Positions 1-64,000 are shown, numbered from the stretch's first letter. The stretch: DNA of 64,000 nucleotides from an uncultured Methanosarcinaceae archaeon (GCA_963833425.1 CAWHXP010000002.1:288001-352000); one strand, 5' to 3'. The notes: generated by a model not told the origin, from the sequence alone. Numbers and translations are program-made.

Positions 1-1419
1 TTCAAAACAGGAAAAGTTTTTAATACCTTTATTTAAAGAGCGAATCTAAAGAGTTGTGAAAGCTTTTTGTTATAATCTCCATCAATTAATAACATTTAAA
101 ATAATAGAAGAATTCTAAGGATAGATGAAACTATCTTTAAAATAAGAGAATGATGTACAAGAAAAGAAAAAAATAGAGTAAACTAAATAAATTCGTAGGA
201 AAGATTTAAACAGGATTCTCGCGAAGAAAAAATAATAAGTACATCGGAATCTCTGTAATCTTCTTTTTTAATCACACTCTTCCATTACTATTAATACTTG
301 TTTCTTGTTATCCGGCTTTCATTTATATCGATGAGTATTGAGGCTAGCAGCTCAATACTGATTCATGGTCAGACAACGCCGCTGTCACCTTGCGTCTTCT
401 TTTTGGTTCCTTGTCAGTCCTTTTCATCATGTTTGTTGTCCTTATTTTTTTCCAGTATTCTCTAGAAATTGCATATGGCTCGTTATATCGTGCCGGAAGC
501 TTCCAAGAGTAGAGTTGCATTTTGATATCTCATGCCATCTTGTTCCCTATTCGGGTCATATAGTCTCTGATGACATCAATGTTTCATTTAACCCCTAAAA
601 CACTTATTTTTGCTGATTTTTAGCACTTTGATTGTAGCGTATTTCATAAAAGTCATGTATTTCTTTAAATTTAGATAAAATGCTTTTATAATTTTGGCTG
701 AAACTGGTCAAATGCAGAGATCTTCAGGTAAAAAACTATACATCAATATATATGATAAATTCTATTTTTGTGGTGAAGGCAAAGGGTACAGAATCGCAGA
801 ATTTACAGAATTTTTAGTATCTATCTTATAAATTTATCAGATGCAGCATTATATGATGGAATATTGCTATCTTAAGAATAACTTAATAGGTTTTAACTTA
901 ACAATATTAATCAATAATCAAGCGACATTTAATATATTGTGGAATTGCAAACATTCATCATTATTCTTCACGTTCTTTGACCACAATCAATCAACAGCCA
1001 TTCCACTACTCTGCTGCTACTGCTAGTTCCATAATAACATGTATCAATATTGTGTTCAATATCTCCAATTTTTGGCTGGTTATTTGTAATTCCTATATGG
1101 GCGACCTGTTTAAATAGGTAATTTGTCTAAATTCTTCATTAATACAAATTTATCTTTAGGTTAAATAGAATCAATAAGAAATTATTCGATACTCTACTTA
1201 AGACAGTTGTGAAATCAACTATTTCAGGGTTTTTGATTGATGCTCTCGTAATAATTTTCAGCTCGTATTAAATATTTTTTAACTAGATTAACAGTTACAT
1301 ATATTTTAGCTAATTTATTGTAATATGCGGATTTTAAAGAGAAGATTTTCAATTATTAAGTCAGACGGTGGGAGATAAAATCTTGGTTTTTGAGTCAAAA
1401 AAAATAATTGGAGGAAATC

Positions 1420-2508
1420 ATGCGTAAAAAAATACTTTATTTCATGCATGTTGATTGGGATTGGATAAAACAGAGGCCACATTATATTGCCGAATACTTA
1501 TCTAAAAATTACGATGTTCTCATCATCTATCCTTATCACATGAAAAGATCACAATTAACTAAAAATAAGCGGAACAATTTGAAATTAAGACCATTTTTTT
1601 ATGTCCCTTCTATAGGTAAAATTAAGTTCAACTTTTTAGATCGCTTATTTCTGAAGATGTATATTTATTTTACTTTGAAGACATTAAGACCTGATTATCT
1701 CTGGATAACCTTTCCAGATTCATACGAATTGATACCTTGGAATCATAACTCAAAAATAATATATGATTGTATGGATGATGCTGGAGAGTTTGACAATCAA
1801 AAAAAAATAAATTTCAGACGTGTAAATTTAGAGATCAAACTCATCAGAGAAGCTTCAATTGTTTTTGTTTCAAGTGAAAATCTTATGAATACTATTAATA
1901 ACAGGGAATACTGCCTTAATAAAGCAGTACTCATCAGGAATGCTTTTGGTGGTAATAAATTAGATGTTCCTCCTACAAATAAACCAAAAATTAAAAATGA
2001 TACTCAAAAAATTTGCTACATTGGAACTGTAGCCTCATGGTTTGATTTCGATTCATTATCTTTCTGCGTCCAAAATATTGAAAGCATAGAATTTCATATT
2101 ATTGGGCCAATTGATGTGGATATTAATAATTGGGCACATAAAAGGATAATATTTCATGGACCTATGAACCACGATAAATTGTACTCTTTTATAAAAGATT
2201 TTGATTGCATGATCATGCCTTTTAAACTAAATAAATTAGTTATATCAGTTGATCCTGTAAAGTTATATGAGTATGTAAATTATAACAAATCAATTATTTC
2301 AGTTTATTATAAGGAAATAGAGCGGTTTTCAAAATATGTATCATTTTATTCAAACAAAGAAGAATTATTAAATATTGTAAATAACATGATAAATCACGGA
2401 TTCTTTCCAAAATACAACGAAAAAGAACGTGATGAATTACTCCACAATAATTCTTGGGAAATTAGAGTAGATAAAATAAAGAAAGTTTTAGAAGGGATGG
2501 ATGAGTAA
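1420..2508 (+). CDS. Glycosyltransferase, GT-B fold (GT4-like)
   Basis: W-x-W-I-K-Q-R-P-H, YDCMDD, YIGTVASWFD and DPVKLYEY motifs; ATG at 1420 follows a GGAGG RBS. Confidence 0.85.
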   Translation: MRKKILYFMHVDWDWIKQRPHYIAEYLSKNYDVLIIYPYHMKRSQLTKNKRNNLKLRPFFYVPSIGKIKFNFLDRLFLKMYIYFTLKTLRPDYLWITFPDSYELIPWNHNSKIIYDCMDDAGEFDNQKKINFRRVNLEIKLIREASIVFVSSENLMNTINNREYCLNKAVLIRNAFGGNKLDVPPTNKPKIKNDTQKICYIGTVASWFDFDSLSFCVQNIESIEFHIIGPIDVDINNWAHKRIIFHGPMNHDKLYSFIKDFDCMIMPFKLNKLVISVDPVKLYEYVNYNKSIISVYYKEIERFSKYVSFYSNKEELLNIVNNMINHGFFPKYNEKERDELLHNNSWEIRVDKIKKVLEGMDE

Positions 2509-2968
2509 AGATTCAATATTACAAATTTCTTGTATATCGAATTATTTTGAATGTCAATAAGCGAAGTAATGAAAATATGATCTTGAGGGACTGTATTTAA
2601 TATAAATTTTAAATGTAGAGTAAGCGATTAAAATAACAATGTTTTACTTTGTAAGCTTCGCATTGATTTTAAAAAAATATGTATCTCCTAGGTTGTGATT
2701 CAAAATGTATTCTTATTCGAAGGAATTCAGGAAATGCACATGCTTTAAGATAAAATTATATATTTTTTATCAAAGAAATTTACAAGATTAAAAGAATCTC
2801 TGTTTTCAGTGTCTATCTGCTCGTTCCAGTAACCTCTAAATCTAAAATAAATATATTACTAATAATATATTTTTTGTTTGAGTGATCTTGCGTCATCATA
2901 TTTGTGAAAAATTAATGGGAAACCAAAAGACATACAATACAAATGCATGTAAATGATAAACTAAAAAA

Positions 2969-3116
2969 GGTTCCGTTGCAAAAATAATTTTACTGCCTTT
3001 TTGGCTATAATTATTGTTTTTTGTATCATTATTGATCTATTTAGAGCATATAAATATCCTATTTGTGATGTTTTTCACTGGTTTTGTAAAATAGCCAGAT
3101 TTTTTGCAACGGAACC
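2969..3116. mobile_element. 148 bp MITE with IS6-like terminal inverted repeats
   Basis: Perfect 16 bp TIR GGTTCCGTTGCAAAAA / TTTTTGCAACGGAACC, resembling IS6-family ends (GGTTCTGTTGCAAA); no ORF; no target duplication seen. Confidence 0.7.
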
Positions 3117-3450
3117 GTTCTTCATATGCTGAAGTTTACACAAAATATAATCCAGTTTAAGGCATTATTTTGTATTTTTTTCATTTTCTAAGCTTTTTAT
3201 CCACTTTTGAAGCAAATTTGTTACTAATTTGTTTCCTAGATCTGATAACATAAAACTAATGAATTTGGAGTATATTCCTTAGAATTGAGTGATTTAAATA
3301 TTCTTGCTAGTTCATGATTTCCTTTCTCCTTCCTATCAAATGAGCAGGTACATAATCAGGAGATTAACACCAAACTTCTCATTATCTGAAACAGTAACTA
3401 TAAGTTCCTTCATAACAATTAACTTAAATTCAATGAAGTTATATTGAAAA
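3117..3450. repeat. ~330 bp diverged direct repeat, copy 1 (copy 2 at 12183-12515); probably a decayed minus-strand gene 5' end
   Basis: Shared blocks TTCTTGCTAGTTCA, TACATAATCAGGAGAT, ACAGTAACTATAAG, CCTTCATAACAATTAACTTA, TTCAATGAAGTTATATTG. Confidence 0.8.
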
Positions 3451-3473
3451 TTGTGATACGAACGAGTTGCACT

Positions 3474-3911
3474 TCATACTACAGGTACAAAAGCACCGCC
3501 ATAATCACCGTTGTTAGGTCTGCTACGGTTAGCTCTAAAATTTCTAGCATGTGTTGGGCGTCCATGGTTAACGTTGATCGAAACACTCGCTGATGCATTA
3601 CTGTAATTTGTAATATCATTAGGTATAAAATAAGCTTTTAATGTCTGCGTACCTACACTCAGTAACGTTCCTAGGGGCGGAGTATAGACAAAGGTTCCAG
3701 GTATTATGGCTTTAGACACCGTATCTGAAGCAAATGCATTTAGCTGAGTGTTGTTCAACGTTCTTCCATAGATTATGTCAGCAGGACTATTCCAAATAAT
3801 TATTGGGATCGCTCGCGGTGTTGCAACCGCTGCAGCTGAGATACCCGCTAACGTTAAAATTATAGCTGTTGAGACTAAAGCTATCGAATAAAATTTATGT
3901 TCATTGATCAC
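3474..3911 (-). CDS. Small secreted/cell-surface protein with one Ig-like (MBG-type) repeat
   Basis: N-terminal signal peptide, then PIIIWNSPADIIYG...PGTFVYTP..GT.L..GTQTL...NYSNASASVSINV; same repeat as at 11200-11880. Confidence 0.75.
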   Translation of the reverse strand: MINEHKFYSIALVSTAIILTLAGISAAAVATPRAIPIIIWNSPADIIYGRTLNNTQLNAFASDTVSKAIIPGTFVYTPPLGTLLSVGTQTLKAYFIPNDITNYSNASASVSINVNHGRPTHARNFRANRSRPNNGDYGGAFVPVV

Positions 3912-4429
3912 TTATTTCAACTCTTTTTTTCCATATTGTTAAAGCGAGAAATAATGAGATAGTTATCTTCAATCGCAAATACTTCTCAATATACTTCTAG
4001 TGTTGTCGCATCTCCAATTTCTGATATCCAATAAGCTATTAAAGTGATTATGATCGAAAAATTGTATATTTTTTTTAGTAATTCTAGATTAAAAAATGTT
4101 AGAATATTACAAAAGCATAGCATAAATCATAGAAAGCAATACTTTGGGAAGTAAACTTATTGCATATTTTATGTAATATGCGTCTTCTATTTATTCAAAT
4201 TTATTGTCCAATTAGATATGGATGGTCTCTCACTGTAGCTATGAATTAAAATGGGTTTAAGTTATAACGTTTCAATAGTACATATATTCCGATAACAATT
4301 AGCACTAAATCAAATCTCCCAAATATTTCAAATTTTTCTCGGAGAGCTCAATTTCGATATAAATATTTTGTTTAAGTGTAGTTTAAGTGAACAATATTCC
4401 TATTTTATTAAAAGAAACTCATTATCTTA

Positions 4430-4650
4430 AGTAATGTTTTATCAGGTTTTGTTTCATCAGGTTTTTGTGGGATCGCTGTTTGATTAGTTGGAGCTTTGGG
4501 TACATATGTGAGAGAACCTATAAACTGGCCGAAAGCCCTATGTTTTGTTCCCGTTCCGTGGCTGTAATATTGTTCGTTGCTGTGTCAATGAAGGAACGGT
4601 GCCTTCAAGGTCATTCGCCACATGTGCCTTTGTTCCACTCTGGGCGAAAA
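4430..4650 (-). pseudogene. YVTN beta-propeller surface protein remnant
   Basis: Frameshifted pieces GTKAHVAND.EGTV, IDTATNNITAT and AFGQFIG on the minus strand. Confidence 0.65.
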
Positions 4651-4869
4651 AAGCACGCATATGAATAAAAATATATAATATTGGATAATTTTTTGTATTC
4701 AGAGCAAGGCTTGGGACATACCAGATTGCTTGCAGCGGGGTGTGCCACCTCAAAATTGATGTGAAAAATTCATTATTTAATTAGAATAATCAATGATGAC
4801 CCAATGACACCCTTAAAAGAAAGAAAGTGACGAAATACAGGAAATAATTTCACTTAATTTTTTATAATA

Positions 4870-5010
4870 TTAATAGGATAAAATAATGTAGTCGAAACAA
4901 CTGTTTCTGTCGACAAAAGGAAATTTGGAGAAGTACTTAGGACAAGAAAGTTCCGTAACCAATTGTAGAAGTAAACTTGAAACTGATAGTTTATAACATA
5001 AATAAGGAGT
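4870..5010 (+). pseudogene. IS5-family transposase C-terminal remnant
   Basis: NVVETTVSVDKRKFGEVLRTRKFRNQ / EVNLKLIVYNINK, homologous to the transposase tail at 26890-27030. Confidence 0.7.
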
Positions 5011-5171
5011 ATTAGAACTAATTTGGATAAATCAAAAATTTTTACATAGACTGTTTTCCAAAACAATTTTAATATAAACTTCCTTATCTTTTGTTTAATC
5101 TCTTCTATCGTTAATGTTAGCAAATAAGCAGCCGAAACTTATATACGGAACTAGCGTCGAAGTCGATGCTT

Positions 5172-5208
5172 GCATCCAATGGGCTGAAGACCTAGTGGTT
5201 TACGCTTT
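5172..5208. mobile_element. Possible IS200/IS605-type terminal hairpin remnant
   Basis: CATCCAATGGG-CTGAAGA-CCTAGTGGTTTACGCT, an imperfect stem with a CTGAAGA loop like IS605-group ends. Confidence 0.4.
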
Positions 5209-5337
5209 GTCCTATTTAATTGTCAATACACCATTATAGAACTTAAATTGATGCTTAATCTGGAAAAAGATTACTATTTAATGAACTCTTTTCACTTTTG
5301 CCAATATGTTGAAATATAACTAATAAAAATATAACTG

Positions 5338-6834
5338 ATGTTTTGGACCATGTATAACATAACTGCCATCTATTCTAATATCCTTAAAATAGATCCTATC
5401 AAGCGCCAGAGTATAATATCATTGTTCTGGCAGATAGCATTCACAGCTATAGGTTTTCTGAGTACAATGTACTTCGCACGTACCGTAGGTGCTGCAGTTC
5501 TCGGTGCATATTTTCTGTTTTTATCATACAACGGTATTTTTAATTTGGTTACAGACGGGGGATTTGGTGGAGCCGCAACCAAACGTATCAGTGAAGGAAA
5601 AGAACCTGATGAATATTTTAGTGCATCTATTATACTTCGGTTAGCATTCACTATACTCGTAGTACTCATTTTGCTCGTGTTTAAAGATTATTTTGTCGAG
5701 ATTAATTACTCAGGTATATTTGTCTGGCTGCTGCTTTCATTGCTGGTAACTATGATTGCGGGTACTATCGCAAGCGGAGTTGCCGGCATGGGTAAAATTG
5801 GAATACACAACACCTGTATTGGCATAAAAAATATTTCATGTGTCCTATTTCAGATCCCGGCAATATATCTCGGATATGAGACTGCAGGTCTGGCTGGAGG
5901 TATGGTGGCTGGAGCAGTAGTGGCAGCAATAATTGAATTTCGTTTTTTCGATTTGCGTTTCGTAAGTTTCAAATGGGTCCACATAAAAAGTTTATCAGTA
6001 TTTTCATTTTGGTTATTTTTAACTACTAGTGGAATGATGGTGTTTTCGCAGGCTGATACTATTATCATTGGACATTTATTAGACATGGTCAATGTAGGCA
6101 TTTACAGGATTACGCTCCAGTTCACAATGGTCGCTTCATTTAGCACAAATGCAATACGCGACACGCTTTGGCCCCGTATCAGCCGCTGGGGTAAAACTAA
6201 TGAGATTGATATGGTGGAGGCGTCTCTGTCACGTGCTATTAGCTACTCATTGATACTGGCAATTCCTGTGTTTGTGGGTGGTGTTTTATTGGGTGATCGC
6301 CTGCTACTTCAATTCTATGGTGCAGACTTTGCTCGTGGCTACCAAACATTAATAATACTACTTGCTGTACAAGTGGTTAATGTATTCCAGTTTTTATTTA
6401 CCATGTACCTGGATGCGCTAGACCATCCTAAAGAATCCTTTAAAGTAACTGCAATTGGCGTTGTAGCAAATATTGTGTTAAATTTTATACTAATCCCAAT
6501 TATAGGTGTAAGTGGTGCAGCAATCGCAACTCTAGCAACAATGATATTAAATGTTTTACTCGCAAGACGTTCATTATCAAAACTTATGAAAATACGAGTG
6601 GAGCATCACAGCCTGTTGAATATTTCTATGGCTTCGATTGTAATGGGAGCACTGGTAGGTGGGTATCGTTTACTTATACCACTTTCCAATATATGGATTA
6701 CACTGATGGCCGTTATTGTCGGAGGGGTGGCATATAGTGTCCTTGTACTGAAACTTGATAGACAGATTTGTAATGATCTGCGAAAAATTGTGGAAGGGAT
6801 GGGTATTGGAGTGATATGGCCTGGATGGTTGTAA
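5338..6834 (+). CDS. Oligosaccharide flippase (Wzx/MOP superfamily)
   Basis: 498 aa with ~12-14 hydrophobic segments; ARTVGAAVLGAY, DGGFGGA, DTIIIG..VGIY and LIPIIGVSGAAIAT motifs. Confidence 0.9.
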   Translation: MFWTMYNITAIYSNILKIDPIKRQSIISLFWQIAFTAIGFLSTMYFARTVGAAVLGAYFLFLSYNGIFNLVTDGGFGGAATKRISEGKEPDEYFSASIILRLAFTILVVLILLVFKDYFVEINYSGIFVWLLLSLLVTMIAGTIASGVAGMGKIGIHNTCIGIKNISCVLFQIPAIYLGYETAGLAGGMVAGAVVAAIIEFRFFDLRFVSFKWVHIKSLSVFSFWLFLTTSGMMVFSQADTIIIGHLLDMVNVGIYRITLQFTMVASFSTNAIRDTLWPRISRWGKTNEIDMVEASLSRAISYSLILAIPVFVGGVLLGDRLLLQFYGADFARGYQTLIILLAVQVVNVFQFLFTMYLDALDHPKESFKVTAIGVVANIVLNFILIPIIGVSGAAIATLATMILNVLLARRSLSKLMKIRVEHHSLLNISMASIVMGALVGGYRLLIPLSNIWITLMAVIVGGVAYSVLVLKLDRQICNDLRKIVEGMGIGVIWPGWL

Positions 6835-9390
6835 ATTGGTGTTATTAACTTATCAAATTATTTTGACAATTAGAGAAAATCTAACTTTGATCTTTGAGTA
6901 AAAATAAATTTCTTTGTTTGTATTGTTTGACCCAATGAACACAAGAGAGCATTTTTATATAATTCATATAAGAATATACCGGTCGCACTGAATCTATTCT
7001 TACTCCTAATCCTTTTATGAAAAACTCAATTTTTATGAGATTTTTAAAATAGATGCGAAAATCCACGTTTTTCTGTTGAATGAATTGCGACAAGTACGAT
7101 ATGACCTAGTCCCACTGAAAAATTTAGAAAGGTCTTGAGTTGCTGATTTGAGGCGACATCTAGTGCAAATATGCAACCGACGATAATAAGCATTATACAA
7201 GGAATGACATTTTGTGACATCGGATTAATTCAGCTTACGTAGTCTATGGCACATAATGAGCACCTTTCAGGTAGAAGCAACTGCTTCAGCGTCTTGATCC
7301 TTGATCTGCACTATATCTTACAGAACTTTATTAAATGTAGGTAATTAGACCTCACATATTGATTCACACCTGATGACGCTATGAACTACAGTAATATATA
7401 ACATAATTTTATAATCAATATATGACTCCTGTGCAGAAGAACTATCATATGATTATTTGTGTATAAGGTTTAGCCACTTTAGATAAGCTGAATGATGGAT
7501 CATCCCATACACTGTATAAATATGCTCAAAGCTGCAGAGGTAGGTTTGGATGTTAGAAAAAGAGATCCAAGGGTGGGAAATATATTTACAGAAACTACTG
7601 AACTTGGATCTTTTATCATCCGGTAAAAGATAACATCGATAATGGGGTATGTTCGCCGACAAAAGAGCAGACACTGATTGATTCAGCTAATTATATTATT
7701 ATTGAGTTGGTTAACCAAATTAAGTAGGCAGAGAGTATTTGGAATGAATATGCGAAACGCCTAAAAATCGGTCATAATTTAGGAGTTAGATTACTTCAAA
7801 ATTTTTGGGATATTTCATAATAAGGCATGTATTGAATTTATTGATCAACATACAGGAATATATCATACGAACGGTTGCTGCTGATTATTAAATTAGGCTA
7901 TTCAAAGTTGATTATATTTTGAGATCAATTTTACTCAATATTTCATAACTATCGTCCTCTATCATTTGATTAACGCTTTCAATCTCAGTTCCCAGTTTAA
8001 TGAATGTTTTCGTTTTAGTCCATTGAAATCCTTCCACCCCAATGAAAAGCAGAAGAAAAAAGGTGAGAAATGGTAGTAAGAGTATTCTGGAAATACTAGC
8101 AATCAAATAACATAGGAGAACTTAACCGCAGTTGACAAATTAAATCAGATATGCTTCTGTTTGAAATTTGTTAATATATCTCTACTTTTACCCATATTTT
8201 TCTTTTTATTTTTTGTGCATTTATGGGATGTAATCGATAGAAACTTGAACATTCCTAATCTCTCTGGAATTCCAGAATTCTTAAGAACTTAAGAAATATA
8301 TTTCGGCGCAAAACAAAAAAATTAAGGATTATTGATTTCCATATATGAAAGTATAATCACTATATAATACAGTTCGTATGCTATTTGAAAATCTAGATAT
8401 AACATCTGCAAGTTTGAATTTTTAATAGACAAATACTCAAAATGATTAGAATGGGATTAGTTAATTGAATATTAAAAGAGTTGAAAAATGTCCCGTTTAT
8501 TGGCATTATTCATTATGTTTTCGGAGACCCTTTCTAGTCATGAGTTTATGTTCAACGATTTTGCATGGCTATATTGAAGGACTGCTTTTTACTCTAGCAG
8601 CAATTGTAACAATTACTCAGCGCGAATCACGTGAAAAAGAAATTAAAAACTCCAATTTCTGGAGTTGCAATATTTTTTATTGCGTTGTGCCTATTGATGG
8701 TAGTATTTGTCGTATTACCTTGATCCTTGGCTACACCAATAAATGAAACAACAAATATCAAGATTCTTAACGGTCTACAAAATTTTGTATCAGATATAAC
8801 ATAAATGGATAATGATATGAAATATCTGACTCCTGCGGCAAAGAACTACGATACCGGTCGCTTTCTGAGTATGCAGGTATTTTGTGTACAGATAGTCAAA
8901 AAGCTATAGATGCTATGATTTATATGATGTATAACCTAATTTACAAGATACAAAGGAAGAATATCAGTTAGCGGTGTTAAAAGTTAATGGGGTAGCAGTT
9001 TGTGCTAATTCTGGAGTCAATAACATAATAATTGAAATTTGAAGCCGTAAACTCTGATGTAATCGAAGAAAGATACGAATAAAAGATTGATAAGAAACAT
9101 GCAAAAACCGATCTGCTAACAAAGAAATTAAATAATAAATATATCGTTGGTTAGCTTTTAGTAAACATGCAGGAAAAAATCTAAACAATATTCACTTATT
9201 ATATAAGGCATAGAAGAAGCAAAAAAGAAAATGAACATTTTCATGCTTAATTCACTTGTTAAAAGCAAAAATGGCTCTTTTAATATGTTGTCACCATAAA
9301 AATATTTATTAAGTATTTTTTTCATGTTTGAAATTCTATTGATTATGAAAATACGAGATTCAGGAAAACAATTTTATTTTTGGATCAGCT

Positions 9391-10185
9391 CTATATTTTT
9401 TGTGAGCTAAAAACATAGCTCTCATATATACTATAGGCATACTCATCTGAGTATTTGTTGAAAAATACTTTAGTTGGGAGCCCCAATGACTCTAAATATT
9501 GGAATAAATTGATTCCAAAATCGTTATATACAACAATACCTTCGTTCCTTAATTGATCTCCATGGTACATTGGCGGTACGATAAAAATATCTTCATTTGA
9601 TGACACATCAATTCTTTTAAATGTATTCCTATCAAAATAAAATGGAATAGTAAATATATGATATCCATCTGGCTTTAGAACCCTTTTAATTTCGTTCCAT
9701 GCTAGATCTGGATTTCGAATGTGCTCAAAGACATCTTGCGTAATTATCAGGTCAAAACTATTATCTGGAAAACTCAAACTTTGCAAATCTTCGCATAGAA
9801 CCCCATCTGAATTTTTTGTGCCAGGTACAACATTATCAAAATATTCTGAACAAATATATTTTGGTAAATTTGATAGGACTCCGTTTATAGGACCATAAGC
9901 AGATGCTTCGTAAATAGTAAGATTGCTTAATTTATCTTTATTTTCGTTCAAAGACCCGTTTGAAGATAAAAACGTGTTTATAATTACCTTGGTAACATGT
10001 CTATGCCGTGAAATACTGTGACAAAATAGGCATGTCATACTTCCCCGTATTCCCTCGGGATCGTAACACAAAAATAAAGTAACTCTACCACAAACATTAC
10101 ATTTACCAAAATTGTGATGCAATATATTTTGGAAAAAACTTATCATGATAATAATTAAACTATTGTAATATAAAGGAGTTGCCAC
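9391..10185 (-). CDS. Class I SAM-dependent methyltransferase with N-terminal Cys motifs
   Basis: EDLQSLSFPDNSFDLIITQDVFEHI...EIKRVLKPDG; N-terminal CNVC and CLFC; real start may be a later ATG. Confidence 0.85.
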   Translation of the reverse strand: MATPLYYNSLIIIMISFFQNILHHNFGKCNVCGRVTLFLCYDPEGIRGSMTCLFCHSISRHRHVTKVIINTFLSSNGSLNENKDKLSNLTIYEASAYGPINGVLSNLPKYICSEYFDNVVPGTKNSDGVLCEDLQSLSFPDNSFDLIITQDVFEHIRNPDLAWNEIKRVLKPDGYHIFTIPFYFDRNTFKRIDVSSNEDIFIVPPMYHGDQLRNEGIVVYNDFGINLFQYLESLGLPTKVFFNKYSDEYAYSIYESYVFSSQKI

Positions 10186-10214
10186 AAATAATTTAAATAA
10201 ATTCTATGAGTAAT

Positions 10215-10340
10215 TTAGATAATTCTGATGAAGTAATAAAAGCCTATGACAAACGAATGAATTAACCCGCAACTCAGAAGCTTGGTACAATCAAAATTTA
10301 TCTAAATGAAATCAATCTGCTTACGATTCTTGGTACAGTA
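10215..10340 (+). pseudogene. TPR-repeat gene remnant
   Basis: DEVIKAYDK...NPQ/SEAWYN fragments with frameshifts. Confidence 0.55.
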
Positions 10341-10809
10341 CAGTAACTTTATCTAAATAGATTGAATAAATTTAATTTATAGATTGATTAGTTACTTAAT
10401 TTTCATTTATTTTTATTCTTTACGAGGTAAATATATCAGGTTTTTTGCTTCCCATCGCAACATCAATTTTAATTAAAATTATATATTTTCTAAACAATAA
10501 GATAAAAATGTCCTATAATCATGGCTGAAAATGAGAAAATGCACAGGTTATTTTTTTGTGACTAAAACTGTGTATATTATATTTATTGATACAGATTTAT
10601 TTTTTTACTACTGTATACTTGATAATGAGTTCCAGCACCAAGGTATGGGTTTGTTGTGGCTTCAGTAAGCAAATAGACTTTTATCCCAAAAAAACTTGAC
10701 GGTTACATATCAATTCTTACAAGAATAAGCATAATTCCCATTTTGGAAAATTCTACAAGAATATCGATCTACTTTCTGCTTTTCTTCAACAGTGAATGTA
10801 GGATCAATC

Positions 10810-11890
10810 CTTGGGTAGTACAGTCAGCCTCAATGGACCAAATGTTATGTGGCAAACTATTATGGCAATATTGTATCTGTAATTAATGCAGCAAATAATA
10901 CTGTTATAGCCACGGTGCCTGTAGGACAAACTCCGATAGGAGTCAGTCACACCTGATGTAACAAAGGTATATGTGACTAAGAAGGCAATGACACTGTCTC
11001 TGTAATTAACACAACCACAAACGCTTTTATCTCCCAACGGTACCTGTAGACGTTGCTACTTTTGGAGAGCAGTCACAACAGATGAAACAAAGGTATATGT
11101 GGCAAATGTAGGCAACAAAATGTCTCTGTAATCGACCCAGCCACAAACACTGTTACAGCCACTGTGAATTTGGAGGCAATCCTGTCGCCCTAGGGCAGTT
11201 TATAGCAAAAAATTCCTACAATTACCTAGAGTGACCCTGCTGATATAGCTTATGGAACAGGATTGGACGGCACTCAACTAGGTGCAACTGTTTCAGCACC
11301 TGGAATCTTTGTCTATACTCCATAAGCAGGAACCATAATATGTGTAGATATCAATACATTGACTGCTACTTCCACACCAACTGATTCTACAAACTATACT
11401 ACAGCTTCAGCGACTGCTTCTATAAAAGTAAACAAAGCGACCCCTACAGTTACCTGGGATAATCCTGCTGACATAGTCTAGTACAAAATTGAGCAGAACC
11501 CAGCTAGAAGCAATTGCTTCAGTACCTGAAACCTTTGTTTATACTCCTTCAGCGGGAATCAGATTAGGTGAAGGTACGCAGACATTGAGTGTGTTATTCA
11601 TACCAACTGATTCTATAGCCTATAATAAGGCTTCAGCGGATGTTTTGATCAATGTAAACAATGCGACTCCTACAATTATTTGGAAGAAACCTGCTGACAT
11701 AACACATGGAACAGCATTGACAGCCACTCAACTAGATGCAACTGCTTCAGTAACTGGGACCTTTGTCTATACTCCACCCGTAGGAACTGTATTAAATGCA
11801 GGCACGCAGACATTGAAGTTTCTTTTACACCAACTGACACTGCAAACTATAATACACATCAGCGACTGTTTCAATTAATGTTCTAAAAGC
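10810..11890 (+). pseudogene. YVTN beta-propeller plus ~3 Ig-like repeats; frameshifted surface protein
   Basis: Repeated YV(A/T)N..VSVI..TNTVTATV units, ALGQFI, then PTITW..PADI.YGT..TQL.A..S.PGTFVYTP repeats; several frameshifts and stops. Confidence 0.85.
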
Positions 11891-12182
11891 AAAGAATTCT
11901 ATACACATGGAGTGATAATGTCTAAATCCAACGATTTCCATACTGAAATAGATTATATGAAAATTTTGAAACGGAATATAGTCAAATGTGTTGGAGTTAT
12001 GAAAATTCCGTAAAATCGATATGTAAGGAATTGGCTATATTGAATCTCACGATTATAAGTTAGGTACCACATCTGAAGCAGTGAGCATCCTTCCATAAGA
12101 CAGAATAATAATCCAACGAAAATCCTTTCATCGGGACTTTGGTTCCTGGATCTACCTGTCTAATTATTTCGTATAAAATACT

Positions 12183-12515
12183 GTTCTCAGTATGCTGAAT
12201 TTTATATGAAATGTAAATCCATTTTAAGCCATGATCCATTATTTTTTACTTTCGAACCTTTCTATAACTTTCAAAGCAAGAACTTTGTTATACTCTTTCC
12301 CTGAATCTATTAACCTAAAAACATCGGATTTGATGTATATTCTTTAGAATCTAGTAGTTTAAAGATTCTTGCTAGTTCAGTGATTTTCCTTTTTCCCTCC
12401 TATCAATTGAGCGTGTACATAATCAGGAGATGAACACATAACTTCTCATTATCTAAACAGTAACTATAAGATCCTTCATAACAATTAACTTACATTCAAT
12501 GAAGTTATATTGGAA
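12183..12515. repeat. ~330 bp diverged direct repeat, copy 2
   Basis: Aligns by eye with 3117-3450. Confidence 0.8.
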
Positions 12516-12596
12516 ACAAAAAATATAGAAAATATTTATTACTCTACAGATAAAACTACAAAAATAAAACTATATGACAAAAAGGGGATCTAAAGG

Positions 12597-13061
12597 ATGG
12601 GTGTAGAAGCAACTATCAAAGAAATAGCAGGTGAACTTGAGAAAATAGCGACCACTAAGACTGTTGTTGGAGAACCCATTACTGCTGCTGGAAAAACAAT
12701 TATTCCAATTTCAAGAATTACTATGGGTTTCGGGGCCGGAGGTGGAGAGGGTAAGAAGGATAATGAATCCGGGTATGGAGGAGGCGGAGGTGCAGGAGTA
12801 AAGATCGAACCTGTGGCCTTCATCATGATTTCTGAAGAAGAAGCGAGGATATTCCGCATCTCTGAGAAAAATGATGCTGGATCAATCCTTAGTGCCCTCC
12901 CAGATATGTTGCCTGATATCATGGACAAGCTCAAAAGGAAAGATAAGCATAAAAAAGAAGATACTCCGAGAGAAAGGGAGAACATAGAACAAAAAGTCAA
13001 AGAGGAGGAACCGGCAGAACATACGGAAGATCAAGTTAAGAAAGGGAGCTGCTTTCAGTAA
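12597..13061 (+). CDS. GerW/YtfJ family protein
   Basis: TKTVVGEPI..GKTIIPIS.I.MGFGAGGGEG...GGGGGAGVKIEPVAFI signature. Confidence 0.9.
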   Translation: MGVEATIKEIAGELEKIATTKTVVGEPITAAGKTIIPISRITMGFGAGGGEGKKDNESGYGGGGGAGVKIEPVAFIMISEEEARIFRISEKNDAGSILSALPDMLPDIMDKLKRKDKHKKEDTPRERENIEQKVKEEEPAEHTEDQVKKGSCFQ

Positions 13062-13165
13062 ATTTCTTTGAAAATTAAACTCTTTCAAGGAATTTCCAGA
13101 AATGAAAAAAAAACTAAGTTTTTCAAGACATTTAGAACTATCCTTTTCCTTATAATTTGTTCATC

Positions 13166-13954
13166 ATGCTGTTTATCATCTATCCCTTCATTTCGGTTAT
13201 TCTGTTAGTCTTATTTATACTTTTTACAGCAATAGGCCTTACTATCAAGTTCAAAATCATAAGTTTGAAGGAAACTAAAGAACTAAGAAGCATATTTGCT
13301 GTAAAATGGTTGTTTTTTTCTCATACTTTTTTAATTGAAGAGCCTCTGACAAAAAATAAAACGTTTGAGGAACCTAAAAAGTCGGAAGTTGAAAAGGTAG
13401 TAGAAACTCTGCAGGATGAAAAAATCGGAATTAAAAAAAAAACTGAGAATGGAGTAAAAACAAGATCAATTGATGGAATAAGAGGAGAAGAAAAAGTTAA
13501 AAAAGAAAATGTGACAGAGTCTAAAAAGGGGATGACCACCAGAGAAATGTTTAAATGGAGCTTTGAAGCATTTAGTTCTCTAAGAAAACCTTTATTTTGT
13601 CTATTTTCTGATTTGTTGAATGGAATCAAAATTAAAAGCCTGGAATCTTGCATGACTTTTTGCCTTCCAGATCCTTCTGATACTGGTATTCTCTGTGGAT
13701 TCCTACATGCTATCGCAGGATTTGTCTACAGTCGTTGTAGGCATTGTAATTTTTCCATAAAACCTGAATTCATGGATCCAATGTTGAATTTACAGGGAAA
13801 TTTGGAAATACGTATAAAAATACATTCTTTGATTCTTCCATTCATTAAATTTATATTTAACTGGAATACTTTATCTTTCACTTACTCGGTTGTGAAGGAT
13901 ATACTTCAGCGGAAATGGAAGTCTACATGGAAGCCTAAATGGAAGCTTGCCTAA
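13166..13954 (+). CDS. DUF2953 family protein
   Basis: N-terminal TM, charged linker, LPDPSDTGILCG motif; usual neighbour of ytfJ. Confidence 0.75.
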   Translation: MLFIIYPFISVILLVLFILFTAIGLTIKFKIISLKETKELRSIFAVKWLFFSHTFLIEEPLTKNKTFEEPKKSEVEKVVETLQDEKIGIKKKTENGVKTRSIDGIRGEEKVKKENVTESKKGMTTREMFKWSFEAFSSLRKPLFCLFSDLLNGIKIKSLESCMTFCLPDPSDTGILCGFLHAIAGFVYSRCRHCNFSIKPEFMDPMLNLQGNLEIRIKIHSLILPFIKFIFNWNTLSFTYSVVKDILQRKWKSTWKPKWKLA

Positions 13955-14003
13955 AAGTCTAACTCCGAATCTATATGAACAGGTAATGAGGATACAAGTG
14001 AAT

Positions 14004-14969
14004 ATGATTAAAGTAGTGTCTCCCTCTAGACTGCATCTTACCTTAATAGACCTCAATGCAGAGCTCGGCAGAGTTGATGGGGGAGTAGGAATTACCCTGG
14101 AATACCCATCCATGGAACTTTGGGCAGATAAGGCTGATAATATCGAAATTTTAGGAGATTCTCTTCTATATGAAAAAATGAGAAAAGCAGCAGATTCTCT
14201 GTTACCTGCTGGGAAGGGGATTAAGCTCCATATTAACGACAGTATTCCTGATCATGTAGGTCTCGGTTCCGGGACTCAGGCTGCACTTTCAGCAGGAGCT
14301 GCTTTAAATAAAATTTACGGACTTGGTAAAAGTATTCGAGAACTTGCAGTTGCTGTGGGTAGAGGAGGGACTTCTGGGATAGGGGTTGCTGCTTTTGAAT
14401 ATGGTGGTATAATCCTGGATGGAGGCCATAAATTTAAGGATAAGCTTAATTTTTCTCCTTCTGCTGCCTCAAATGTACCTCCTGGCCCTGTACTCTTCAG
14501 GGAAAATTTTCCTGACTGGCCGATTGTCCTTGCAATCCCTAATACTAAAGGAGTCCATGGCGCCGAAGAAGTGGATATTTTCAAAAAATATTGTCCTATT
14601 CCCCTTGCTGAAGTCCAGGAGATTTCCCATGTAATCCTTATTCAGATGCTACCGGCAATAATGGAAGAAGACCTGGAAAGTTTTGGGAGGGCAATCAACC
14701 ACTTCCAAATTGCAGGTTTTAAGAAGCGTGAAGTCGAACTTCAGCAACGACCTGTTCTGGACATCATGGAGTATATGCGAGACAATGGAGCAAGTGGTTC
14801 AGGAATCAGTTCTTTTGGGCCAGTAGTTTACGGGGTAGTTGGAAGCATCGGCGAAGGCAAAAAACTTCAGAAAGAATCTCAGCGAATGCTTAATGAATCT
14901 CTTGGAGGGAAGGTATTGCTCACAAAGGCTAAGAACAGTGGTGCCGATATATTTGGGGGTCCTGATTGA
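14004..14969 (+). CDS. mptG: Beta-ribofuranosylaminobenzene 5'-phosphate (RFAP) synthase, GHMP family, methanopterin biosynthesis
   Basis: PSRLHLTLIDL, RVDGGVG, HVGLGSGTQ, GRGGTSGIG, DGGH and SSFGP motifs. Confidence 0.9.
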   Translation: MIKVVSPSRLHLTLIDLNAELGRVDGGVGITLEYPSMELWADKADNIEILGDSLLYEKMRKAADSLLPAGKGIKLHINDSIPDHVGLGSGTQAALSAGAALNKIYGLGKSIRELAVAVGRGGTSGIGVAAFEYGGIILDGGHKFKDKLNFSPSAASNVPPGPVLFRENFPDWPIVLAIPNTKGVHGAEEVDIFKKYCPIPLAEVQEISHVILIQMLPAIMEEDLESFGRAINHFQIAGFKKREVELQQRPVLDIMEYMRDNGASGSGISSFGPVVYGVVGSIGEGKKLQKESQRMLNESLGGKVLLTKAKNSGADIFGGPD

Positions 14970-15973
14970 AGATCAATACCTGGTTTGGAGTTCTTGAGAT
15001 AAGCAGAACAGGAGAAATTATGGAATCCGAGCTTTTTTCAAAGGATATCCAGGAGCTTGCACTTCACTCCCTTTGCCTCAGAAAAAACATAGTGAATCTT
15101 CTGCCGGAGAAATTTGATATGATAGCTGCGGCTCTCGAGTGCAAGTTTGTAGTTTCCCCTTCAGAGTATTATTCCCTTTTACATGAAGTGACCCTAAAAA
15201 CTGCAAAACTTCAAGTATCAGGAGCTCTTAACCCTGATCAGCGAATTATCCACGCTGTGGAAGCCCTGGATGACATTAATGAAAATATAAACTCCCTATC
15301 TGAAAGACTTTCCGAATGGTATGGGATTTATTTTCCGGAAAGCGGTCTTGGAGGAGAAGCTCTTGCCATTTTTGTTGCATATTATGGTTCACCTAATAAT
15401 TTAGGGTCTGAAAATCCTCTCTATTCTAAAACAATAAATTCAATGGGTGCAAAACTAGAGGCTGCAGACGAAATGCTGCTGAAGGGCTTTGCAGAAAGCG
15501 TTTATAGCCTGTATGAAAGGAAGAGACAGATAGAAGCTTATATAGAAGACAGCATGGGATCGATTTCACCAAATCTAAAACTCATTGCAGGCTCAATTCT
15601 TGGGGCAAGATTAATAAGTATTGCAGGGAGCCTCGAGAAACTTGCTTCTTTTCCTTCAAGTACTATTCAAGTTATAGGGGCTAGCAAGGCTCTCTTCAAG
15701 CACCTTCGAGCTCGAGCTCCGTCTCCTAAGCATGGAATCATCTATAGTCATCATCTACTGAATACTGCTCCCTGGTGGGTAAGGGGAAAAATCGCAAGAG
15801 CGCTTGCAGGGAAGTTATCCCTTGCTTCTAGACTCGACTATTATTCAGGCGAAAAAGACCCCTCCCTTGTAGAAAAACTTGAAATAAAGGTTCGACTGAT
15901 CAAGGCTTCAAATCCCAAACCTCCTCAACGAATGCAAGTAAACGAGACAAAAACCAAAAAAAGGAAGAGGTAA
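14966..15973 (+). CDS. nop5: Box C/D RNP protein Nop5 (Nop56/58)
   Basis: ERLSEWYGIYFPE, GARLIS.AGSL.KLA.FPSSTIQVIGA, PKHGIIY, RGKIARALA. Confidence 0.93.
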   Translation: MKINTWFGVLEISRTGEIMESELFSKDIQELALHSLCLRKNIVNLLPEKFDMIAAALECKFVVSPSEYYSLLHEVTLKTAKLQVSGALNPDQRIIHAVEALDDINENINSLSERLSEWYGIYFPESGLGGEALAIFVAYYGSPNNLGSENPLYSKTINSMGAKLEAADEMLLKGFAESVYSLYERKRQIEAYIEDSMGSISPNLKLIAGSILGARLISIAGSLEKLASFPSSTIQVIGASKALFKHLRARAPSPKHGIIYSHHLLNTAPWWVRGKIARALAGKLSLASRLDYYSGEKDPSLVEKLEIKVRLIKASNPKPPQRMQVNETKTKKRKR

Positions 15974-16657
15974 ATGCCTAAAGTCAATAAACTATACGAT
16001 GGAATTTATGAGATAGTGAAAGACAAAAAGCAGCTTGCTACACGGAACATTGACTGTGGTAAAGTAGTCTACGGAGAAAAATTAATTTCCTTAGAAGGTG
16101 TTGAATACCGAATATGGGACCCACACAGGAGCAAGCTGGGAGCCATGATCCTAAAGAAGTTCAACATACCTATTAAAGAAAATTTTAAAATTCTCTATCT
16201 TGGAGCAGCATCAGGCACAACTGTAAGTCACGTATCTGACATCGTTTCAGGTGGTGCAGTCTATGCCGTTGAGTTTGCCCCGCGGAGCATGAGAGATCTC
16301 ATAGGACTTGCATCTAGACGGAAAAATATCTACCCAATCCTAGCTGATGCGAGGAAAACAGATAGTTATGCCCATCTAGTTGAACCTGTGGATCTCATCT
16401 TTCAGGACGTTGCACAACCCAACCAGGTAGAAATAGCTACAAGAAATGCTGCTCGTTTTTTGAAAAGAGCCGGATATGTCCTGCTTTCCATCAAGTCACG
16501 AAGTATCGATACTGTGATGAACCCTAAAAAAATATTTGCAAATGAGCTTCGAAAACTAGAGCAAACACTTGAACCAAAATTCGAAATTCTTTGCGTAAAG
16601 GACCTGATGCCCTATCATGAAGACCACCTCGGAGTTATCGCAAAATTAAAAAATTAA
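15974..16657 (+). CDS. flpA: Fibrillarin-like 2'-O-methyltransferase
   Basis: VYGE, YR.WDP.RSKL, LYLGAASGTTVSH, DVAQPNQ. Confidence 0.96.
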   Translation: MPKVNKLYDGIYEIVKDKKQLATRNIDCGKVVYGEKLISLEGVEYRIWDPHRSKLGAMILKKFNIPIKENFKILYLGAASGTTVSHVSDIVSGGAVYAVEFAPRSMRDLIGLASRRKNIYPILADARKTDSYAHLVEPVDLIFQDVAQPNQVEIATRNAARFLKRAGYVLLSIKSRSIDTVMNPKKIFANELRKLEQTLEPKFEILCVKDLMPYHEDHLGVIAKLKN

Positions 16658-16821
16658 ATCGGTATCAAAGTATATTATTTCTAATTTTTAAATAAATTAA
16701 GCGAAGTTATTTCTTATTATCATAATCAATTATTTCATTATCATAAATAATTTCTTTGATATTTATCTAATTTATATAAATGTTTCGTAACTTAAGATAT
16801 TCGGAAATATTGTTTGTTACG

Positions 16822-16909
16822 GAGAATTTCAAAAAACCTCTAATTTGATCATATGTACATAAATAGACAGCAATTGACTCGTGAAATTCAGAGATTCGTC
16901 TAAATCCTC
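16822..16909. mobile_element. 88 bp IS5-related MITE
   Basis: GAGAATTTCAAAAAACCTCTAATTT ... AAATTCAGAGATTCGTCTAAATCCTC. Confidence 0.6.
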
Positions 16910-16998
16910 TTTAACTCGATTTTTGCCGTCTCTTTTAATTCAGGAAAAATTATTGAATAAATTATACTAAAGTAGGATTCTGGACTTTTGTCCCACAC

Positions 16999-18138
16999 TT
17001 ATTCTACAACTTTCAAGTATTTTTTCCGGAATTCGGGGTTCCTCATAAGACAGCACTTTGCATTGTACACAGGATCCTTACGGATTTTCTTCCAAATATC
17101 TTTTATTTTGTCTCTATATACATTCCCATATGGGATAGGAATACAAGCACAGGGTAGAATGTTCCCTTCTGGAGTGATGTGTAACCATTTCCTGCCTGCC
17201 ATACAACCAGTTGCCTTCATGATCTGCGGGATAGCAAAAACTCTTGGACCTTCTTTTTCCCTGACAATCGATACAAAATTGTCAAATTTTCTCATATTTT
17301 TTGGGTTCACGATTTCGGAAGTATTATTCATCCACCTGCCAGTAGGAACTATTTCGTACAAAGAAAGTTCGTGGACTCCAAGCTCTGATGCAAGTGTATA
17401 TATTTGTTCAAGCTCGTTTACGTTGTCATTGGAAAGAACCACATACATATTCACAAGCAAATCTGCCTTAATTCCATTTTTGACTGCCTCAACCGCACTG
17501 TTGAAAACCCCTTTTCTACCCCTGACATAATCATGCTGATCTTCAGACGCGCTGTCAAAACTGACAGTAAGGGAATAAAGGCCTGCTTCTTTCAAGCTTC
17601 TTGCTCTCTCTTCAGTCAGCCCGATTCCAGATGTAAACATTCCGTTGACGGCTTTTTCAGGATCTACATAATTAATCAGGTCTTCTAATCCAGGATACAT
17701 AAGAGGTTCGCCTCCGTCAAAGATTACGACGGTCGTGCCCATCTCGAGAACTTGATCAATTGTGGATTTCACTGCTTCAGGTGTGAGTTTCGCCCGGTTT
17801 TTTGTGTCAGGAAGAGCACAATGGATACAGTTGTTGGGACATTCCTCAGTTATTGAGATGGTTACCTGATCGGGAACCATTTTACCCAGAATGGACAAAA
17901 GCTGGCTTTTAACCAGGCGATCAAAACCTAGACTTGGTATGGAGGGCAGCCAGGTCGAACAAATAAGCCTATCGGAATCTATTTTTGCAGGTTTTTCTCC
18001 TTCAAAAATTGAGAGGTTTTTCCCAAGATTTTTTCGCATAATTATGGACGCTGGCCCGCTGGTTATTAGCCTCATGCGTCCGTCATCTATTTTGACAGAT
18101 ATTCTTAGGAAGGGGCTTTTATAAAAATCATACTCCAT
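16999..18138 (-). CDS. Radical SAM protein with C-terminal SPASM/twitch-like Cys motif
   Basis: CPNNCIHC (CxxxCxxC), GGEP, and GCMAG...TPEGNILPC...CC. Confidence 0.9.
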   Translation of the reverse strand: MEYDFYKSPFLRISVKIDDGRMRLITSGPASIIMRKNLGKNLSIFEGEKPAKIDSDRLICSTWLPSIPSLGFDRLVKSQLLSILGKMVPDQVTISITEECPNNCIHCALPDTKNRAKLTPEAVKSTIDQVLEMGTTVVIFDGGEPLMYPGLEDLINYVDPEKAVNGMFTSGIGLTEERARSLKEAGLYSLTVSFDSASEDQHDYVRGRKGVFNSAVEAVKNGIKADLLVNMYVVLSNDNVNELEQIYTLASELGVHELSLYEIVPTGRWMNNTSEIVNPKNMRKFDNFVSIVREKEGPRVFAIPQIMKATGCMAGRKWLHITPEGNILPCACIPIPYGNVYRDKIKDIWKKIRKDPVYNAKCCLMRNPEFRKKYLKVVE

Positions 18139-18221
18139 ATTTTATCCTGCATCGGATGTTTGATGCTGATATTTGTGCAAGCCAGATTCTTTATTTAAAT
18201 TAGTCTTTTAAAATCCAAAGC

Positions 18222-19379
18222 TCATTTGTTCCTGAAAAGTGCTCTGCAATTCAATATTGAAAAGGGTTTTTTCTTCAACATGAATGCAAAGATCTGCATC
18301 GTCTGCTCAACTGAAGTTCCATGAATGAATGAGAGATTTTCATTCTCAAAAACAGTTACTATATCATCAATTTCTCTGTCTGTCATTTTTCGAAGAGTTT
18401 CAAGCCCTATGCGACCAACGTAATGTTCTATCTTAAATTCCTTTTCCCAAGTCTTCCGATACTCTGATAGATAATTTTTTGAGGTGTCCCCTTTTTTTAC
18501 AGCATCTGCAGCCACATCTCCGCATATTTGGCCTGCTCTCATTGCATAGCCTATCCCGGACTGACCGGCTGCCCCACCGACGACCATGATTCCATCGGTA
18601 ATAAACTCATTCGGAAGTGTTACTATAGGGTCTCCGCCGGAAAATTTTCTTACGACTTCAAAATCTAGTAATCCTTTTATTTTCTTGAATTTTTCAATCC
18701 AGGAGTTCAGGTAAGGCATTGCATCCTTTCCGCATCTACGTACATATGCCCCGATTGAAGCATTGTCTCCCCCCCTTGGGGAATAAGTAGTCTTCCATCC
18801 AGGGGCATGATTTCCTACGTAATACTCAAACATTTTTGATTTACCAATGCCTGAAGCCCGAATTTCAAGTTCAATTCCCCAAGCAATATCTTCCGGATGT
18901 TTCATCGTTTTCAGCCCAACAGAGGATGCCATTTTCGAATTAATACCGTCTGAGATAATTACGATTTTTGACTTAAAAATCCCGGTCGAGGTTTTGACAG
19001 AAAATGTTTTCCCGTCTCTGAGAATATTCTGTGCTTCTACCCCTTTTTGAACATCTACGCCGATATTTATTATTTTTTCCGTATAAAATCTGTCGAACTC
19101 TGTTTTATCAATAGCATATCCAGGGGCCTCAACCTCTACTATCCTTCCCGCAGGAGAAATAATTTGCATGCCCTTGAGGTAATGCATTACATAAGACGGA
19201 TCTACTGTCTCTCCACATTTATCAAACATATTCTTAAAAAAAGAATTTGCAGGATGTGGAGGGTTTCCAATATTTTCTTTTTTTTCCAGCAAAAGGACTG
19301 TAGAGCCTTTTTCACTCGCGTTCCTTGCAGCCATCAATCCTGCAGGAGATACTCCAATAACAATAATATCCGCATCCAT
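18222..19379 (-). CDS. Geranylgeranyl reductase-family flavoprotein, divergent
   Basis: Rossmann IIVIGVSPAG, LLEKK, KTEFD, SDGINS, VVGGAAG, GIGYAM.AG. Confidence 0.85.
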   Translation of the reverse strand: MDADIIVIGVSPAGLMAARNASEKGSTVLLLEKKENIGNPPHPANSFFKNMFDKCGETVDPSYVMHYLKGMQIISPAGRIVEVEAPGYAIDKTEFDRFYTEKIINIGVDVQKGVEAQNILRDGKTFSVKTSTGIFKSKIVIISDGINSKMASSVGLKTMKHPEDIAWGIELEIRASGIGKSKMFEYYVGNHAPGWKTTYSPRGGDNASIGAYVRRCGKDAMPYLNSWIEKFKKIKGLLDFEVVRKFSGGDPIVTLPNEFITDGIMVVGGAAGQSGIGYAMRAGQICGDVAADAVKKGDTSKNYLSEYRKTWEKEFKIEHYVGRIGLETLRKMTDREIDDIVTVFENENLSFIHGTSVEQTMQIFAFMLKKKPFSILNCRALFRNK

Positions 19380-19395
19380 GTTCCCCTGCCTTTTT

Positions 19396-20337
19396 TCACC
19401 AGAGAATGGAGGTATAAGATCCTACATAAATGCACAGCACCACATCCAGGATCATTGATCCGAACATGATTGCTCTGTAATTTGAGCCTTTAAGGAAGAT
19501 TGCAGCTCCCCTCTCCGGGGTAGGGTGCCTGATAAAGTCAAAACACTGGACAAGCATCCAGAGCCCTGAGGCAGAGGCACCTACAAAATATACGGGCCCA
19601 AGATGGGCAGACCAGCCGATAAGCACTGATGCAATAACACCGACAACCCACCAGATAGTAACAAATCTGGCGGTAAAAGGAATTCCAAATGTCACTGGCA
19701 TTGTAGGGGCACCCTTAAGCCTGTCCCCTTCCAAGTCTCTGGAAACACCTCCAAGAGTAAAAGCCCAGTCTGTAACACACATCATAAGCCCAAAACAAAT
19801 AGCTGGCAAGGGAAGAGTTACCCCGTCGCCGCCTTTCAGTAGCCCTATAGGGTCAAAGGCAACCCAAACACCTATAGGCACAAGCCCATAGGAGATACCC
19901 ACGGGCAAAAAGCTGAGAAAGGTGTGCCTCTTTGCAAAGATCGAATAAATGGTAATAGTTCCGACCGCAATAAAAAGGATAATGAGAGATTCAGGGTTTA
20001 GATAAGTGGCTGATGCGCCTGCTATTACTAACAACAAGAAGGCATAAATAAAAGCCGAATTTTTTGAGATTCTGGAAGAGGGTAGAGGGCGGCCTGGCAG
20101 ATTGATCGTATCTATATCAATATCGCAGCAATCATTAAAGACGTATGAACTGGTAATCGCCGCAAAGCCTCCTATAACGGCAATCAAGAAGGGGATAAGT
20201 TTAGGAAGTCCTCCTGTTGCTATATAAGAGGCCAGAATTGCACTCGAAGATGGAAGGGTAAGATCCATGTAGTAGAGTTCGGGCCTTAAAAGTTTGAGGT
20301 AAGGACTGAGTTCTCCAATTCTTGCTGTAAGAGAAAT
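19396..20337 (-). CDS. UbiA-family membrane prenyltransferase; apparent non-canonical start
   Basis: NDCCDIDID..N.P.RP and RDLEGD Asp-rich motifs, multiple TM; frame extends 23 codons upstream of ATG 20268 through YLKLLRP to an ATT behind a GAGGTGA RBS. Confidence 0.88.
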   Translation of the reverse strand: MSLTARIGELSPYLKLLRPELYYMDLTLPSSSAILASYIATGGLPKLIPFLIAVIGGFAAITSSYVFNDCCDIDIDTINLPGRPLPSSRISKNSAFIYAFLLLVIAGASATYLNPESLIILFIAVGTITIYSIFAKRHTFLSFLPVGISYGLVPIGVWVAFDPIGLLKGGDGVTLPLPAICFGLMMCVTDWAFTLGGVSRDLEGDRLKGAPTMPVTFGIPFTARFVTIWWVVGVIASVLIGWSAHLGPVYFVGASASGLWMLVQCFDFIRHPTPERGAAIFLKGSNYRAIMFGSMILDVVLCIYVGSYTSILW

Positions 20338-20608
20338 TATTTCACCTCTATTTTTCGAATAGATACAGAAGTCTTTTTATCTGAATTATTTATACTTCAG
20401 GTTTTTTTTAATTTATAATATTTTTTGCAATAAGTCCTATGAAGGTTCGCATCTCAAAAAGTTTTTCTTTTTATTTTTTTTCAGAGACAGTGTTTTATTT
20501 ATGAGATTTAGTGAAGGAGTTATAAGTAAATCATAAAGGATATATTAGGAAGTCTGAAGAACTGTTAGATGCTCAATGTCGTTACAAAGCTCCTATAGAG
20601 CTCATTTT

Positions 20609-22081
20609 TTATGTTTCTTCCCCAGCCTCCCTGTAGATCAGTTTTGCATTTTTGCTTATTTCTTCAAATAGCGGGTGTTTGAACTCCTTTTCGCAGACAA
20701 AGGTAAACTCTGCTTTCGGGTTTAAGACCATTAGTTTAAGAGTATTTAGAAGAGCTGTGCTGAGGGCTTCATAATCCGGAAATTTAGGAACCTCGGCATT
20801 GAAAGGATATACTTCATCCATTTCAACAGGAAATGCCCCGAACGGTGCTTTGAAATTAAGGATTTGATCGTAACTGTTCTCTCCCTTCACAGGGTCTGTG
20901 CGAATAAGTACCGAGCCTTCAAAGCTAAACCTTCCCAGTCGTTTCCCAAAACGTAGGATTTCTGGCCGAGAGGAAGATTCTGGTCCACAGTAAAAATATG
21001 TTCCTTTTGTGGCTGGATCCAACTGTTCAAGCCAGTGTGAGTGTGTATAAAGTTTTTTCAGTCCTTCAAGAAGCCTTGGATGAGAACGGCATCTTTTCTC
21101 TACAAGTTCGAGCAATTTTCCGTCCTTTATGCACTGTTTAATAAGCCGGATTTCAGCAAAAGTTGCGTAGAGGTTGTGCTTTCCCAAAAGTTCTTCCCTG
21201 TTATCTGCTTTTTTAAGTTCTTGTGCGGTATATTTTGAACAAACCTGACAGGAACAGGGTAAATAATTTAATTTATCCAAATGATAAGTCCCGTTTACAG
21301 TAATATAGCGCCCGTCCTTAGCATAAAGGGCATAAGCTGCCGAATCAAAAAGATCGCAGCCAAGTGCCACTGCAATAGCGAACATCATAGGGTGCCCTGC
21401 TCCGAAAAGATGTATCGGTGAGACTGGAGAAAGCCTTTTTTTGGATGCCGCAACTAAGTCAACGAGATCTGCATAACGGTATGCTTCCAAGAGCGGGACA
21501 ATTGCTCCCAGAGAATATACATCAAATTTGAGATTTTTTAGTTGGGTAGCAGCCTTTTCTCTAAGATCAAGGTAAGTTGAGCCCTGTACTGGCCCCGCAA
21601 GTAGTTGTTCACCCTTAATAAACTTACGGGCAGCTTCCAGACGTTCATATGTGATCGCAAGCTCCTCTTCAGCTCTTTTATAGTGAACATCTGGGGGCGT
21701 TGGAATGTCGAGAGGGACAACAATATCGCTTCCGATCTTTTGCTGAAACCCAAGAATCTCTTCATTTGTTACTTCGACAGAACCATATACTGAAAGCTGA
21801 AAAGAACCCGAGTCAGTCATAACGGGTCCGTCAAAATCTATGAGCTTGTGCAGCCCTTTCTCAAGAGCAATTTTTCGCAGCTCTTCCTTACGGTAGATAA
21901 TATAAGAATTGGTGATCAGGATTTCTGCTCCGAAGGTTCCCATTTCTCTTGGAGAGATAAGCTGGATATTCGGATTGATTACAGGCATTACTGTAGGTGT
22001 CTCAACAATTCCATGGGGAGTCCTTAACTTTCCTATCCTTCCGCCTGCGTCCTTGTCAAAAATTTTGAATATTACTGACAT
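20609..22081 (-). CDS. tgtA: Archaeosine tRNA-guanine(15) transglycosylase
   Basis: GRIGKL.TPHG.VETPTVMPV, ITNSY, MTDSGSFQL, LDIPT, HLFGAGHP, DLFDSAAY, CSCQVC zinc site. Confidence 0.95.
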   Translation of the reverse strand: MSVIFKIFDKDAGGRIGKLRTPHGIVETPTVMPVINPNIQLISPREMGTFGAEILITNSYIIYRKEELRKIALEKGLHKLIDFDGPVMTDSGSFQLSVYGSVEVTNEEILGFQQKIGSDIVVPLDIPTPPDVHYKRAEEELAITYERLEAARKFIKGEQLLAGPVQGSTYLDLREKAATQLKNLKFDVYSLGAIVPLLEAYRYADLVDLVAASKKRLSPVSPIHLFGAGHPMMFAIAVALGCDLFDSAAYALYAKDGRYITVNGTYHLDKLNYLPCSCQVCSKYTAQELKKADNREELLGKHNLYATFAEIRLIKQCIKDGKLLELVEKRCRSHPRLLEGLKKLYTHSHWLEQLDPATKGTYFYCGPESSSRPEILRFGKRLGRFSFEGSVLIRTDPVKGENSYDQILNFKAPFGAFPVEMDEVYPFNAEVPKFPDYEALSTALLNTLKLMVLNPKAEFTFVCEKEFKHPLFEEISKNAKLIYREAGEET

Positions 22082-23419
22082 ACCGGCATTATAGACGCTC
22101 ACTAGATATATTTATTTTTGGGATTGGAAATAAACCAGGATAAAGTGGAAGGAGCCTAAAGATACACTTTCTCAGTTTTAAAAAACAGGGAGAAAATGGT
22201 TTTTAAGTCAGAATTCCGGTATCTAACTACTTTTTCTAGATTTTTTTACCTGAATTTTTTTCCTACCTCAGTCTTTTATTGCTCGAGACATTGAAGTAAT
22301 TTTCCAGAAACCATAGGGAGAAGAAATCACTGCTCTTAGATATTCTCATTACAATGATCATATAGGTTACCTATCGAGTATCTCCTATACTATAATTACT
22401 ATGTCATCTAAAACAAGGATATATCTTTATTAGCTGCTATAATTGCAACATCAATATTTACTTCGAAGATTATTCCGAAGAGATAACTAAATTTGAGAAT
22501 TACTTCCAAGGCTTGTTGCAGGTGTAACCATGTCAAGCAAAATAATAGAAATGGATAGAAGTTCCAATGTAAGACTCAAGATTTTGAACTTAATGCGATT
22601 TGAATGGCGCTAGAAACATCGAGCATAGAACACGAGCGATCGGTTTATCTTAGAATCTCATGGTTGTCTGTCAATCATCCATACGGATAGTATGATTTGG
22701 TTAATCAGATATATCTCGGCCTGTTATTTCACCGGCAATATTGAATTTCGTCAAACATATAGGTTGAGTGGAAATTACTTTCCGGGATCTTCAGGTTTCT
22801 TATTCTATCATCCTTCTACTTCCCACTACCTTTTCTTTTTGGCAATAATGGTAGCTTATCCAGATAAATTCTATTCCACTACCCTTTAAATCCTAAGTCA
22901 TTCTTATAGCAATTTTTCCGCTTGGGCTAATTGCTATAATATGGAATATTTTAAACTGTGGTGATTTTCTTGATGTTGCCTCAACAATTGCTTTCGTACT
23001 TGACTCTCATACACTGTTATCGATGGAAAATATATTTTTTCCAAGTATTATTCTCTTCTTCATTCGTATTTTGTATCCTGATGCGGCTCTTTTTTACGGT
23101 TCCTTTTCTAATCTATGCTCATCCTTATAACAATTTCAAAAACGAATTCTTCTCCGGATGGTTCTCATTGAGGAGATATATTATATTGGATTATAAATAT
23201 ATTTAATACGGATATATTCCTCCTTCAGAAGAAAAAATATATATTGAAACGAGTCTATTTTAATAAAAAAGAGATTTATGAAATTCGGAAATCCGGATTC
23301 ATTGCATAATTTTTTTCTTGTTGACTTCAATGCAGAAAGCAAAGCAGACTCAGGCTACTGAAAAAATTATTTATCTATGATTAGGTAAAATATAATCATA
23401 GGGGTCGCATTTTATAGAG

Positions 23420-24175
23420 GTGTTTTTTTTGTCAGATACGGATTATGACAATAATGATGTGAAGATTGTTACCAAACCTTTAAAATCAAAAAATCCGATT
23501 TTAATTGAAGGTTTTCCAGGAATCGGACTCGTGGGGAACATAGCAAGCCAGCATATGATCGAAGAATTGAATATGGAGTACATTGGCTCCATTGACTCCA
23601 GATATTTTCCTTCTATTGCAGTGCTATATGAGGGACTTATAAACATGCCTGTAAGGATTTACGAAAAAGAGGAGCGTAACTTGATTATCGTAATTTCCGA
23701 TATTCCTATCAGTCACACAGTCTCTTACGATGTCAGTAATGCTCTAGTGGACTGGGCTCAGTCTATTAATGTAAAAGAAATAATTTCCATTGCAGGAATT
23801 GCTATTATGGATGGAGGGCACAAAGTCTTTGGAGCAGCTACCATGCCGGAAATGCTGGAAAAAATTAGGAGTAAAGTAGAGATTTTCCAGATGGGAACTA
23901 TCTCCGGAATTTCGGGCAGCGTAATGACTGAATGCCTGCTGCGTGGGATTCCTGCACTTAGCTTACTTGGAGCTACCAGAACTCAGAATCCGGACCCAAG
24001 GGCTGCATCTGCTGTTATTGAAGTTTTAAACGAGCTTTATGAGCTTTCGATAGATACTCAAAGGCTTGTAGAACAGGCTGAACGTATAGAAATAGAACTT
24101 CAGAGGCTTGCTGAGGATGTTCAGACAACTGAGCAGAAAGGGGAAGTAAAAAAGGAATTTCCAATGTACGGGTGA
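23420..24175 (+). CDS. PAC2-family proteasome assembly chaperone
   Basis: LIEGFPGIGLVG.IA, PVRIY, PDPRAA; C-terminal PMYG. Confidence 0.9.
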   Translation: MFFLSDTDYDNNDVKIVTKPLKSKNPILIEGFPGIGLVGNIASQHMIEELNMEYIGSIDSRYFPSIAVLYEGLINMPVRIYEKEERNLIIVISDIPISHTVSYDVSNALVDWAQSINVKEIISIAGIAIMDGGHKVFGAATMPEMLEKIRSKVEIFQMGTISGISGSVMTECLLRGIPALSLLGATRTQNPDPRAASAVIEVLNELYELSIDTQRLVEQAERIEIELQRLAEDVQTTEQKGEVKKEFPMYG

Positions 24176-24179
24176 TCCC

Positions 24180-24569
24180 ATGGAGTACATAGCATTAACA
24201 GGAATTGCTGATTCTGTGATCGATATCCTGAAAAAACATAATCTCAGAACTCTTGAAATTCGAAATCCTCTAAATTTTTTAGGAATAATCGAGCTTAATG
24301 TGGGAGATGATGTTCTTCTGACTTCTACCAGCCTTCAGGACATTAAAGAGGGGACTCCAGGTCTGATAGCAAGGGTTATGCAGAAGCAAATCTCGGTTCA
24401 TTCTATTCTCAGCTCAAACGATATTTATACTGAAGAGCGAGAAGCTATGTCTGTCCGCATCCAACTTGAATATAGATCTATAGCAAGGGTGAAAAGCGTT
24501 GTTTCAAATAAACTGGGAAAACCGATAAGAATGGATGCGAGGGAGATTTCATGCTACGAAGCAAGATAA
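24180..24569 (+). CDS. DUF473-like conserved archaeal protein
   Basis: ALTGIA...RTLEIR.P.NF...GD.V.LT motif. Confidence 0.75.
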   Translation: MEYIALTGIADSVIDILKKHNLRTLEIRNPLNFLGIIELNVGDDVLLTSTSLQDIKEGTPGLIARVMQKQISVHSILSSNDIYTEEREAMSVRIQLEYRSIARVKSVVSNKLGKPIRMDAREISCYEAR

Positions 24570-24751
24570 CAATCTAATTGAATGATGTAATCGCTAAAAA
24601 CGGTTATATGAACTGAATTTTTTCTAGTTATTCACTGCCTAAGCTTCAGGAAATAACTATCAATTTTTCAAGGACAAAAATATAGCTTCCTGTTCTAATT
24701 TCTCTTTGGGAAAAACTTTTAAAAAATTGAACAAGAAATGGATCATTAATA

Positions 24752-24840
24752 GATAATTTTGATAAAACTCTAATTTTCAAAAGTCGTTGATATACATTTT
24801 ATAAAAATATGACAAAATTTACAAGTTTATCGAAATACTC
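24752..24840. mobile_element. ~88 bp IS5-related MITE
   Basis: GATAATTTTGATAAA ... TTTATCGAAATACTC. Confidence 0.65.
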
Positions 24841-25959
24841 AAGATATGCTAATATTTCTCCAAAGTATTTACGTACGTTCTCTCTGCAACTTTTTTTTCT
24901 TACCATAGTTTTTGGTTTTCTACTACCAGGTGCTTCCGTATTCTCTAATATTTCTCCTCTACTTTTACCTTACTATTTACTAATACCCAACTATCATCCT
25001 AACCTAAACTTTCTACCTGGCATTCCGAAGTGAAAAGTATGAACATGTCAAATTTAAATTTTTCCCATATATGCTTTTAGATCCACGTTTGATACCCATA
25101 AAAATTTTCCCGGAATATGCTCAATTTTTTTAGCAGTAAATATTCTCCTGGATAAGTTTGAAATTACGCATTTGAAATAAAAACCAAATACTTCAAACAT
25201 TACGATCTAATTAAAAAAGAATTTTAAATGTATATTGCAGATTTTACAGAAAATTATGCATGTTATATCTAAAATTAATCTACTTATATTTGAAAAAAAA
25301 ATCACAATATTAAGTTCATTAAGATTTCCACAAATAATGCAAACATAATTAATATAAAATTATATTTTGATTTTAAAGCATTTTACGAGGAAATAATTTT
25401 TATTCAGAAATTATTTTTTGTATAATTAATTTAAAATAACGGTGGAGACAATTTTTGATTTTAGATTAAAGTAAACGAATAAAGAGTTGAGTGAGGAATA
25501 TCAGTAGGATGTGTGATTACGCAGAGTGGATGTATAGATCTATTGGGTAATCGTAGAAAATTTTGATAAACTTCCGATTTTCAACAAATTGCTTCCATTC
25601 ACTTTTTCGCTACGGCCTCTTAGCTTAAATCATGTCCATCAGCAGATTAGAGATCCCCAATATTTCAAACTGTACCGTTTATGGGACACAATTGACTTAT
25701 TGTTGATCATAGTTTACAATTGATTACATTTGATCAAAAGCCAACAAAGTCAGAATTTTTAGGTAAAAGAAAGAAATTATTGTATAGTTGATCCTCGAGA
25801 AATAAACCTTTTATGGACTAATCTTAAAAGAATTAACCTTGAAAGAGCTAATCATTTTATGGCTGATCTTGAATAATCTGACTTTGACGTAGCTACCTTG
25901 ATGTAGCTAACCTTTAGGAACTAACGCAGACAACAATGTTTAGAAAGATTAGGACTATA

Positions 25960-26046
25960 GGGGATTCAATAAACCCCTTATTTTCACGATTTATTTATGT
26001 ATCAATTATAAGCATATGAAAAAGTTTAGGAGTTTATCAAAATCAC
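25960..26046. mobile_element. ~88 bp IS5-related MITE
   Basis: GGGGATTCAATAAACCCCTTA ... TAGGAGTTTATCAAAATCAC. Confidence 0.6.
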
Positions 26047-26071
26047 TTTATTTTTAAAACAGTATTTAAAA

Positions 26072-27066
26072 GGTTCTGTATAAATGCTCTAAATTGAACT
26101 TTTACACTACATTATTATAATTATTCCGTTAGAGTATTCTCCTTATTTTTCTGCTAAAAACGAAGGAACATTCTATATTGAAGTTTAATAAGTACATTAA
26201 ATTTGTTTATATTAACCTTGAAACTGTTCAGTCTTCGAGACTGAAGCTTTATTCCTGCAAATATTCAAAACACGTTTATGCCCAGCATTAGCTTCTTTTA
26301 CTGGTTTTATTTAAAGAGTATATTCGTACAGACTATCTCTAGATTTTGTAGAACTCATTGACCTTATGAGCGATATAAATGAAAAATTTGCTCTTGATAA
26401 AATTCCACATTTCACTACTCTTCAAAAGTATGTAACTAGGATTCCTTCTTATCTGTTTAACCATCTTCTGTCAAGGATTATAAAGCTGTTTTACTCATAT
26501 GGAGAAAATATCTATGATACAGCGATTGATGCAAGGGATTTACGAGTCCCTATGCAAGTTATTATTCCAGAAGAACGGGAATCTTCGAAGAAGCTTCCTG
26601 AGAACTTCAATATCATTAGACATAAGTAAAAAGGTAATATTGGGATGGAAAATTAGTCAAAAAACAGACAATGAAATCAAACATGCAAATGCTCTGATAA
26701 GACAATCAAATAAGATGAGAAAGTCTGATTGTTATGTAATGGATAGAGACGATTCAGAAAAAAATCCATTCTATAATTAGAAAAGAAATCAAAGCAGATT
26801 CAATTATACCTGTAAGAGAGAGAAAAAGGAAGAAAATAGGAGTAAATATAGAAACCAGCTGCCTCTGTCTTTGACAAAATTAAATCTAATCAAATAAATA
26901 TTGTGGAGACAATGTTTTCTGTAGTTTAATGAAAATTAGGAGAAACACTTAAGGCAAGGAAATTCCGTTATCAAGTAAAAGAGATTAAAATTAAATTAAT
27001 AGCATACAACATAAACAAAAAAATTATAAATATAATTTGCATCAAATTATGGATTTCTAAAGAGCC
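26072..27066 (+). mobile_element. IS5-family insertion sequence, 995 bp, transposase pseudogenised
   Basis: TIRs GGTTCTGTATAAAT / ATTTCTAAAGAGCC; 8 bp target duplication ATTTAAAA (26064-26071, 27067-27074); fragments IPHFTTLQK, AIDA, VMDR, IVETMFSVV. Confidence 0.88.
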
Positions 27067-27099
27067 ATTTAAAACAATATTTTTAGGATAGCATGCATT

Positions 27100-27180
27100 G
27101 ACGCATAGTTTCTGTTGAAAAAGAGTTCAAAACGGTGAAAAATGATATTTCGTCGCTTCCGATAGAAGCGTTTCATTAAA
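27100..27180 (+). pseudogene. Possible IS1634-like transposase fragment
   Basis: VEKEFKTVKNDISSLP resembles the post-catalytic E..F..LK motif; short. Confidence 0.3.
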
Positions 27181-27861
27181 AGATAAAAATTCTAATTCAT
27201 TAAGTTAATGACTAAAATAATGCAGAGGTAGGTTTAATATTAACCAATTCTATCGGTACGCTATAAAATTGCTCTTTTTACTGTCTTGGATGGTACTTAT
27301 TTTGCCCATCAACTCGGAAACTTTTGAATTTAATTATCCAAGAGTTTTAGATCACTCCTGATATCATTCCTCTTTCACCGATATATAAATACCAAAATCG
27401 CTCCTCTACATTATAATCTCGCCTATTACGCAGATATAAAAAGCTCTAAATTACTTGGCAGGAAGTGGAAATGGGAAATTGAAATACGTTCCTCTTTTTG
27501 AGATTGCGGATTCAGAAGATGTTGATATTAGATAAGATGGGACATAAATCTGCAGAAAGATCAAGGTGTTTCTCAGGAAGTTGTAGGCAAAACAACCGGA
27601 CATGTTGTCAATGGTCGATTTGTATACATAGGTACTAACTTGAAGTTGGAAATTATCAGTTGATAGATGGGTACCGTAAAGTGATTTACATAGCTATTGC
27701 AGTTATCATCTTCAGCTCTGTAAGCTGGCTACTTAACAGGAAAAAAGATATACAGATATGGAATTCGTTTGCCTATTTGTCAAATATTATTCGTTGAAGA
27801 AACCGACAATTAGGACCTGTAGATTTTTGTCACTCATTTAGCTGTCATTCATCTCAATCCT

Positions 27862-28146
27862 TTAGTTATCATCGAAATCGGCTTTAATTTTGAGTGCATC
27901 TTCACGAGAAAGAGATGTGCATGTTATCGTTGCTTTGAACTTGTTTAATAGCTCTAGTACCTTATCTTCGGCCCATTTCGTGATTAAGATAAATAAAGCA
28001 AAGATTCCTATCAAAATACTCCAAAATGCGCCGCCAATTATGCCTATACCCGCAAGATGTACTGCCCGCTTCACCTGTGTTTTGCCATCGTGCTTGCAAA
28101 TTATCCCAAAAAAGAGTAATATGTTCGTTTTATCAGATTTTATCAA
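27862..28146 (-). pseudogene. DUF1269-like membrane protein remnant with internal deletion
   Basis: DGKTQVK.A, GIIGGAFWSILIG joined directly to ALFIL..KW.EDKVLE.L.KF..TI..TSLSREDA. Confidence 0.6.
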
Positions 28147-28799
28147 TGACTCATCTCCAATACCTAAATCTATTTATTTGCAAGTGTCCAAAAGGCTTTC
28201 TTTTTACTTTCCCTATTTTCAGAGTAAAGACTAAAATCAAGCACAATATTTATTTTAGTTAAATTATTATTTCAACAGTTAAATTGCGTAGATATTCGAA
28301 TTGATAAGATTTCAGCCTAAAACTACCAAAATCTATTCATTTTAAGCGACAATGTACAGTTACCTCCATGGTTATTTTAAATTAATTATACAAAAAATAG
28401 TTTCTGAATAAAAGTTATTTCCCCGTAAAATGTTTTGATTCTAAACAATAATTTAATATTAATTATGTTATTACTTTATAGATAGTCACATATTTAATAT
28501 TGAGCATTTTCGGAAAAAGCACTTAAAATTGTGCTTATCAAATTCTCAAATTAAAAAATCTGATAAAAGTTATTACCAAAATTTTATCTTTTAAATAAAA
28601 AATTTTTAAATTCATTGCCATTCCCTTAGGTCAGTGAATAAATCTGCGAAATGATCTTTTAGAAACTCCTTAGTGGCTAAAAGAAGCAGAGAATTTAAAC
28701 CGAGAGATTGCGAATCCATTTTGAATCAAATACTTCCACTCTTAAATTGATTATAAAAGAAAAGGAAGCACTATATCTCATGATACTTTAACGAGGTAA

Positions 28800-28925
28800 T
28801 GGCGGATTACCAGAAACTGGAATAGGGATTATAATTTGTAAAAAAATTGCGTAATATATGGGGGTATATGGATGGAATCTAAACTGGGTAAAGGTTCAAT
28901 TTTTTTATTTCGCTTTATCAATCAA
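28800..28925 (+). pseudogene. Histidine kinase HATPase C-terminal remnant
   Basis: TGIGIIICKKI then, after a frameshift, GIWMESKLGKGSIF. Confidence 0.65.
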
Positions 28926-29279
28926 CCTTATCGAATTTCAAAAACCAATTTTTTACATATAAGAAAAATTTATAAAGTGTAGCTTTTTCTGTAAAATTTC
29001 CTCTAGCCACTTTAATCTTCTTTTTAATCCTTACTCCATATTATTCACACTTGTTTTCTGTGCACAAGATAAGTCCGAATTACATCCTATATTGAAAAAC
29101 AAAATTATATATCGGGCACAAAAATTTGACTTATAATTTACAGCAAATTCACAACACTGCCATTGAATTTTAAAATACTTCTGTATTGAGAAAATATATG
29201 AAACTTTTATGTAAATATGTGGGAAGTGGAAACAAAAAAATTACCAATCCACTTTTCATTTTTCATCTGTCACATATGA

Positions 29280-29530
29280 ATTGGGCCGTTTAGTTTAGAG
29301 CACGATCCTGGTAAATAAACTGTGTTCAATAATTATATATATTGATTTTTAATTCATTATATCAACTTTACTTCTGAACAAGGTACTCCTACATGGAATG
29401 TATCAAAAGATGCAATGATGTCGTTTTTCCTTGCTGATGTGTCTTAGTAGATGATGAATTTCGCATTTATTATGGAAGTGCAGATATGTCAGTATCAATG
29501 CCCAGTGCAAAATTGCGAATACCTGAGTAG
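29280..29530 (+). pseudogene. GH130-like glycosidase/phosphorylase C-terminal remnant
   Basis: NDVVFPC*CVLVDDEFRIYYGSAD. Confidence 0.6.
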
Positions 29531-29629
29531 ATACAGGGGTGCTCTGAGAAACAATGTCCTGAAGAATACTGTAGATAGTTTGAAGAAAAAAAAATTTTCT
29601 AGATACAAAAAAAGTGATTTTAAATAAAA

Positions 29630-29717
29630 GAGAATTTCGATAAATCTCTAATTTTCAAAGTAACTTATAAACTATTTATAATCACATGACAAAATTAAGG
29701 AATTTATCTAAATTCTC
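29630..29717. mobile_element. 88 bp IS5-related MITE
   Basis: GAGAATTTCGATAAAT ... ATTTATCTAAATTCTC. Confidence 0.75.
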
Positions 29718-30979
29718 TATAGGCCTAGTTTCTCTAGAGTTGTTGTCTACGTTAGCTTTAAAAGGTTACTCTAATGTTCTAAAAACTGCTGCTCTGGTGA
29801 TTTAAAAACTAGCCGAAACTCCTCTTTTAGTTGTATGAAAAATTCTTTGTCCAATTTTTACCTTATAAAGCACTCTCACTTTAGACAGCTGGTCAATTTT
29901 GATAAATTAAGCGCTACTTCAAGGTTAGCCTTAAAAGAGTTTATAGAATTATATATATTATTTATATATATTATCAATCTTACTTACAGATAATCATACC
30001 TTCAAAGAAACAAATCTGGATCATCAATTAGAATATAAAATTCACTCAGTGAATCTGCCGATGAAAAGTTTATTGGAAGACGAACAGCATGAAAATTGGA
30101 TTCAATTAGCTGAAGGTTGGCAAGTAGACAAAATGGGATAATAGCCATTTGGCAAACCAATAACGATACCGACTATTTAATGAACAGTCTTTCTGTAATA
30201 ATATTAATAGTTCAAGTAGCAGAAATATTGCGTGTGAAAAGCCCAAACTACGAACAAGGCTATTAAGTCAGCTACATAGCTTGCTACCACTTCTCTATCA
30301 ACAATATTTTTTATGATATCAAAGTTGGTTTAGGTCCGAATTTTAGCTATAATAGTGGACATGAATATAGGAAATTAATGCAATTTCAGAGAGTAAAAAT
30401 AAAAATATAGAGTCAAAAATTAATGACATAGATATAATTCGAGGGAAAATTATTGAGAAGTTTATTCGGGTCAGAAAAATGCACAAGTCACAAATTATTT
30501 AAATTTTTTATTCGAACGGCTTTTTTTAGCTCCTAGCACTTCAATTGCTCTCGAATTGATAAAGGTTAACATCTATAGCCTGTAATTAGGATACAAACGT
30601 TGAATGTTTCCCAGTTCCTTTTTGGATATTCCATATAGTCCTTTGATTTACTAGGTACGTGATCACAAAAGTATTAAATATATATCTAATTTCATTCGAC
30701 TGCATAGAGTAAATTTAATGAAGAATATGTGCCTATTTTAGGAACTACAGTTTAATAAAATTAACAGAAATAAATTGGATCTTGAGATCATAGATCAAGA
30801 GTTATTGAAGTACCGAAGTTACGGCATTTATTGCAAGACTCATCAGGAAGGAATGAATTTTCAGCAAATTTCAGTAGAACTATCAAAATGTACCAGAAGG
30901 CTTTAAAGTTCTTCTAAAAATGATATTAATTATAAAATCTCAGGATTCTCTAAAATTAAAAATTGAATCTGAAAACAAA

Positions 30980-31004
30980 AAATTGGTCAAAAAAGGACCA
31001 ATTT
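30980..31004 (-). terminator. Hairpin downstream of the thermosome gene
   Basis: AAATTGGTC-N7-GACCAATTT perfect 9 bp stem, followed by T-rich sequence on the minus strand. Confidence 0.4.
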
Positions 31005-31073
31005 GTATTCTATAAAAAGGTTCTGAAAGGTTGTAAGATCTCCAGAAACCCTCGATTAATATTTATAATTTTT

Positions 31074-32708
31074 TCACATGTCTTCTGGCATTTCGCCACC
31101 GGAGCCTGCGCCTGGGCCTGCACCTGCTGTTCCACTGCTTGATGAGGCGATTACGTCATCGATTCTGAGAATCATGATTGCAGCTTCTGTGGCTGCATTA
31201 ATTGCCTGGGTCTTAATTCGGAGAGGTTCGAGAACATTGTTTTCGAACATGTCCTCAATCTTACCGCTGTAGACGTTAATCCCTGCCCTTTTGTTTCCCT
31301 TCTCGTGCTGGGAGCGCATTTCCACAAGCATATCTATCGGGTCAAGCCCTGCATTTTCTGCAAGTGTCTGAGGAATAATTTCGAGAGACTCAGCAAACTT
31401 CATCACAGCAAGCTGTTCTCTGCCTTTAAGGGTTGCTGAGTATTCCTTGAGTCTGAGGGCTAATTCAATTTCAGGTGAGCCTCCACCCACAACTATCTTC
31501 TGGTCTTCTAGAGCAACACCCACGACTCTGAGAGCGTCTTCGAGAGCTCTCTCAATCCCCTCAACTACATGTTCGGTTCCACCGCGAAGGAGAATTGAGG
31601 TGGTTTTGCTTTCCTTGCAATCTGTGACGAAAGTCATTCTGGAACCTGTAACATCCTTTTCTTCCACAAGGCCGGCATATCCAAGGTCTGATTCTTCAAT
31701 TTCATCCATGCTTGTGATGATCTTTGCACCTGTTGCCCGAGATAGCTTGTCCATATCGCTCTTCTTAACTCTGCGCATAGCGAAAATACCAGCTTTTGTG
31801 AGATAATACTGGGCAAGATCATCAATGCCTTTCTGGCAGAAAACCACTTTTGCACCTGTCCTTATTACCTTTTCCACGATTTCCTTGAGCATGGATTCTT
31901 CTTGATCTAGGAATAACTGCATCTGGTCAGGGGTGGTGATCTTTATTTCGGCTTTTGTTTCAGTCTTCTTGAGTTCAATGGGTACACTCAAGAGTAAAAC
32001 TTTTGCATTCTCAACAATTTCCGGCATTCCTGTGTGAACGCGTTCTTTATCAATGATCACCCCTTCTATAATTTTGGAGTCCCCAATACTCCCACCTGGC
32101 CTCTTTTCAATCTTGATATCTTCGATATCTACAGTGAGTTTCCCATCTTCGCTCACATCAACAACCGACTTAACAGCCTTAACTGCAAGCCTGGAAAGGT
32201 GTTCCTTATTAGCCTCTGCACCTTTTCCTGTTATAGCTGTGGCTGCAAGTTTTTCTAGAGTTATAGTGTCTTCTGGGGATGCGCTAATAGTAATGGTTTC
32301 AATTATCCTTGCTGCCTGATCTGCTGCAAGCCTATAACCGCTTGCAATCACTGTGGGGTGTACACCGCTTTCTAGCAGGGATTCTGCCTTTGTTAGGAAT
32401 TCTCCTGCGAGCACAGCTGCTGTGGTGGTTCCATCTCCGACTTCAGCGTCCTGAGTCTTGGCCACTTCTACGATCATCTTTGCACCTGGGTGCTCGATGT
32501 CCATTTCTTTGAGGATTGTTGCTCCATCATTGGTGATAACCACATCACCTAGGGAGTCTACAAGCATCTTGTCCATACCCTTCGGCCCAAGAGTGGTCCT
32601 TACTGCCTCAGCTACTGCCTTCGCGGCCATAATATTGTTATGCTGGGCATCGGAACCATGAGTTCTCTTGCTGCCTTCCCTTAAAATAAAGATCGGTTGT
32701 GCTGCCAA
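31074..32708 (-). CDS. ths: Thermosome subunit (group II chaperonin)
   Basis: [27 protein letters not shown] start at 32708 behind an AGGAGA RBS. Confidence 0.97.
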
Positions 32709-33046
32709 GCTTAAATCTCCTTTTAATGATATGAATTTATATGAATTTTTATTAATCATATTCCTAAGCACATTATTTTTGTGCGTAATTTTCCTATTCT
32801 TAATGCAAGCACTTCTATATAAGAATTCCTCTGAAATTTGGTCTTGAATATGGGAAATTGAGCCACCTGAATCTTTTAACTTTAGACTGAAAGTATTCAC
32901 TAATTCCTAATGAAACCCAATCCTTTTTTAGCTCGAATGATTTGACAAAACTCATTGTATAATAAAATTTGATCATATATTCCACAAACTAGGCCCGTTT
33001 TTGTCACAATTAAGCTATTATATTCCCAAAATTATCACAAATATAC

Positions 33047-33234
33047 ATTACTATTCAGGTAGCTTTGTGAGTGACCACACAATTTTTCCTAGGAAAGAGG
33101 AAAATCGGATGTAAAATGAATTATTTTTATTGCTGATGAAAAAGAAGAGATTCTGTTATGTGTGCTCAAATCCTAAAGTTATTGCTTATATTGAGAGTCT
33201 TGAATCTCAAATTAAAAAACCTACTGAAAGATCA
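33047..33234 (+). mobile_element. IS66-like left end with transposase N-terminal remnant
   Basis: ATTACTATTCAG end-like sequence; SNPKVIAYIESLESQIK..TER leucine-zipper start; truncated by a MITE end at 33235. Confidence 0.55.
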
Positions 33235-33295
33235 GAGAATTTCAGTAAACCTCTGATTTTCACGAGTCATTTAGATCCAATCTATAAGTACATCT
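33235..33295. mobile_element. Truncated IS5-related MITE (one end only)
   Basis: GAGAATTTCAGTAAACCTCTGATTTTCACGAGTCAT, matching the copy at 36440. Confidence 0.55.
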
Positions 33296-33299
33296 CCAC

Positions 33300-33410
33300 A
33301 AAAATTTCATCTTTTTTCTCAATATGATAGTAGCTTAAAAATTAATCAAGCTCTCAAGAATAATCGTGGGCAAATAGGCAAATGAATTGAACATCTGTGT
33401 ACATTTCAGA
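33300..33410. repeat. ~115 bp dispersed repeat, copy A
   Basis: TTCTCAATATGA..TAGCTTAAAAATTAATC..GTGGGCAAATAGGCAAA..ACATCT. Confidence 0.7.
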
Positions 33411-33434
33411 ATTATAAATTTCTATTAAACTTTA

Positions 33435-33522
33435 TAAAATATCTATAAACCTCAGATTTCAACAAATTGCTGATATAGACTATAATACAACTGGCCAAAA
33501 AAAGGGGGTTTCTCGAAATCCT
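33435..33522. mobile_element. Degenerate ~88 bp IS5-related MITE
   Basis: ATAAACCTCAGATTTC ... AGGGGGTTTCTCGAAATCCT. Confidence 0.45.
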
Positions 33523-33756
33523 TTTTAGTATTCTGCTATATCCGAATATGCCAATCAAGTTGATCAAGAAAAAATTTATAGATATGAATTTTTTAAACAT
33601 ATTGCTCATATATCTTTTTTAATAAATATCATCTATTTTCGTAAAAAATACATTTAGGCATGTTATTCAAAAAATATCACGATTGTTTTTAATATAACCC
33701 TTATTGTTTCAAAAAAATCTAAGTTCAAAACCTAAAAATAAGCTCAAGAGAGTTTA

Positions 33757-35025
33757 TCAATTAATATCTTTTCTGAATGGAAGTGTCTGCCCCCCGTAAG
33801 GCATCAGATGAATCTTTGCATCAGGTTTTTCTAGAAGGACTACAGAAAGAGCTTCTTTCAAGTTTGGTAGCGGAGTAAAGAATGCATTTCTAGTTTGTTC
33901 CTTAGAGAGTTTTGATATCAGGTAAATATTGAATTTTTTTGAAATATTTGCAACAATTGCACTCTTATGCCCTCCGAACTCAAAACAATGTTTGAAACGC
34001 TCGATTGCATCCTCAGGGCTCTGGCATTCTTTATTCCAGCATTCATATACCTGGTTTCCGATTCCCTCTGCGCATTCAGCTACAAGGATAACGGAACCCC
34101 CCTCCTTTACTGCCTTGGTTGCATTATCAAGAGCTTTAGTTGCCTGGAAAAGGTTGACATCCTTCGGAAATCCACCACAAGAAACTATAACTGCGTCAGC
34201 GGGTTCAACAGGTACCTTGTACATGGAATCCACACACTCAGCCCCTTTTCTGTGGGCTTCGATAAAATTACCAGCAACCGCAGCAACTATCTCTTTTTTG
34301 CTATCAAGCACCACATTCAGGATAAAGTCAAGGCCAAATATTTTTGCAGCTTCTTCCATATCTTGCCTGACAGCACCGTCAACTCTTCCGGAAATAGAGT
34401 TTTCGTCAAACATCATTTTGTGATTTGTGATCACGGATTCTTGTGAACTTATACCCGGAAGTACTGATTTTGCCCCACCACTATACCCTGCATAATAATG
34501 AAATTCAATATTTCCGGTCCCTATAATAATATCCGCATCCATAACGTCTTCAAATATTTCTACAGGGGTTCCACGTGACGTCAAGCCAATACGTTTACAT
34601 CTTTGAGTGTCATGCTGGATACACAATATTTTTTTATATATTCCCTCTCCGACAATTTTTTTTAACTCCTCTTCAGTTTGCTTGCGGTGGAGCCCGAGTG
34701 CAAAGACAATGCTTATGTTCTCGTTCTTTGCCCCACTCATATAAAGCTCTTCAAGCAAAGGAGGAAGGATTTTTGCAGTTGGAGTTGGCCTTGTTACATC
34801 GCTTACGATGATTGAGATGCTGGAATTTGGGCCAACAATCTCCGAAAGGCGCCTACTTTTTATAGGATTTTCAAGCGCTTTTTTGATCAAAAAAGCTGTT
34901 TCCGCTAGATTTTCAAATTCTGGAGGTAAGATAATACTGGAGATATTCCTTTTAGGAATTTCCAGCTCAATTACCGTATTCCCGAAAGCTAGTGGGATTT
35001 TGTCCATATTTGTAGTCATACTCAC
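33757..35025 (-). CDS. larA: LarA-family nickel-pincer racemase/epimerase
   Basis: SDVTRPTP, ALGLHR, HYYAGYSGGAKSVLPG, NH, GGFPKD.NLFQ..KAL, EC.EG.G. Confidence 0.92.
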   Translation of the reverse strand: MSMTTNMDKIPLAFGNTVIELEIPKRNISSIILPPEFENLAETAFLIKKALENPIKSRRLSEIVGPNSSISIIVSDVTRPTPTAKILPPLLEELYMSGAKNENISIVFALGLHRKQTEEELKKIVGEGIYKKILCIQHDTQRCKRIGLTSRGTPVEIFEDVMDADIIIGTGNIEFHYYAGYSGGAKSVLPGISSQESVITNHKMMFDENSISGRVDGAVRQDMEEAAKIFGLDFILNVVLDSKKEIVAAVAGNFIEAHRKGAECVDSMYKVPVEPADAVIVSCGGFPKDVNLFQATKALDNATKAVKEGGSVILVAECAEGIGNQVYECWNKECQSPEDAIERFKHCFEFGGHKSAIVANISKKFNIYLISKLSKEQTRNAFFTPLPNLKEALSVVLLEKPDAKIHLMPYGGQTLPFRKDIN

Positions 35026-35214
35026 GCCAAGATTTTGTGTTAATGCTATAAAATGATGTAATTAAGCAATAAAGATTAGAAAACTTAAACCTGCGTGTTG
35101 AGTATCAAATGTGTGGTTCAAAGAAGCAGTAAAAGTATTATTTGTTTGTGTATAATATAATTATTGTTTTATCAATCATTTCATCCAATTTCCGAGATTT
35201 AAACCAGAATGCCG

Positions 35215-35330
35215 CCTATTTTCTCAATATGACACTATATTAAAAATTAATCTAACTTCTAATAAATAACAGTTTGAGAGTGGGCAAACAAATTACATAT
35301 ATCTGTACATCTGCAAAATGTTGGCTGTAT
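35215..35330. repeat. ~115 bp dispersed repeat, copy B
   Basis: TTTTCTCAATATGA..TTAAAAATTAATC..GTGGGCAAACAAATT..ACATCTGCAAAAT. Confidence 0.65.
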
Positions 35331-35969
35331 ACAACATCAATACATTTTTTGACCTTAATTTTATTTTAGAACTATATCCATATTTATTATGCTAGCAAAA
35401 ACATACCGAAGCTTTTTCATCACGTATAAAGGTATATGAAAACTTCGTTTATGTGGAATCTAAAATTAGTGAGTATACTGTAACTGGCATAAAGTATTTT
35501 GATTTATCTAAATATTTTCAGATTAAACGATTGGAAGCAAAAGCAAGAACTGTTCTGAAGAAGTTGCAAAGAGTAGAAGATATCAGGAGGCGATCTTAAA
35601 AATAAAAACCTTTCTAAAAAATCAGGGGTCTCTACTAGTTGACTGAGATTGATTCTCCTTCAGGACTAAGCTCGAAGAGCTTAATGATAAGGAAGCAATT
35701 GAGCTACAAAAATGTTTGATCATACATGGAAGATAATTATTTTGTATAAAATCAAACATAAATTCGACACTTGCAAGAGCACTTGCTTCTATACATTAAA
35801 ATGTAACATCATTACACTGAAAACTTATCATGAAAATGTCACCCATGTAATGATAGACTACCACTACTTTTATAACGTAACATAAGTTTAAACAACATCT
35901 TGAAAAAATAGTATTTTCTTAGAACTATTTAAAATAAATTTAGGGCCCTACAGATCGATAGAATTTGAT

Positions 35970-36200
35970 AATTGACCATATGTTTTCATCTTAATATCGT
36001 TTTCTCAGTTAAGGTGAAGATTGAAAATTATGTAATAATTACCTTCTTTCAAATATCTAACAATCTCCAATTATAGAGTCACTGGGATGAAATTCCAGGA
36101 ATAAAGTGAACGTGATCTTCTCCCACTTTTACAGAATTAATTTTGCAGCCTTGTTCCGTGCAAACAACGATAAAGATAAACAAGCAATCCTTTTTATTTC
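35970..36200 (-). pseudogene. tnpA: IS200/IS605 TnpA (HUH, Y1) remnant
   Basis: VCTEQGCKINSVKVGEDHVH, then frameshifted EFHPS, EIVRYLK and NIWS. Confidence 0.7.
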
Positions 36201-36439
36201 GCTGATTGTAGAATATAGAGGATTTCTAAAATCATCCTGGAATATCCAAGAATCACGTTGAAGCAAAAAATTTGCTTTCCCCATCCATTTTAACTGTTTC
36301 CATTTATGTCCAGTTGACCTTGGACTTTATTCCTGCTTGTGTCTCATAGCGAAGCTGAGCAGGATCGCTCTGTTTTGGCATAGCATATCTTATGAAATCT
36401 TTGAAAATAATTTATCTCTCCTTTAAAATTAATTTCTTT

Positions 36440-36527
36440 GAGATTTTGATAAATCTCTGATTTTCATGAGTCATATATATATAATTTGTAACCATATGAC
36501 GAAATTTAGGGGTTTATTAAAATCCTC
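36440..36527. mobile_element. 88 bp IS5-related MITE
   Basis: GAGATTTTGATAAATCTCTGATTTTC ... AAATTTAGGGGTTTATTAAAATCCTC. Confidence 0.7.
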
Positions 36528-37102
36528 TATAGGAAAAAATCGAAGAATATAAAATATCGACAAGTAGACTTGAAAAGCAGAAATTAACACACAGACGGGA
36601 TAATTATAGATAAGTCAATAATAGAGTCAGAGTCTCAAGAAAGATAATTAAATTTTCAAAAAAAATAAAGTGATTGAAATAAAGTGAATGATTAGTCATA
36701 TGAAGCTCTAATTCACTCATTTGAACTTTCGTGGAGAGTATAGTGAATTAACTTATGAGGATGAACGAAAAATTAAATTCAAAAATACATCTTCTAGAGA
36801 ATGTAATATTGTAGAATCAAAGCAAACATTAAGGGATCTAAAGGCATTTAGGTATTTCAAATATCAACCGGTAAACAACCGATAAAAGTAAGCGACTAAA
36901 AGTTATATTGATAGGAATAAGTGTACAAGCTATGGGAAATACAAAGCTATTTGTCCAAAAGATTTGAGGTTTTATTCCATCGAAAAAAGTAAGAAGAGGG
37001 TATTTTTTTTGAAGGATTTGTCTTATTACCGGGGGTATAGAATGTTTGTGAGGATCTTTATAGAGATAAAATCAACCTTATTAACTGATTTAAAAAAAAG
37101 GA

Positions 37103-37834
37103 TTGAGACATTTGTCGCTTGAGATCCGTGTAGTGCTTGTAGAACCCATGTACCAGGGAAATATCGGATCTGTTGCAAGGGCAATGAAGAACTTTGGATA
37201 TACTAACCTTGTGCTGGTAAATCCATGTAAACTCGAGGGAGAAGCAAGAGCAATGGCATCTCATGCGAGGGATATTCTTGAAGATGCACGGGTTACCTTA
37301 AGTTTTGATGATGCTGTAGAAGGTTCAAATCTGCTGATAGGAACAACTGGAGTTTCTAGCATTAAGGTTGGAGAACACTTCCGCCTTCCGCTCTACACAT
37401 CCAGAGAACTCAAAGAGAAACTCAAAGAGCATAGTGGAACCGCTTCTATTATTTTTGGTAGAGAAAACACCGGCTTCCGAAAAGATGAACTCAAAAATTT
37501 TGATATGCTCATTACGGTTCCAACCTCTGAACTATATCCCATAATGAATCTTTCCCATGCGGTTGCAGTTGTACTTTACGAACTTTCGGAGCTGATAGGG
37601 GGAAACAATCCGCTTGCAGATAGATTTGACCTACAGCTTCTGTACGGGCATTTGGAAGAACTGTTGGAGAAAATAGACTATCCTCTCCACAAAAAAGACA
37701 AAACTTCTCTTATGCTGCGGAGAATATTCGGAAGATCTGGCCTGACTCCTAGAGAAGTTCAAACTTTGAGGGGTATAATAAGGAAAATAGAGAGAAAAAT
37801 GGGATGCTCAATAAAAGAATTTGAGAGCTTGTAA
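37103..37834 (+). CDS. trmJ: TrmJ/LasT-family SPOUT tRNA 2'-O-methyltransferase
   Basis: VLVEP..GNIGSVARAMKNFG, FGRE..G, YPIMNLSHAV. Confidence 0.9.
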   Translation: MRHLSLEIRVVLVEPMYQGNIGSVARAMKNFGYTNLVLVNPCKLEGEARAMASHARDILEDARVTLSFDDAVEGSNLLIGTTGVSSIKVGEHFRLPLYTSRELKEKLKEHSGTASIIFGRENTGFRKDELKNFDMLITVPTSELYPIMNLSHAVAVVLYELSELIGGNNPLADRFDLQLLYGHLEELLEKIDYPLHKKDKTSLMLRRIFGRSGLTPREVQTLRGIIRKIERKMGCSIKEFESL

Positions 37835-37995
37835 TAGAAAATCCGTAAAAAATGGAAAAGTTCATATGAGAATAAGCATGTTCTTACATTGAATTTTATT
37901 ATCGTTTTTTTCAATATTTTGAAGCATTTTGCGCAAAACTAGTTTGAAGAAAAATGAGATTTTTACATAAATGTCAAAGTAGTTCCGAGAATAAT

Positions 37996-40104
37996 ATGAC
38001 TGAAAAAGAAAGTAAGTGGGAAGAAAAGCTAAAAAGGTTTTTTAAGGACTACTATTGGAATGAAATTCTCCAGCTTGCAAACGAGTATCCTGACCAAAGA
38101 AGCCTTGGCGTGGATTTTACAGATATAGAGAAATTTGACAGAGAGCTTTCAAAGGAGTTTCTTGAGCATCCTGGAGAACTTATAAAAGATGCTGAGGTTG
38201 CATTGAAAGAAATAGATCTTCCTGTAGAAAAAAACCTCGAACAGGCTCATGTAAGGATAATAAAAATCCCGAATAGAATACCAATAAGAAATTTGAGAAG
38301 TAAACATCTTTCGCGCTTTGTTGCTATTGAAGGCATGATAAGGAAAGCTACTGAGGTCAGGCCAAGAATTACGAAAGCTGCTTTCCAGTGTCTCAGATGC
38401 GGACATCTGACCCTTGTGGAGCAAAGCAGCTTCAAATTTGAGGAGCCCTTTGCAGGTTGCGAAGATGAAACGTGCGGAAAGAAAGGACCTTTTAAAATTA
38501 TAATAGAGGAATCTACTTTCATCGATGCCCAGAAACTCCAGATTCAGGAATCACCTGAAAATCTCAAAGGAGGGTCTCAGCCTCAGAGTCTGGAAGTTGA
38601 TTCTGATGATGACCTAACAGGAAACGTCACTCCTGGGGATAGGGTTATAATTAATGGGATCTTGAAATCTGTCCAACGTACGTTAAAAGATGGGAAATCT
38701 ACTTTCTATGACCTTGTACTCCAAGCAAGTTCTATCGAACGCCTGGATAGGGATTATGACGAACTTGAAATAACTGCAGAAGACGAAGTAAAAATTCTTG
38801 AACTTTCCAGTGACCCTGCAATCTACGACAAAATTGTCAGTTCTGTTGCACCTTCAATCTACGGGTACGAGGATATAAAAGAAGCTCTTTCACTTCAATT
38901 ATTTTCAGGCGTGGTGAAAAATCTTCCTGATGGTTCTAGGATCAGAGGAGATATTCATGTGATGCTTGTAGGAGACCCTGGAATTGCAAAAAGCCAGCTA
39001 TTGCGATATGTGGTCAAACTCTCCCCAAGAGGAGTCTTTACTTCAGGGCGGAGTGCATCTGCAAGCGGGTTGACTGCAGCTGCCGTAAAAGATGACCTAA
39101 ATGACGGGAGATGGACAATAGAAGGCGGAGCCCTTGTTATGGCTGATATGGGAGTTGCTGCAGTTGATGAAATGGACAAAATGAAGTCAGAGGATAAGAG
39201 CGCCCTGCACGAGGCAATGGAGCAGCAGACTATAAGTATAGCCAAAGCTGGGATTATTGCTACTCTTAAGTCTCGTTGCGCTCTTCTAGGAGCTGCAAAT
39301 CCAAAATATGGGCGTTTTGACCGTTATGAAGGTCTTGCAGAACAAATAAACATGCCTCCAGCTCTGCTCTCTCGTTTTGATCTGATCTTTGTTTTGCTCG
39401 ATACCCCAAACCATGCTCTGGACAGTAGGATTGCAAACCATATTCTTCAGTCTCATTATGCAGGAGAACTTTTCGAGCAGCGTCAAAAACTTCCTGGTTC
39501 CCATATTACGGAAGATTTTGTCGAAGCCGAAATGGAGGTTATCGAGCCTATCATAGATCCTGAAATCATGCAAAAGTATGTTGCATATGCTCGTAAAAAT
39601 GTTTTCCCTGTAATGGAGAGCAACGCACGTGATCGCCTAATGAAATTTTATACAGATCTTCGAAAAACAGGAGAAGGCAAAGATACCCCCGTACCAGTAA
39701 CAGCCAGACAGCTTGAAGCCCTTGTCCGTCTGTCGGAAGCGAGTGCAAGAGTCCGTCTGAGCAATAAAGCTACTCTTGAGGATGCAGAACGAACTATCAA
39801 AATAGTTATGAATTGTCTGAAAAACGTCGGTATTGACCCTGATACAGGAGCCCTTGATGCAGACATTATCGCATCTGGCACAAGCATGAGCCAAAGGAAC
39901 AAGATAAAATCCTTGAGAGACATTATTAAAAAGGTAAGTGAGAGGCATCCAGGAAAAGAAGGAGCTCCATTGGAAGAAGTGTATACAGAAGCTGAAAGCA
40001 AGCATGGAATAGATAGAACTCATGCAGAAGAGTATATCAAGAAAATGAAACAGGGAGGGGATATTCTTTCCCCAGATCAAAAACATATAAGACTCGTTAA
40101 TTGA
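37996..40104 (+). CDS. mcm: Replicative helicase MCM
   Basis: Zn finger CLRC..C...C, GDPGIAKS, VDEMDKM, LHEAMEQQ, SRFD; no intein. Confidence 0.97.
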   Translation: MTEKESKWEEKLKRFFKDYYWNEILQLANEYPDQRSLGVDFTDIEKFDRELSKEFLEHPGELIKDAEVALKEIDLPVEKNLEQAHVRIIKIPNRIPIRNLRSKHLSRFVAIEGMIRKATEVRPRITKAAFQCLRCGHLTLVEQSSFKFEEPFAGCEDETCGKKGPFKIIIEESTFIDAQKLQIQESPENLKGGSQPQSLEVDSDDDLTGNVTPGDRVIINGILKSVQRTLKDGKSTFYDLVLQASSIERLDRDYDELEITAEDEVKILELSSDPAIYDKIVSSVAPSIYGYEDIKEALSLQLFSGVVKNLPDGSRIRGDIHVMLVGDPGIAKSQLLRYVVKLSPRGVFTSGRSASASGLTAAAVKDDLNDGRWTIEGGALVMADMGVAAVDEMDKMKSEDKSALHEAMEQQTISIAKAGIIATLKSRCALLGAANPKYGRFDRYEGLAEQINMPPALLSRFDLIFVLLDTPNHALDSRIANHILQSHYAGELFEQRQKLPGSHITEDFVEAEMEVIEPIIDPEIMQKYVAYARKNVFPVMESNARDRLMKFYTDLRKTGEGKDTPVPVTARQLEALVRLSEASARVRLSNKATLEDAERTIKIVMNCLKNVGIDPDTGALDADIIASGTSMSQRNKIKSLRDIIKKVSERHPGKEGAPLEEVYTEAESKHGIDRTHAEEYIKKMKQGGDILSPDQKHIRLVN

Positions 40105-40246
40105 TTTTGAGATTGAGTGAAATTCCGAAAAGTAAGTTAAAAATATCTTCCCAAAGCACCAAAGAAAATACCACACATCGCAACTATGTGGACACGGTCA
40201 AGCTGTAAATACTAAAAAGAAATAAAATACTACTGGGATGTAGAAT

Positions 40247-40537
40247 ATGTATCTAAAGATCTATAAAAATGGAGGGCAGGTTCTTATCGCGGCCTGCGAT
40301 AAGGAAGTGCTTGGAAAAAAACTGAAATACGGCAATTCTGTAGTGGAGATTAGCAAGGCCTTTTATGGAGGGGCATATGTCTCAGAGGAAGAACTTCAGA
40401 CATCTCTTCACGAGGCCACGACTGTAAATCTCTTTGGGGAAAAAACTATCAAATGTGCTATAAAGTGCGGATTTATTGATCCGGATTCAGTGATAATGAT
40501 CGATTACGTACCTCATGCCCAGAACTTCAGGATTTGA
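40247..40537 (+). CDS. DUF424 family protein
   Basis: LIAACDKEVLGK..FYGG..NLFG motif. Confidence 0.85.
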   Translation: MYLKIYKNGGQVLIAACDKEVLGKKLKYGNSVVEISKAFYGGAYVSEEELQTSLHEATTVNLFGEKTIKCAIKCGFIDPDSVIMIDYVPHAQNFRI

Positions 40538-40665
40538 TAAGATACCTTGGAAAGATACCGGAAGACTAAAATTCGGCAGAAATCAGTTGGTTTAGTTTTT
40601 GCAGGCGGATATAGATCGGAAGATAATAACTTCGTTATAGAATGTAAATTACAGATTGTGATACC

Positions 40666-41289
40666 GTGAATGAAAAAATCGAAAAAATTGGGATCATAGT
40701 GTCAACAGAAGAGGAGCTGATATCAGCAGTTATGGAGAAACACAGACGGTTTCTGGGAGATGATAGAAAGAAATTCGAAGAAATAAACAGCAGATTGAAC
40801 CAGATCGAAGAGGACGCTAAAAATTTAAAAAATTCCAAAATCAAGTTTATGGAAAGAAAAGAAATTCTGAAGGAGAAGCGACAACAGTTTTACCATCAAG
40901 CTGAAGCATTGCTTGAAAGGGAGCTTTTTCCGAAACTAAACCAAACAACTGCAAATAAACTCAAGGAAGATATTAAAAAACTCAAAGGCCAGGTAGAACC
41001 TGATGAGGAACAAAAACTTAAAGACTTATTTATAGAAAACCTGCGCGAAACTGCTCGAGTAACTAAGCTTGAAGAAAATCTTTTTCTACAAATCCAGGTT
41101 AGATTAGAGGAAGCAAAAAATTCAAATCTCGAACTCAAAGGAATAGTTGGATCTGAAAAACAGTTTGAAGAAGATGATAACAGCAAAAATGAAGAGATTT
41201 CCAAAAGCAAATCTCAGCACAAATGGTTTAATAGCAAAATAAAAAATCACGAAGAAGCCTTGAATTATTGGGAAAAATTTAAAAAATAA
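40666..41289 (+). CDS. Coiled-coil hypothetical protein
   Basis: 207 aa, E/K-rich heptads, ends H.EALNYW. Confidence 0.75.
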   Translation: MNEKIEKIGIIVSTEEELISAVMEKHRRFLGDDRKKFEEINSRLNQIEEDAKNLKNSKIKFMERKEILKEKRQQFYHQAEALLERELFPKLNQTTANKLKEDIKKLKGQVEPDEEQKLKDLFIENLRETARVTKLEENLFLQIQVRLEEAKNSNLELKGIVGSEKQFEEDDNSKNEEISKSKSQHKWFNSKIKNHEEALNYWEKFKK

Positions 41290-41320
41290 CCATTTTTCGA
41301 AAACTTGCGAGTGGTATTAC

Positions 41321-42283
41321 ATGAATAACGACGTTTCAACTACAGACATTGCAACGGCCGACCTTTCAAACCTTAGCGAACGGGAGCTGAAGTTAAAGGT
41401 AAACGAAATTAGGAGCAGGATAGAGAAAAACGAAAGGCAGTTAGCTTCGATATTTAAAGAACTGAAAATAAATAGAACTGATGTAGACGAACTGAAGGAA
41501 AAGAGAGACTTTTTAAATCAGCAGGTAAAAGAAAAGGTTGCAAAAGCTCAGGAATTGAGATGTAGACGGGACGAGATTAACAAGGCAATTGGTAAGTACA
41601 AGGAAAAAAGAAGTGGCGTAAACTTGAAGACGCAAGAATTGTTTTCAGGAATTGCGGGACTCAAAGAACAGCGGGATGATTGCAATAAACTTTCCCATGG
41701 AAGTGTGGAATCTATCTCAAAGATATATGAAGCTGAACTAGATGCTTTCCTTAATAAAGAGCTTCTTCTTGCAGTGGAAATTAAGATTTTCCAGAAATTA
41801 AATGACCTCCGCAAACGCCTTGAAGCTGCAAAAAAAGCAAATGAATTGCACGCACAAATTCAGGACAGTTATAGAGAGTCTAAGGGAATCCATAAAGAGG
41901 GGGATGAGTTCCATGAAAAAATCCAAGCACTCTCTGACGAATCTCAGATCTGCCACTTAGAAATGCTCGAGAATTTCAAGTCCGCGGACGAAATCAGAAA
42001 AGAAGCAAACATGTACCACGCCAAGCTTGCAGAAAATATCACAAATATAAATAAAATCAAGGAAAAAATTGACCCACTTAAAACTAATATTGCTAGCAGT
42101 AGGAATGAAATCTCCCTCTATCTTGACAGATTGAAGGACTTGCAGCTCACTAAAGATGAACACAAAGTAAACCAAAAACATAGCGATGCTCGCGAAAAGC
42201 TCCAGAAAAACGCTCGTTTGAGCCTGGAAGACCTTAAACTCCTTATCGAAAAAGGAGATGTAAAATTCTCTACAAACCAGTAA
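41321..42283 (+). CDS. Archaeal long coiled-coil protein (COG1340-like)
   Basis: Repeated KRD.LN motifs, H.EM, C-terminal LSLEDLKLL. Confidence 0.8.
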   Translation: MNNDVSTTDIATADLSNLSERELKLKVNEIRSRIEKNERQLASIFKELKINRTDVDELKEKRDFLNQQVKEKVAKAQELRCRRDEINKAIGKYKEKRSGVNLKTQELFSGIAGLKEQRDDCNKLSHGSVESISKIYEAELDAFLNKELLLAVEIKIFQKLNDLRKRLEAAKKANELHAQIQDSYRESKGIHKEGDEFHEKIQALSDESQICHLEMLENFKSADEIRKEANMYHAKLAENITNINKIKEKIDPLKTNIASSRNEISLYLDRLKDLQLTKDEHKVNQKHSDAREKLQKNARLSLEDLKLLIEKGDVKFSTNQ

Positions 42284-43185
42284 GAACTCGAGAAGTCTAA
42301 TGAATGTGGGATAAAAATATATTTTTGGGAATCTAGCTCCAAATTATTCCTTTTGCATCATAATTTCGTTCCAGACGTAGCTCATATTGTACCTACTATT
42401 CCTGTTAGCAAGCCCTGATTGAGCTTGATTTTTTTCGAATTAGACCGAAAGTTGAATGATCTTTCCCACTTTATTCAGATTTGAAATGGGTGAAGAAGAA
42501 ATATATTTAGAGATAAGTGGATTTTTCGGATAAATTATTATTTGCGAAATAATGATTTCTGGCTGAAAAAGTAAAATACTGAGAAGCAATTGCAAAAATT
42601 CAATATTCTAAAATTTTTTTTGAGTAAATTATATATATAGCTTTCTTCTTTTGAATATATTAATAGTTATTTGTCTTTCAAAGTATTGGTGTTAATCCCA
42701 CTTATGCGGTGTCTTCGCTAAATTCTGATATTTTGATCAAAAATATATCAATGCATAAGAAACTCACAAATTTTGCGATTATAACTATGCAACTCAATTC
42801 TATTATAATAAGAGTTAGAGATGTTATAACACACAGAATCAGATTGATGAATATTTCCCATAAGATGAAACGATCTGCGAATTATTCTTACTGATAATAA
42901 ATAAAAAGGAACTAAATTTGATAATGAAAAACTACTATCAATCACCATATATATATAAAGTTAGATCACATGTAATTTATACATATTATTTAAATTTGTA
43001 TTAGGGAATCAATTTACTATACAGGATTATAGATAGACTTCTGATTTTTGCGAGTCACTCATAGATCATTTATAAGCATATAACAAAATTTAGGAGCTCA
43101 CAGAAATTATCTATATCGTGCTAATATGCTCTGCCGACAAAAAATTGCAGGCAATCATAAATGTGGACCATATATGAGGTATTTT

Positions 43186-44139
43186 ATGAGAACTAGACAG
43201 AGGGACGTGCACAACATACCAAAAAGGGGGATGTCAATAAGCTGTGAGGAGCTCGAGACTCTCAAGAAATCTATCAAGGTTTCAGTTCTCAACGAACTAC
43301 GAGTCGAAATGGGAAAAACTTCCGATCAGGACTCCTTAACGGATATAGTACTTTCCAACATCAAAACTGAATTGATGGAAATTCCTAGTCCTGCATTACT
43401 CAAGGCTTCCATCCTCAATGATTTGAAAATGGAATTGAATGCTTCCGAAAATAATTTTGGGGCAATTGATCGACGGCTAAGGGAACTAGCTGGAGTTCAA
43501 GATGGTCTCATTCGAGAATTACTTGACCAAAAAATGATTATGAAAAAAATGAGAACTGAGATCGAAAATCTCACTAAAAAACTGGAGAATATGGAAAGTA
43601 CTACTCTTGCACCCTCCTCTCCTGTTTTCCTTACCTCGCTTGAAGATCCTCTCGATACCTCTTCTCTTTCCAGAAAGTTAAGACACAATTCCGAACTCAA
43701 AAAAGAAACTCCTACAGATGGAATGATTAATTTTGGAGAAGCTTCTACCCATCTACCAGGTACCAATGCAAAAGTTCAGTTAAAGCTTAAAGAGATAAAA
43801 CCAAATGAATTTGATAAAGAAAAAATTGAACCAAAATGTGAGTATATTATTGCCGAGAGTGGGGATAAAAGACTATATAAAGGTAATATAAAACAGCAGC
43901 TCTCGATGAAAGTGGAGCCCGTAAGACAACAATCTACCAAAAATATATCCACTATGAAACAGAATACCCCTGAAAAGGTAGATCTAATAAGAGCCAGACC
44001 TGCATCTGATTATAAGTGTGAATATATAATTGCTGAAAAGGCTCCAAAAAAGCATTTAGTAGAAGAGTCTGTGGAAGCGAGGGAAAAAGAAGACGCAGAA
44101 CTTATCACCTGTAACCGGAAAAATCCAAGAGCATATTGA
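43186..44139 (+). CDS. Uncharacterised protein upstream of smc (coiled coil plus repeated KCEYIIAE motif)
   Basis: Long ORF with GAGGT RBS before ATG 43186; ends 50 bp before the smc start. Confidence 0.75.
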   Translation: MRTRQRDVHNIPKRGMSISCEELETLKKSIKVSVLNELRVEMGKTSDQDSLTDIVLSNIKTELMEIPSPALLKASILNDLKMELNASENNFGAIDRRLRELAGVQDGLIRELLDQKMIMKKMRTEIENLTKKLENMESTTLAPSSPVFLTSLEDPLDTSSLSRKLRHNSELKKETPTDGMINFGEASTHLPGTNAKVQLKLKEIKPNEFDKEKIEPKCEYIIAESGDKRLYKGNIKQQLSMKVEPVRQQSTKNISTMKQNTPEKVDLIRARPASDYKCEYIIAEKAPKKHLVEESVEAREKEDAELITCNRKNPRAY

Positions 44140-44189
44140 GGCCTAAAAAACAGAAACTTCCTCAAAAACGCAAATTAAAGAGGCATTCT

Positions 44190-47100
44190 GTGTACATAAA
44201 AGAGATTGAATTCGTTAATTTCAAATCCTTCGGAAAAAAAGTAAAGATTTCCTTTTACAACGACTTTACCACAATTTCCGGTCCGAATGGTAGTGGGAAA
44301 TCAAATATAATAGATGGGATTCTCTTCGCACTAGGGCTTACAAGTTCTAGGACTCTTCGAGCCGAAAAACTCACTGATCTTATTTACAACGGTGAAGAAG
44401 CAAAAAGACCTGATTACGCCCAAGTTACGATCCGTTTTGACAATTCCGACCGCAAGCTACCTCTGGAACTTGACGAAGTTGAGATCTCAAGAAAGATCCG
44501 GCGGACTAAAAACGGATACTATAGCTACTTTTACTTCAATGGAAGAACTGTAAACCTTGGAGAAATACATTTTCAGCTCGCAAAAGCCGGTGTGACTCCT
44601 GAGGGTTATAATGTGGTAATGCAAGGGGATGTCACACAGATTATCTCCATGACCTCTGTAGAACGGCGAAAGATTATCGACGAAATTGCAGGGGTTACTG
44701 AATTTGAAGAGCGCAAGCAAAAGTCTTTAGGAGAACTGGAAGTTGTCAGGCAGCAAATAGAACGTGTTGATATAATTTTAGAGGAAGTAAGAGTTCAACT
44801 TGAAAAATTGACCGAAGAGCGCGATCAGGCCTTAAAATACCAGGCACTTAAGGCTGAAAAAGTTAACTTTGAGGGCTACATTCTGCTTTCTAAACTAAAG
44901 GATGCAAGAATCGAACTGAATAACGTAGATCACGAGATTGCCAGAAAAGGAGAACATCTTGAAAAAGTACAAGCTTTGCTAAACGAGCGAACACAGGAAA
45001 TCCAAGTTCTTGAAGAGACTCTTGAAAAAATGTCTCTCGAAATCCGCAAAAAAGGGGAAGATGAACAACTCCAGATCAAGAGAGAAATAGAAGAGATCAA
45101 GGGAGAAATTTCACGCTGCATAGATAGCATTGAGCTTTCGGAATCTGAACTTGAGGACGCTGACTCGCGACGTAGGAAAGCCTTTATTGATATTGACTCA
45201 AACAAGAACAAGATCAGAGAACTTGAAGAAAAAATCGAAGTTGAAAACCTGAGAAAGGATAGTATATCATCAGAGCTTTCCGAGCGCAAAAAAGAGTGCA
45301 TATTACTACACAGCAGGATTGCTGAGGTGGATACAAAATTTGCCGTGACAAGAGATGAGCTCATGGCTACCAGACGGGAGCTTGAGAGTGTAAAGAATGA
45401 AAGGAATGAGCTCATCCGAACTGAGGACAGACTTTTAGATACTCTCAGGAGAAGATCTTCGGAACTTAGGGAGATAGAAACACAGATCCTAGATGCAGAA
45501 GCAGCAGTCTCTAACTGCGATAGCGACACACTTTCTGTTCAGTACGAAATCGAAAAGCTTTCTAAAAATATAGAAGCCCTTATAAAAGATAATAACGATA
45601 TCGAGGGCAGTCATTTCAGAATCAAAGAAGATGTCAGGATACTCGAAAGCAAGCTTCACAGCCTGCAACAAGAATATGCAATTACTGAAGCGAGGATCAG
45701 GGCATCTGAACAAGGAGGAAGCTATTCCAAAGCTGTTGAAATGGTGATCGGAGCTTTTATGCAGGAGGAGCTTTTCGGAATCCATGGTACCATTGCACAG
45801 CTGGGGAAAGTGGACAGGCGGTACGCAACAGCTCTAGAAATTGCCGCAGGAAATAGAATGCAAGCAATTGTTGTAGACACTGATGCCGATGCCGCTGAAG
45901 CAATCGAATACTTAAAGCGCAGAAAAGGAGGACGAGTCACCTTTCTTCCACTCAACAAAATGAAAAAATCTAGACATCTTGAAAATCTTAGTTATGAAAA
46001 TGGTCTAATAGGATACGCAATTGATCTTCTCGAATTTGACCCCCTTTTTGAACCTGCATTCTGGTATGTTTTTCAGGATACACTTGTGATGGAAAATTTA
46101 GCAAGTGCTCGTCAATTCATGGGAAAGGCAAGAATAGTAACCCTTGAAGGGGAACTCCTGGAAAAGAGCGGTGCAATGGTAGGAGGTTTTCTTTCTTCAA
46201 AGTCAGGAATTACTTTTGAGGCTGCTGAAAAAGATAAACTTATTGAGCTTGCAGATGAGATAAATTCTTTAGATACTAGCCGGACTGCAGCTATAATCAA
46301 ACAGGATAACATTGAAAATCATCTTTTTGAATTGAGCCGAAAAATTAGGGACTGTGAGGTTACGATTTTGCGAAAGGAACATCAGCTTGAGGAAATCGCA
46401 GGCAGAGGGGCCAAGCTTGCAGAACTTCTGGAAACTAAGCAAACAGATCTTAAAGCAATCGAGAACTCAAGGACTGAACTCCGGGTTGAGATGGACAACA
46501 TTATTGCAGAAAAAAGCGAAAAAGAAAAAACTACAGCTGAAATTGAAGCACATATTTCTGAACTTGAGGCAAAACTTGCTGATTCCCCTCTACCTGAGAT
46601 CAATAAAAAATTGGAATCCGTTGACCAGGAATTAAAGAGGCTTGAAAGTAGAATCTGGGATATTGAGACTAATCTGAATGCTTTGAAGCTTGAAAAAGAA
46701 TACGTTGAACAAAAAATTGCCGACGCGAAGGAACTCATTGGGGATCTTGATGAAAAAAAAGACTTAAAGCTTAAAAAAGTTGACTCTCTAAAGGTAAAAA
46801 TAAAGGAATTTAAGGAAAAACTCGATGAAAAGAAGACTCTGGAACTTGAGCTTTCCGATAAGCTGATAGGGCTTCAAACAGACAGAGATAATGTTAATGT
46901 GAAACACAGTACAGTGAAGCGCAGGGTTAACGTTGCTGCAAAAGCCCTTGAAAATGCAAGACAGCAGATGTTTACGCTCACAGCTACTAGAAATGCGCTT
47001 CTTGACCAAGAAAAAAAGTTCACGGAAGAAGTCCAGAGAAGAGGTATAAGGGAAACGTATGAAGTTCCAAATTACGAAACCGTTTATATGCGGATTCAAG

Positions 47101-47717
47101 CAATCGAAGAAGCTCTCAAGAGTCTTGAGCCAATAAACATGAGAGCAATTGACAAGTACGAAGAGGTAGAACTAAGGCTTTTGAATCTTCAAGAAAAGCG
47201 GGATATCCTTTCTACTGAAAGGAGGCAACTGCTTGAACGTATAGATCAGTACGAACAGCTAAAGAGAGATTCTTTTATGGAAGCATACACAATCATCAAT
47301 GCCAATTTTAAAGATATCTTTCATGAGCTTTCCGAGGGCATGGGTGAGCTCTTACTTGAAGACCATGCTAATCCTTTTGCAGGAGGCATGACCCTCCGGG
47401 CCCAGCCCAAGGAAAAAACTCTCCAGCGGATCGAATCCATGTCAGGAGGAGAAAAAAGCCTTACAGCTCTTGCATTCATTTTTGCGATCCAGCAGTACCA
47501 CCCCGCTCCTTTTTATGCCTTTGATGAAATTGATATGTTTTTGGACGGTTGGAATGTGGAGAGAGTTTCAAAGCGGATTAAATCCTCAGGATCAAAAGTT
47601 CAGTTTATCGTTGTCTCTTTACGAAAACCCATGATTCAGGCTGCAAGCAGAACAATAGGGGTCACAATGCAGGAAAATAACATTACTAGCATTACTGGAG
47701 TGAAGCTTAATGGCTGA
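44190..47717 (+). CDS. smc: Chromosome segregation ATPase SMC
   Basis: GPNGSGKS, hinge GRVTFLPL and LLEKSGAMVGG, MSGGEKSL, FDEID; GTG start at 44190. Confidence 0.97.
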   Translation: MYIKEIEFVNFKSFGKKVKISFYNDFTTISGPNGSGKSNIIDGILFALGLTSSRTLRAEKLTDLIYNGEEAKRPDYAQVTIRFDNSDRKLPLELDEVEISRKIRRTKNGYYSYFYFNGRTVNLGEIHFQLAKAGVTPEGYNVVMQGDVTQIISMTSVERRKIIDEIAGVTEFEERKQKSLGELEVVRQQIERVDIILEEVRVQLEKLTEERDQALKYQALKAEKVNFEGYILLSKLKDARIELNNVDHEIARKGEHLEKVQALLNERTQEIQVLEETLEKMSLEIRKKGEDEQLQIKREIEEIKGEISRCIDSIELSESELEDADSRRRKAFIDIDSNKNKIRELEEKIEVENLRKDSISSELSERKKECILLHSRIAEVDTKFAVTRDELMATRRELESVKNERNELIRTEDRLLDTLRRRSSELREIETQILDAEAAVSNCDSDTLSVQYEIEKLSKNIEALIKDNNDIEGSHFRIKEDVRILESKLHSLQQEYAITEARIRASEQGGSYSKAVEMVIGAFMQEELFGIHGTIAQLGKVDRRYATALEIAAGNRMQAIVVDTDADAAEAIEYLKRRKGGRVTFLPLNKMKKSRHLENLSYENGLIGYAIDLLEFDPLFEPAFWYVFQDTLVMENLASARQFMGKARIVTLEGELLEKSGAMVGGFLSSKSGITFEAAEKDKLIELADEINSLDTSRTAAIIKQDNIENHLFELSRKIRDCEVTILRKEHQLEEIAGRGAKLAELLETKQTDLKAIENSRTELRVEMDNIIAEKSEKEKTTAEIEAHISELEAKLADSPLPEINKKLESVDQELKRLESRIWDIETNLNALKLEKEYVEQKIADAKELIGDLDEKKDLKLKKVDSLKVKIKEFKEKLDEKKTLELELSDKLIGLQTDRDNVNVKHSTVKRRVNVAAKALENARQQMFTLTATRNALLDQEKKFTEEVQRRGIRETYEVPNYETVYMRIQAIEEALKSLEPINMRAIDKYEEVELRLLNLQEKRDILSTERRQLLERIDQYEQLKRDSFMEAYTIINANFKDIFHELSEGMGELLLEDHANPFAGGMTLRAQPKEKTLQRIESMSGGEKSLTALAFIFAIQQYHPAPFYAFDEIDMFLDGWNVERVSKRIKSSGSKVQFIVVSLRKPMIQAASRTIGVTMQENNITSITGVKLNG

Positions 47718-48702
47718 AATTATGGGTAACGTGGGTGCTACACTTGAAGTTCCCAACATATCTGGTCATACTTTCTGTGAATCTGAGAAAAATAACTCTT
47801 TTTTTTTAGATTCAGAAACTTATGGACTTCCAAAGACACTTACAAGCCTTGGAATTGAATGGAATCTAATTGATATTTCTGAATTTGAGACATATGAACC
47901 CCTTGGCATACTGGTTGAGCTTGCTCAGGGTGGGAAAATAGATCCCTGGGATGTCGATATTGTACAGCTTACTGACAGCTTCCTGGGAAAGGTGGAAGAA
48001 CTCAAGAAAATGGACCTCAGAATTTCCTCACGAACACTTCTTTATTCTGCCATTCTTCTTCGTATGAAATCTTCGCGAATTCTTGAAGTAGAGGAGGAAG
48101 AGATTAACGAATTTGATTCTGATTTTGTCGACGAGCTAAATTTGCCTGAACCTGAATACTTTCCTCTTCCGAAGCTTCCGATCCGCCGCATCTCGACTAG
48201 GCCGGTTACACTCAATGAATTGATGTTTGAACTCAAGAAAGCAGAGAAAACAATTACCAAAAAAAATGAAAAGAGAGCTCTTAGAGCTTCGGAAGAACTT
48301 CATCTGCTCGAAGATCTCCACCCTAATACCATTGACGTCCTCGGTATCGCGCATGAAGAAGCCATTAGTTCGCGGCTGGTACTTATCTGGGCAAGTCTTT
48401 CAGAATTGTTTATGATTCAGCCTGTAGTACTTTTTTCCAGTTTCCTGGAAATAAGTGAAGATAAAATTATGGATTATCTATCTCTTCTTTTTCTTGCTTC
48501 AAGCAGAAAGATTTGGCTTTTCCAGAATGAGCTATTTGGGGAACTGTATATATATCCAGGAGAAAAATCTGGATTTTCCACTAAGAATAATCCCTCTCCA
48601 TTTAATGAGATTAAGTTGGAATCGAAAGGCGAATTTTCAAGGTATCAGATTCAGAACACTTTTAAAACAAATTTTATAAATGATGTCTTCCCGGATGAGT
48701 AA
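47710..48702 (+). CDS. scpA: Kleisin ScpA
   Basis: IDPWDVDIV, LLYSAILLRMKS, RPVTL.EL, YLSLLFLA; overlaps the smc stop. Confidence 0.92.
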   Translation: MAEIMGNVGATLEVPNISGHTFCESEKNNSFFLDSETYGLPKTLTSLGIEWNLIDISEFETYEPLGILVELAQGGKIDPWDVDIVQLTDSFLGKVEELKKMDLRISSRTLLYSAILLRMKSSRILEVEEEEINEFDSDFVDELNLPEPEYFPLPKLPIRRISTRPVTLNELMFELKKAEKTITKKNEKRALRASEELHLLEDLHPNTIDVLGIAHEEAISSRLVLIWASLSELFMIQPVVLFSSFLEISEDKIMDYLSLLFLASSRKIWLFQNELFGELYIYPGEKSGFSTKNNPSPFNEIKLESKGEFSRYQIQNTFKTNFINDVFPDE

Positions 48703-48820
48703 GTGGATAAATAGCCTGAAAAACAGTGTACCTTAATCATTATTTTTTTAATCGAAACATGTAAAGCCAAATTCACTTAAAGAATAAATAATCTTAGTAG
48801 TCTTTATTCCTTTTAGGGAC

Positions 48821-49945
48821 GTGAAACTTATGGGTGAATTTGAAATTATTGAAGCAGCACTTTTTGTTGCTGGCAGGGCAATAAGCCTCGAGAAGCTTAT
48901 AAAAATCAGCGGAAAACCCAAAAAAGCTGTCCTTTTGGCATTAAAGGAGCTAAAGAAAGCTTATTCCTCCAGAAGATCTGCCCTTGAGATTATAAATCTT
49001 GGAGATCGTTATGTAATGCAGGTCAAGACCGAATATGCAGAACTTATGTTCGAAGTTGCACCAAGAGAGCTCTCAGCCCCGAAACTCCGCACTCTTTCGA
49101 TGATTGCGTATCATCAGCCTTTGCTTCAGTCAGATCTTATTCATATGAGAGGTAGTGGTGCTTATGATCATATTAAAGACCTGATAAAGCGAGGATTTGT
49201 AGAATCCGTACCCTGCGGAAAGAGCAGGCAGCTTTCAACGACTTCTCTTTTTGCAGATTATTTCGGGCTTATGAATAATGATCCGAAAGCCATAAAGGAA
49301 AAAATTCTGGAACTTCTAAAATCGCAAGGTGGGCAAAGTGAGATTAACTTGTGGATTGAAAGAAGATCAGTTGCCGTGACTCCTATGTATGAATCTCTCA
49401 TGAGCATGTGTGGAATCAAAGAATACTTTGTTATTAATGCCTACTCACCTTCAAAAGAGGAGATCTCACGTTTGCTTGAGGTTGATGTGCTTGTAGTCTC
49501 AGCAGGTTATATTGATACCTTGAGACAATACTTTGATGGAGAAATCCTTGAAATTCATTCGACAACTTTTGAAGACCTTACAGAAGCAGTTTCCTTATTA
49601 TCTGAGGAACTTACTAACGAAATAGACACTGAAACAGTGGAAGATACTCTCAAGAAAATACGGGATACCAGGGAAAAGTATGTTTCTTCCTCTGTTCTCA
49701 TTGAGAAAAAAGTAAAACCAGCAACTGAAATGGTCTCAAAGATCATAAATGATCTTTCTCTTGGAGTTTCTTCAGACGGTGTGTTTATTGCTCCAGACTG
49801 CCGTGCTTTAAAGAACAATGTAAAAATAGAGAGCGGAGATCAAATTCTAATACCCACTCACCACAATATAGAGGGCAATCTCCTTGAAAGGGTATGCAAA
49901 AAATATGATTCTATTCTTGAAGGTTTGAGTAAATTTGAAAAATGA
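48821..49945 (+). CDS. scpB: ScpB (kite) with ~195 aa C-terminal extension
   Basis: IEAALFVAG, LRTLSMIAYHQP, RGSGAYDH, TT..FADYFGL in the first ~180 aa. Confidence 0.92.
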   Translation: MKLMGEFEIIEAALFVAGRAISLEKLIKISGKPKKAVLLALKELKKAYSSRRSALEIINLGDRYVMQVKTEYAELMFEVAPRELSAPKLRTLSMIAYHQPLLQSDLIHMRGSGAYDHIKDLIKRGFVESVPCGKSRQLSTTSLFADYFGLMNNDPKAIKEKILELLKSQGGQSEINLWIERRSVAVTPMYESLMSMCGIKEYFVINAYSPSKEEISRLLEVDVLVVSAGYIDTLRQYFDGEILEIHSTTFEDLTEAVSLLSEELTNEIDTETVEDTLKKIRDTREKYVSSSVLIEKKVKPATEMVSKIINDLSLGVSSDGVFIAPDCRALKNNVKIESGDQILIPTHHNIEGNLLERVCKKYDSILEGLSKFEK

Positions 49946-50038
49946 GGCATCTAAAAACCAATGCATCTGCCATAATATTTCTTAATTTTTTATGAAAACG
50001 GGAACTTAAATTTAAATAGTTTTGCTTGATTTGTGTTC

Positions 50039-50125
50039 TATATATAAAGCATTTATAAACCAGACTGGGCATTTAACTATAGCTTTATATATCGGTTAGA
50101 GGATATTACTTTTGCTTTATATACC
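50039..50125 (+). promoter_or_regulatory. Cluster of TATA-like boxes upstream of tbp
   Basis: GCATTTATAAAC, GCATTTAACTAT, GCTTTATATATC and GCTTTATATACC within ~90 bp. Confidence 0.45.
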
Positions 50126-50137
50126 GAGGGTTGACGA

Positions 50138-50689
50138 ATGAGCGAATCTAGTATAAAGATCGAAAACGTGGTCGCATCCACCAAACTTGCTGAAGAATTT
50201 GACTTAACGGTAATAGAATCTGAGTTCGAAGGGGCTGAGTACAATAAGCAGAAGTTTCCTGGGCTCGTTTACAGGGTTTCAGATCCAAAAGCTGCATTCT
50301 TGGTCTTTACCTCTGGAAAAGTTGTCTGTACTGGAGCAAAAAATGTAGCCGATGTGCACACAGTTATAGGTAATATGGCAAAAAAATTGAACAGCATAGG
50401 AATCAAGACCCTAGAAAATCCCGATATTACTGTCCAAAATATTGTTGCTTCAGCAGACCTGCACACAATCCTGAATCTTAATGCAATTGCAATCGGGCTT
50501 GGACTTGAAAACATTGAATATGAACCCGAACAGTTTCCAGGACTTGTATACAGGATCGATGAACCCAAGGTAGTAGTTCTGATTTTCAGTTCAGGAAAAT
50601 TGGTCGTTACAGGTGGCAAATCCCCTGAAGATTGCGAAAAGGGTGTCAAAGTAGTCCGCCAGCAGCTTGACAACATGGGCCTTTTATAA
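50138..50689 (+). CDS. tbp: TATA-box binding protein
   Basis: Two repeats of NVVAS...FPGLVYR...F.SGK.V.TG.K. Confidence 0.98.
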
Positions 50690-50821
50690 GAACCATCAAT
50701 CTATTATATTAACTGTATACCCCTTATAGGGCTCTTTTCTCGGAAAAGGAAATTATCGAAAATCTAAAATAAAATGGATTCTGCGACATGCATAGATTCA
50801 AGTAAAGGGCATGTGTGAAAC

Positions 50822-51739
50822 TTGAACAGCGTAGATGTATGTATTCTTATTCCCACTTTGAATGAAGCTGCAACAATAGGACGGGTTATCGAAGATTTCA
50901 AAAAAGAGGGTTTTTTTAATATTCTGGTGATTGACGGAGACAGCAAAGACGACACAAGTCAAATTGCGGAAGCCGAAGGAGCAAAAGTCATCATTCAGAC
51001 TGGAAAAGGTAAAGGGCAGGCAATTATCCAGGCTTTTAAGCTTATAGAGAGTCCTTATGTAGTAATGGTTGATGGGGACGGAACTTATCTAGCTCGTGAA
51101 GCTCCAGTTCTTCTCGAACCTATTCAGAGAGGAAGAGCAGACCATGTAATTGGTAATCGACTTGAAAATTATTCTTCAGGAGCTTTTACAAAACTTAACT
51201 TGATGGGCAACCGTCTGATAAACATATTTTTTGACATTGCGTACGGGGTAAATTTAAAGGATATTCTCTCAGGTTATCGTGCATTTACTCTTGAGAGTAT
51301 GAAGGAACTGGAACTTAACAAAACAGGCTTTGAAATTGAGACTGAAATTTCTGTAGAATGTATCCTTAAAAAGCAGAGGGTTGTGGAGATCCCAATTACT
51401 TACCTTCCCAGAAGCAAAGAAGGTACAACCAAGCTAAATCCGGTAAAAGACGGGTTCAGAATTGGTTCTACTATCTACAGGCTTGCAAAAGTACATAATC
51501 CAATGTTTTACTTTGGGATCATAGGCTCTTTTTTTATTCTAGCAGGCCTTATTACGGGAGCCTTTGTGATATACCAGTGGTTCCAGGGAATCACACGTGT
51601 TCCCCTTTCTGTTCTCACAGCCCTGTTCACAATATTCGGTCTGCAGATGTTTATTTTCGGCATTCTAAGTGATCTCATAGTAACCCTAAACAGGCAAATA
51701 ATTAATTTAATTCAGAAAAAAAATAAATATCAAAAGTAA
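50822..51739 (+). CDS. aglJ: Dolichol-phosphate glycosyltransferase, GT2, AglJ-like
   Basis: IPTLNE, DGDS.D.T, DGDGTY, DILSGYRAF, GFEIETE, TKLNP.KDG; two C-terminal TM. Confidence 0.85.
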   Translation: MNSVDVCILIPTLNEAATIGRVIEDFKKEGFFNILVIDGDSKDDTSQIAEAEGAKVIIQTGKGKGQAIIQAFKLIESPYVVMVDGDGTYLAREAPVLLEPIQRGRADHVIGNRLENYSSGAFTKLNLMGNRLINIFFDIAYGVNLKDILSGYRAFTLESMKELELNKTGFEIETEISVECILKKQRVVEIPITYLPRSKEGTTKLNPVKDGFRIGSTIYRLAKVHNPMFYFGIIGSFFILAGLITGAFVIYQWFQGITRVPLSVLTALFTIFGLQMFIFGILSDLIVTLNRQIINLIQKKNKYQK

Positions 51740-52449
51740 GGAAATGGGATCAGTTAAACATATACTTTGTATAAATATTTAGTGAGTTCTCGTTTGAAAC
51801 AGGTATGTTTGAGAAGTATTTGAGAGTTGAAAAATCATACACTACCGTAACTGAATCTTACCGCAAGGCATATCCACCCCAAAGTATAGAAAAGATCATA
51901 ACTACTTTCAAAGTGGGTAAAACTCAGATTTTTCTGCTTACAGTATTGCTAAAGAATTAGATGAAAAATTTCATCGAGATTAGTTACTTCGTCTTCTTTG
52001 TTTTACAAAAATTTCATATTGTTTGCTGTAATAACTCCGTCATCAAAAATAGTAAAAGAGTTTTTTGAGCCTAGTTATTATCTGATTATAAGTACCAAAA
52101 AATGCTGCTAGTCAGAACTTTGACTCAATTCACTATACCTCCAATGAATATGTTCATAAGTTTCTTGAATTTATTAGCTCCAACAGTTAGATGTAACTTG
52201 TCAGGTTTATAATCTTTACTGGTTCATACTTACCAAGTTTATGTTTAGTACCGTGGAAAACTATGCTTGCCCATCCAAATTTAAATCCGTTTCTTCGATG
52301 TCATAAACCTAAAATAGACTGATCAGAATATAGATCATATTTCCTCTCTGTTATCCTCCAAAATTAAGCATTATATAAAAGAATTGAACATTAAGAATCT
52401 ATCAGATAGGATTCCCCATGTTATGTTACCAATTTTTCGCAGATGTACA

Positions 52450-52570
52450 TAAAAATGCTATCTATTTTTTCAACATGAATGTAGCTTAAAGATTAATTCA
52501 ACTTTAAATAAATTAGTGGGCAAATAGGCAAACAAATTCTACATCTATTCACATCTGCAAAATTTCGGTT
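52450..52570. repeat. ~115 bp dispersed repeat, copy C
   Basis: TTTTCAACATGA..TAGCTTAAAGATTAATTC..GTGGGCAAATAGGCAAACAAATT..ACATCTGCAAAAT. Confidence 0.7.
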
Positions 52571-52677
52571 GTTAGTAATTGTAGGGAATGTTCTCAGTTT
52601 TGAGTCGATATTAATTGAACAGAATAACAGAAGCAAAGGAACATATATTTACTCAACTGTCAAACTTAGGAATCAAT

Positions 52678-52765
52678 GAATAATGACCTATAAATCAGGA
52701 TATAACCCTATGAATTGGGATTCAACCCTATGAATGAAGATATAACTATATGATTAAGGATAATT
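52678..52765. repeat. Tandem 20 bp repeat, about 4 copies
   Basis: GAATAATGACCTATAAATCA / GGATATAACCCTATGAATTG / GGATTCAACCCTATGAATGA / AGATATAACTATATGATTAA / GGATAAT. Confidence 0.7.
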
Positions 52766-52833
52766 CTCCTTCTAATCCTATTTCAAGCTAATTATTGTGA
52801 TTCGAGCTCCGAAAACCAGTAAACTTGTTAAAT

Positions 52834-53977
52834 GAGGATTTCGATAAACTTCGGATTTTATTTCTTAGCAGTAATTTCTCATATCTTCCCCTCAATTTCT
52901 CTATTTAATTCATCTTTTTGGCTTTACTTATTCTCAATTTTTTGATTTTAAAGATAGCTTACGCCATCTTCAATATACTTTTTTTATTTTCAATTTCCTC
53001 AATTGATGGAGATTATAACAAAAAGCCGTACACAACATTTTTAGATTTACTCTTTTAACAGTAGTAACAAAAACTCTTCCTGCTTTGAAAATTTCTTTCG
53101 TTACTGAATAAACTCTTTCCCCTTTGACTCTTTTTGAGCTAATTCTCTTATTTCTTAATATATCCTTTATTCCCAGCGTATGTCCTTTGACCGCTCTTTT
53201 CATTGTTGCATTATACCCTTTCGTTTTTGCTCCAAAGTATCCTCTGTCCCTATAAACCATTTCATTTTCCTCTTCAAATCTACATACGAATCATGTACTG
53301 ACGCAGTTGTTGTTTTGAATCTTCTGATCAGCTCATAATCTCTGTCTATTATATTATGAAGCTTATATCCAAAGTGAGACTTACTTCCCTTCTTTGTCCA
53401 TGTTCAGTCTCTGCTTCTTCTTGTTTTTGCCTCATCTCCTCGAGGTTTATCTCCTTTTGCATGTCCTGAATCTGAATGGATAAAAGTAGCATCCTGAACC
53501 ATTCCCTGCTTCATCTGTAAACCCAGAGTATCAAGTTGGCTTTGTAACTTTCCCCATATTTTCTTTGAAATTCTCGATAATTCTCTCCCTAAATAGCCAT
53601 ACAGTAGTACTGTAAGGTATGTATTCCGGAAATCCAAGGAATTTCCTAAAAGAAATTCGATCTATACAATGTTTCTCAAGTTCAAAATCAGAGAGCACAT
53701 GCCATTGTTGTAAAACAAGCATTTTGAACATCACAATGACATCAGTTTCAGGTCTCCCTCCTGAAACGGTTTTGTTAATATACATAGACTCAAGAATAAT
53801 ACGAAACGTTTTCCAATCAATTAAGAAATCAAATTCAGCAAGCTTATCTCCAACAGATTCAAGACGTTTATACTCTTCTTTAAGAGTAAAATCAGTAAGA
53901 GTTTTCATGAATATACATAAATATTGACAAATTTAAAGTCAACCATGCTCAAGAGCATGGAGGTTATCGAAATTCTC
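52834..53977 (-). mobile_element. IS5-family element, copy 1, frameshifted transposase
   Basis: TIRs GAGGATTTCGATAA / TTATCGAAATTCTC; flanking TAAAT duplication; GGRP, DRISFRKFLG, QDATFI, FGYKLH, YRDRGY fragments. Confidence 0.92.
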
Positions 53978-54031
53978 TAAATGAATTCATTTATTCCCAA
54001 GATCCCTTTTTTCTTTGATCTCAGTTTTAGG

Positions 54032-54724
54032 CTAGGATTCACTTTCATTCTGAGAAAGATGCTTTAGATACTCTTTAATCATCATAGGGAAAGTATTTGA
54101 AGGTACAAAACGGACTCCAAGTTGTTCTGCCCATTTTTCAATCCCATAATCACTTGCAATAACTGCTGCATCAAGCTCCTTGGCAAGAATCAGGACATCA
54201 ATATCAGGAGCGCTATCAAGAATTCCATATCTCAGAGTGGCACGATATTTGTTCCTAAATTTGCCGATGATTCCACCAATTACTTCTCTTTCAATCTCTT
54301 CTCTATATTCTTTTCCTTTACTTTGCGAATATTCAATAGAGAGACATGCAGTAGCTGCCTCCCAGACCGCATCCTCTGCAACTCCCATTCCTCGATTAAT
54401 CCTTTCTCGCATATGGGATACATATTCGTGGAAGATCTGAGAGGTTACATCTACTCTATAACGATCAGGAGATTTTTTCACCAGCCAAGTATCCATCTTG
54501 GCTATAACCTCTTTGTCACAACCATTTCGAATTGTAAATTCATACATCTCCTTATATACTGATGGATAAGGTACGTAACAACTTATGCCAAACTGCAGGC
54601 GGGCATCGGCTATCAGATCAAGAATTCCTGTCATTCCCTCACAGAGGGAAGTATAGCCCATGACCTCACGTGTCTGCAGATCCGTCAGTGCTGTAGTGTC
54701 CAGTACAAATCTCTGCTTAAACAT
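54032..54724 (-). CDS. Protein-only RNase P (HARP, Aq880-like PIN domain)
   Basis: [51 protein letters not shown]...D.GI. Confidence 0.92.
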
Positions 54725-54879
54725 TTTTTAAGATCCCTTTTAATCATTTTATTTACTTTTTTATTTATTAAATCAAGGATCGATAAAAGTATATGTTTCA
54801 TTTCTTTCTTTGTTTATTTTTTGTTATCGTCCTATAGTTGACTTATTTAACGCTGCATCAGATGATAATTTATTATATT

Positions 54880-54967
54880 TAGAATTTTGATAAACTCCTT
54901 TATTTTGCCATATTTATATAATTTGTATATAAATGATTAGTTCAAATTAGAGATTTATCGGGATATT
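54880..54967. mobile_element. 88 bp IS5-related MITE
   Basis: AGAATTTTGATAAACTCC ... AAATTAGAGATTTATCGGGAT. Confidence 0.6.
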
Positions 54968-54996
54968 TTATCTTGTATATATACTCAGGTACTATA

Positions 54997-56130
54997 GAGG
55001 ATTTCAATAAACTTCGGATTTTATTTCTTAGCAGTGATTTCTCAGATCTTCCCCTCAATTTCTCTATTTAATTCCTCTTTTTGGTTTTACTTAGTCTCAA
55101 TTCTTTGATTTTAAAGATAGCTTCCGCTATCTTCAATATACTTTTTTTATTTTCAATGTCCTCAATTGATGGAGATTATAACAAAAAGCCGTAAACAACA
55201 TTTTTAGATTTACTCTTTTAACAATAGTAACAAAAACTCTTCCTGCTTTGAAAATTTCATTCGTTACTGAATAAACTCTTTCCCCTGGGACTCTTTTTGA
55301 GCTAATTCTCTTATTTCTGAATATATCCTTTATTCCCCAACGTATGTCCTTTGACCGCTCTTTTCATTGTTGCATTATACCCTTTCGTTTTTGCTCCAAA
55401 GTATCCTCTGTCCCTATAAACCACTTCATTTTCCTCTGTCAAATCTACATATGAATCATGTACTGACGCAGTTGTTGTTTTGAATCTTCTGATCAGCTCA
55501 TAATCTCTGTCTATTATATTATGAAGCTTATATCCAAAGTGAGACTTACCTCCCTTCTTTGTCCATGTTCCGTCTCTGCTTCTTCTTGTTTTTGCCTCAT
55601 CTCTCTGCTTTTGCATGTCATGGATCTGAATGGATAAAAGTAACATACTGAATCAGTCCCTGCTTTATCTGGAAACCCAGAGTATCAAGTTGGCTTTGCA
55701 ACTTTTCCCATATTTTCTTTGAAATTCTCGATAATTCTCTCCCTAAATAGCCATACATTAGTACTGTCAGGTACTTATTCCGGAAATACAAGGAATTTCC
55801 TAAAAGAAATTCGATCTATACACTGTTTCTCAAGTTCAAAATCAGAGAGCCCATGCAATTGTTGTAAAACAAGCATTTTAAACATCACAATGACATCAGT
55901 TTCAGGTCTCCCTCCTGAAACGGTTTTATTGATATACATAGACTCAAGAATAATAAGAAACGTTTTCCAATCAATTAAGGAAGCAATTTCAGCAAGCTTA
56001 TCTCCAACAGATTCAAGAGTTTATACTCTTCTTTAAGAGCAAAATCGATAAGAGTTTTCATGAATATACATAAATATTGACAAATTTAAAGTCAACCATG
56101 CTCAAGAGCATGGAGGTTATCCAAAATCTC
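54997..56130 (-). mobile_element. IS5-family element, copy 2, frameshifted transposase
   Basis: Highly similar to 52834-53977; ends GAGGATTTCAATAA / TTATCCAAAATCTC; TATA on both flanks. Confidence 0.92.
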
Positions 56131-56591
56131 TATATTATGTGATAAATGTTCTACCATAACCATGGTTAAAACTGTTTAACTCCGATGACACTACACTCCT
56201 GCAAGATTGTGCGGATCCACACCTTTGACTTGGTGCCAAAAAGCAAACTAATTTTACGAAAAGAGACGAACTAGAGTGTTGAAAGAAAACAAAATGTGGC
56301 AGTGGTTCATTTCGTCCCTGACCAAAAGGACAGAGGATTAGTGACCTTCAAGCTCAAAAAAATGATAAAATCGATTATAAATTCCTCCAGGTCTACGCTA
56401 GTTAATGAGGAGCTTATGTTCCTGAGATTTTTGAATCCCTTGTGGAATCCCAATGTTTGAATTAATTAAAATAGCAATTGGTTGCAATGAATCAAAAATC
56501 TAGAAAAATAATAAAAGAATTTTCATATTTCTAGAAGATCTTTCCTTTTTTAACAAACCATAATCTTCAGCCACATTAATTAGCGTACTTC

Positions 56592-56729
56592 TTAATCGGC
56601 CTTAATGCGTTTGATAGTTGTAGGACGCTCTTTTACTAAGATTCGATGTCCACAGTAAGGACATCTTATACCTGTGTACTCGTAATCTACTTCGACTTTT
56701 TGTTTACATCGAGTGCACTTATAACCCAT
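56592..56729 (-). CDS. rpoP: RNA polymerase subunit P (Rpo12); absent from the ORF track
   Basis: Hand translation [45 protein letters not shown] (45 aa zinc ribbon). Confidence 0.95.
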
Positions 56730-56750
56730 ATCACAACAACCTCAAAATTT

Positions 56751-57035
56751 TCATTTTGCCTCGGTAATGTTCTTCATCGTGCGCAACATGGTCTGACCGA
56801 CACTAGTGAAAGGAAGATAGGTTCCGCCAGCAAAGGTGTATTTACACTTACTGCATTCCCATATTCCTGTCCCGATTCTTTTAACAGTCGGACGAGCACA
56901 TTTAGTACACACATGTGGGGCTCGCATGCGTTCTTCTAGATCCGCCACAAGCTTTCTGTCCTTTCTCCCATACCTGGGACCGAACCTACCTGATGATCTG
57001 GAAATTCTTCCCTTTTTAGTAAATTTTTTTACCAT
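56751..57035 (-). CDS. rpl37ae: 50S ribosomal protein eL43 (L37Ae)
   Basis: [32 protein letters not shown]. Confidence 0.96.
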
Positions 57036-57175
57036 AGTTATAACTCCATAAAAATATACTTCTATTTCGAAACGATTCAACTCAAGCCGCTGAATAAGGC
57101 TCAAGAACGATATTTAGATATTCACCTCTGATTATATTTGTAGCACGTATACCGTAATATTGGCATTTAATATTT

Positions 57176-57263
57176 GAAAATTTCGATAAACTCCTAATTT
57201 ATATGGCTTATTTATATATAATTTATTTAAATATATATAATTATGAGGTTTATCGAAATTCTC
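57176..57263. mobile_element. 88 bp IS5-related MITE within the exosome operon
   Basis: GAAAATTTCGATAAAC ... GTTTATCGAAATTCTC, near-perfect 16 bp TIR. Confidence 0.75.
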
Positions 57264-57278
57264 TTAATAACCTTAGAC

Positions 57279-58070
57279 TTATTCCTTTCTTACAAGCCCT
57301 TCCAAATATAGTTTTCTAAGTTCGTTCGCCTTTTCGCTCGCCATATTGATTGCTTCCAGAACTTCTGCTTCAGTGAGAGGAACAGAACCCATTTTCTGCA
57401 TTCCAGCAACAGATCCATCTGAACTGGAAACAATTGTAAGTTTTGTCTCACAAATTGCCTCTTCATCCAGAGAGGGGTCCACCATTAACTTTGAACCGAT
57501 TTTAGCCAGAGTCACACCCAATGGTGTCTCTTTCATTGAAAGGGACACATTTTCCCCGATTCCCTGCTGCTCATTTGGAACAATCGTGGTCATAAGAGCT
57601 GCAATAGCAGCGAAACAGGAAGCATCAATAAGATTTCCCTCGTCATTGAGAACATGGACATCTATGAAGACTATCCAGACTGATTCTCCCACCGCTACGC
57701 ACAGCTTCTTTAAATCAATTGCGCCCGATTCCCTGATCCCCCTATCAACTACTCTTGCCATTTCGATTGCTTCTTCTCTGGGAGGACCTGGCTCAAAATC
57801 TGGAGAGGCAATAGGGTTAAGCTCAAGGTTGGTAATAATCACCCCTTCATCGGGCGAATCTGGAAAAGGAGTGCCTATCTGAAGCTTGACTCCTACGAGG
57901 ACCTGTGTATCACCAAGAGTTATTTTTGCTGAACCTTCAGCTTTAGTGATAATATTTGTTTCGAGCTTGATATCTCTGAAATCCTTAAATCCACGCCCAT
58001 CCTGTCGCTTACCTTTGACCATAAGATTGTAAATATAATCCTTCTTGAGCGTAGCAATAACTTCACTCAT
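57279..58070 (-). CDS. rrp42: Exosome subunit Rrp42
   Basis: R.DGR..DFR, KAEGSA, FEPGPP, ARVVDRGIRES, GNLIDA. Confidence 0.95.
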   Translation of the reverse strand: MSEVIATLKKDYIYNLMVKGKRQDGRGFKDFRDIKLETNIITKAEGSAKITLGDTQVLVGVKLQIGTPFPDSPDEGVIITNLELNPIASPDFEPGPPREEAIEMARVVDRGIRESGAIDLKKLCVAVGESVWIVFIDVHVLNDEGNLIDASCFAAIAALMTTIVPNEQQGIGENVSLSMKETPLGVTLAKIGSKLMVDPSLDEEAICETKLTIVSSSDGSVAGMQKMGSVPLTEAEVLEAINMASEKANELRKLYLEGLVRKE

Positions 58071-59430
58071 CTCTATCACCTTTGTTTCCTGATTCGGAAG
58101 GATCTTTTACTACCAACCAGGGATCTTTGGAATTTTCTTTTTCACATTTTTCTTCAACTTTTACTGCTCCCTCGTCAAGAACCTTTTTTCTGGATTTATC
58201 TTTGAATTCAAGCTCTTTTTCGGAGTCAAAAGTCTTTTCTGAGATGGCTTCTTCAGTTGTGGATTTCTCGCAAAGCAGAGTTTCTTTTTCAGCAGATTCC
58301 TCAGACTCAAATTTCATTTTTTCCGCGTCAGAGGATACAGCTTCTTCCTTGATAAGCTCAAGCTCTTCAAACTCTGCAATTTTGGGAACTACCTCTAAAG
58401 ATGCTTTAGGATCAGCTTCTTCTTCGATTTCAGCTCCGATTACCTCTTCTAAAGCCTCTTCATCTACTAAGGACTCAGTTTCTTCAATTTTATTTTCTAA
58501 TTCCTCACATTCATGAATCTCTTCAGTAACAGTATCTTCTTCAGCGATTGTTTCAAAAATATCCTCTTCAAAAACATTGACTTCTTCATGAATTTCTTTG
58601 ACTACTGCTATCTCTGAAGCGCATTTCAGGGGCACTTCTGCTTCTATAACTTTGTTCTCAAGATCTGAGATCTCCTCAATAAAAGTCTCTTTTGCAGGCT
58701 CTTCGATGGGAGTTTCGAACTTCCTTCTCAGAACTACTTGTTGAATTTCGAGTATTTCTTTACATCCTTTTCTTACAAGTTCGAGGCCTTTCTTGATTTC
58801 TTCAGATGTAAGGTGCCCGTCCATCTGGAGCAGAGTAATCTCTCCGTCCTGAGTCATCGCGACAGGAAAATCGGCCTCTCCATAATTATCTTCTTCCTTG
58901 TTAAGGTCTAGTACTATTTGCCCATCAACTTTTCCGAAAGCACAGGAAGTTATGAGACCTTTCATAGGAATTCCGGCATCTGCAAGAGCTATACTTGAAG
59001 CATTGATTGCTGCTGTTCTTGTCCCTGCATCAGCTTGAAGTACTTCTACAAAAATATCAATCGCCGTTTTTGGGAAAAGCTCACCCATAATTACCGGTTC
59101 AAAGGCTTCTCTAGAAACTTTTGAAATTTCGATGCTCCGTCTGTTAGGACCTGGACGAGCGCGGTCCTCAACGGAAAAAGAAGCCATATTATACTTATAA
59201 CGGATAACTGCAGTATCTGCGCGCTGCATACGACGGGGATGAGCTTCTCTCGGGCCAAATACTCCTACCAGGACTTTGTTTCTACCCCATTCAAGGTAAC
59301 ATGAACCATCAGCTCTAGAAAGCACTCCAATTTCAATTTTCATGGGCCTAATTTCATCCGCTCGCCTCCCATCAAGACGAAACCCGTCATCAGTGATTAA
59401 TTTTCCAGCCTTATCACTTATACAACTCAT
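58063..59430 (-). CDS. rrp41: Exosome exonuclease Rrp41 with long acidic tail
   Basis: RLDGRR.DEIRP, RADGS.Y, GPRE.HP, QADAGTR, DLNKEED; ~215 aa Glu-rich extension. Confidence 0.95.
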   Translation of the reverse strand: MSCISDKAGKLITDDGFRLDGRRADEIRPMKIEIGVLSRADGSCYLEWGRNKVLVGVFGPREAHPRRMQRADTAVIRYKYNMASFSVEDRARPGPNRRSIEISKVSREAFEPVIMGELFPKTAIDIFVEVLQADAGTRTAAINASSIALADAGIPMKGLITSCAFGKVDGQIVLDLNKEEDNYGEADFPVAMTQDGEITLLQMDGHLTSEEIKKGLELVRKGCKEILEIQQVVLRRKFETPIEEPAKETFIEEISDLENKVIEAEVPLKCASEIAVVKEIHEEVNVFEEDIFETIAEEDTVTEEIHECEELENKIEETESLVDEEALEEVIGAEIEEEADPKASLEVVPKIAEFEELELIKEEAVSSDAEKMKFESEESAEKETLLCEKSTTEEAISEKTFDSEKELEFKDKSRKKVLDEGAVKVEEKCEKENSKDPWLVVKDPSESGNKGDRDE

Positions 59431-59508
59431 GCTTTGATCTCCAAAAAACTCACAAAACAAATCAGCTTATAGAAGATTCCTTAAAATCTCTCATAATTCT
59501 ACTAAAAC

Positions 59509-60291
59509 TCAATTCTTTGGATCCAGCAATACGTCAATTTTCCTGTATATATCTTCGAAATTATCTTCTTTTGCTAATTTAGCACCTTTATGTGCATTTT
59601 TAAAAATTTTTAAATTACTGGACTCACTCTGTACAAACCTTTCATTTTTCAGAAAATTATATATCCTATCTGTCAATCCGGAACGCTGTGCCTCAGCTTC
59701 GATCTTCCGTAAAGCTTTGCTCAAAAGCTCTACATCTTCATCCTTCCCATCGATCCATATTCTACCGTTCTGGCCAACGAAAATACTGCAGTTTGTTTCT
59801 TTCTTCAGCATTGAGATCATAGAACCGCCGTGTCCTATCACACGAGGGACCTTGACAGGCTCAACCTCGACAATCTGACCCGTTTTGAGTTTGTGGAAGT
59901 TTGAATCCCTCAAGCCAAGCTCAATTTTCATGGAGCTATCTACATCTTTTACCCTGATAATCATAGAATCGCCTACATTCAGAATTTCAGGCATATCCCG
60001 TGATTCTAATCTTCTTGGATATTCAGATACATGGAATAAACCATCATAAGGAGAAGCAATGTCCATTATCCAGTTGGACGGCGTAACCACAATAACGATC
60101 CCTATCACAACATCATTTACTGAGGGGATATAGGCTCCTTCGAGAGGGGTTACTACAGCTTTATCATCTTTGAGATTCTCAATACCACAAAAAGAAGAAT
60201 ATATCTTGTTATTCTTCACATATGTCCCATATCCGGCTTTTCTTGTGTTCGCGGATATTAGGTCACCAGGAATCACTATTTTTTTATCCAT
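59509..60291 (-). CDS. rrp4: Exosome RNA-binding subunit Rrp4
   Basis: VIPGD, Y.P.V.D.VIG (S1), VPRVIG.GGSMI and GQNGRIW (KH). Confidence 0.95.
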   Translation of the reverse strand: MDKKIVIPGDLISANTRKAGYGTYVKNNKIYSSFCGIENLKDDKAVVTPLEGAYIPSVNDVVIGIVIVVTPSNWIMDIASPYDGLFHVSEYPRRLESRDMPEILNVGDSMIIRVKDVDSSMKIELGLRDSNFHKLKTGQIVEVEPVKVPRVIGHGGSMISMLKKETNCSIFVGQNGRIWIDGKDEDVELLSKALRKIEAEAQRSGLTDRIYNFLKNERFVQSESSNLKIFKNAHKGAKLAKEDNFEDIYRKIDVLLDPKN

Positions 60292-60302
60292 CCAACATCC
60301 TC

Positions 60303-60995
60303 TTATAAAAGTTTAGTTTTAGCCTCACCTTTCGTAAGATGATTTATAAGAGCGTAAAAATCAGTTTGGATTCCTCCCGGAATCCTTATAACTGCAATCC
60401 AAGAGCCGTCACGCAGCCATTCTTCTTTTGTAATAGTTCCAACCTTGGAAATGTCTCCATATGCTTTTGGGGCATATTTTGGGGGAATTTTCACAGCAAT
60501 ATTGATTTCTTCAAAACGTATGGGTATAAGTGGACGAATGGCTTTCATTGTAATGTTTACGAGTTGATCCACACTTTTTAAAGGGTCTATATGAACTTTT
60601 GCTTCCTCCATCGCTTTTTCAATCCTTGCGGGAGGATGCGGTGCTCTTGTCTGGGGATTTATAGCATTTTTGGAAATAGTATAGATAACCTTTTTCTTTT
60701 TTTCCTCAAGCATGCATCTTCTCTGCTCAGCTGTAAGCTGAAGTTCTCCACTTTTCAGGATCAAGGCAGCAATCTCCAAGAGGTCAGTAGTCTCAAAAGA
60801 ATTGATAATATCGGATTCTGCTGCGCGATCCCCTTTGTTTGCATCTTCGAATATTGTTTCAACTGCCAGAACGTCCTCTAGATTTACTTCCTCTCCTCGT
60901 TTGTAGGCCAGAGCTCCTTCTGGCTCGACCAGGATTTCGAAATGTTTGTTGCCTCTTTTAAGTCTTGCAGTAACTGCCTCATCCAGGGACACCAT
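60303..60995 (-). CDS. sdo1: Ribosome maturation factor SBDS/Sdo1
   Basis: [32 protein letters not shown]. Confidence 0.95.
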
Positions 60996-61075
60996 TTCCA
61001 AATACCTTCTCCAAACCATAATTTTGAGAATAAAAAATTCTCTAATACTCATTTCCTGAAAATTAATATAGCTTT

Positions 61076-61825
61076 TTATTCTTTGTGTTCAGTCTCTCTG
61101 TGTTTAGCATGGATCTCCTGAACATATTTCTCAACTTCTTCAGGAACCAATTTCCTGAACTTCTGATCCTGAAGGGAAATAATACCCACTTCAAGGGTTG
61201 AAGCTTCGAATTTACCTTCAGCAGCTCTATAGAGTGCATCCATGCCGAGGAGAATAGCTGCATCAATATTCATGTCTTCTCTGTAATCAGCCTCAAAAAC
61301 TTCAACTACTGCATTTCTGCCTGCTCCAATAGCTGTTGCTTTGTATTCCAGAAGAGCGCCACTTGGATCGGTCTCAAATAATCTGGGTAGATTATCATTC
61401 ACACCTGCGATAAGAAGTGCAGTACCGTAGGGGCGAACACCTCCATACTGTGTGTAGGTCTGCTTATGGTCACAAATTTTTTTGGAGATGACCTCCACAC
61501 CTATGGGTTCATCATAAGAAACCCTGTTGACCTGTGCTTCTACACGAGCCCTATCAACAAGTGAGCGGGCGTCAGCCACAAGCCCAGAAGTTGCGGCTCC
61601 GATGTGGTCATCGATTTGGAAAATTTTTTCTATTGATTCAGCTTCCACAAGCCTACTCGTAATTCTCTTATCAACCAGCAGCACTACCCCGTCAGCTGCT
61701 TTTATTCCCACGGCTGTTGTTCCCCTTTTAACTGCCTCGCGGGCATATTCTACCTGAAAAAGTCTTCCATCAGGGCTAAAAACAGTAATTGCCCTGTCAT
61801 AACCCATTTGTGGTGCCATCTGCAT
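61076..61825 (-). CDS. psmA: Proteasome alpha subunit
   Basis: [34 protein letters not shown]. Confidence 0.98.
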
Positions 61826-62618
61826 ATTCCATATCTCCCTTATATCTATTACTTGTTGTTCCCAATTTTTCCGGCAAATAACCGGTATTATTTCCTTTAG
61901 GATCTCTACCCGCAGAGTCGTCAGCTAAATAAACGCCTTCCAAAAAAAGGCTTTGGTCATTGGTCACGATGCTATGCGAATATTCCAAAATTCAGGAGCT
62001 TGAAGCCCCATACTCTTCATTTAGGCAAGGAAAAAGTATTTTGATCCACTATAACGTATTTCTTCCTTATTATAGTTTTTAACCTTTTATTCGGGACTTC
62101 AAATCCTGGCAGTTTTTTTGATGAAACCAGCGAAAATACACTATGTAAAGGGAATTCAAAGGCACTTTTACCAAATAAAAATACGTCCCCCAAATAGTGA
62201 CACGGATTCACGTACTTAAGGAAACTATTTTAATTGTTTTTGTGGTCTAGTTCCAATGTTAACCAAATCCGTTAATAAAGTGTATTTACTCAGTTATAAT
62301 GCTTGTGAGGTCCATGTATTTCTGGTACCTAAATTCGGGCTTTGAAAACCTAATTGAGTTAACCTTCTACCTTTTCCAATGCATTCGGATTTCGGGCCTA
62401 CTTTTTTTATCAGGACCTTACTCATCCACAATCAACTTTTAGAAATTTTGTATAAGCTACATCACTGTCAATCAGTCCCACTAATCAATATCTTACACTA
62501 ATATAATACTCATCCATTGTTGTATATGTTAAGCAGCTCTATGGCTGAAAATTCGATGTAAACATAAAAAAATACCAATAAAAGCTGCCAATGTTTATTT
62601 TCTTGAACCTTCAAGATT

Positions 62619-63002
62619 TTATTCTTCACCCTTTCTGAATTTAGTCTCAATTTCGGGCTTAAAGGCCTTATGAATTTGGAGGAATTTTTCAGTGGCTCTT
62701 TTAACTGTACCTGAAATCCCAAATATATGCAAAGTTACCCTCTTCCCGTTAATCCGAGTGAGAGCTGCCAGAGAAGCTCTTGTTTCTTTTACTCTGGTAC
62801 TGGAGCACTGGATAATACCTTTCCAGTCTTCAAACCCCAAAATCTTAATGTCACATTCACTTGAAATTACATCTCCGAGCAGCGAGGAAGCAGAAGATAT
62901 GATCTCCTTTACCAAATCACTCCTTACTACGGGCCCCTCGGAAATAAGCTCAAAAGCAATATAGCGTTTTTTTCCGCGAAGCGAAGGAAGCAAGCGTTTC
63001 AA
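62619..63002 (-). CDS. rnp2: RNase P protein component 2 (Pop5/Rpp14)
   Basis: LPSLR.KKRYIAF, GIIQC, GISGTVK. Confidence 0.92.
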   Translation of the reverse strand: MKRLLPSLRGKKRYIAFELISEGPVVRSDLVKEIISSASSLLGDVISSECDIKILGFEDWKGIIQCSSTRVKETRASLAALTRINGKRVTLHIFGISGTVKRATEKFLQIHKAFKPEIETKFRKGEE

Positions 63003-63718
63003 AAATGATCACACTCATCGAGTAATTCGATGCCTTCTCTTATATATCCAGATGCAAGACGTTTCCTTGAAATAATTTTTTCAGGCACAGTACACATAGC
63101 TTCAAGAGCTTCTTCTTCTTCAAGCCCGCATATTTCAGCCATAGCAAGTGTTTCCATTGGGGAACGCAGGTCAAAACAGGACATCGCACTGCTTGAGAGC
63201 ACAAGAGAAACGTCATATTTCCTGACAAGGTCTAGGTTTGCCCTGAGAGCCGATAACAGACGGATACGTCTGGAACCCCTTGAATGGAGGAAAGGCCTCA
63301 ATGTCAGGCCTATTGAAACCCCGTTTTCAGCTGCTGCCTTTGCAAGCACCTGATTTAACCCACTGCTCTTATCAAAAGCCGGATGATTCAATATATCTAC
63401 CCTGAAATTTTCCAACGAAGTCTTGTTGACAGTCTCTGAACCTCCATGTACTATCAAAACATCCACCGATTTTCTGAATTTCCCTATTAAACTGTTAAGT
63501 TTCGAAGGATTTTCTTCTACAAGCTCAATTCCTTTGAAAATTTCAAATCCATTGGTTGAGGTAAGTAATGGTGGTGATTGAGGAAGTTTATCTGAATGGT
63601 TTGCAAGCACGATTCCACTGTACCCGAAATGCATGGCTAGTGTAGAAAGTTGCTCAACAGTATTATCCCCATCAGGAATTGCATGAACGCAAAAATCATA
63701 AAATTTTGGTTTACCCAA
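62999..63718 (-). CDS. rnp3: RNase P protein component 3 (Rpp30)
   Basis: YDFCVH, HGG, VDIL.HP, LAKAAAEN.V, DLRSP. Confidence 0.92.
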   Translation of the reverse strand: MGKPKFYDFCVHAIPDGDNTVEQLSTLAMHFGYSGIVLANHSDKLPQSPPLLTSTNGFEIFKGIELVEENPSKLNSLIGKFRKSVDVLIVHGGSETVNKTSLENFRVDILNHPAFDKSSGLNQVLAKAAAENGVSIGLTLRPFLHSRGSRRIRLLSALRANLDLVRKYDVSLVLSSSAMSCFDLRSPMETLAMAEICGLEEEEALEAMCTVPEKIISRKRLASGYIREGIELLDECDHF

Positions 63719-64000
63719 AAAACTCCTCCACTATGGCTCCGGCTTTTTCCCTACTCTTCGGATATGTCTTGATCTTGACTTTTACGGTGATCGCATTCGA
63801 AGAATCAGTTAACCTTACCTTCTGCAAGTACGCAGCCTGCTTATCAAAGCGGAGATGGAAAACCTGATCATTGTCCAGCCTCTCAGACATTTCATTCCTG
63901 AGCCGTACTACATCTTTCTCTAAAAAATGTTCCCGGACAAAACTAGCAAAACCCAGGCAGTCTGCCTTCCTTTTAACCTGTAAGCTCAATACAGTAATGG
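63711..64000 (-). CDS. Predicted RNA-binding protein of the exosome superoperon (COG1325-like), 5' truncated by window edge
   Basis: FHLRFDKQAAY, KIKTYP; frame open to the window end. Confidence 0.8.
   Translation of the reverse strand, partial: ITVLSLQVKRKADCLGFASFVREHFLEKDVVRLRNEMSERLDNDQVFHLRFDKQAAYLQKVRLTDSSNAITVKVKIKTYPKSREKAGAIVEEFFG

Follow-up and report, generated by a model that had tools for sequence, protein, structure and literature searches.

A conserved UbiA, GGR-fold flavoenzyme and radical SAM gene cluster of Methanosarcinales: a candidate isoprenoid module, possibly for methanophenazine

Three tightly linked genes occupy the minus strand at 16999-20337 of the 64,000-nt stretch of DNA from an uncultured Methanosarcinaceae archaeon that was analyzed here (the window): they code for a UbiA-family prenyltransferase, a divergent flavoenzyme with the GGR fold (hereafter GGRl) and a radical SAM enzyme. 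An ORF listing reproduced this arrangement and its gaps of 16 and 83 bp as given in the original prediction, and the three family assignments made there hold on Pfam, NCBIfam, PDB sequence and Foldseek matches. The features are the following:

20342..20348, minus strand: GAGGTGA, resembling a Shine-Dalgarno sequence and lying 4 nt before the ATT
20335..20337, minus strand: ATT codon, aligned with the start codon of relatives
19396..20337, minus strand: UbiA-family membrane prenyltransferase (PF01040, Asp-rich motifs), 313 codons from the ATT
19380..19395, minus strand: UbiA-GGRl spacer of 16 bp, containing GGCAGGGGA (sequence reading)
18222..19379, minus strand: GGRl, divergent GGR-fold FAD protein, 385 aa (TIGR02032, Foldseek)
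18139..18221, minus strand: GGRl-radical SAM spacer of 83 bp, with a TTTAAATA element at 18192-18199 (sequence reading)
16999..18138, minus strand: radical SAM enzyme, 379 aa (PF04055 and PF13186); its N-terminal domain of 90 residues is conserved and its C-terminal domain is of the SPASM/twitch type

The UbiA and GGRl genes are presumably co-transcribed, and the TATA-like element TTTAAATA in the longer spacer may, judging from its letters, be an internal archaeal promoter. The upstream end of the first gene had been predicted at 20337, which is correct: counted from its first ATG the ORF spans 19396..20268 (290 aa) and this ATG, at 20268, is residue 24, while the frame is open upstream of it and the homologues (313-317 aa) cover the query in full, including the extended N-terminus. 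The start position is TTG in 49 of 51 Methanosarcina-clade loci, GTG in one and ATG in one. The G of the relatives' TTG is missing from the window (aataaTT[G]TCT), so that an ATT is left in frame at the start position; GAGGTGA also precedes the TTG start in those relatives displayed beside the window.

The prenyltransferase matches PF01040 over residues 10-262 with 145.9 bits (Pfam cut-off 34.2). The UbiA superfamily is characterized by two Asp-rich motifs, NDxxDxxxD and DxxxD, which can be read directly in the sequence as NDCCDIDID and DLEGD, and N68, D69, D72, D76, D201 and D205 are invariant even in a distant alignment. Its nearest named relatives are the ether-forming DGGGP synthases (PRK12884 and PRK12882; PDB 6m31, E 1.6e-12). 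Nevertheless, it stays far below the cut-off of every NCBIfam equivalog tried, i.e. the heme o, 4-hydroxybenzoate, MenA, MqnP, chlorophyll and DGGGP synthases. On the DGGGP synthase models it reaches 101.7 bits of 269 (PRK12884), 86.2 of 296 (PRK12882), 71.7 of 353 (PRK12883) and 35.1 of 278 (PRK12872.1-1), with five other members of the family at 100-126 bits; the remaining scores are 78.1 of 210.3 for heme o synthase, 58.2 of 313 for ChlG, 54-55 of 275-364 for the UbiA equivalogs and 41-52 of 375-430 for MqnP. We therefore rejected the candidate identity that the original prediction had singled out as contrary evidence, namely that this is the DGGGP synthase orthologue, and the only one, of the genome (72-102 bits against cut-offs of 269-353). 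In a tree the family forms a clade of its own (30 of the 45 rows, SH-aLRT 98), and the genuine DGGGP synthase representatives lie in an outgroup of about 30% identity. The representatives passing the DGGGP synthase cut-offs, P0268, P0273 and P0274, show about 30% identity to the window protein. The UbiA protein is a narrow, DGGGP synthase-related paralogue, restricted to Methanosarcinales as far as its members are named, and distinct from DGGGP synthase.

Among the database entries, one annotation source names the orthologue P0028 a DGGGP synthase, and four representative clusters (P0248, P0256, P0262 and P0264) fall just outside the clade. Methanosarcina barkeri is listed with at least five UbiA paralogues in Table 3 of PMC6315138.

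A scan of representative clusters covering 1.84 billion proteins gave 2105 matches to the UbiA protein at E<=1e-3 and just 14 representative clusters at E<=1e-30, and in a profile search the E-values jump from 1.9e-72 to 1.7e-23, save for one 214-aa protein at 7.8e-46. Neither search returned a close orthologue of comparable similarity across the rest of Archaea. The named members all belong to Methanosarcinales, namely Methanosarcina, Methanolobus, Methanohalophilus, Methanosalsum, Methanomethylovorans, Methanohalobium and Methanolapillus, as well as ANME-2c, ANME-3 and Methanotrichaceae; the best 80 of 243 loci comprise 74 from this order and 6 unassigned ones. Passages of the literature place methanophenazine in all Methanosarcinaceae analyzed (PMC3017947), consider it likely to be used by ANME-2a (PMC5244752) and presume that Methanothrix reduces it (PMC12918732); Methanoperedens is reported, in similar passages, to be without it. 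Named members of the UbiA family thus occur in lineages that use methanophenazine (genera of Methanosarcinaceae, Methanolapillus, ANME-2, ANME-3, Methanotrichaceae), and a restriction to Methanosarcinales also fits any other trait of that order.

On Pfam, GGRl matches only FAD-binding Rossmann families, and its nucleotide-binding motif is GxSxxG. TIGR02032 recognizes it with 104.6 bits (E 7.6e-30), below the cut-off of 158.8, and 3oz2 is its best PDB sequence match (E 5.9e-24). The AF2 model (pLDDT 85.1) retrieves the same entry with Foldseek (E 4.7e-30, TM 0.85/0.82), followed by SaGGR entries at TM 0.74-0.79; non-GGR flavoproteins reach at most 0.70, leaving TaGGR the best match by a clear margin. 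The hallmarks of the catalytic site are nonetheless replaced: the RCGEG of TaGGR, with the active-site Cys, aligns to HPANS of the window protein with Pro43 in its place; KTTYSP, in the aligned segment KTTYSPRGGDNASIGAY, stands in place of the YxWxFPx7-8GxG motif (PMC6309074, PMC4244643); and ITGGGIA, with the GGG motif, aligns to QSGIGYA after a 6-residue deletion. GGR_cat (PF22578) was not detected in any of three family members at E<=10, a search in which most matches weaker than about 0.1 are removed by the filters of HMMER, and Lycopene_cycl matches all three along their full length (23.5, 33.8 and 38.3 bits; Pfam cut-off 23.4). The relevant passages of PMC6309074 state that each GGR with demonstrated reduction of prenyl substrates has the Cys, YxWxFP and GGG elements, all three. 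The residues invariant in 15 of 15 orthologues of GGRl include H42, P43, N45, F47, F48 and K49, along with W195, K196, T198, Y199 and P201; His42, beside the former Cys position, could be a proton donor. Several sources name orthologues of GGRl DGGGPL reductase. The description of this protein as a divergent reductase homologue is thus upheld by the GGR fold (TM 0.85), the TIGR02032 score below cut-off and the replaced motifs; since it is devoid of every motif thought to be catalytic in proven GGRs, the predicted reduction of one double bond is something we infer.

The third protein scores 83 bits with PF04055 (cut-off 29.5) and 30.8 bits with the SPASM family PF13186 (cut-off 21.5). All 13 of the orthologues compared keep the three Cys of its CxxxCxxC motif (C100, C104, C107) and also the auxiliary C312, C330, C332 and C363. 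A full SPASM motif has seven auxiliary Cys and two clusters; the four invariant ones thus fit a single auxiliary cluster of the twitch type. It falls far below the AhbD, NirJ, PqqE and MoaA equivalog cut-offs of NCBIfam (125.8 bits of 500 for NirJ2, 121.7 of 500 for AhbD, 115.5 of 381 for PqqE and 83 of 325 for archaeal MoaA). The best PDB sequence match is SkfB (E 1.5e-14), and the top Foldseek matches of the AF2 model (pLDDT 83) are SkfB, SuiB, BlsE and CteB at TM of about 0.6. The N-terminal domain, modelled as three strands and a helix, has no Pfam match at E<=10. A search for a conserved small ORF or precursor peptide nearby yielded none: the candidates match just the 4-5 closest loci, with 40-67% identity, below that of the neighbouring genes. 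As the best structural matches are peptide maturases, the suggestion in the original prediction that this enzyme builds the ring is purely conjectural.

Gene order was compared across related loci in GTDB species representatives (the best 80 of 243), with loci having room as denominators. In this sample GGRl directly follows UbiA in 72/75 loci (median HSP-based spacer 20 nt) and the radical SAM gene comes next in 67/71, on the same strand and after a spacer whose median is 75 nt. Protein identities at the related loci drop to about 50-65%, and the downstream flank varies between genera. Three ANME-2 loci keep the UbiA-GGRl pair alone, with both flanks different and no radical SAM gene beside it in any of the three. 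Given that the unrelated tgtA adjoins in 62/70 of the same best 80 loci, synteny alone is weak evidence and conserved adjacency in the Methanosarcinales clade is partly inherited. Among the 29 loci that are more distant, adjacency holds in 21/25 for the radical SAM gene and in 14/21 for tgtA. The gene arrangement exceeds chance.

We tentatively propose that these genes make up an isoprenoid module, conserved and specific to the Methanosarcinales lineage, with methanophenazine as its most likely product, formed by UbiA-catalyzed ether formation and saturation by the flavoenzyme; on the sequences at hand we give this reading as a whole a probability of about 0.4. In such a scheme UbiA, a paralogue from the ether-forming DGGGP synthase branch, would transfer an all-trans polyprenyl diphosphate to a hydroxyl acceptor in the membrane, specifically forming the aryl ether of 2-hydroxyphenazine (or a precursor) with geranylfarnesyl diphosphate, and the presumably co-transcribed GGR-fold flavoenzyme would act next on the transferred chain, saturating the isoprene unit that adjoins the oxygen. 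The first isoprene unit of methanophenazine is saturated. The radical SAM enzyme, linked to the pair in Methanosarcinaceae, might provide or modify the head group in an oxygen-independent way. The families, fold, linkage and distribution all agree with the methanophenazine reading, a reasonable but unproven candidate, in which we infer which acceptor and chain length are used, that a reduction takes place and where, and whatever the radical SAM enzyme may contribute. A bolder version seems decidedly unlikely: that the trio is the core of methanophenazine biosynthesis, with a DGGGP synthase-derived UbiA making the aryl ether, a Cys-less GGR relative with a His-Pro-x-Asn site carrying out just one stereospecific saturation, in the unit adjoining the oxygen, and an oxygen-free radical SAM route to the head group that is unrelated to bacterial phz. 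The pathway is called "not known" in a passage from 2015 (PMC4683180) and "not deciphered" in one from 2021 (PMC8546582), and two sources put forward a UbiA gene for methanophenazine synthesis on the basis of its expression (10.1101/2022.07.20.500911; PMC6315138); no paper assigning these three genes was found in the literature searched.

The UbiA-GGRl pair might instead make or modify a membrane lipid or polyprenol, e.g. as a second DGGGP synthase-like ether synthase for a specialized archaeol or in producing a saturated polyprenyl carrier, the flavoenzyme saturating or altering the chain. This would agree with the nearest named family of UbiA (DGGGP synthase), the nearest fold of the flavoenzyme (GGR), the annotation of P0028 and of several GGRl orthologues as lipid enzymes, and the dolichol-acting GGR paralogues described in part of a review (PMC10821996); yet both proteins lie far under every lipid-pathway equivalog cut-off, and the rest of Archaea share the core lipid pathway without having the UbiA family at comparable similarity. 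Moreover, the same review already credits a phytoene-desaturase homologue with making hydroxyarchaeol in M. acetivorans, and the lipid GGR and its ferredoxin are placed at another locus in a passage of PMC4244643; we consider a lipid role unlikely. We also find it improbable that the flavoenzyme is no double-bond reductase at all and catalyzes a non-reductive isomerization, cyclization or hydration of the chain or head group: whereas the replacement of Cys, YxWxFP and GGG, the undetected GGR_cat and the Lycopene_cycl matches at or above 23.4 bits in 3/3 members speak for such an enzyme, TIGR02032 scores far higher (104.6 bits, E 7.6e-30), TaGGR is the best structure (TM 0.85 against at most 0.70 for non-GGR flavoproteins) and the invariant His42 could donate the proton.

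The radical SAM enzyme could lie outside the prenyl pathway altogether, as a peptide or protein maturase or an unrelated enzyme kept adjacent by inherited gene order. Structurally it comes closest to RiPP maturases that carry a recognition domain at the N-terminus (SkfB, SuiB and CteB, TM 0.56-0.63), SkfB is the best PDB sequence match and the model shows three strands and a helix at the N-terminus, although this domain is without a Pfam match at E<=10 and a conserved small ORF was not found nearby. The genomic evidence is likewise divided: absence of the gene beside the pair in 3/3 ANME-2 loci, the about equal linkage of tgtA (62/70 vs 67/71 among the best 80 of 243) and the TATA-like element inside the 83-bp spacer favour independence, whereas the adjacency in the 29 distant loci (21/25 vs 14/21 for tgtA), the constant strand and the median spacer of 75 nt do not, and on balance we hold independence to be somewhat unlikely. 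Another undescribed prenylated cofactor, e.g. a prenylated tetrapyrrole with the radical SAM enzyme tailoring the macrocycle, appears very improbable. Chlorophyll synthase and ChlP likewise follow a prenylate-then-reduce logic, the radical SAM protein has its best NCBIfam matches in NirJ2 (125.8 bits), AhbD (121.7 bits), NirJ1 and AhbC, and further matches of UbiA are heme o synthase (78 bits) and chlorophyll synthase (58 bits), but these scores are a fraction of cut-offs of 210-650 bits and the DGGGP synthase models outscore them for UbiA. We know of no prenylated tetrapyrrole in Methanosarcinales.

The Methanosarcinales, cytochrome-using methanogens and methane oxidizers, have methanophenazine as their membrane electron carrier. 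With the C25 diphosphate synthase alone assigned in the pathway, genomes cannot be scored for it, an inability openly stated in passages of ANME and Methanoperedens papers. As the module is small, conserved, restricted to one order and present in the genetically tractable Methanosarcina, the question is directly testable. GGRl is of interest whatever its product, combining a strongly conserved GGR fold with replacement of all three supposedly necessary motifs.

Each protein of the trio has a counterpart among known enzymes. The window UbiA has in common with DGGGP synthase (6M31), its best-scoring named family, the superfamily and both Asp-rich motifs, and the ether that DGGGP synthase forms between a prenyl chain and a hydroxyl is a bond type that methanophenazine also has; whereas DGGGP synthase is universal in Archaea, the named members of the window family come from one order, and the identity of the window protein to genuine DGGGP synthases is about 30%. 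GGRl resembles the archaeal GGR/DGGGPL reductases (TaGGR 3OZ2, SaGGR 3ATQ) in its fold, its FAD-binding N-terminus and the adjoining prenyltransferase gene, and differs in having Pro43, KTTYSP and QSG with a 6-residue deletion for their Cys, YxWxFP and GGG. The radical SAM protein is like the SPASM/twitch enzymes (SkfB, SuiB, CteB, PqqE, BlsE, AhbD/NirJ) in its CxxxCxxC core and C-terminal auxiliary-cluster domain, and like SkfB, SuiB and CteB in its extra N-terminal domain, but has four invariant auxiliary Cys and an N-terminal domain without a Pfam match.

An archaeal precedent for a carrier-specific GGR paralogue is presented, as far as its title tells, by the menaquinone-specific prenyl reductase of Archaeoglobus fulgidus (Hemmi et al. 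2005), which acts on the side chain of a membrane electron carrier as proposed here, although on a quinone with a C-linked chain and not an aryl ether. The geranylfarnesyl diphosphate synthase MM_0789 of M. mazei (Ogawa et al. 2010), the sole methanophenazine enzyme assigned in the portions of the literature searched, would supply the donor for the proposed UbiA reaction; it is of another enzyme class and is not encoded in the window. Finally, a membrane-bound 1,6-dihydroxyphenazine prenyltransferase from a marine actinomycete (PMC4044012), bacterial and of secondary metabolism, offers by its title a precedent for the prenylation of a hydroxyphenazine, to which the predicted reaction of the window UbiA may be likened.

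On the minus strand at 16999-20337, the window carries a trio of genes coding for a UbiA prenyltransferase, a divergent flavoprotein of the geranylgeranyl reductase (GGR) fold, here termed GGRl, and a radical SAM protein. The trio and its neighbours are laid out as follows:

19396..20268 from the first ATG, 19396..20337 extended, minus strand: UbiA prenyltransferase (Pfam PF01040, 145.9 bits)
18222..19379, minus strand: GGRl, the middle gene (Pfam, FAD-binding Rossmann families only)
16999..18138, minus strand: radical SAM protein (Pfam Radical_SAM, 83 bits, and SPASM, 30.8 bits)
20609..22102, same strand as UbiA and upstream of it: tgtA, archaeosine tRNA-guanine transglycosylase, housekeeping neighbour (Pfam/NCBIfam)
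15974..16657: Fibrillarin, housekeeping neighbour
14966..15973: Nop5, housekeeping neighbour
13947..14969: Beta-RFAP synthase, housekeeping neighbour

The spacers within the trio, as read from the sequence, are 16 bp (UbiA/GGRl) and 83 bp (GGRl/radical SAM). The three family assignments of the original prediction are borne out by Pfam, NCBIfam and structure matches, and its coordinates are correct, since the UbiA frame is open 5' of the first ATG in the window sequence and the 313-residue version from 20337 is covered end to end by homologues of 313-317 aa. At the start position itself (20335-20348 region, minus strand) the window has ATT, whereas TTG stands there in 49 of 51 Methanosarcina-clade relatives, the other two having GTG and ATG, respectively. 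The missing G of the TTG amounts to a one-base difference within a T run, and the GAGGTGA element upstream of the start is retained. Either ATT serves as a weak near-cognate start, or translation begins instead at the ATG at 20268, at the cost of 23 conserved residues, or the sequence contains an error.

The remainder of the window is made up of housekeeping genes, with no isoprenoid or phenazine gene elsewhere in the 64 kb and no Rfam family or tRNA recovered by the respective scans. This includes a long AT-rich stretch at 24600-31000 (GC 0.29-0.32), which has no Rfam or tRNA match and holds only two short ORFs of at least 90 aa, both lacking a Pfam family. Elsewhere, in the region 53531-55646, a PIN_5 ribonuclease gene lies between two transposase fragments (DUF772, 125 aa; DDE_Tnp_1, 111 aa), which look like what is left of an insertion sequence. 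In the RNase PH subunit of the exosome (58063-59460, minus strand), the domains occupy residues 36-228 and are followed by an extra, very Glu-rich C-terminal extension of about 235 residues. The thermosome ORF (31074-32900, minus strand; 608 aa as listed) has its Cpn60_TCP1 domain from residue 96, so translation probably begins further downstream than the first start codon of the frame.

The linkage of the genes was studied by searching GTDB species representatives with an alignment of UbiA proteins and taking the best 80 of 243 confirmed relatives, of which 74 are recorded as Methanosarcinales and six are unassigned. Adjacency was counted by tblastn at loci with sufficient room, and separately for the subset drawn from the 29 loci whose UbiA is less than 70% identical. 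In this sample, GGRl is found downstream of UbiA in 72/75 loci (24/26 in the subset; median spacer 20 nt), the radical SAM gene downstream in 67/71 (21/25; 75 nt) and tgtA upstream in 62/70 (14/21; 255 nt). At two of the GGRl misses, L036 and L062, the position holds a partial match, and at the third, L068, it holds Bro-N genes instead; the radical SAM misses comprise a partial match at L062 and absence of the gene at the ANME-2-type loci L061, L063 and L074. At two loci (L068:4529-5651, L067:9021-9671) the position after UbiA is taken not by GGRl but by genes with a Bro-N domain or one for a PLD-like nuclease, which suggests mobile-element insertion or rearrangement there.

The downstream flank of the trio is variable: among the same best 80 loci Fibrillarin and Nop5 are present in only four, and Methanolobus-type loci show DUF7121, a HAD hydrolase and Mtd in their place. 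In Methanolobus sp. ZRKC3 the DUF7121 gene (L057:11326-12234) comes directly after the radical SAM gene, in the opposite orientation; the window also encodes a DUF7121 protein, at 41321-42283, about 21 kb from the trio. The gene tgtA has no evident functional link with the trio and is an example of inherited synteny in Methanosarcinales. Conserved adjacency within this order is therefore partly inherited and alone no proof of shared function, as the unrelated tgtA is almost equally well linked. The robust part of the cluster is the UbiA-GGRl pair, which is kept in ANME-2 despite both flanks being different, with an S-layer-domain gene and ThiI upstream. At the ANME-2-type loci L061 and L074 a gene for a protein of about 199 aa lies just 5' of the pair (L061:7303-7902, L074:7309-7902), with the S-layer domain PF07752 shown for L061.

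Both Asp-rich motifs of UbiA are intact (N68, D69, D72, D76; D201, D205), and its best NCBIfam and PDB matches (6m31, E 1.6e-12) are DGGGP synthases (DGGGPS), the archaeal ether-lipid UbiA enzymes, or their close kin. The scores against the NCBIfam models are far under the cut-offs: 101.7 bits for PRK12884 (cut-off 269), 86.2 for PRK12882 (296) and 71.7 for PRK12883 (353). When HMMER was run exhaustively over 1.84 billion representatives, 2105 proteins matched at E<=1e-3. The number fell to 75 at E<=1e-10 and to just 14 at E<=1e-30, the majority of these 14 being fragments. Among full-length representatives the identity to the window UbiA drops fast, from 63% (P0241) to 45% (P0242), 37% (P0248), 33% (P0256), 32% (P0262) and about 30% for generic UbiA proteins. 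Relatives at 82-94% identity bear the name Methanosarcina, which places the source organism in that genus. When 31 proteins from the scan were compared with NCBIfam models, a DGGGPS-type cut-off was passed by P0268 (271 bits), P0273 (321.5) and P0274 (488), all in the outgroup of about 30% identity, and five further members of the window family scored 100-126 bits. Because the UbiA tree (45 rows) was inferred quickly and has several long branches, we draw only on its 30-row clade (SH-aLRT 98), which contains the window protein and all relatives that have a name: Methanosarcina, Methanolobus, Methanohalophilus, Methanosalsum, Methanomethylovorans, ANME-2c, Methanolapillus, 'Methanosarcinales archaeon' and Methanotrichaceae. 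A profile search seeded with distant members retrieved 56 proteins at E<=1e-20, with an E-value gap from 1.9e-72 to 1.7e-23, save one 214-aa protein at 7.8e-46. The sub-cut-off scores, the narrow scan, the 30-row clade and the E-value gap show UbiA to be a paralogue within the ether-forming branch, narrow in distribution and distinct from the lipid enzyme. An identity as the DGGGPS orthologue, which the original prediction had named as one counter-case, is ruled out by the NCBIfam cut-offs and the position of genuine DGGGPS representatives in the outgroup. At least five UbiA genes are reported for M. barkeri (PMC6315138, Table 3).

GGRl scores 104.6 bits against the GGR superfamily model TIGR02032, under its cut-off of 158.8, and among PDB sequences it comes closest to the Thermoplasma GGR 3oz2 (E 5.9e-24). 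Its AlphaFold model, for which 15 orthologues were aligned (mean pLDDT 85.1, pTM 0.86), likewise has 3oz2 as its best structural match (TM 0.85/0.82), followed by Sulfolobus GGR entries (0.74-0.79), FixC (0.70) and, below that, halogenases and hydroxylases. Three motifs, namely the active-site Cys, YxWxFP and GGG, are present in every GGR shown to reduce prenyl substrates, according to PMC6309074, in which the M. acetivorans GGR homologues Q8TQQ6, Q8TLY0 and Q8TSV3 were tested. In GGRl all three are replaced: RCGEG with the active-site Cys by HPANS (Cys to Pro43), YxWxFP by KTTYSP, and GGG by QSG after a six-residue deletion. The replacements are no sign of decay, with H42, P43, N45, F47, F48, K49, P193-K196, T198, Y199, P201 and G248-I252 invariant in 15/15 orthologues at identities down to 51%. 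Since all three motifs are replaced by invariant residues, GGRl is a functional enzyme of the GGR fold, conserved but with its active site rebuilt. In 3/3 family members Pfam GGR_cat is unreported at E<=10, and Lycopene_cycl spans the full length at 23.5-38.3 bits (cut-off 23.4). The best 120 GGRl matches are all from Methanosarcina or Methanosarcinaceae at identities of at least 69%, and a protein atlas search returned only generic archaeal FAD-oxidoreductase and radical SAM clusters. Ogawa et al. are said to have described, in 2014 in FEBS J, an M. acetivorans GGR of unusual regiospecificity.

The full SPASM domain has seven auxiliary Cys and two clusters. In the radical SAM protein the CxxxCxxC motif (C100, C104, C107) and C312, C330, C332 and C363 are invariant in 13/13 orthologues, and the four auxiliary Cys would fit one extra cluster better than two. 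It scores far under the cut-offs of all NCBIfam equivalogs, including NirJ2 (125.8 bits, cut-off 500), AhbD (121.7, 500) and PqqE (115.5, 381). Its structure model (pLDDT 83.0; the other four, 67.6-74.4) matches SkfB, SuiB, BlsE, CteB and MoaA at TM 0.55-0.63, several of these matches being enzymes that mature peptides and have a recognition domain at the N-terminus. In the radical SAM protein of the window, much of the 90-residue N-terminal domain does not vary across the 13 orthologues, and no Pfam family matches this domain at E<=10. Small ORFs at 16767-16998 were rejected as a precursor peptide beside the gene, as they match only the 4-5 closest loci, weakly.

UbiA, GGR-fold and radical SAM families are known kinds; no description of the specific subfamilies, the cysteine-less GGR active site or the conserved order-specific trio was found in the literature searched. 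Nor does that literature link methanophenazine with any particular prenyltransferase, reductase or radical SAM enzyme, and judged by title, 40 of 113 papers from 2022 onward report no such genes. The first isoprene unit of methanophenazine is saturated. In PMC3017947 this compound is described as a phenazine that carries a C25 polyprenyl chain through an ether bond, and as present in all Methanosarcinaceae analysed. Other reports state that Methanothrix is thought to reduce it (PMC12918732), that ANME-2a likely uses it (PMC5244752) and that its biosynthesis is unknown (PMC4683180; PMC8546582). Two expression studies guessed at some UbiA gene for methanophenazine, without naming this locus (PMC6315138; 10.1101/2022.07.20.500911), and the supplements of PMC11024163 contain no 'UbiA', 'prenyltransferase' or 'geranylgeranyl'. 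Of the known prenylated small molecules, methanophenazine is the only one whose distribution matches that of the window UbiA family.

A specialised lipid or polyprenol function would suit the kinship of UbiA with DGGGPS; the separation of the family from the lipid enzyme points the other way. The trio might also make an undescribed prenylated cofactor. The flavoenzyme GGRl could be non-reductive, as its lost motifs would allow, but with GGRs as its closest matches the likeliest predicted chemistry is double-bond reduction. The radical SAM gene could be a mere neighbour of the pair, given its absence from ANME-2-type loci, despite its frequent adjacency elsewhere; the methanophenazine reading is at its weakest in the part this gene would play in making the head group.

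The trio is a real and well-delimited finding and its functional label a testable hypothesis, with its assignment as a methanophenazine tail module ranked first, tentatively, at a probability of roughly 0.4. This ranking follows from the matching distribution and from precedent: a UbiA enzyme with a GGR relative is an established prenylate-then-reduce pattern, as in the DGGGPS-GGR pair and in chlorophyll synthase paired with ChlP, and one GGR paralogue of Archaeoglobus reportedly serves an electron carrier specifically.
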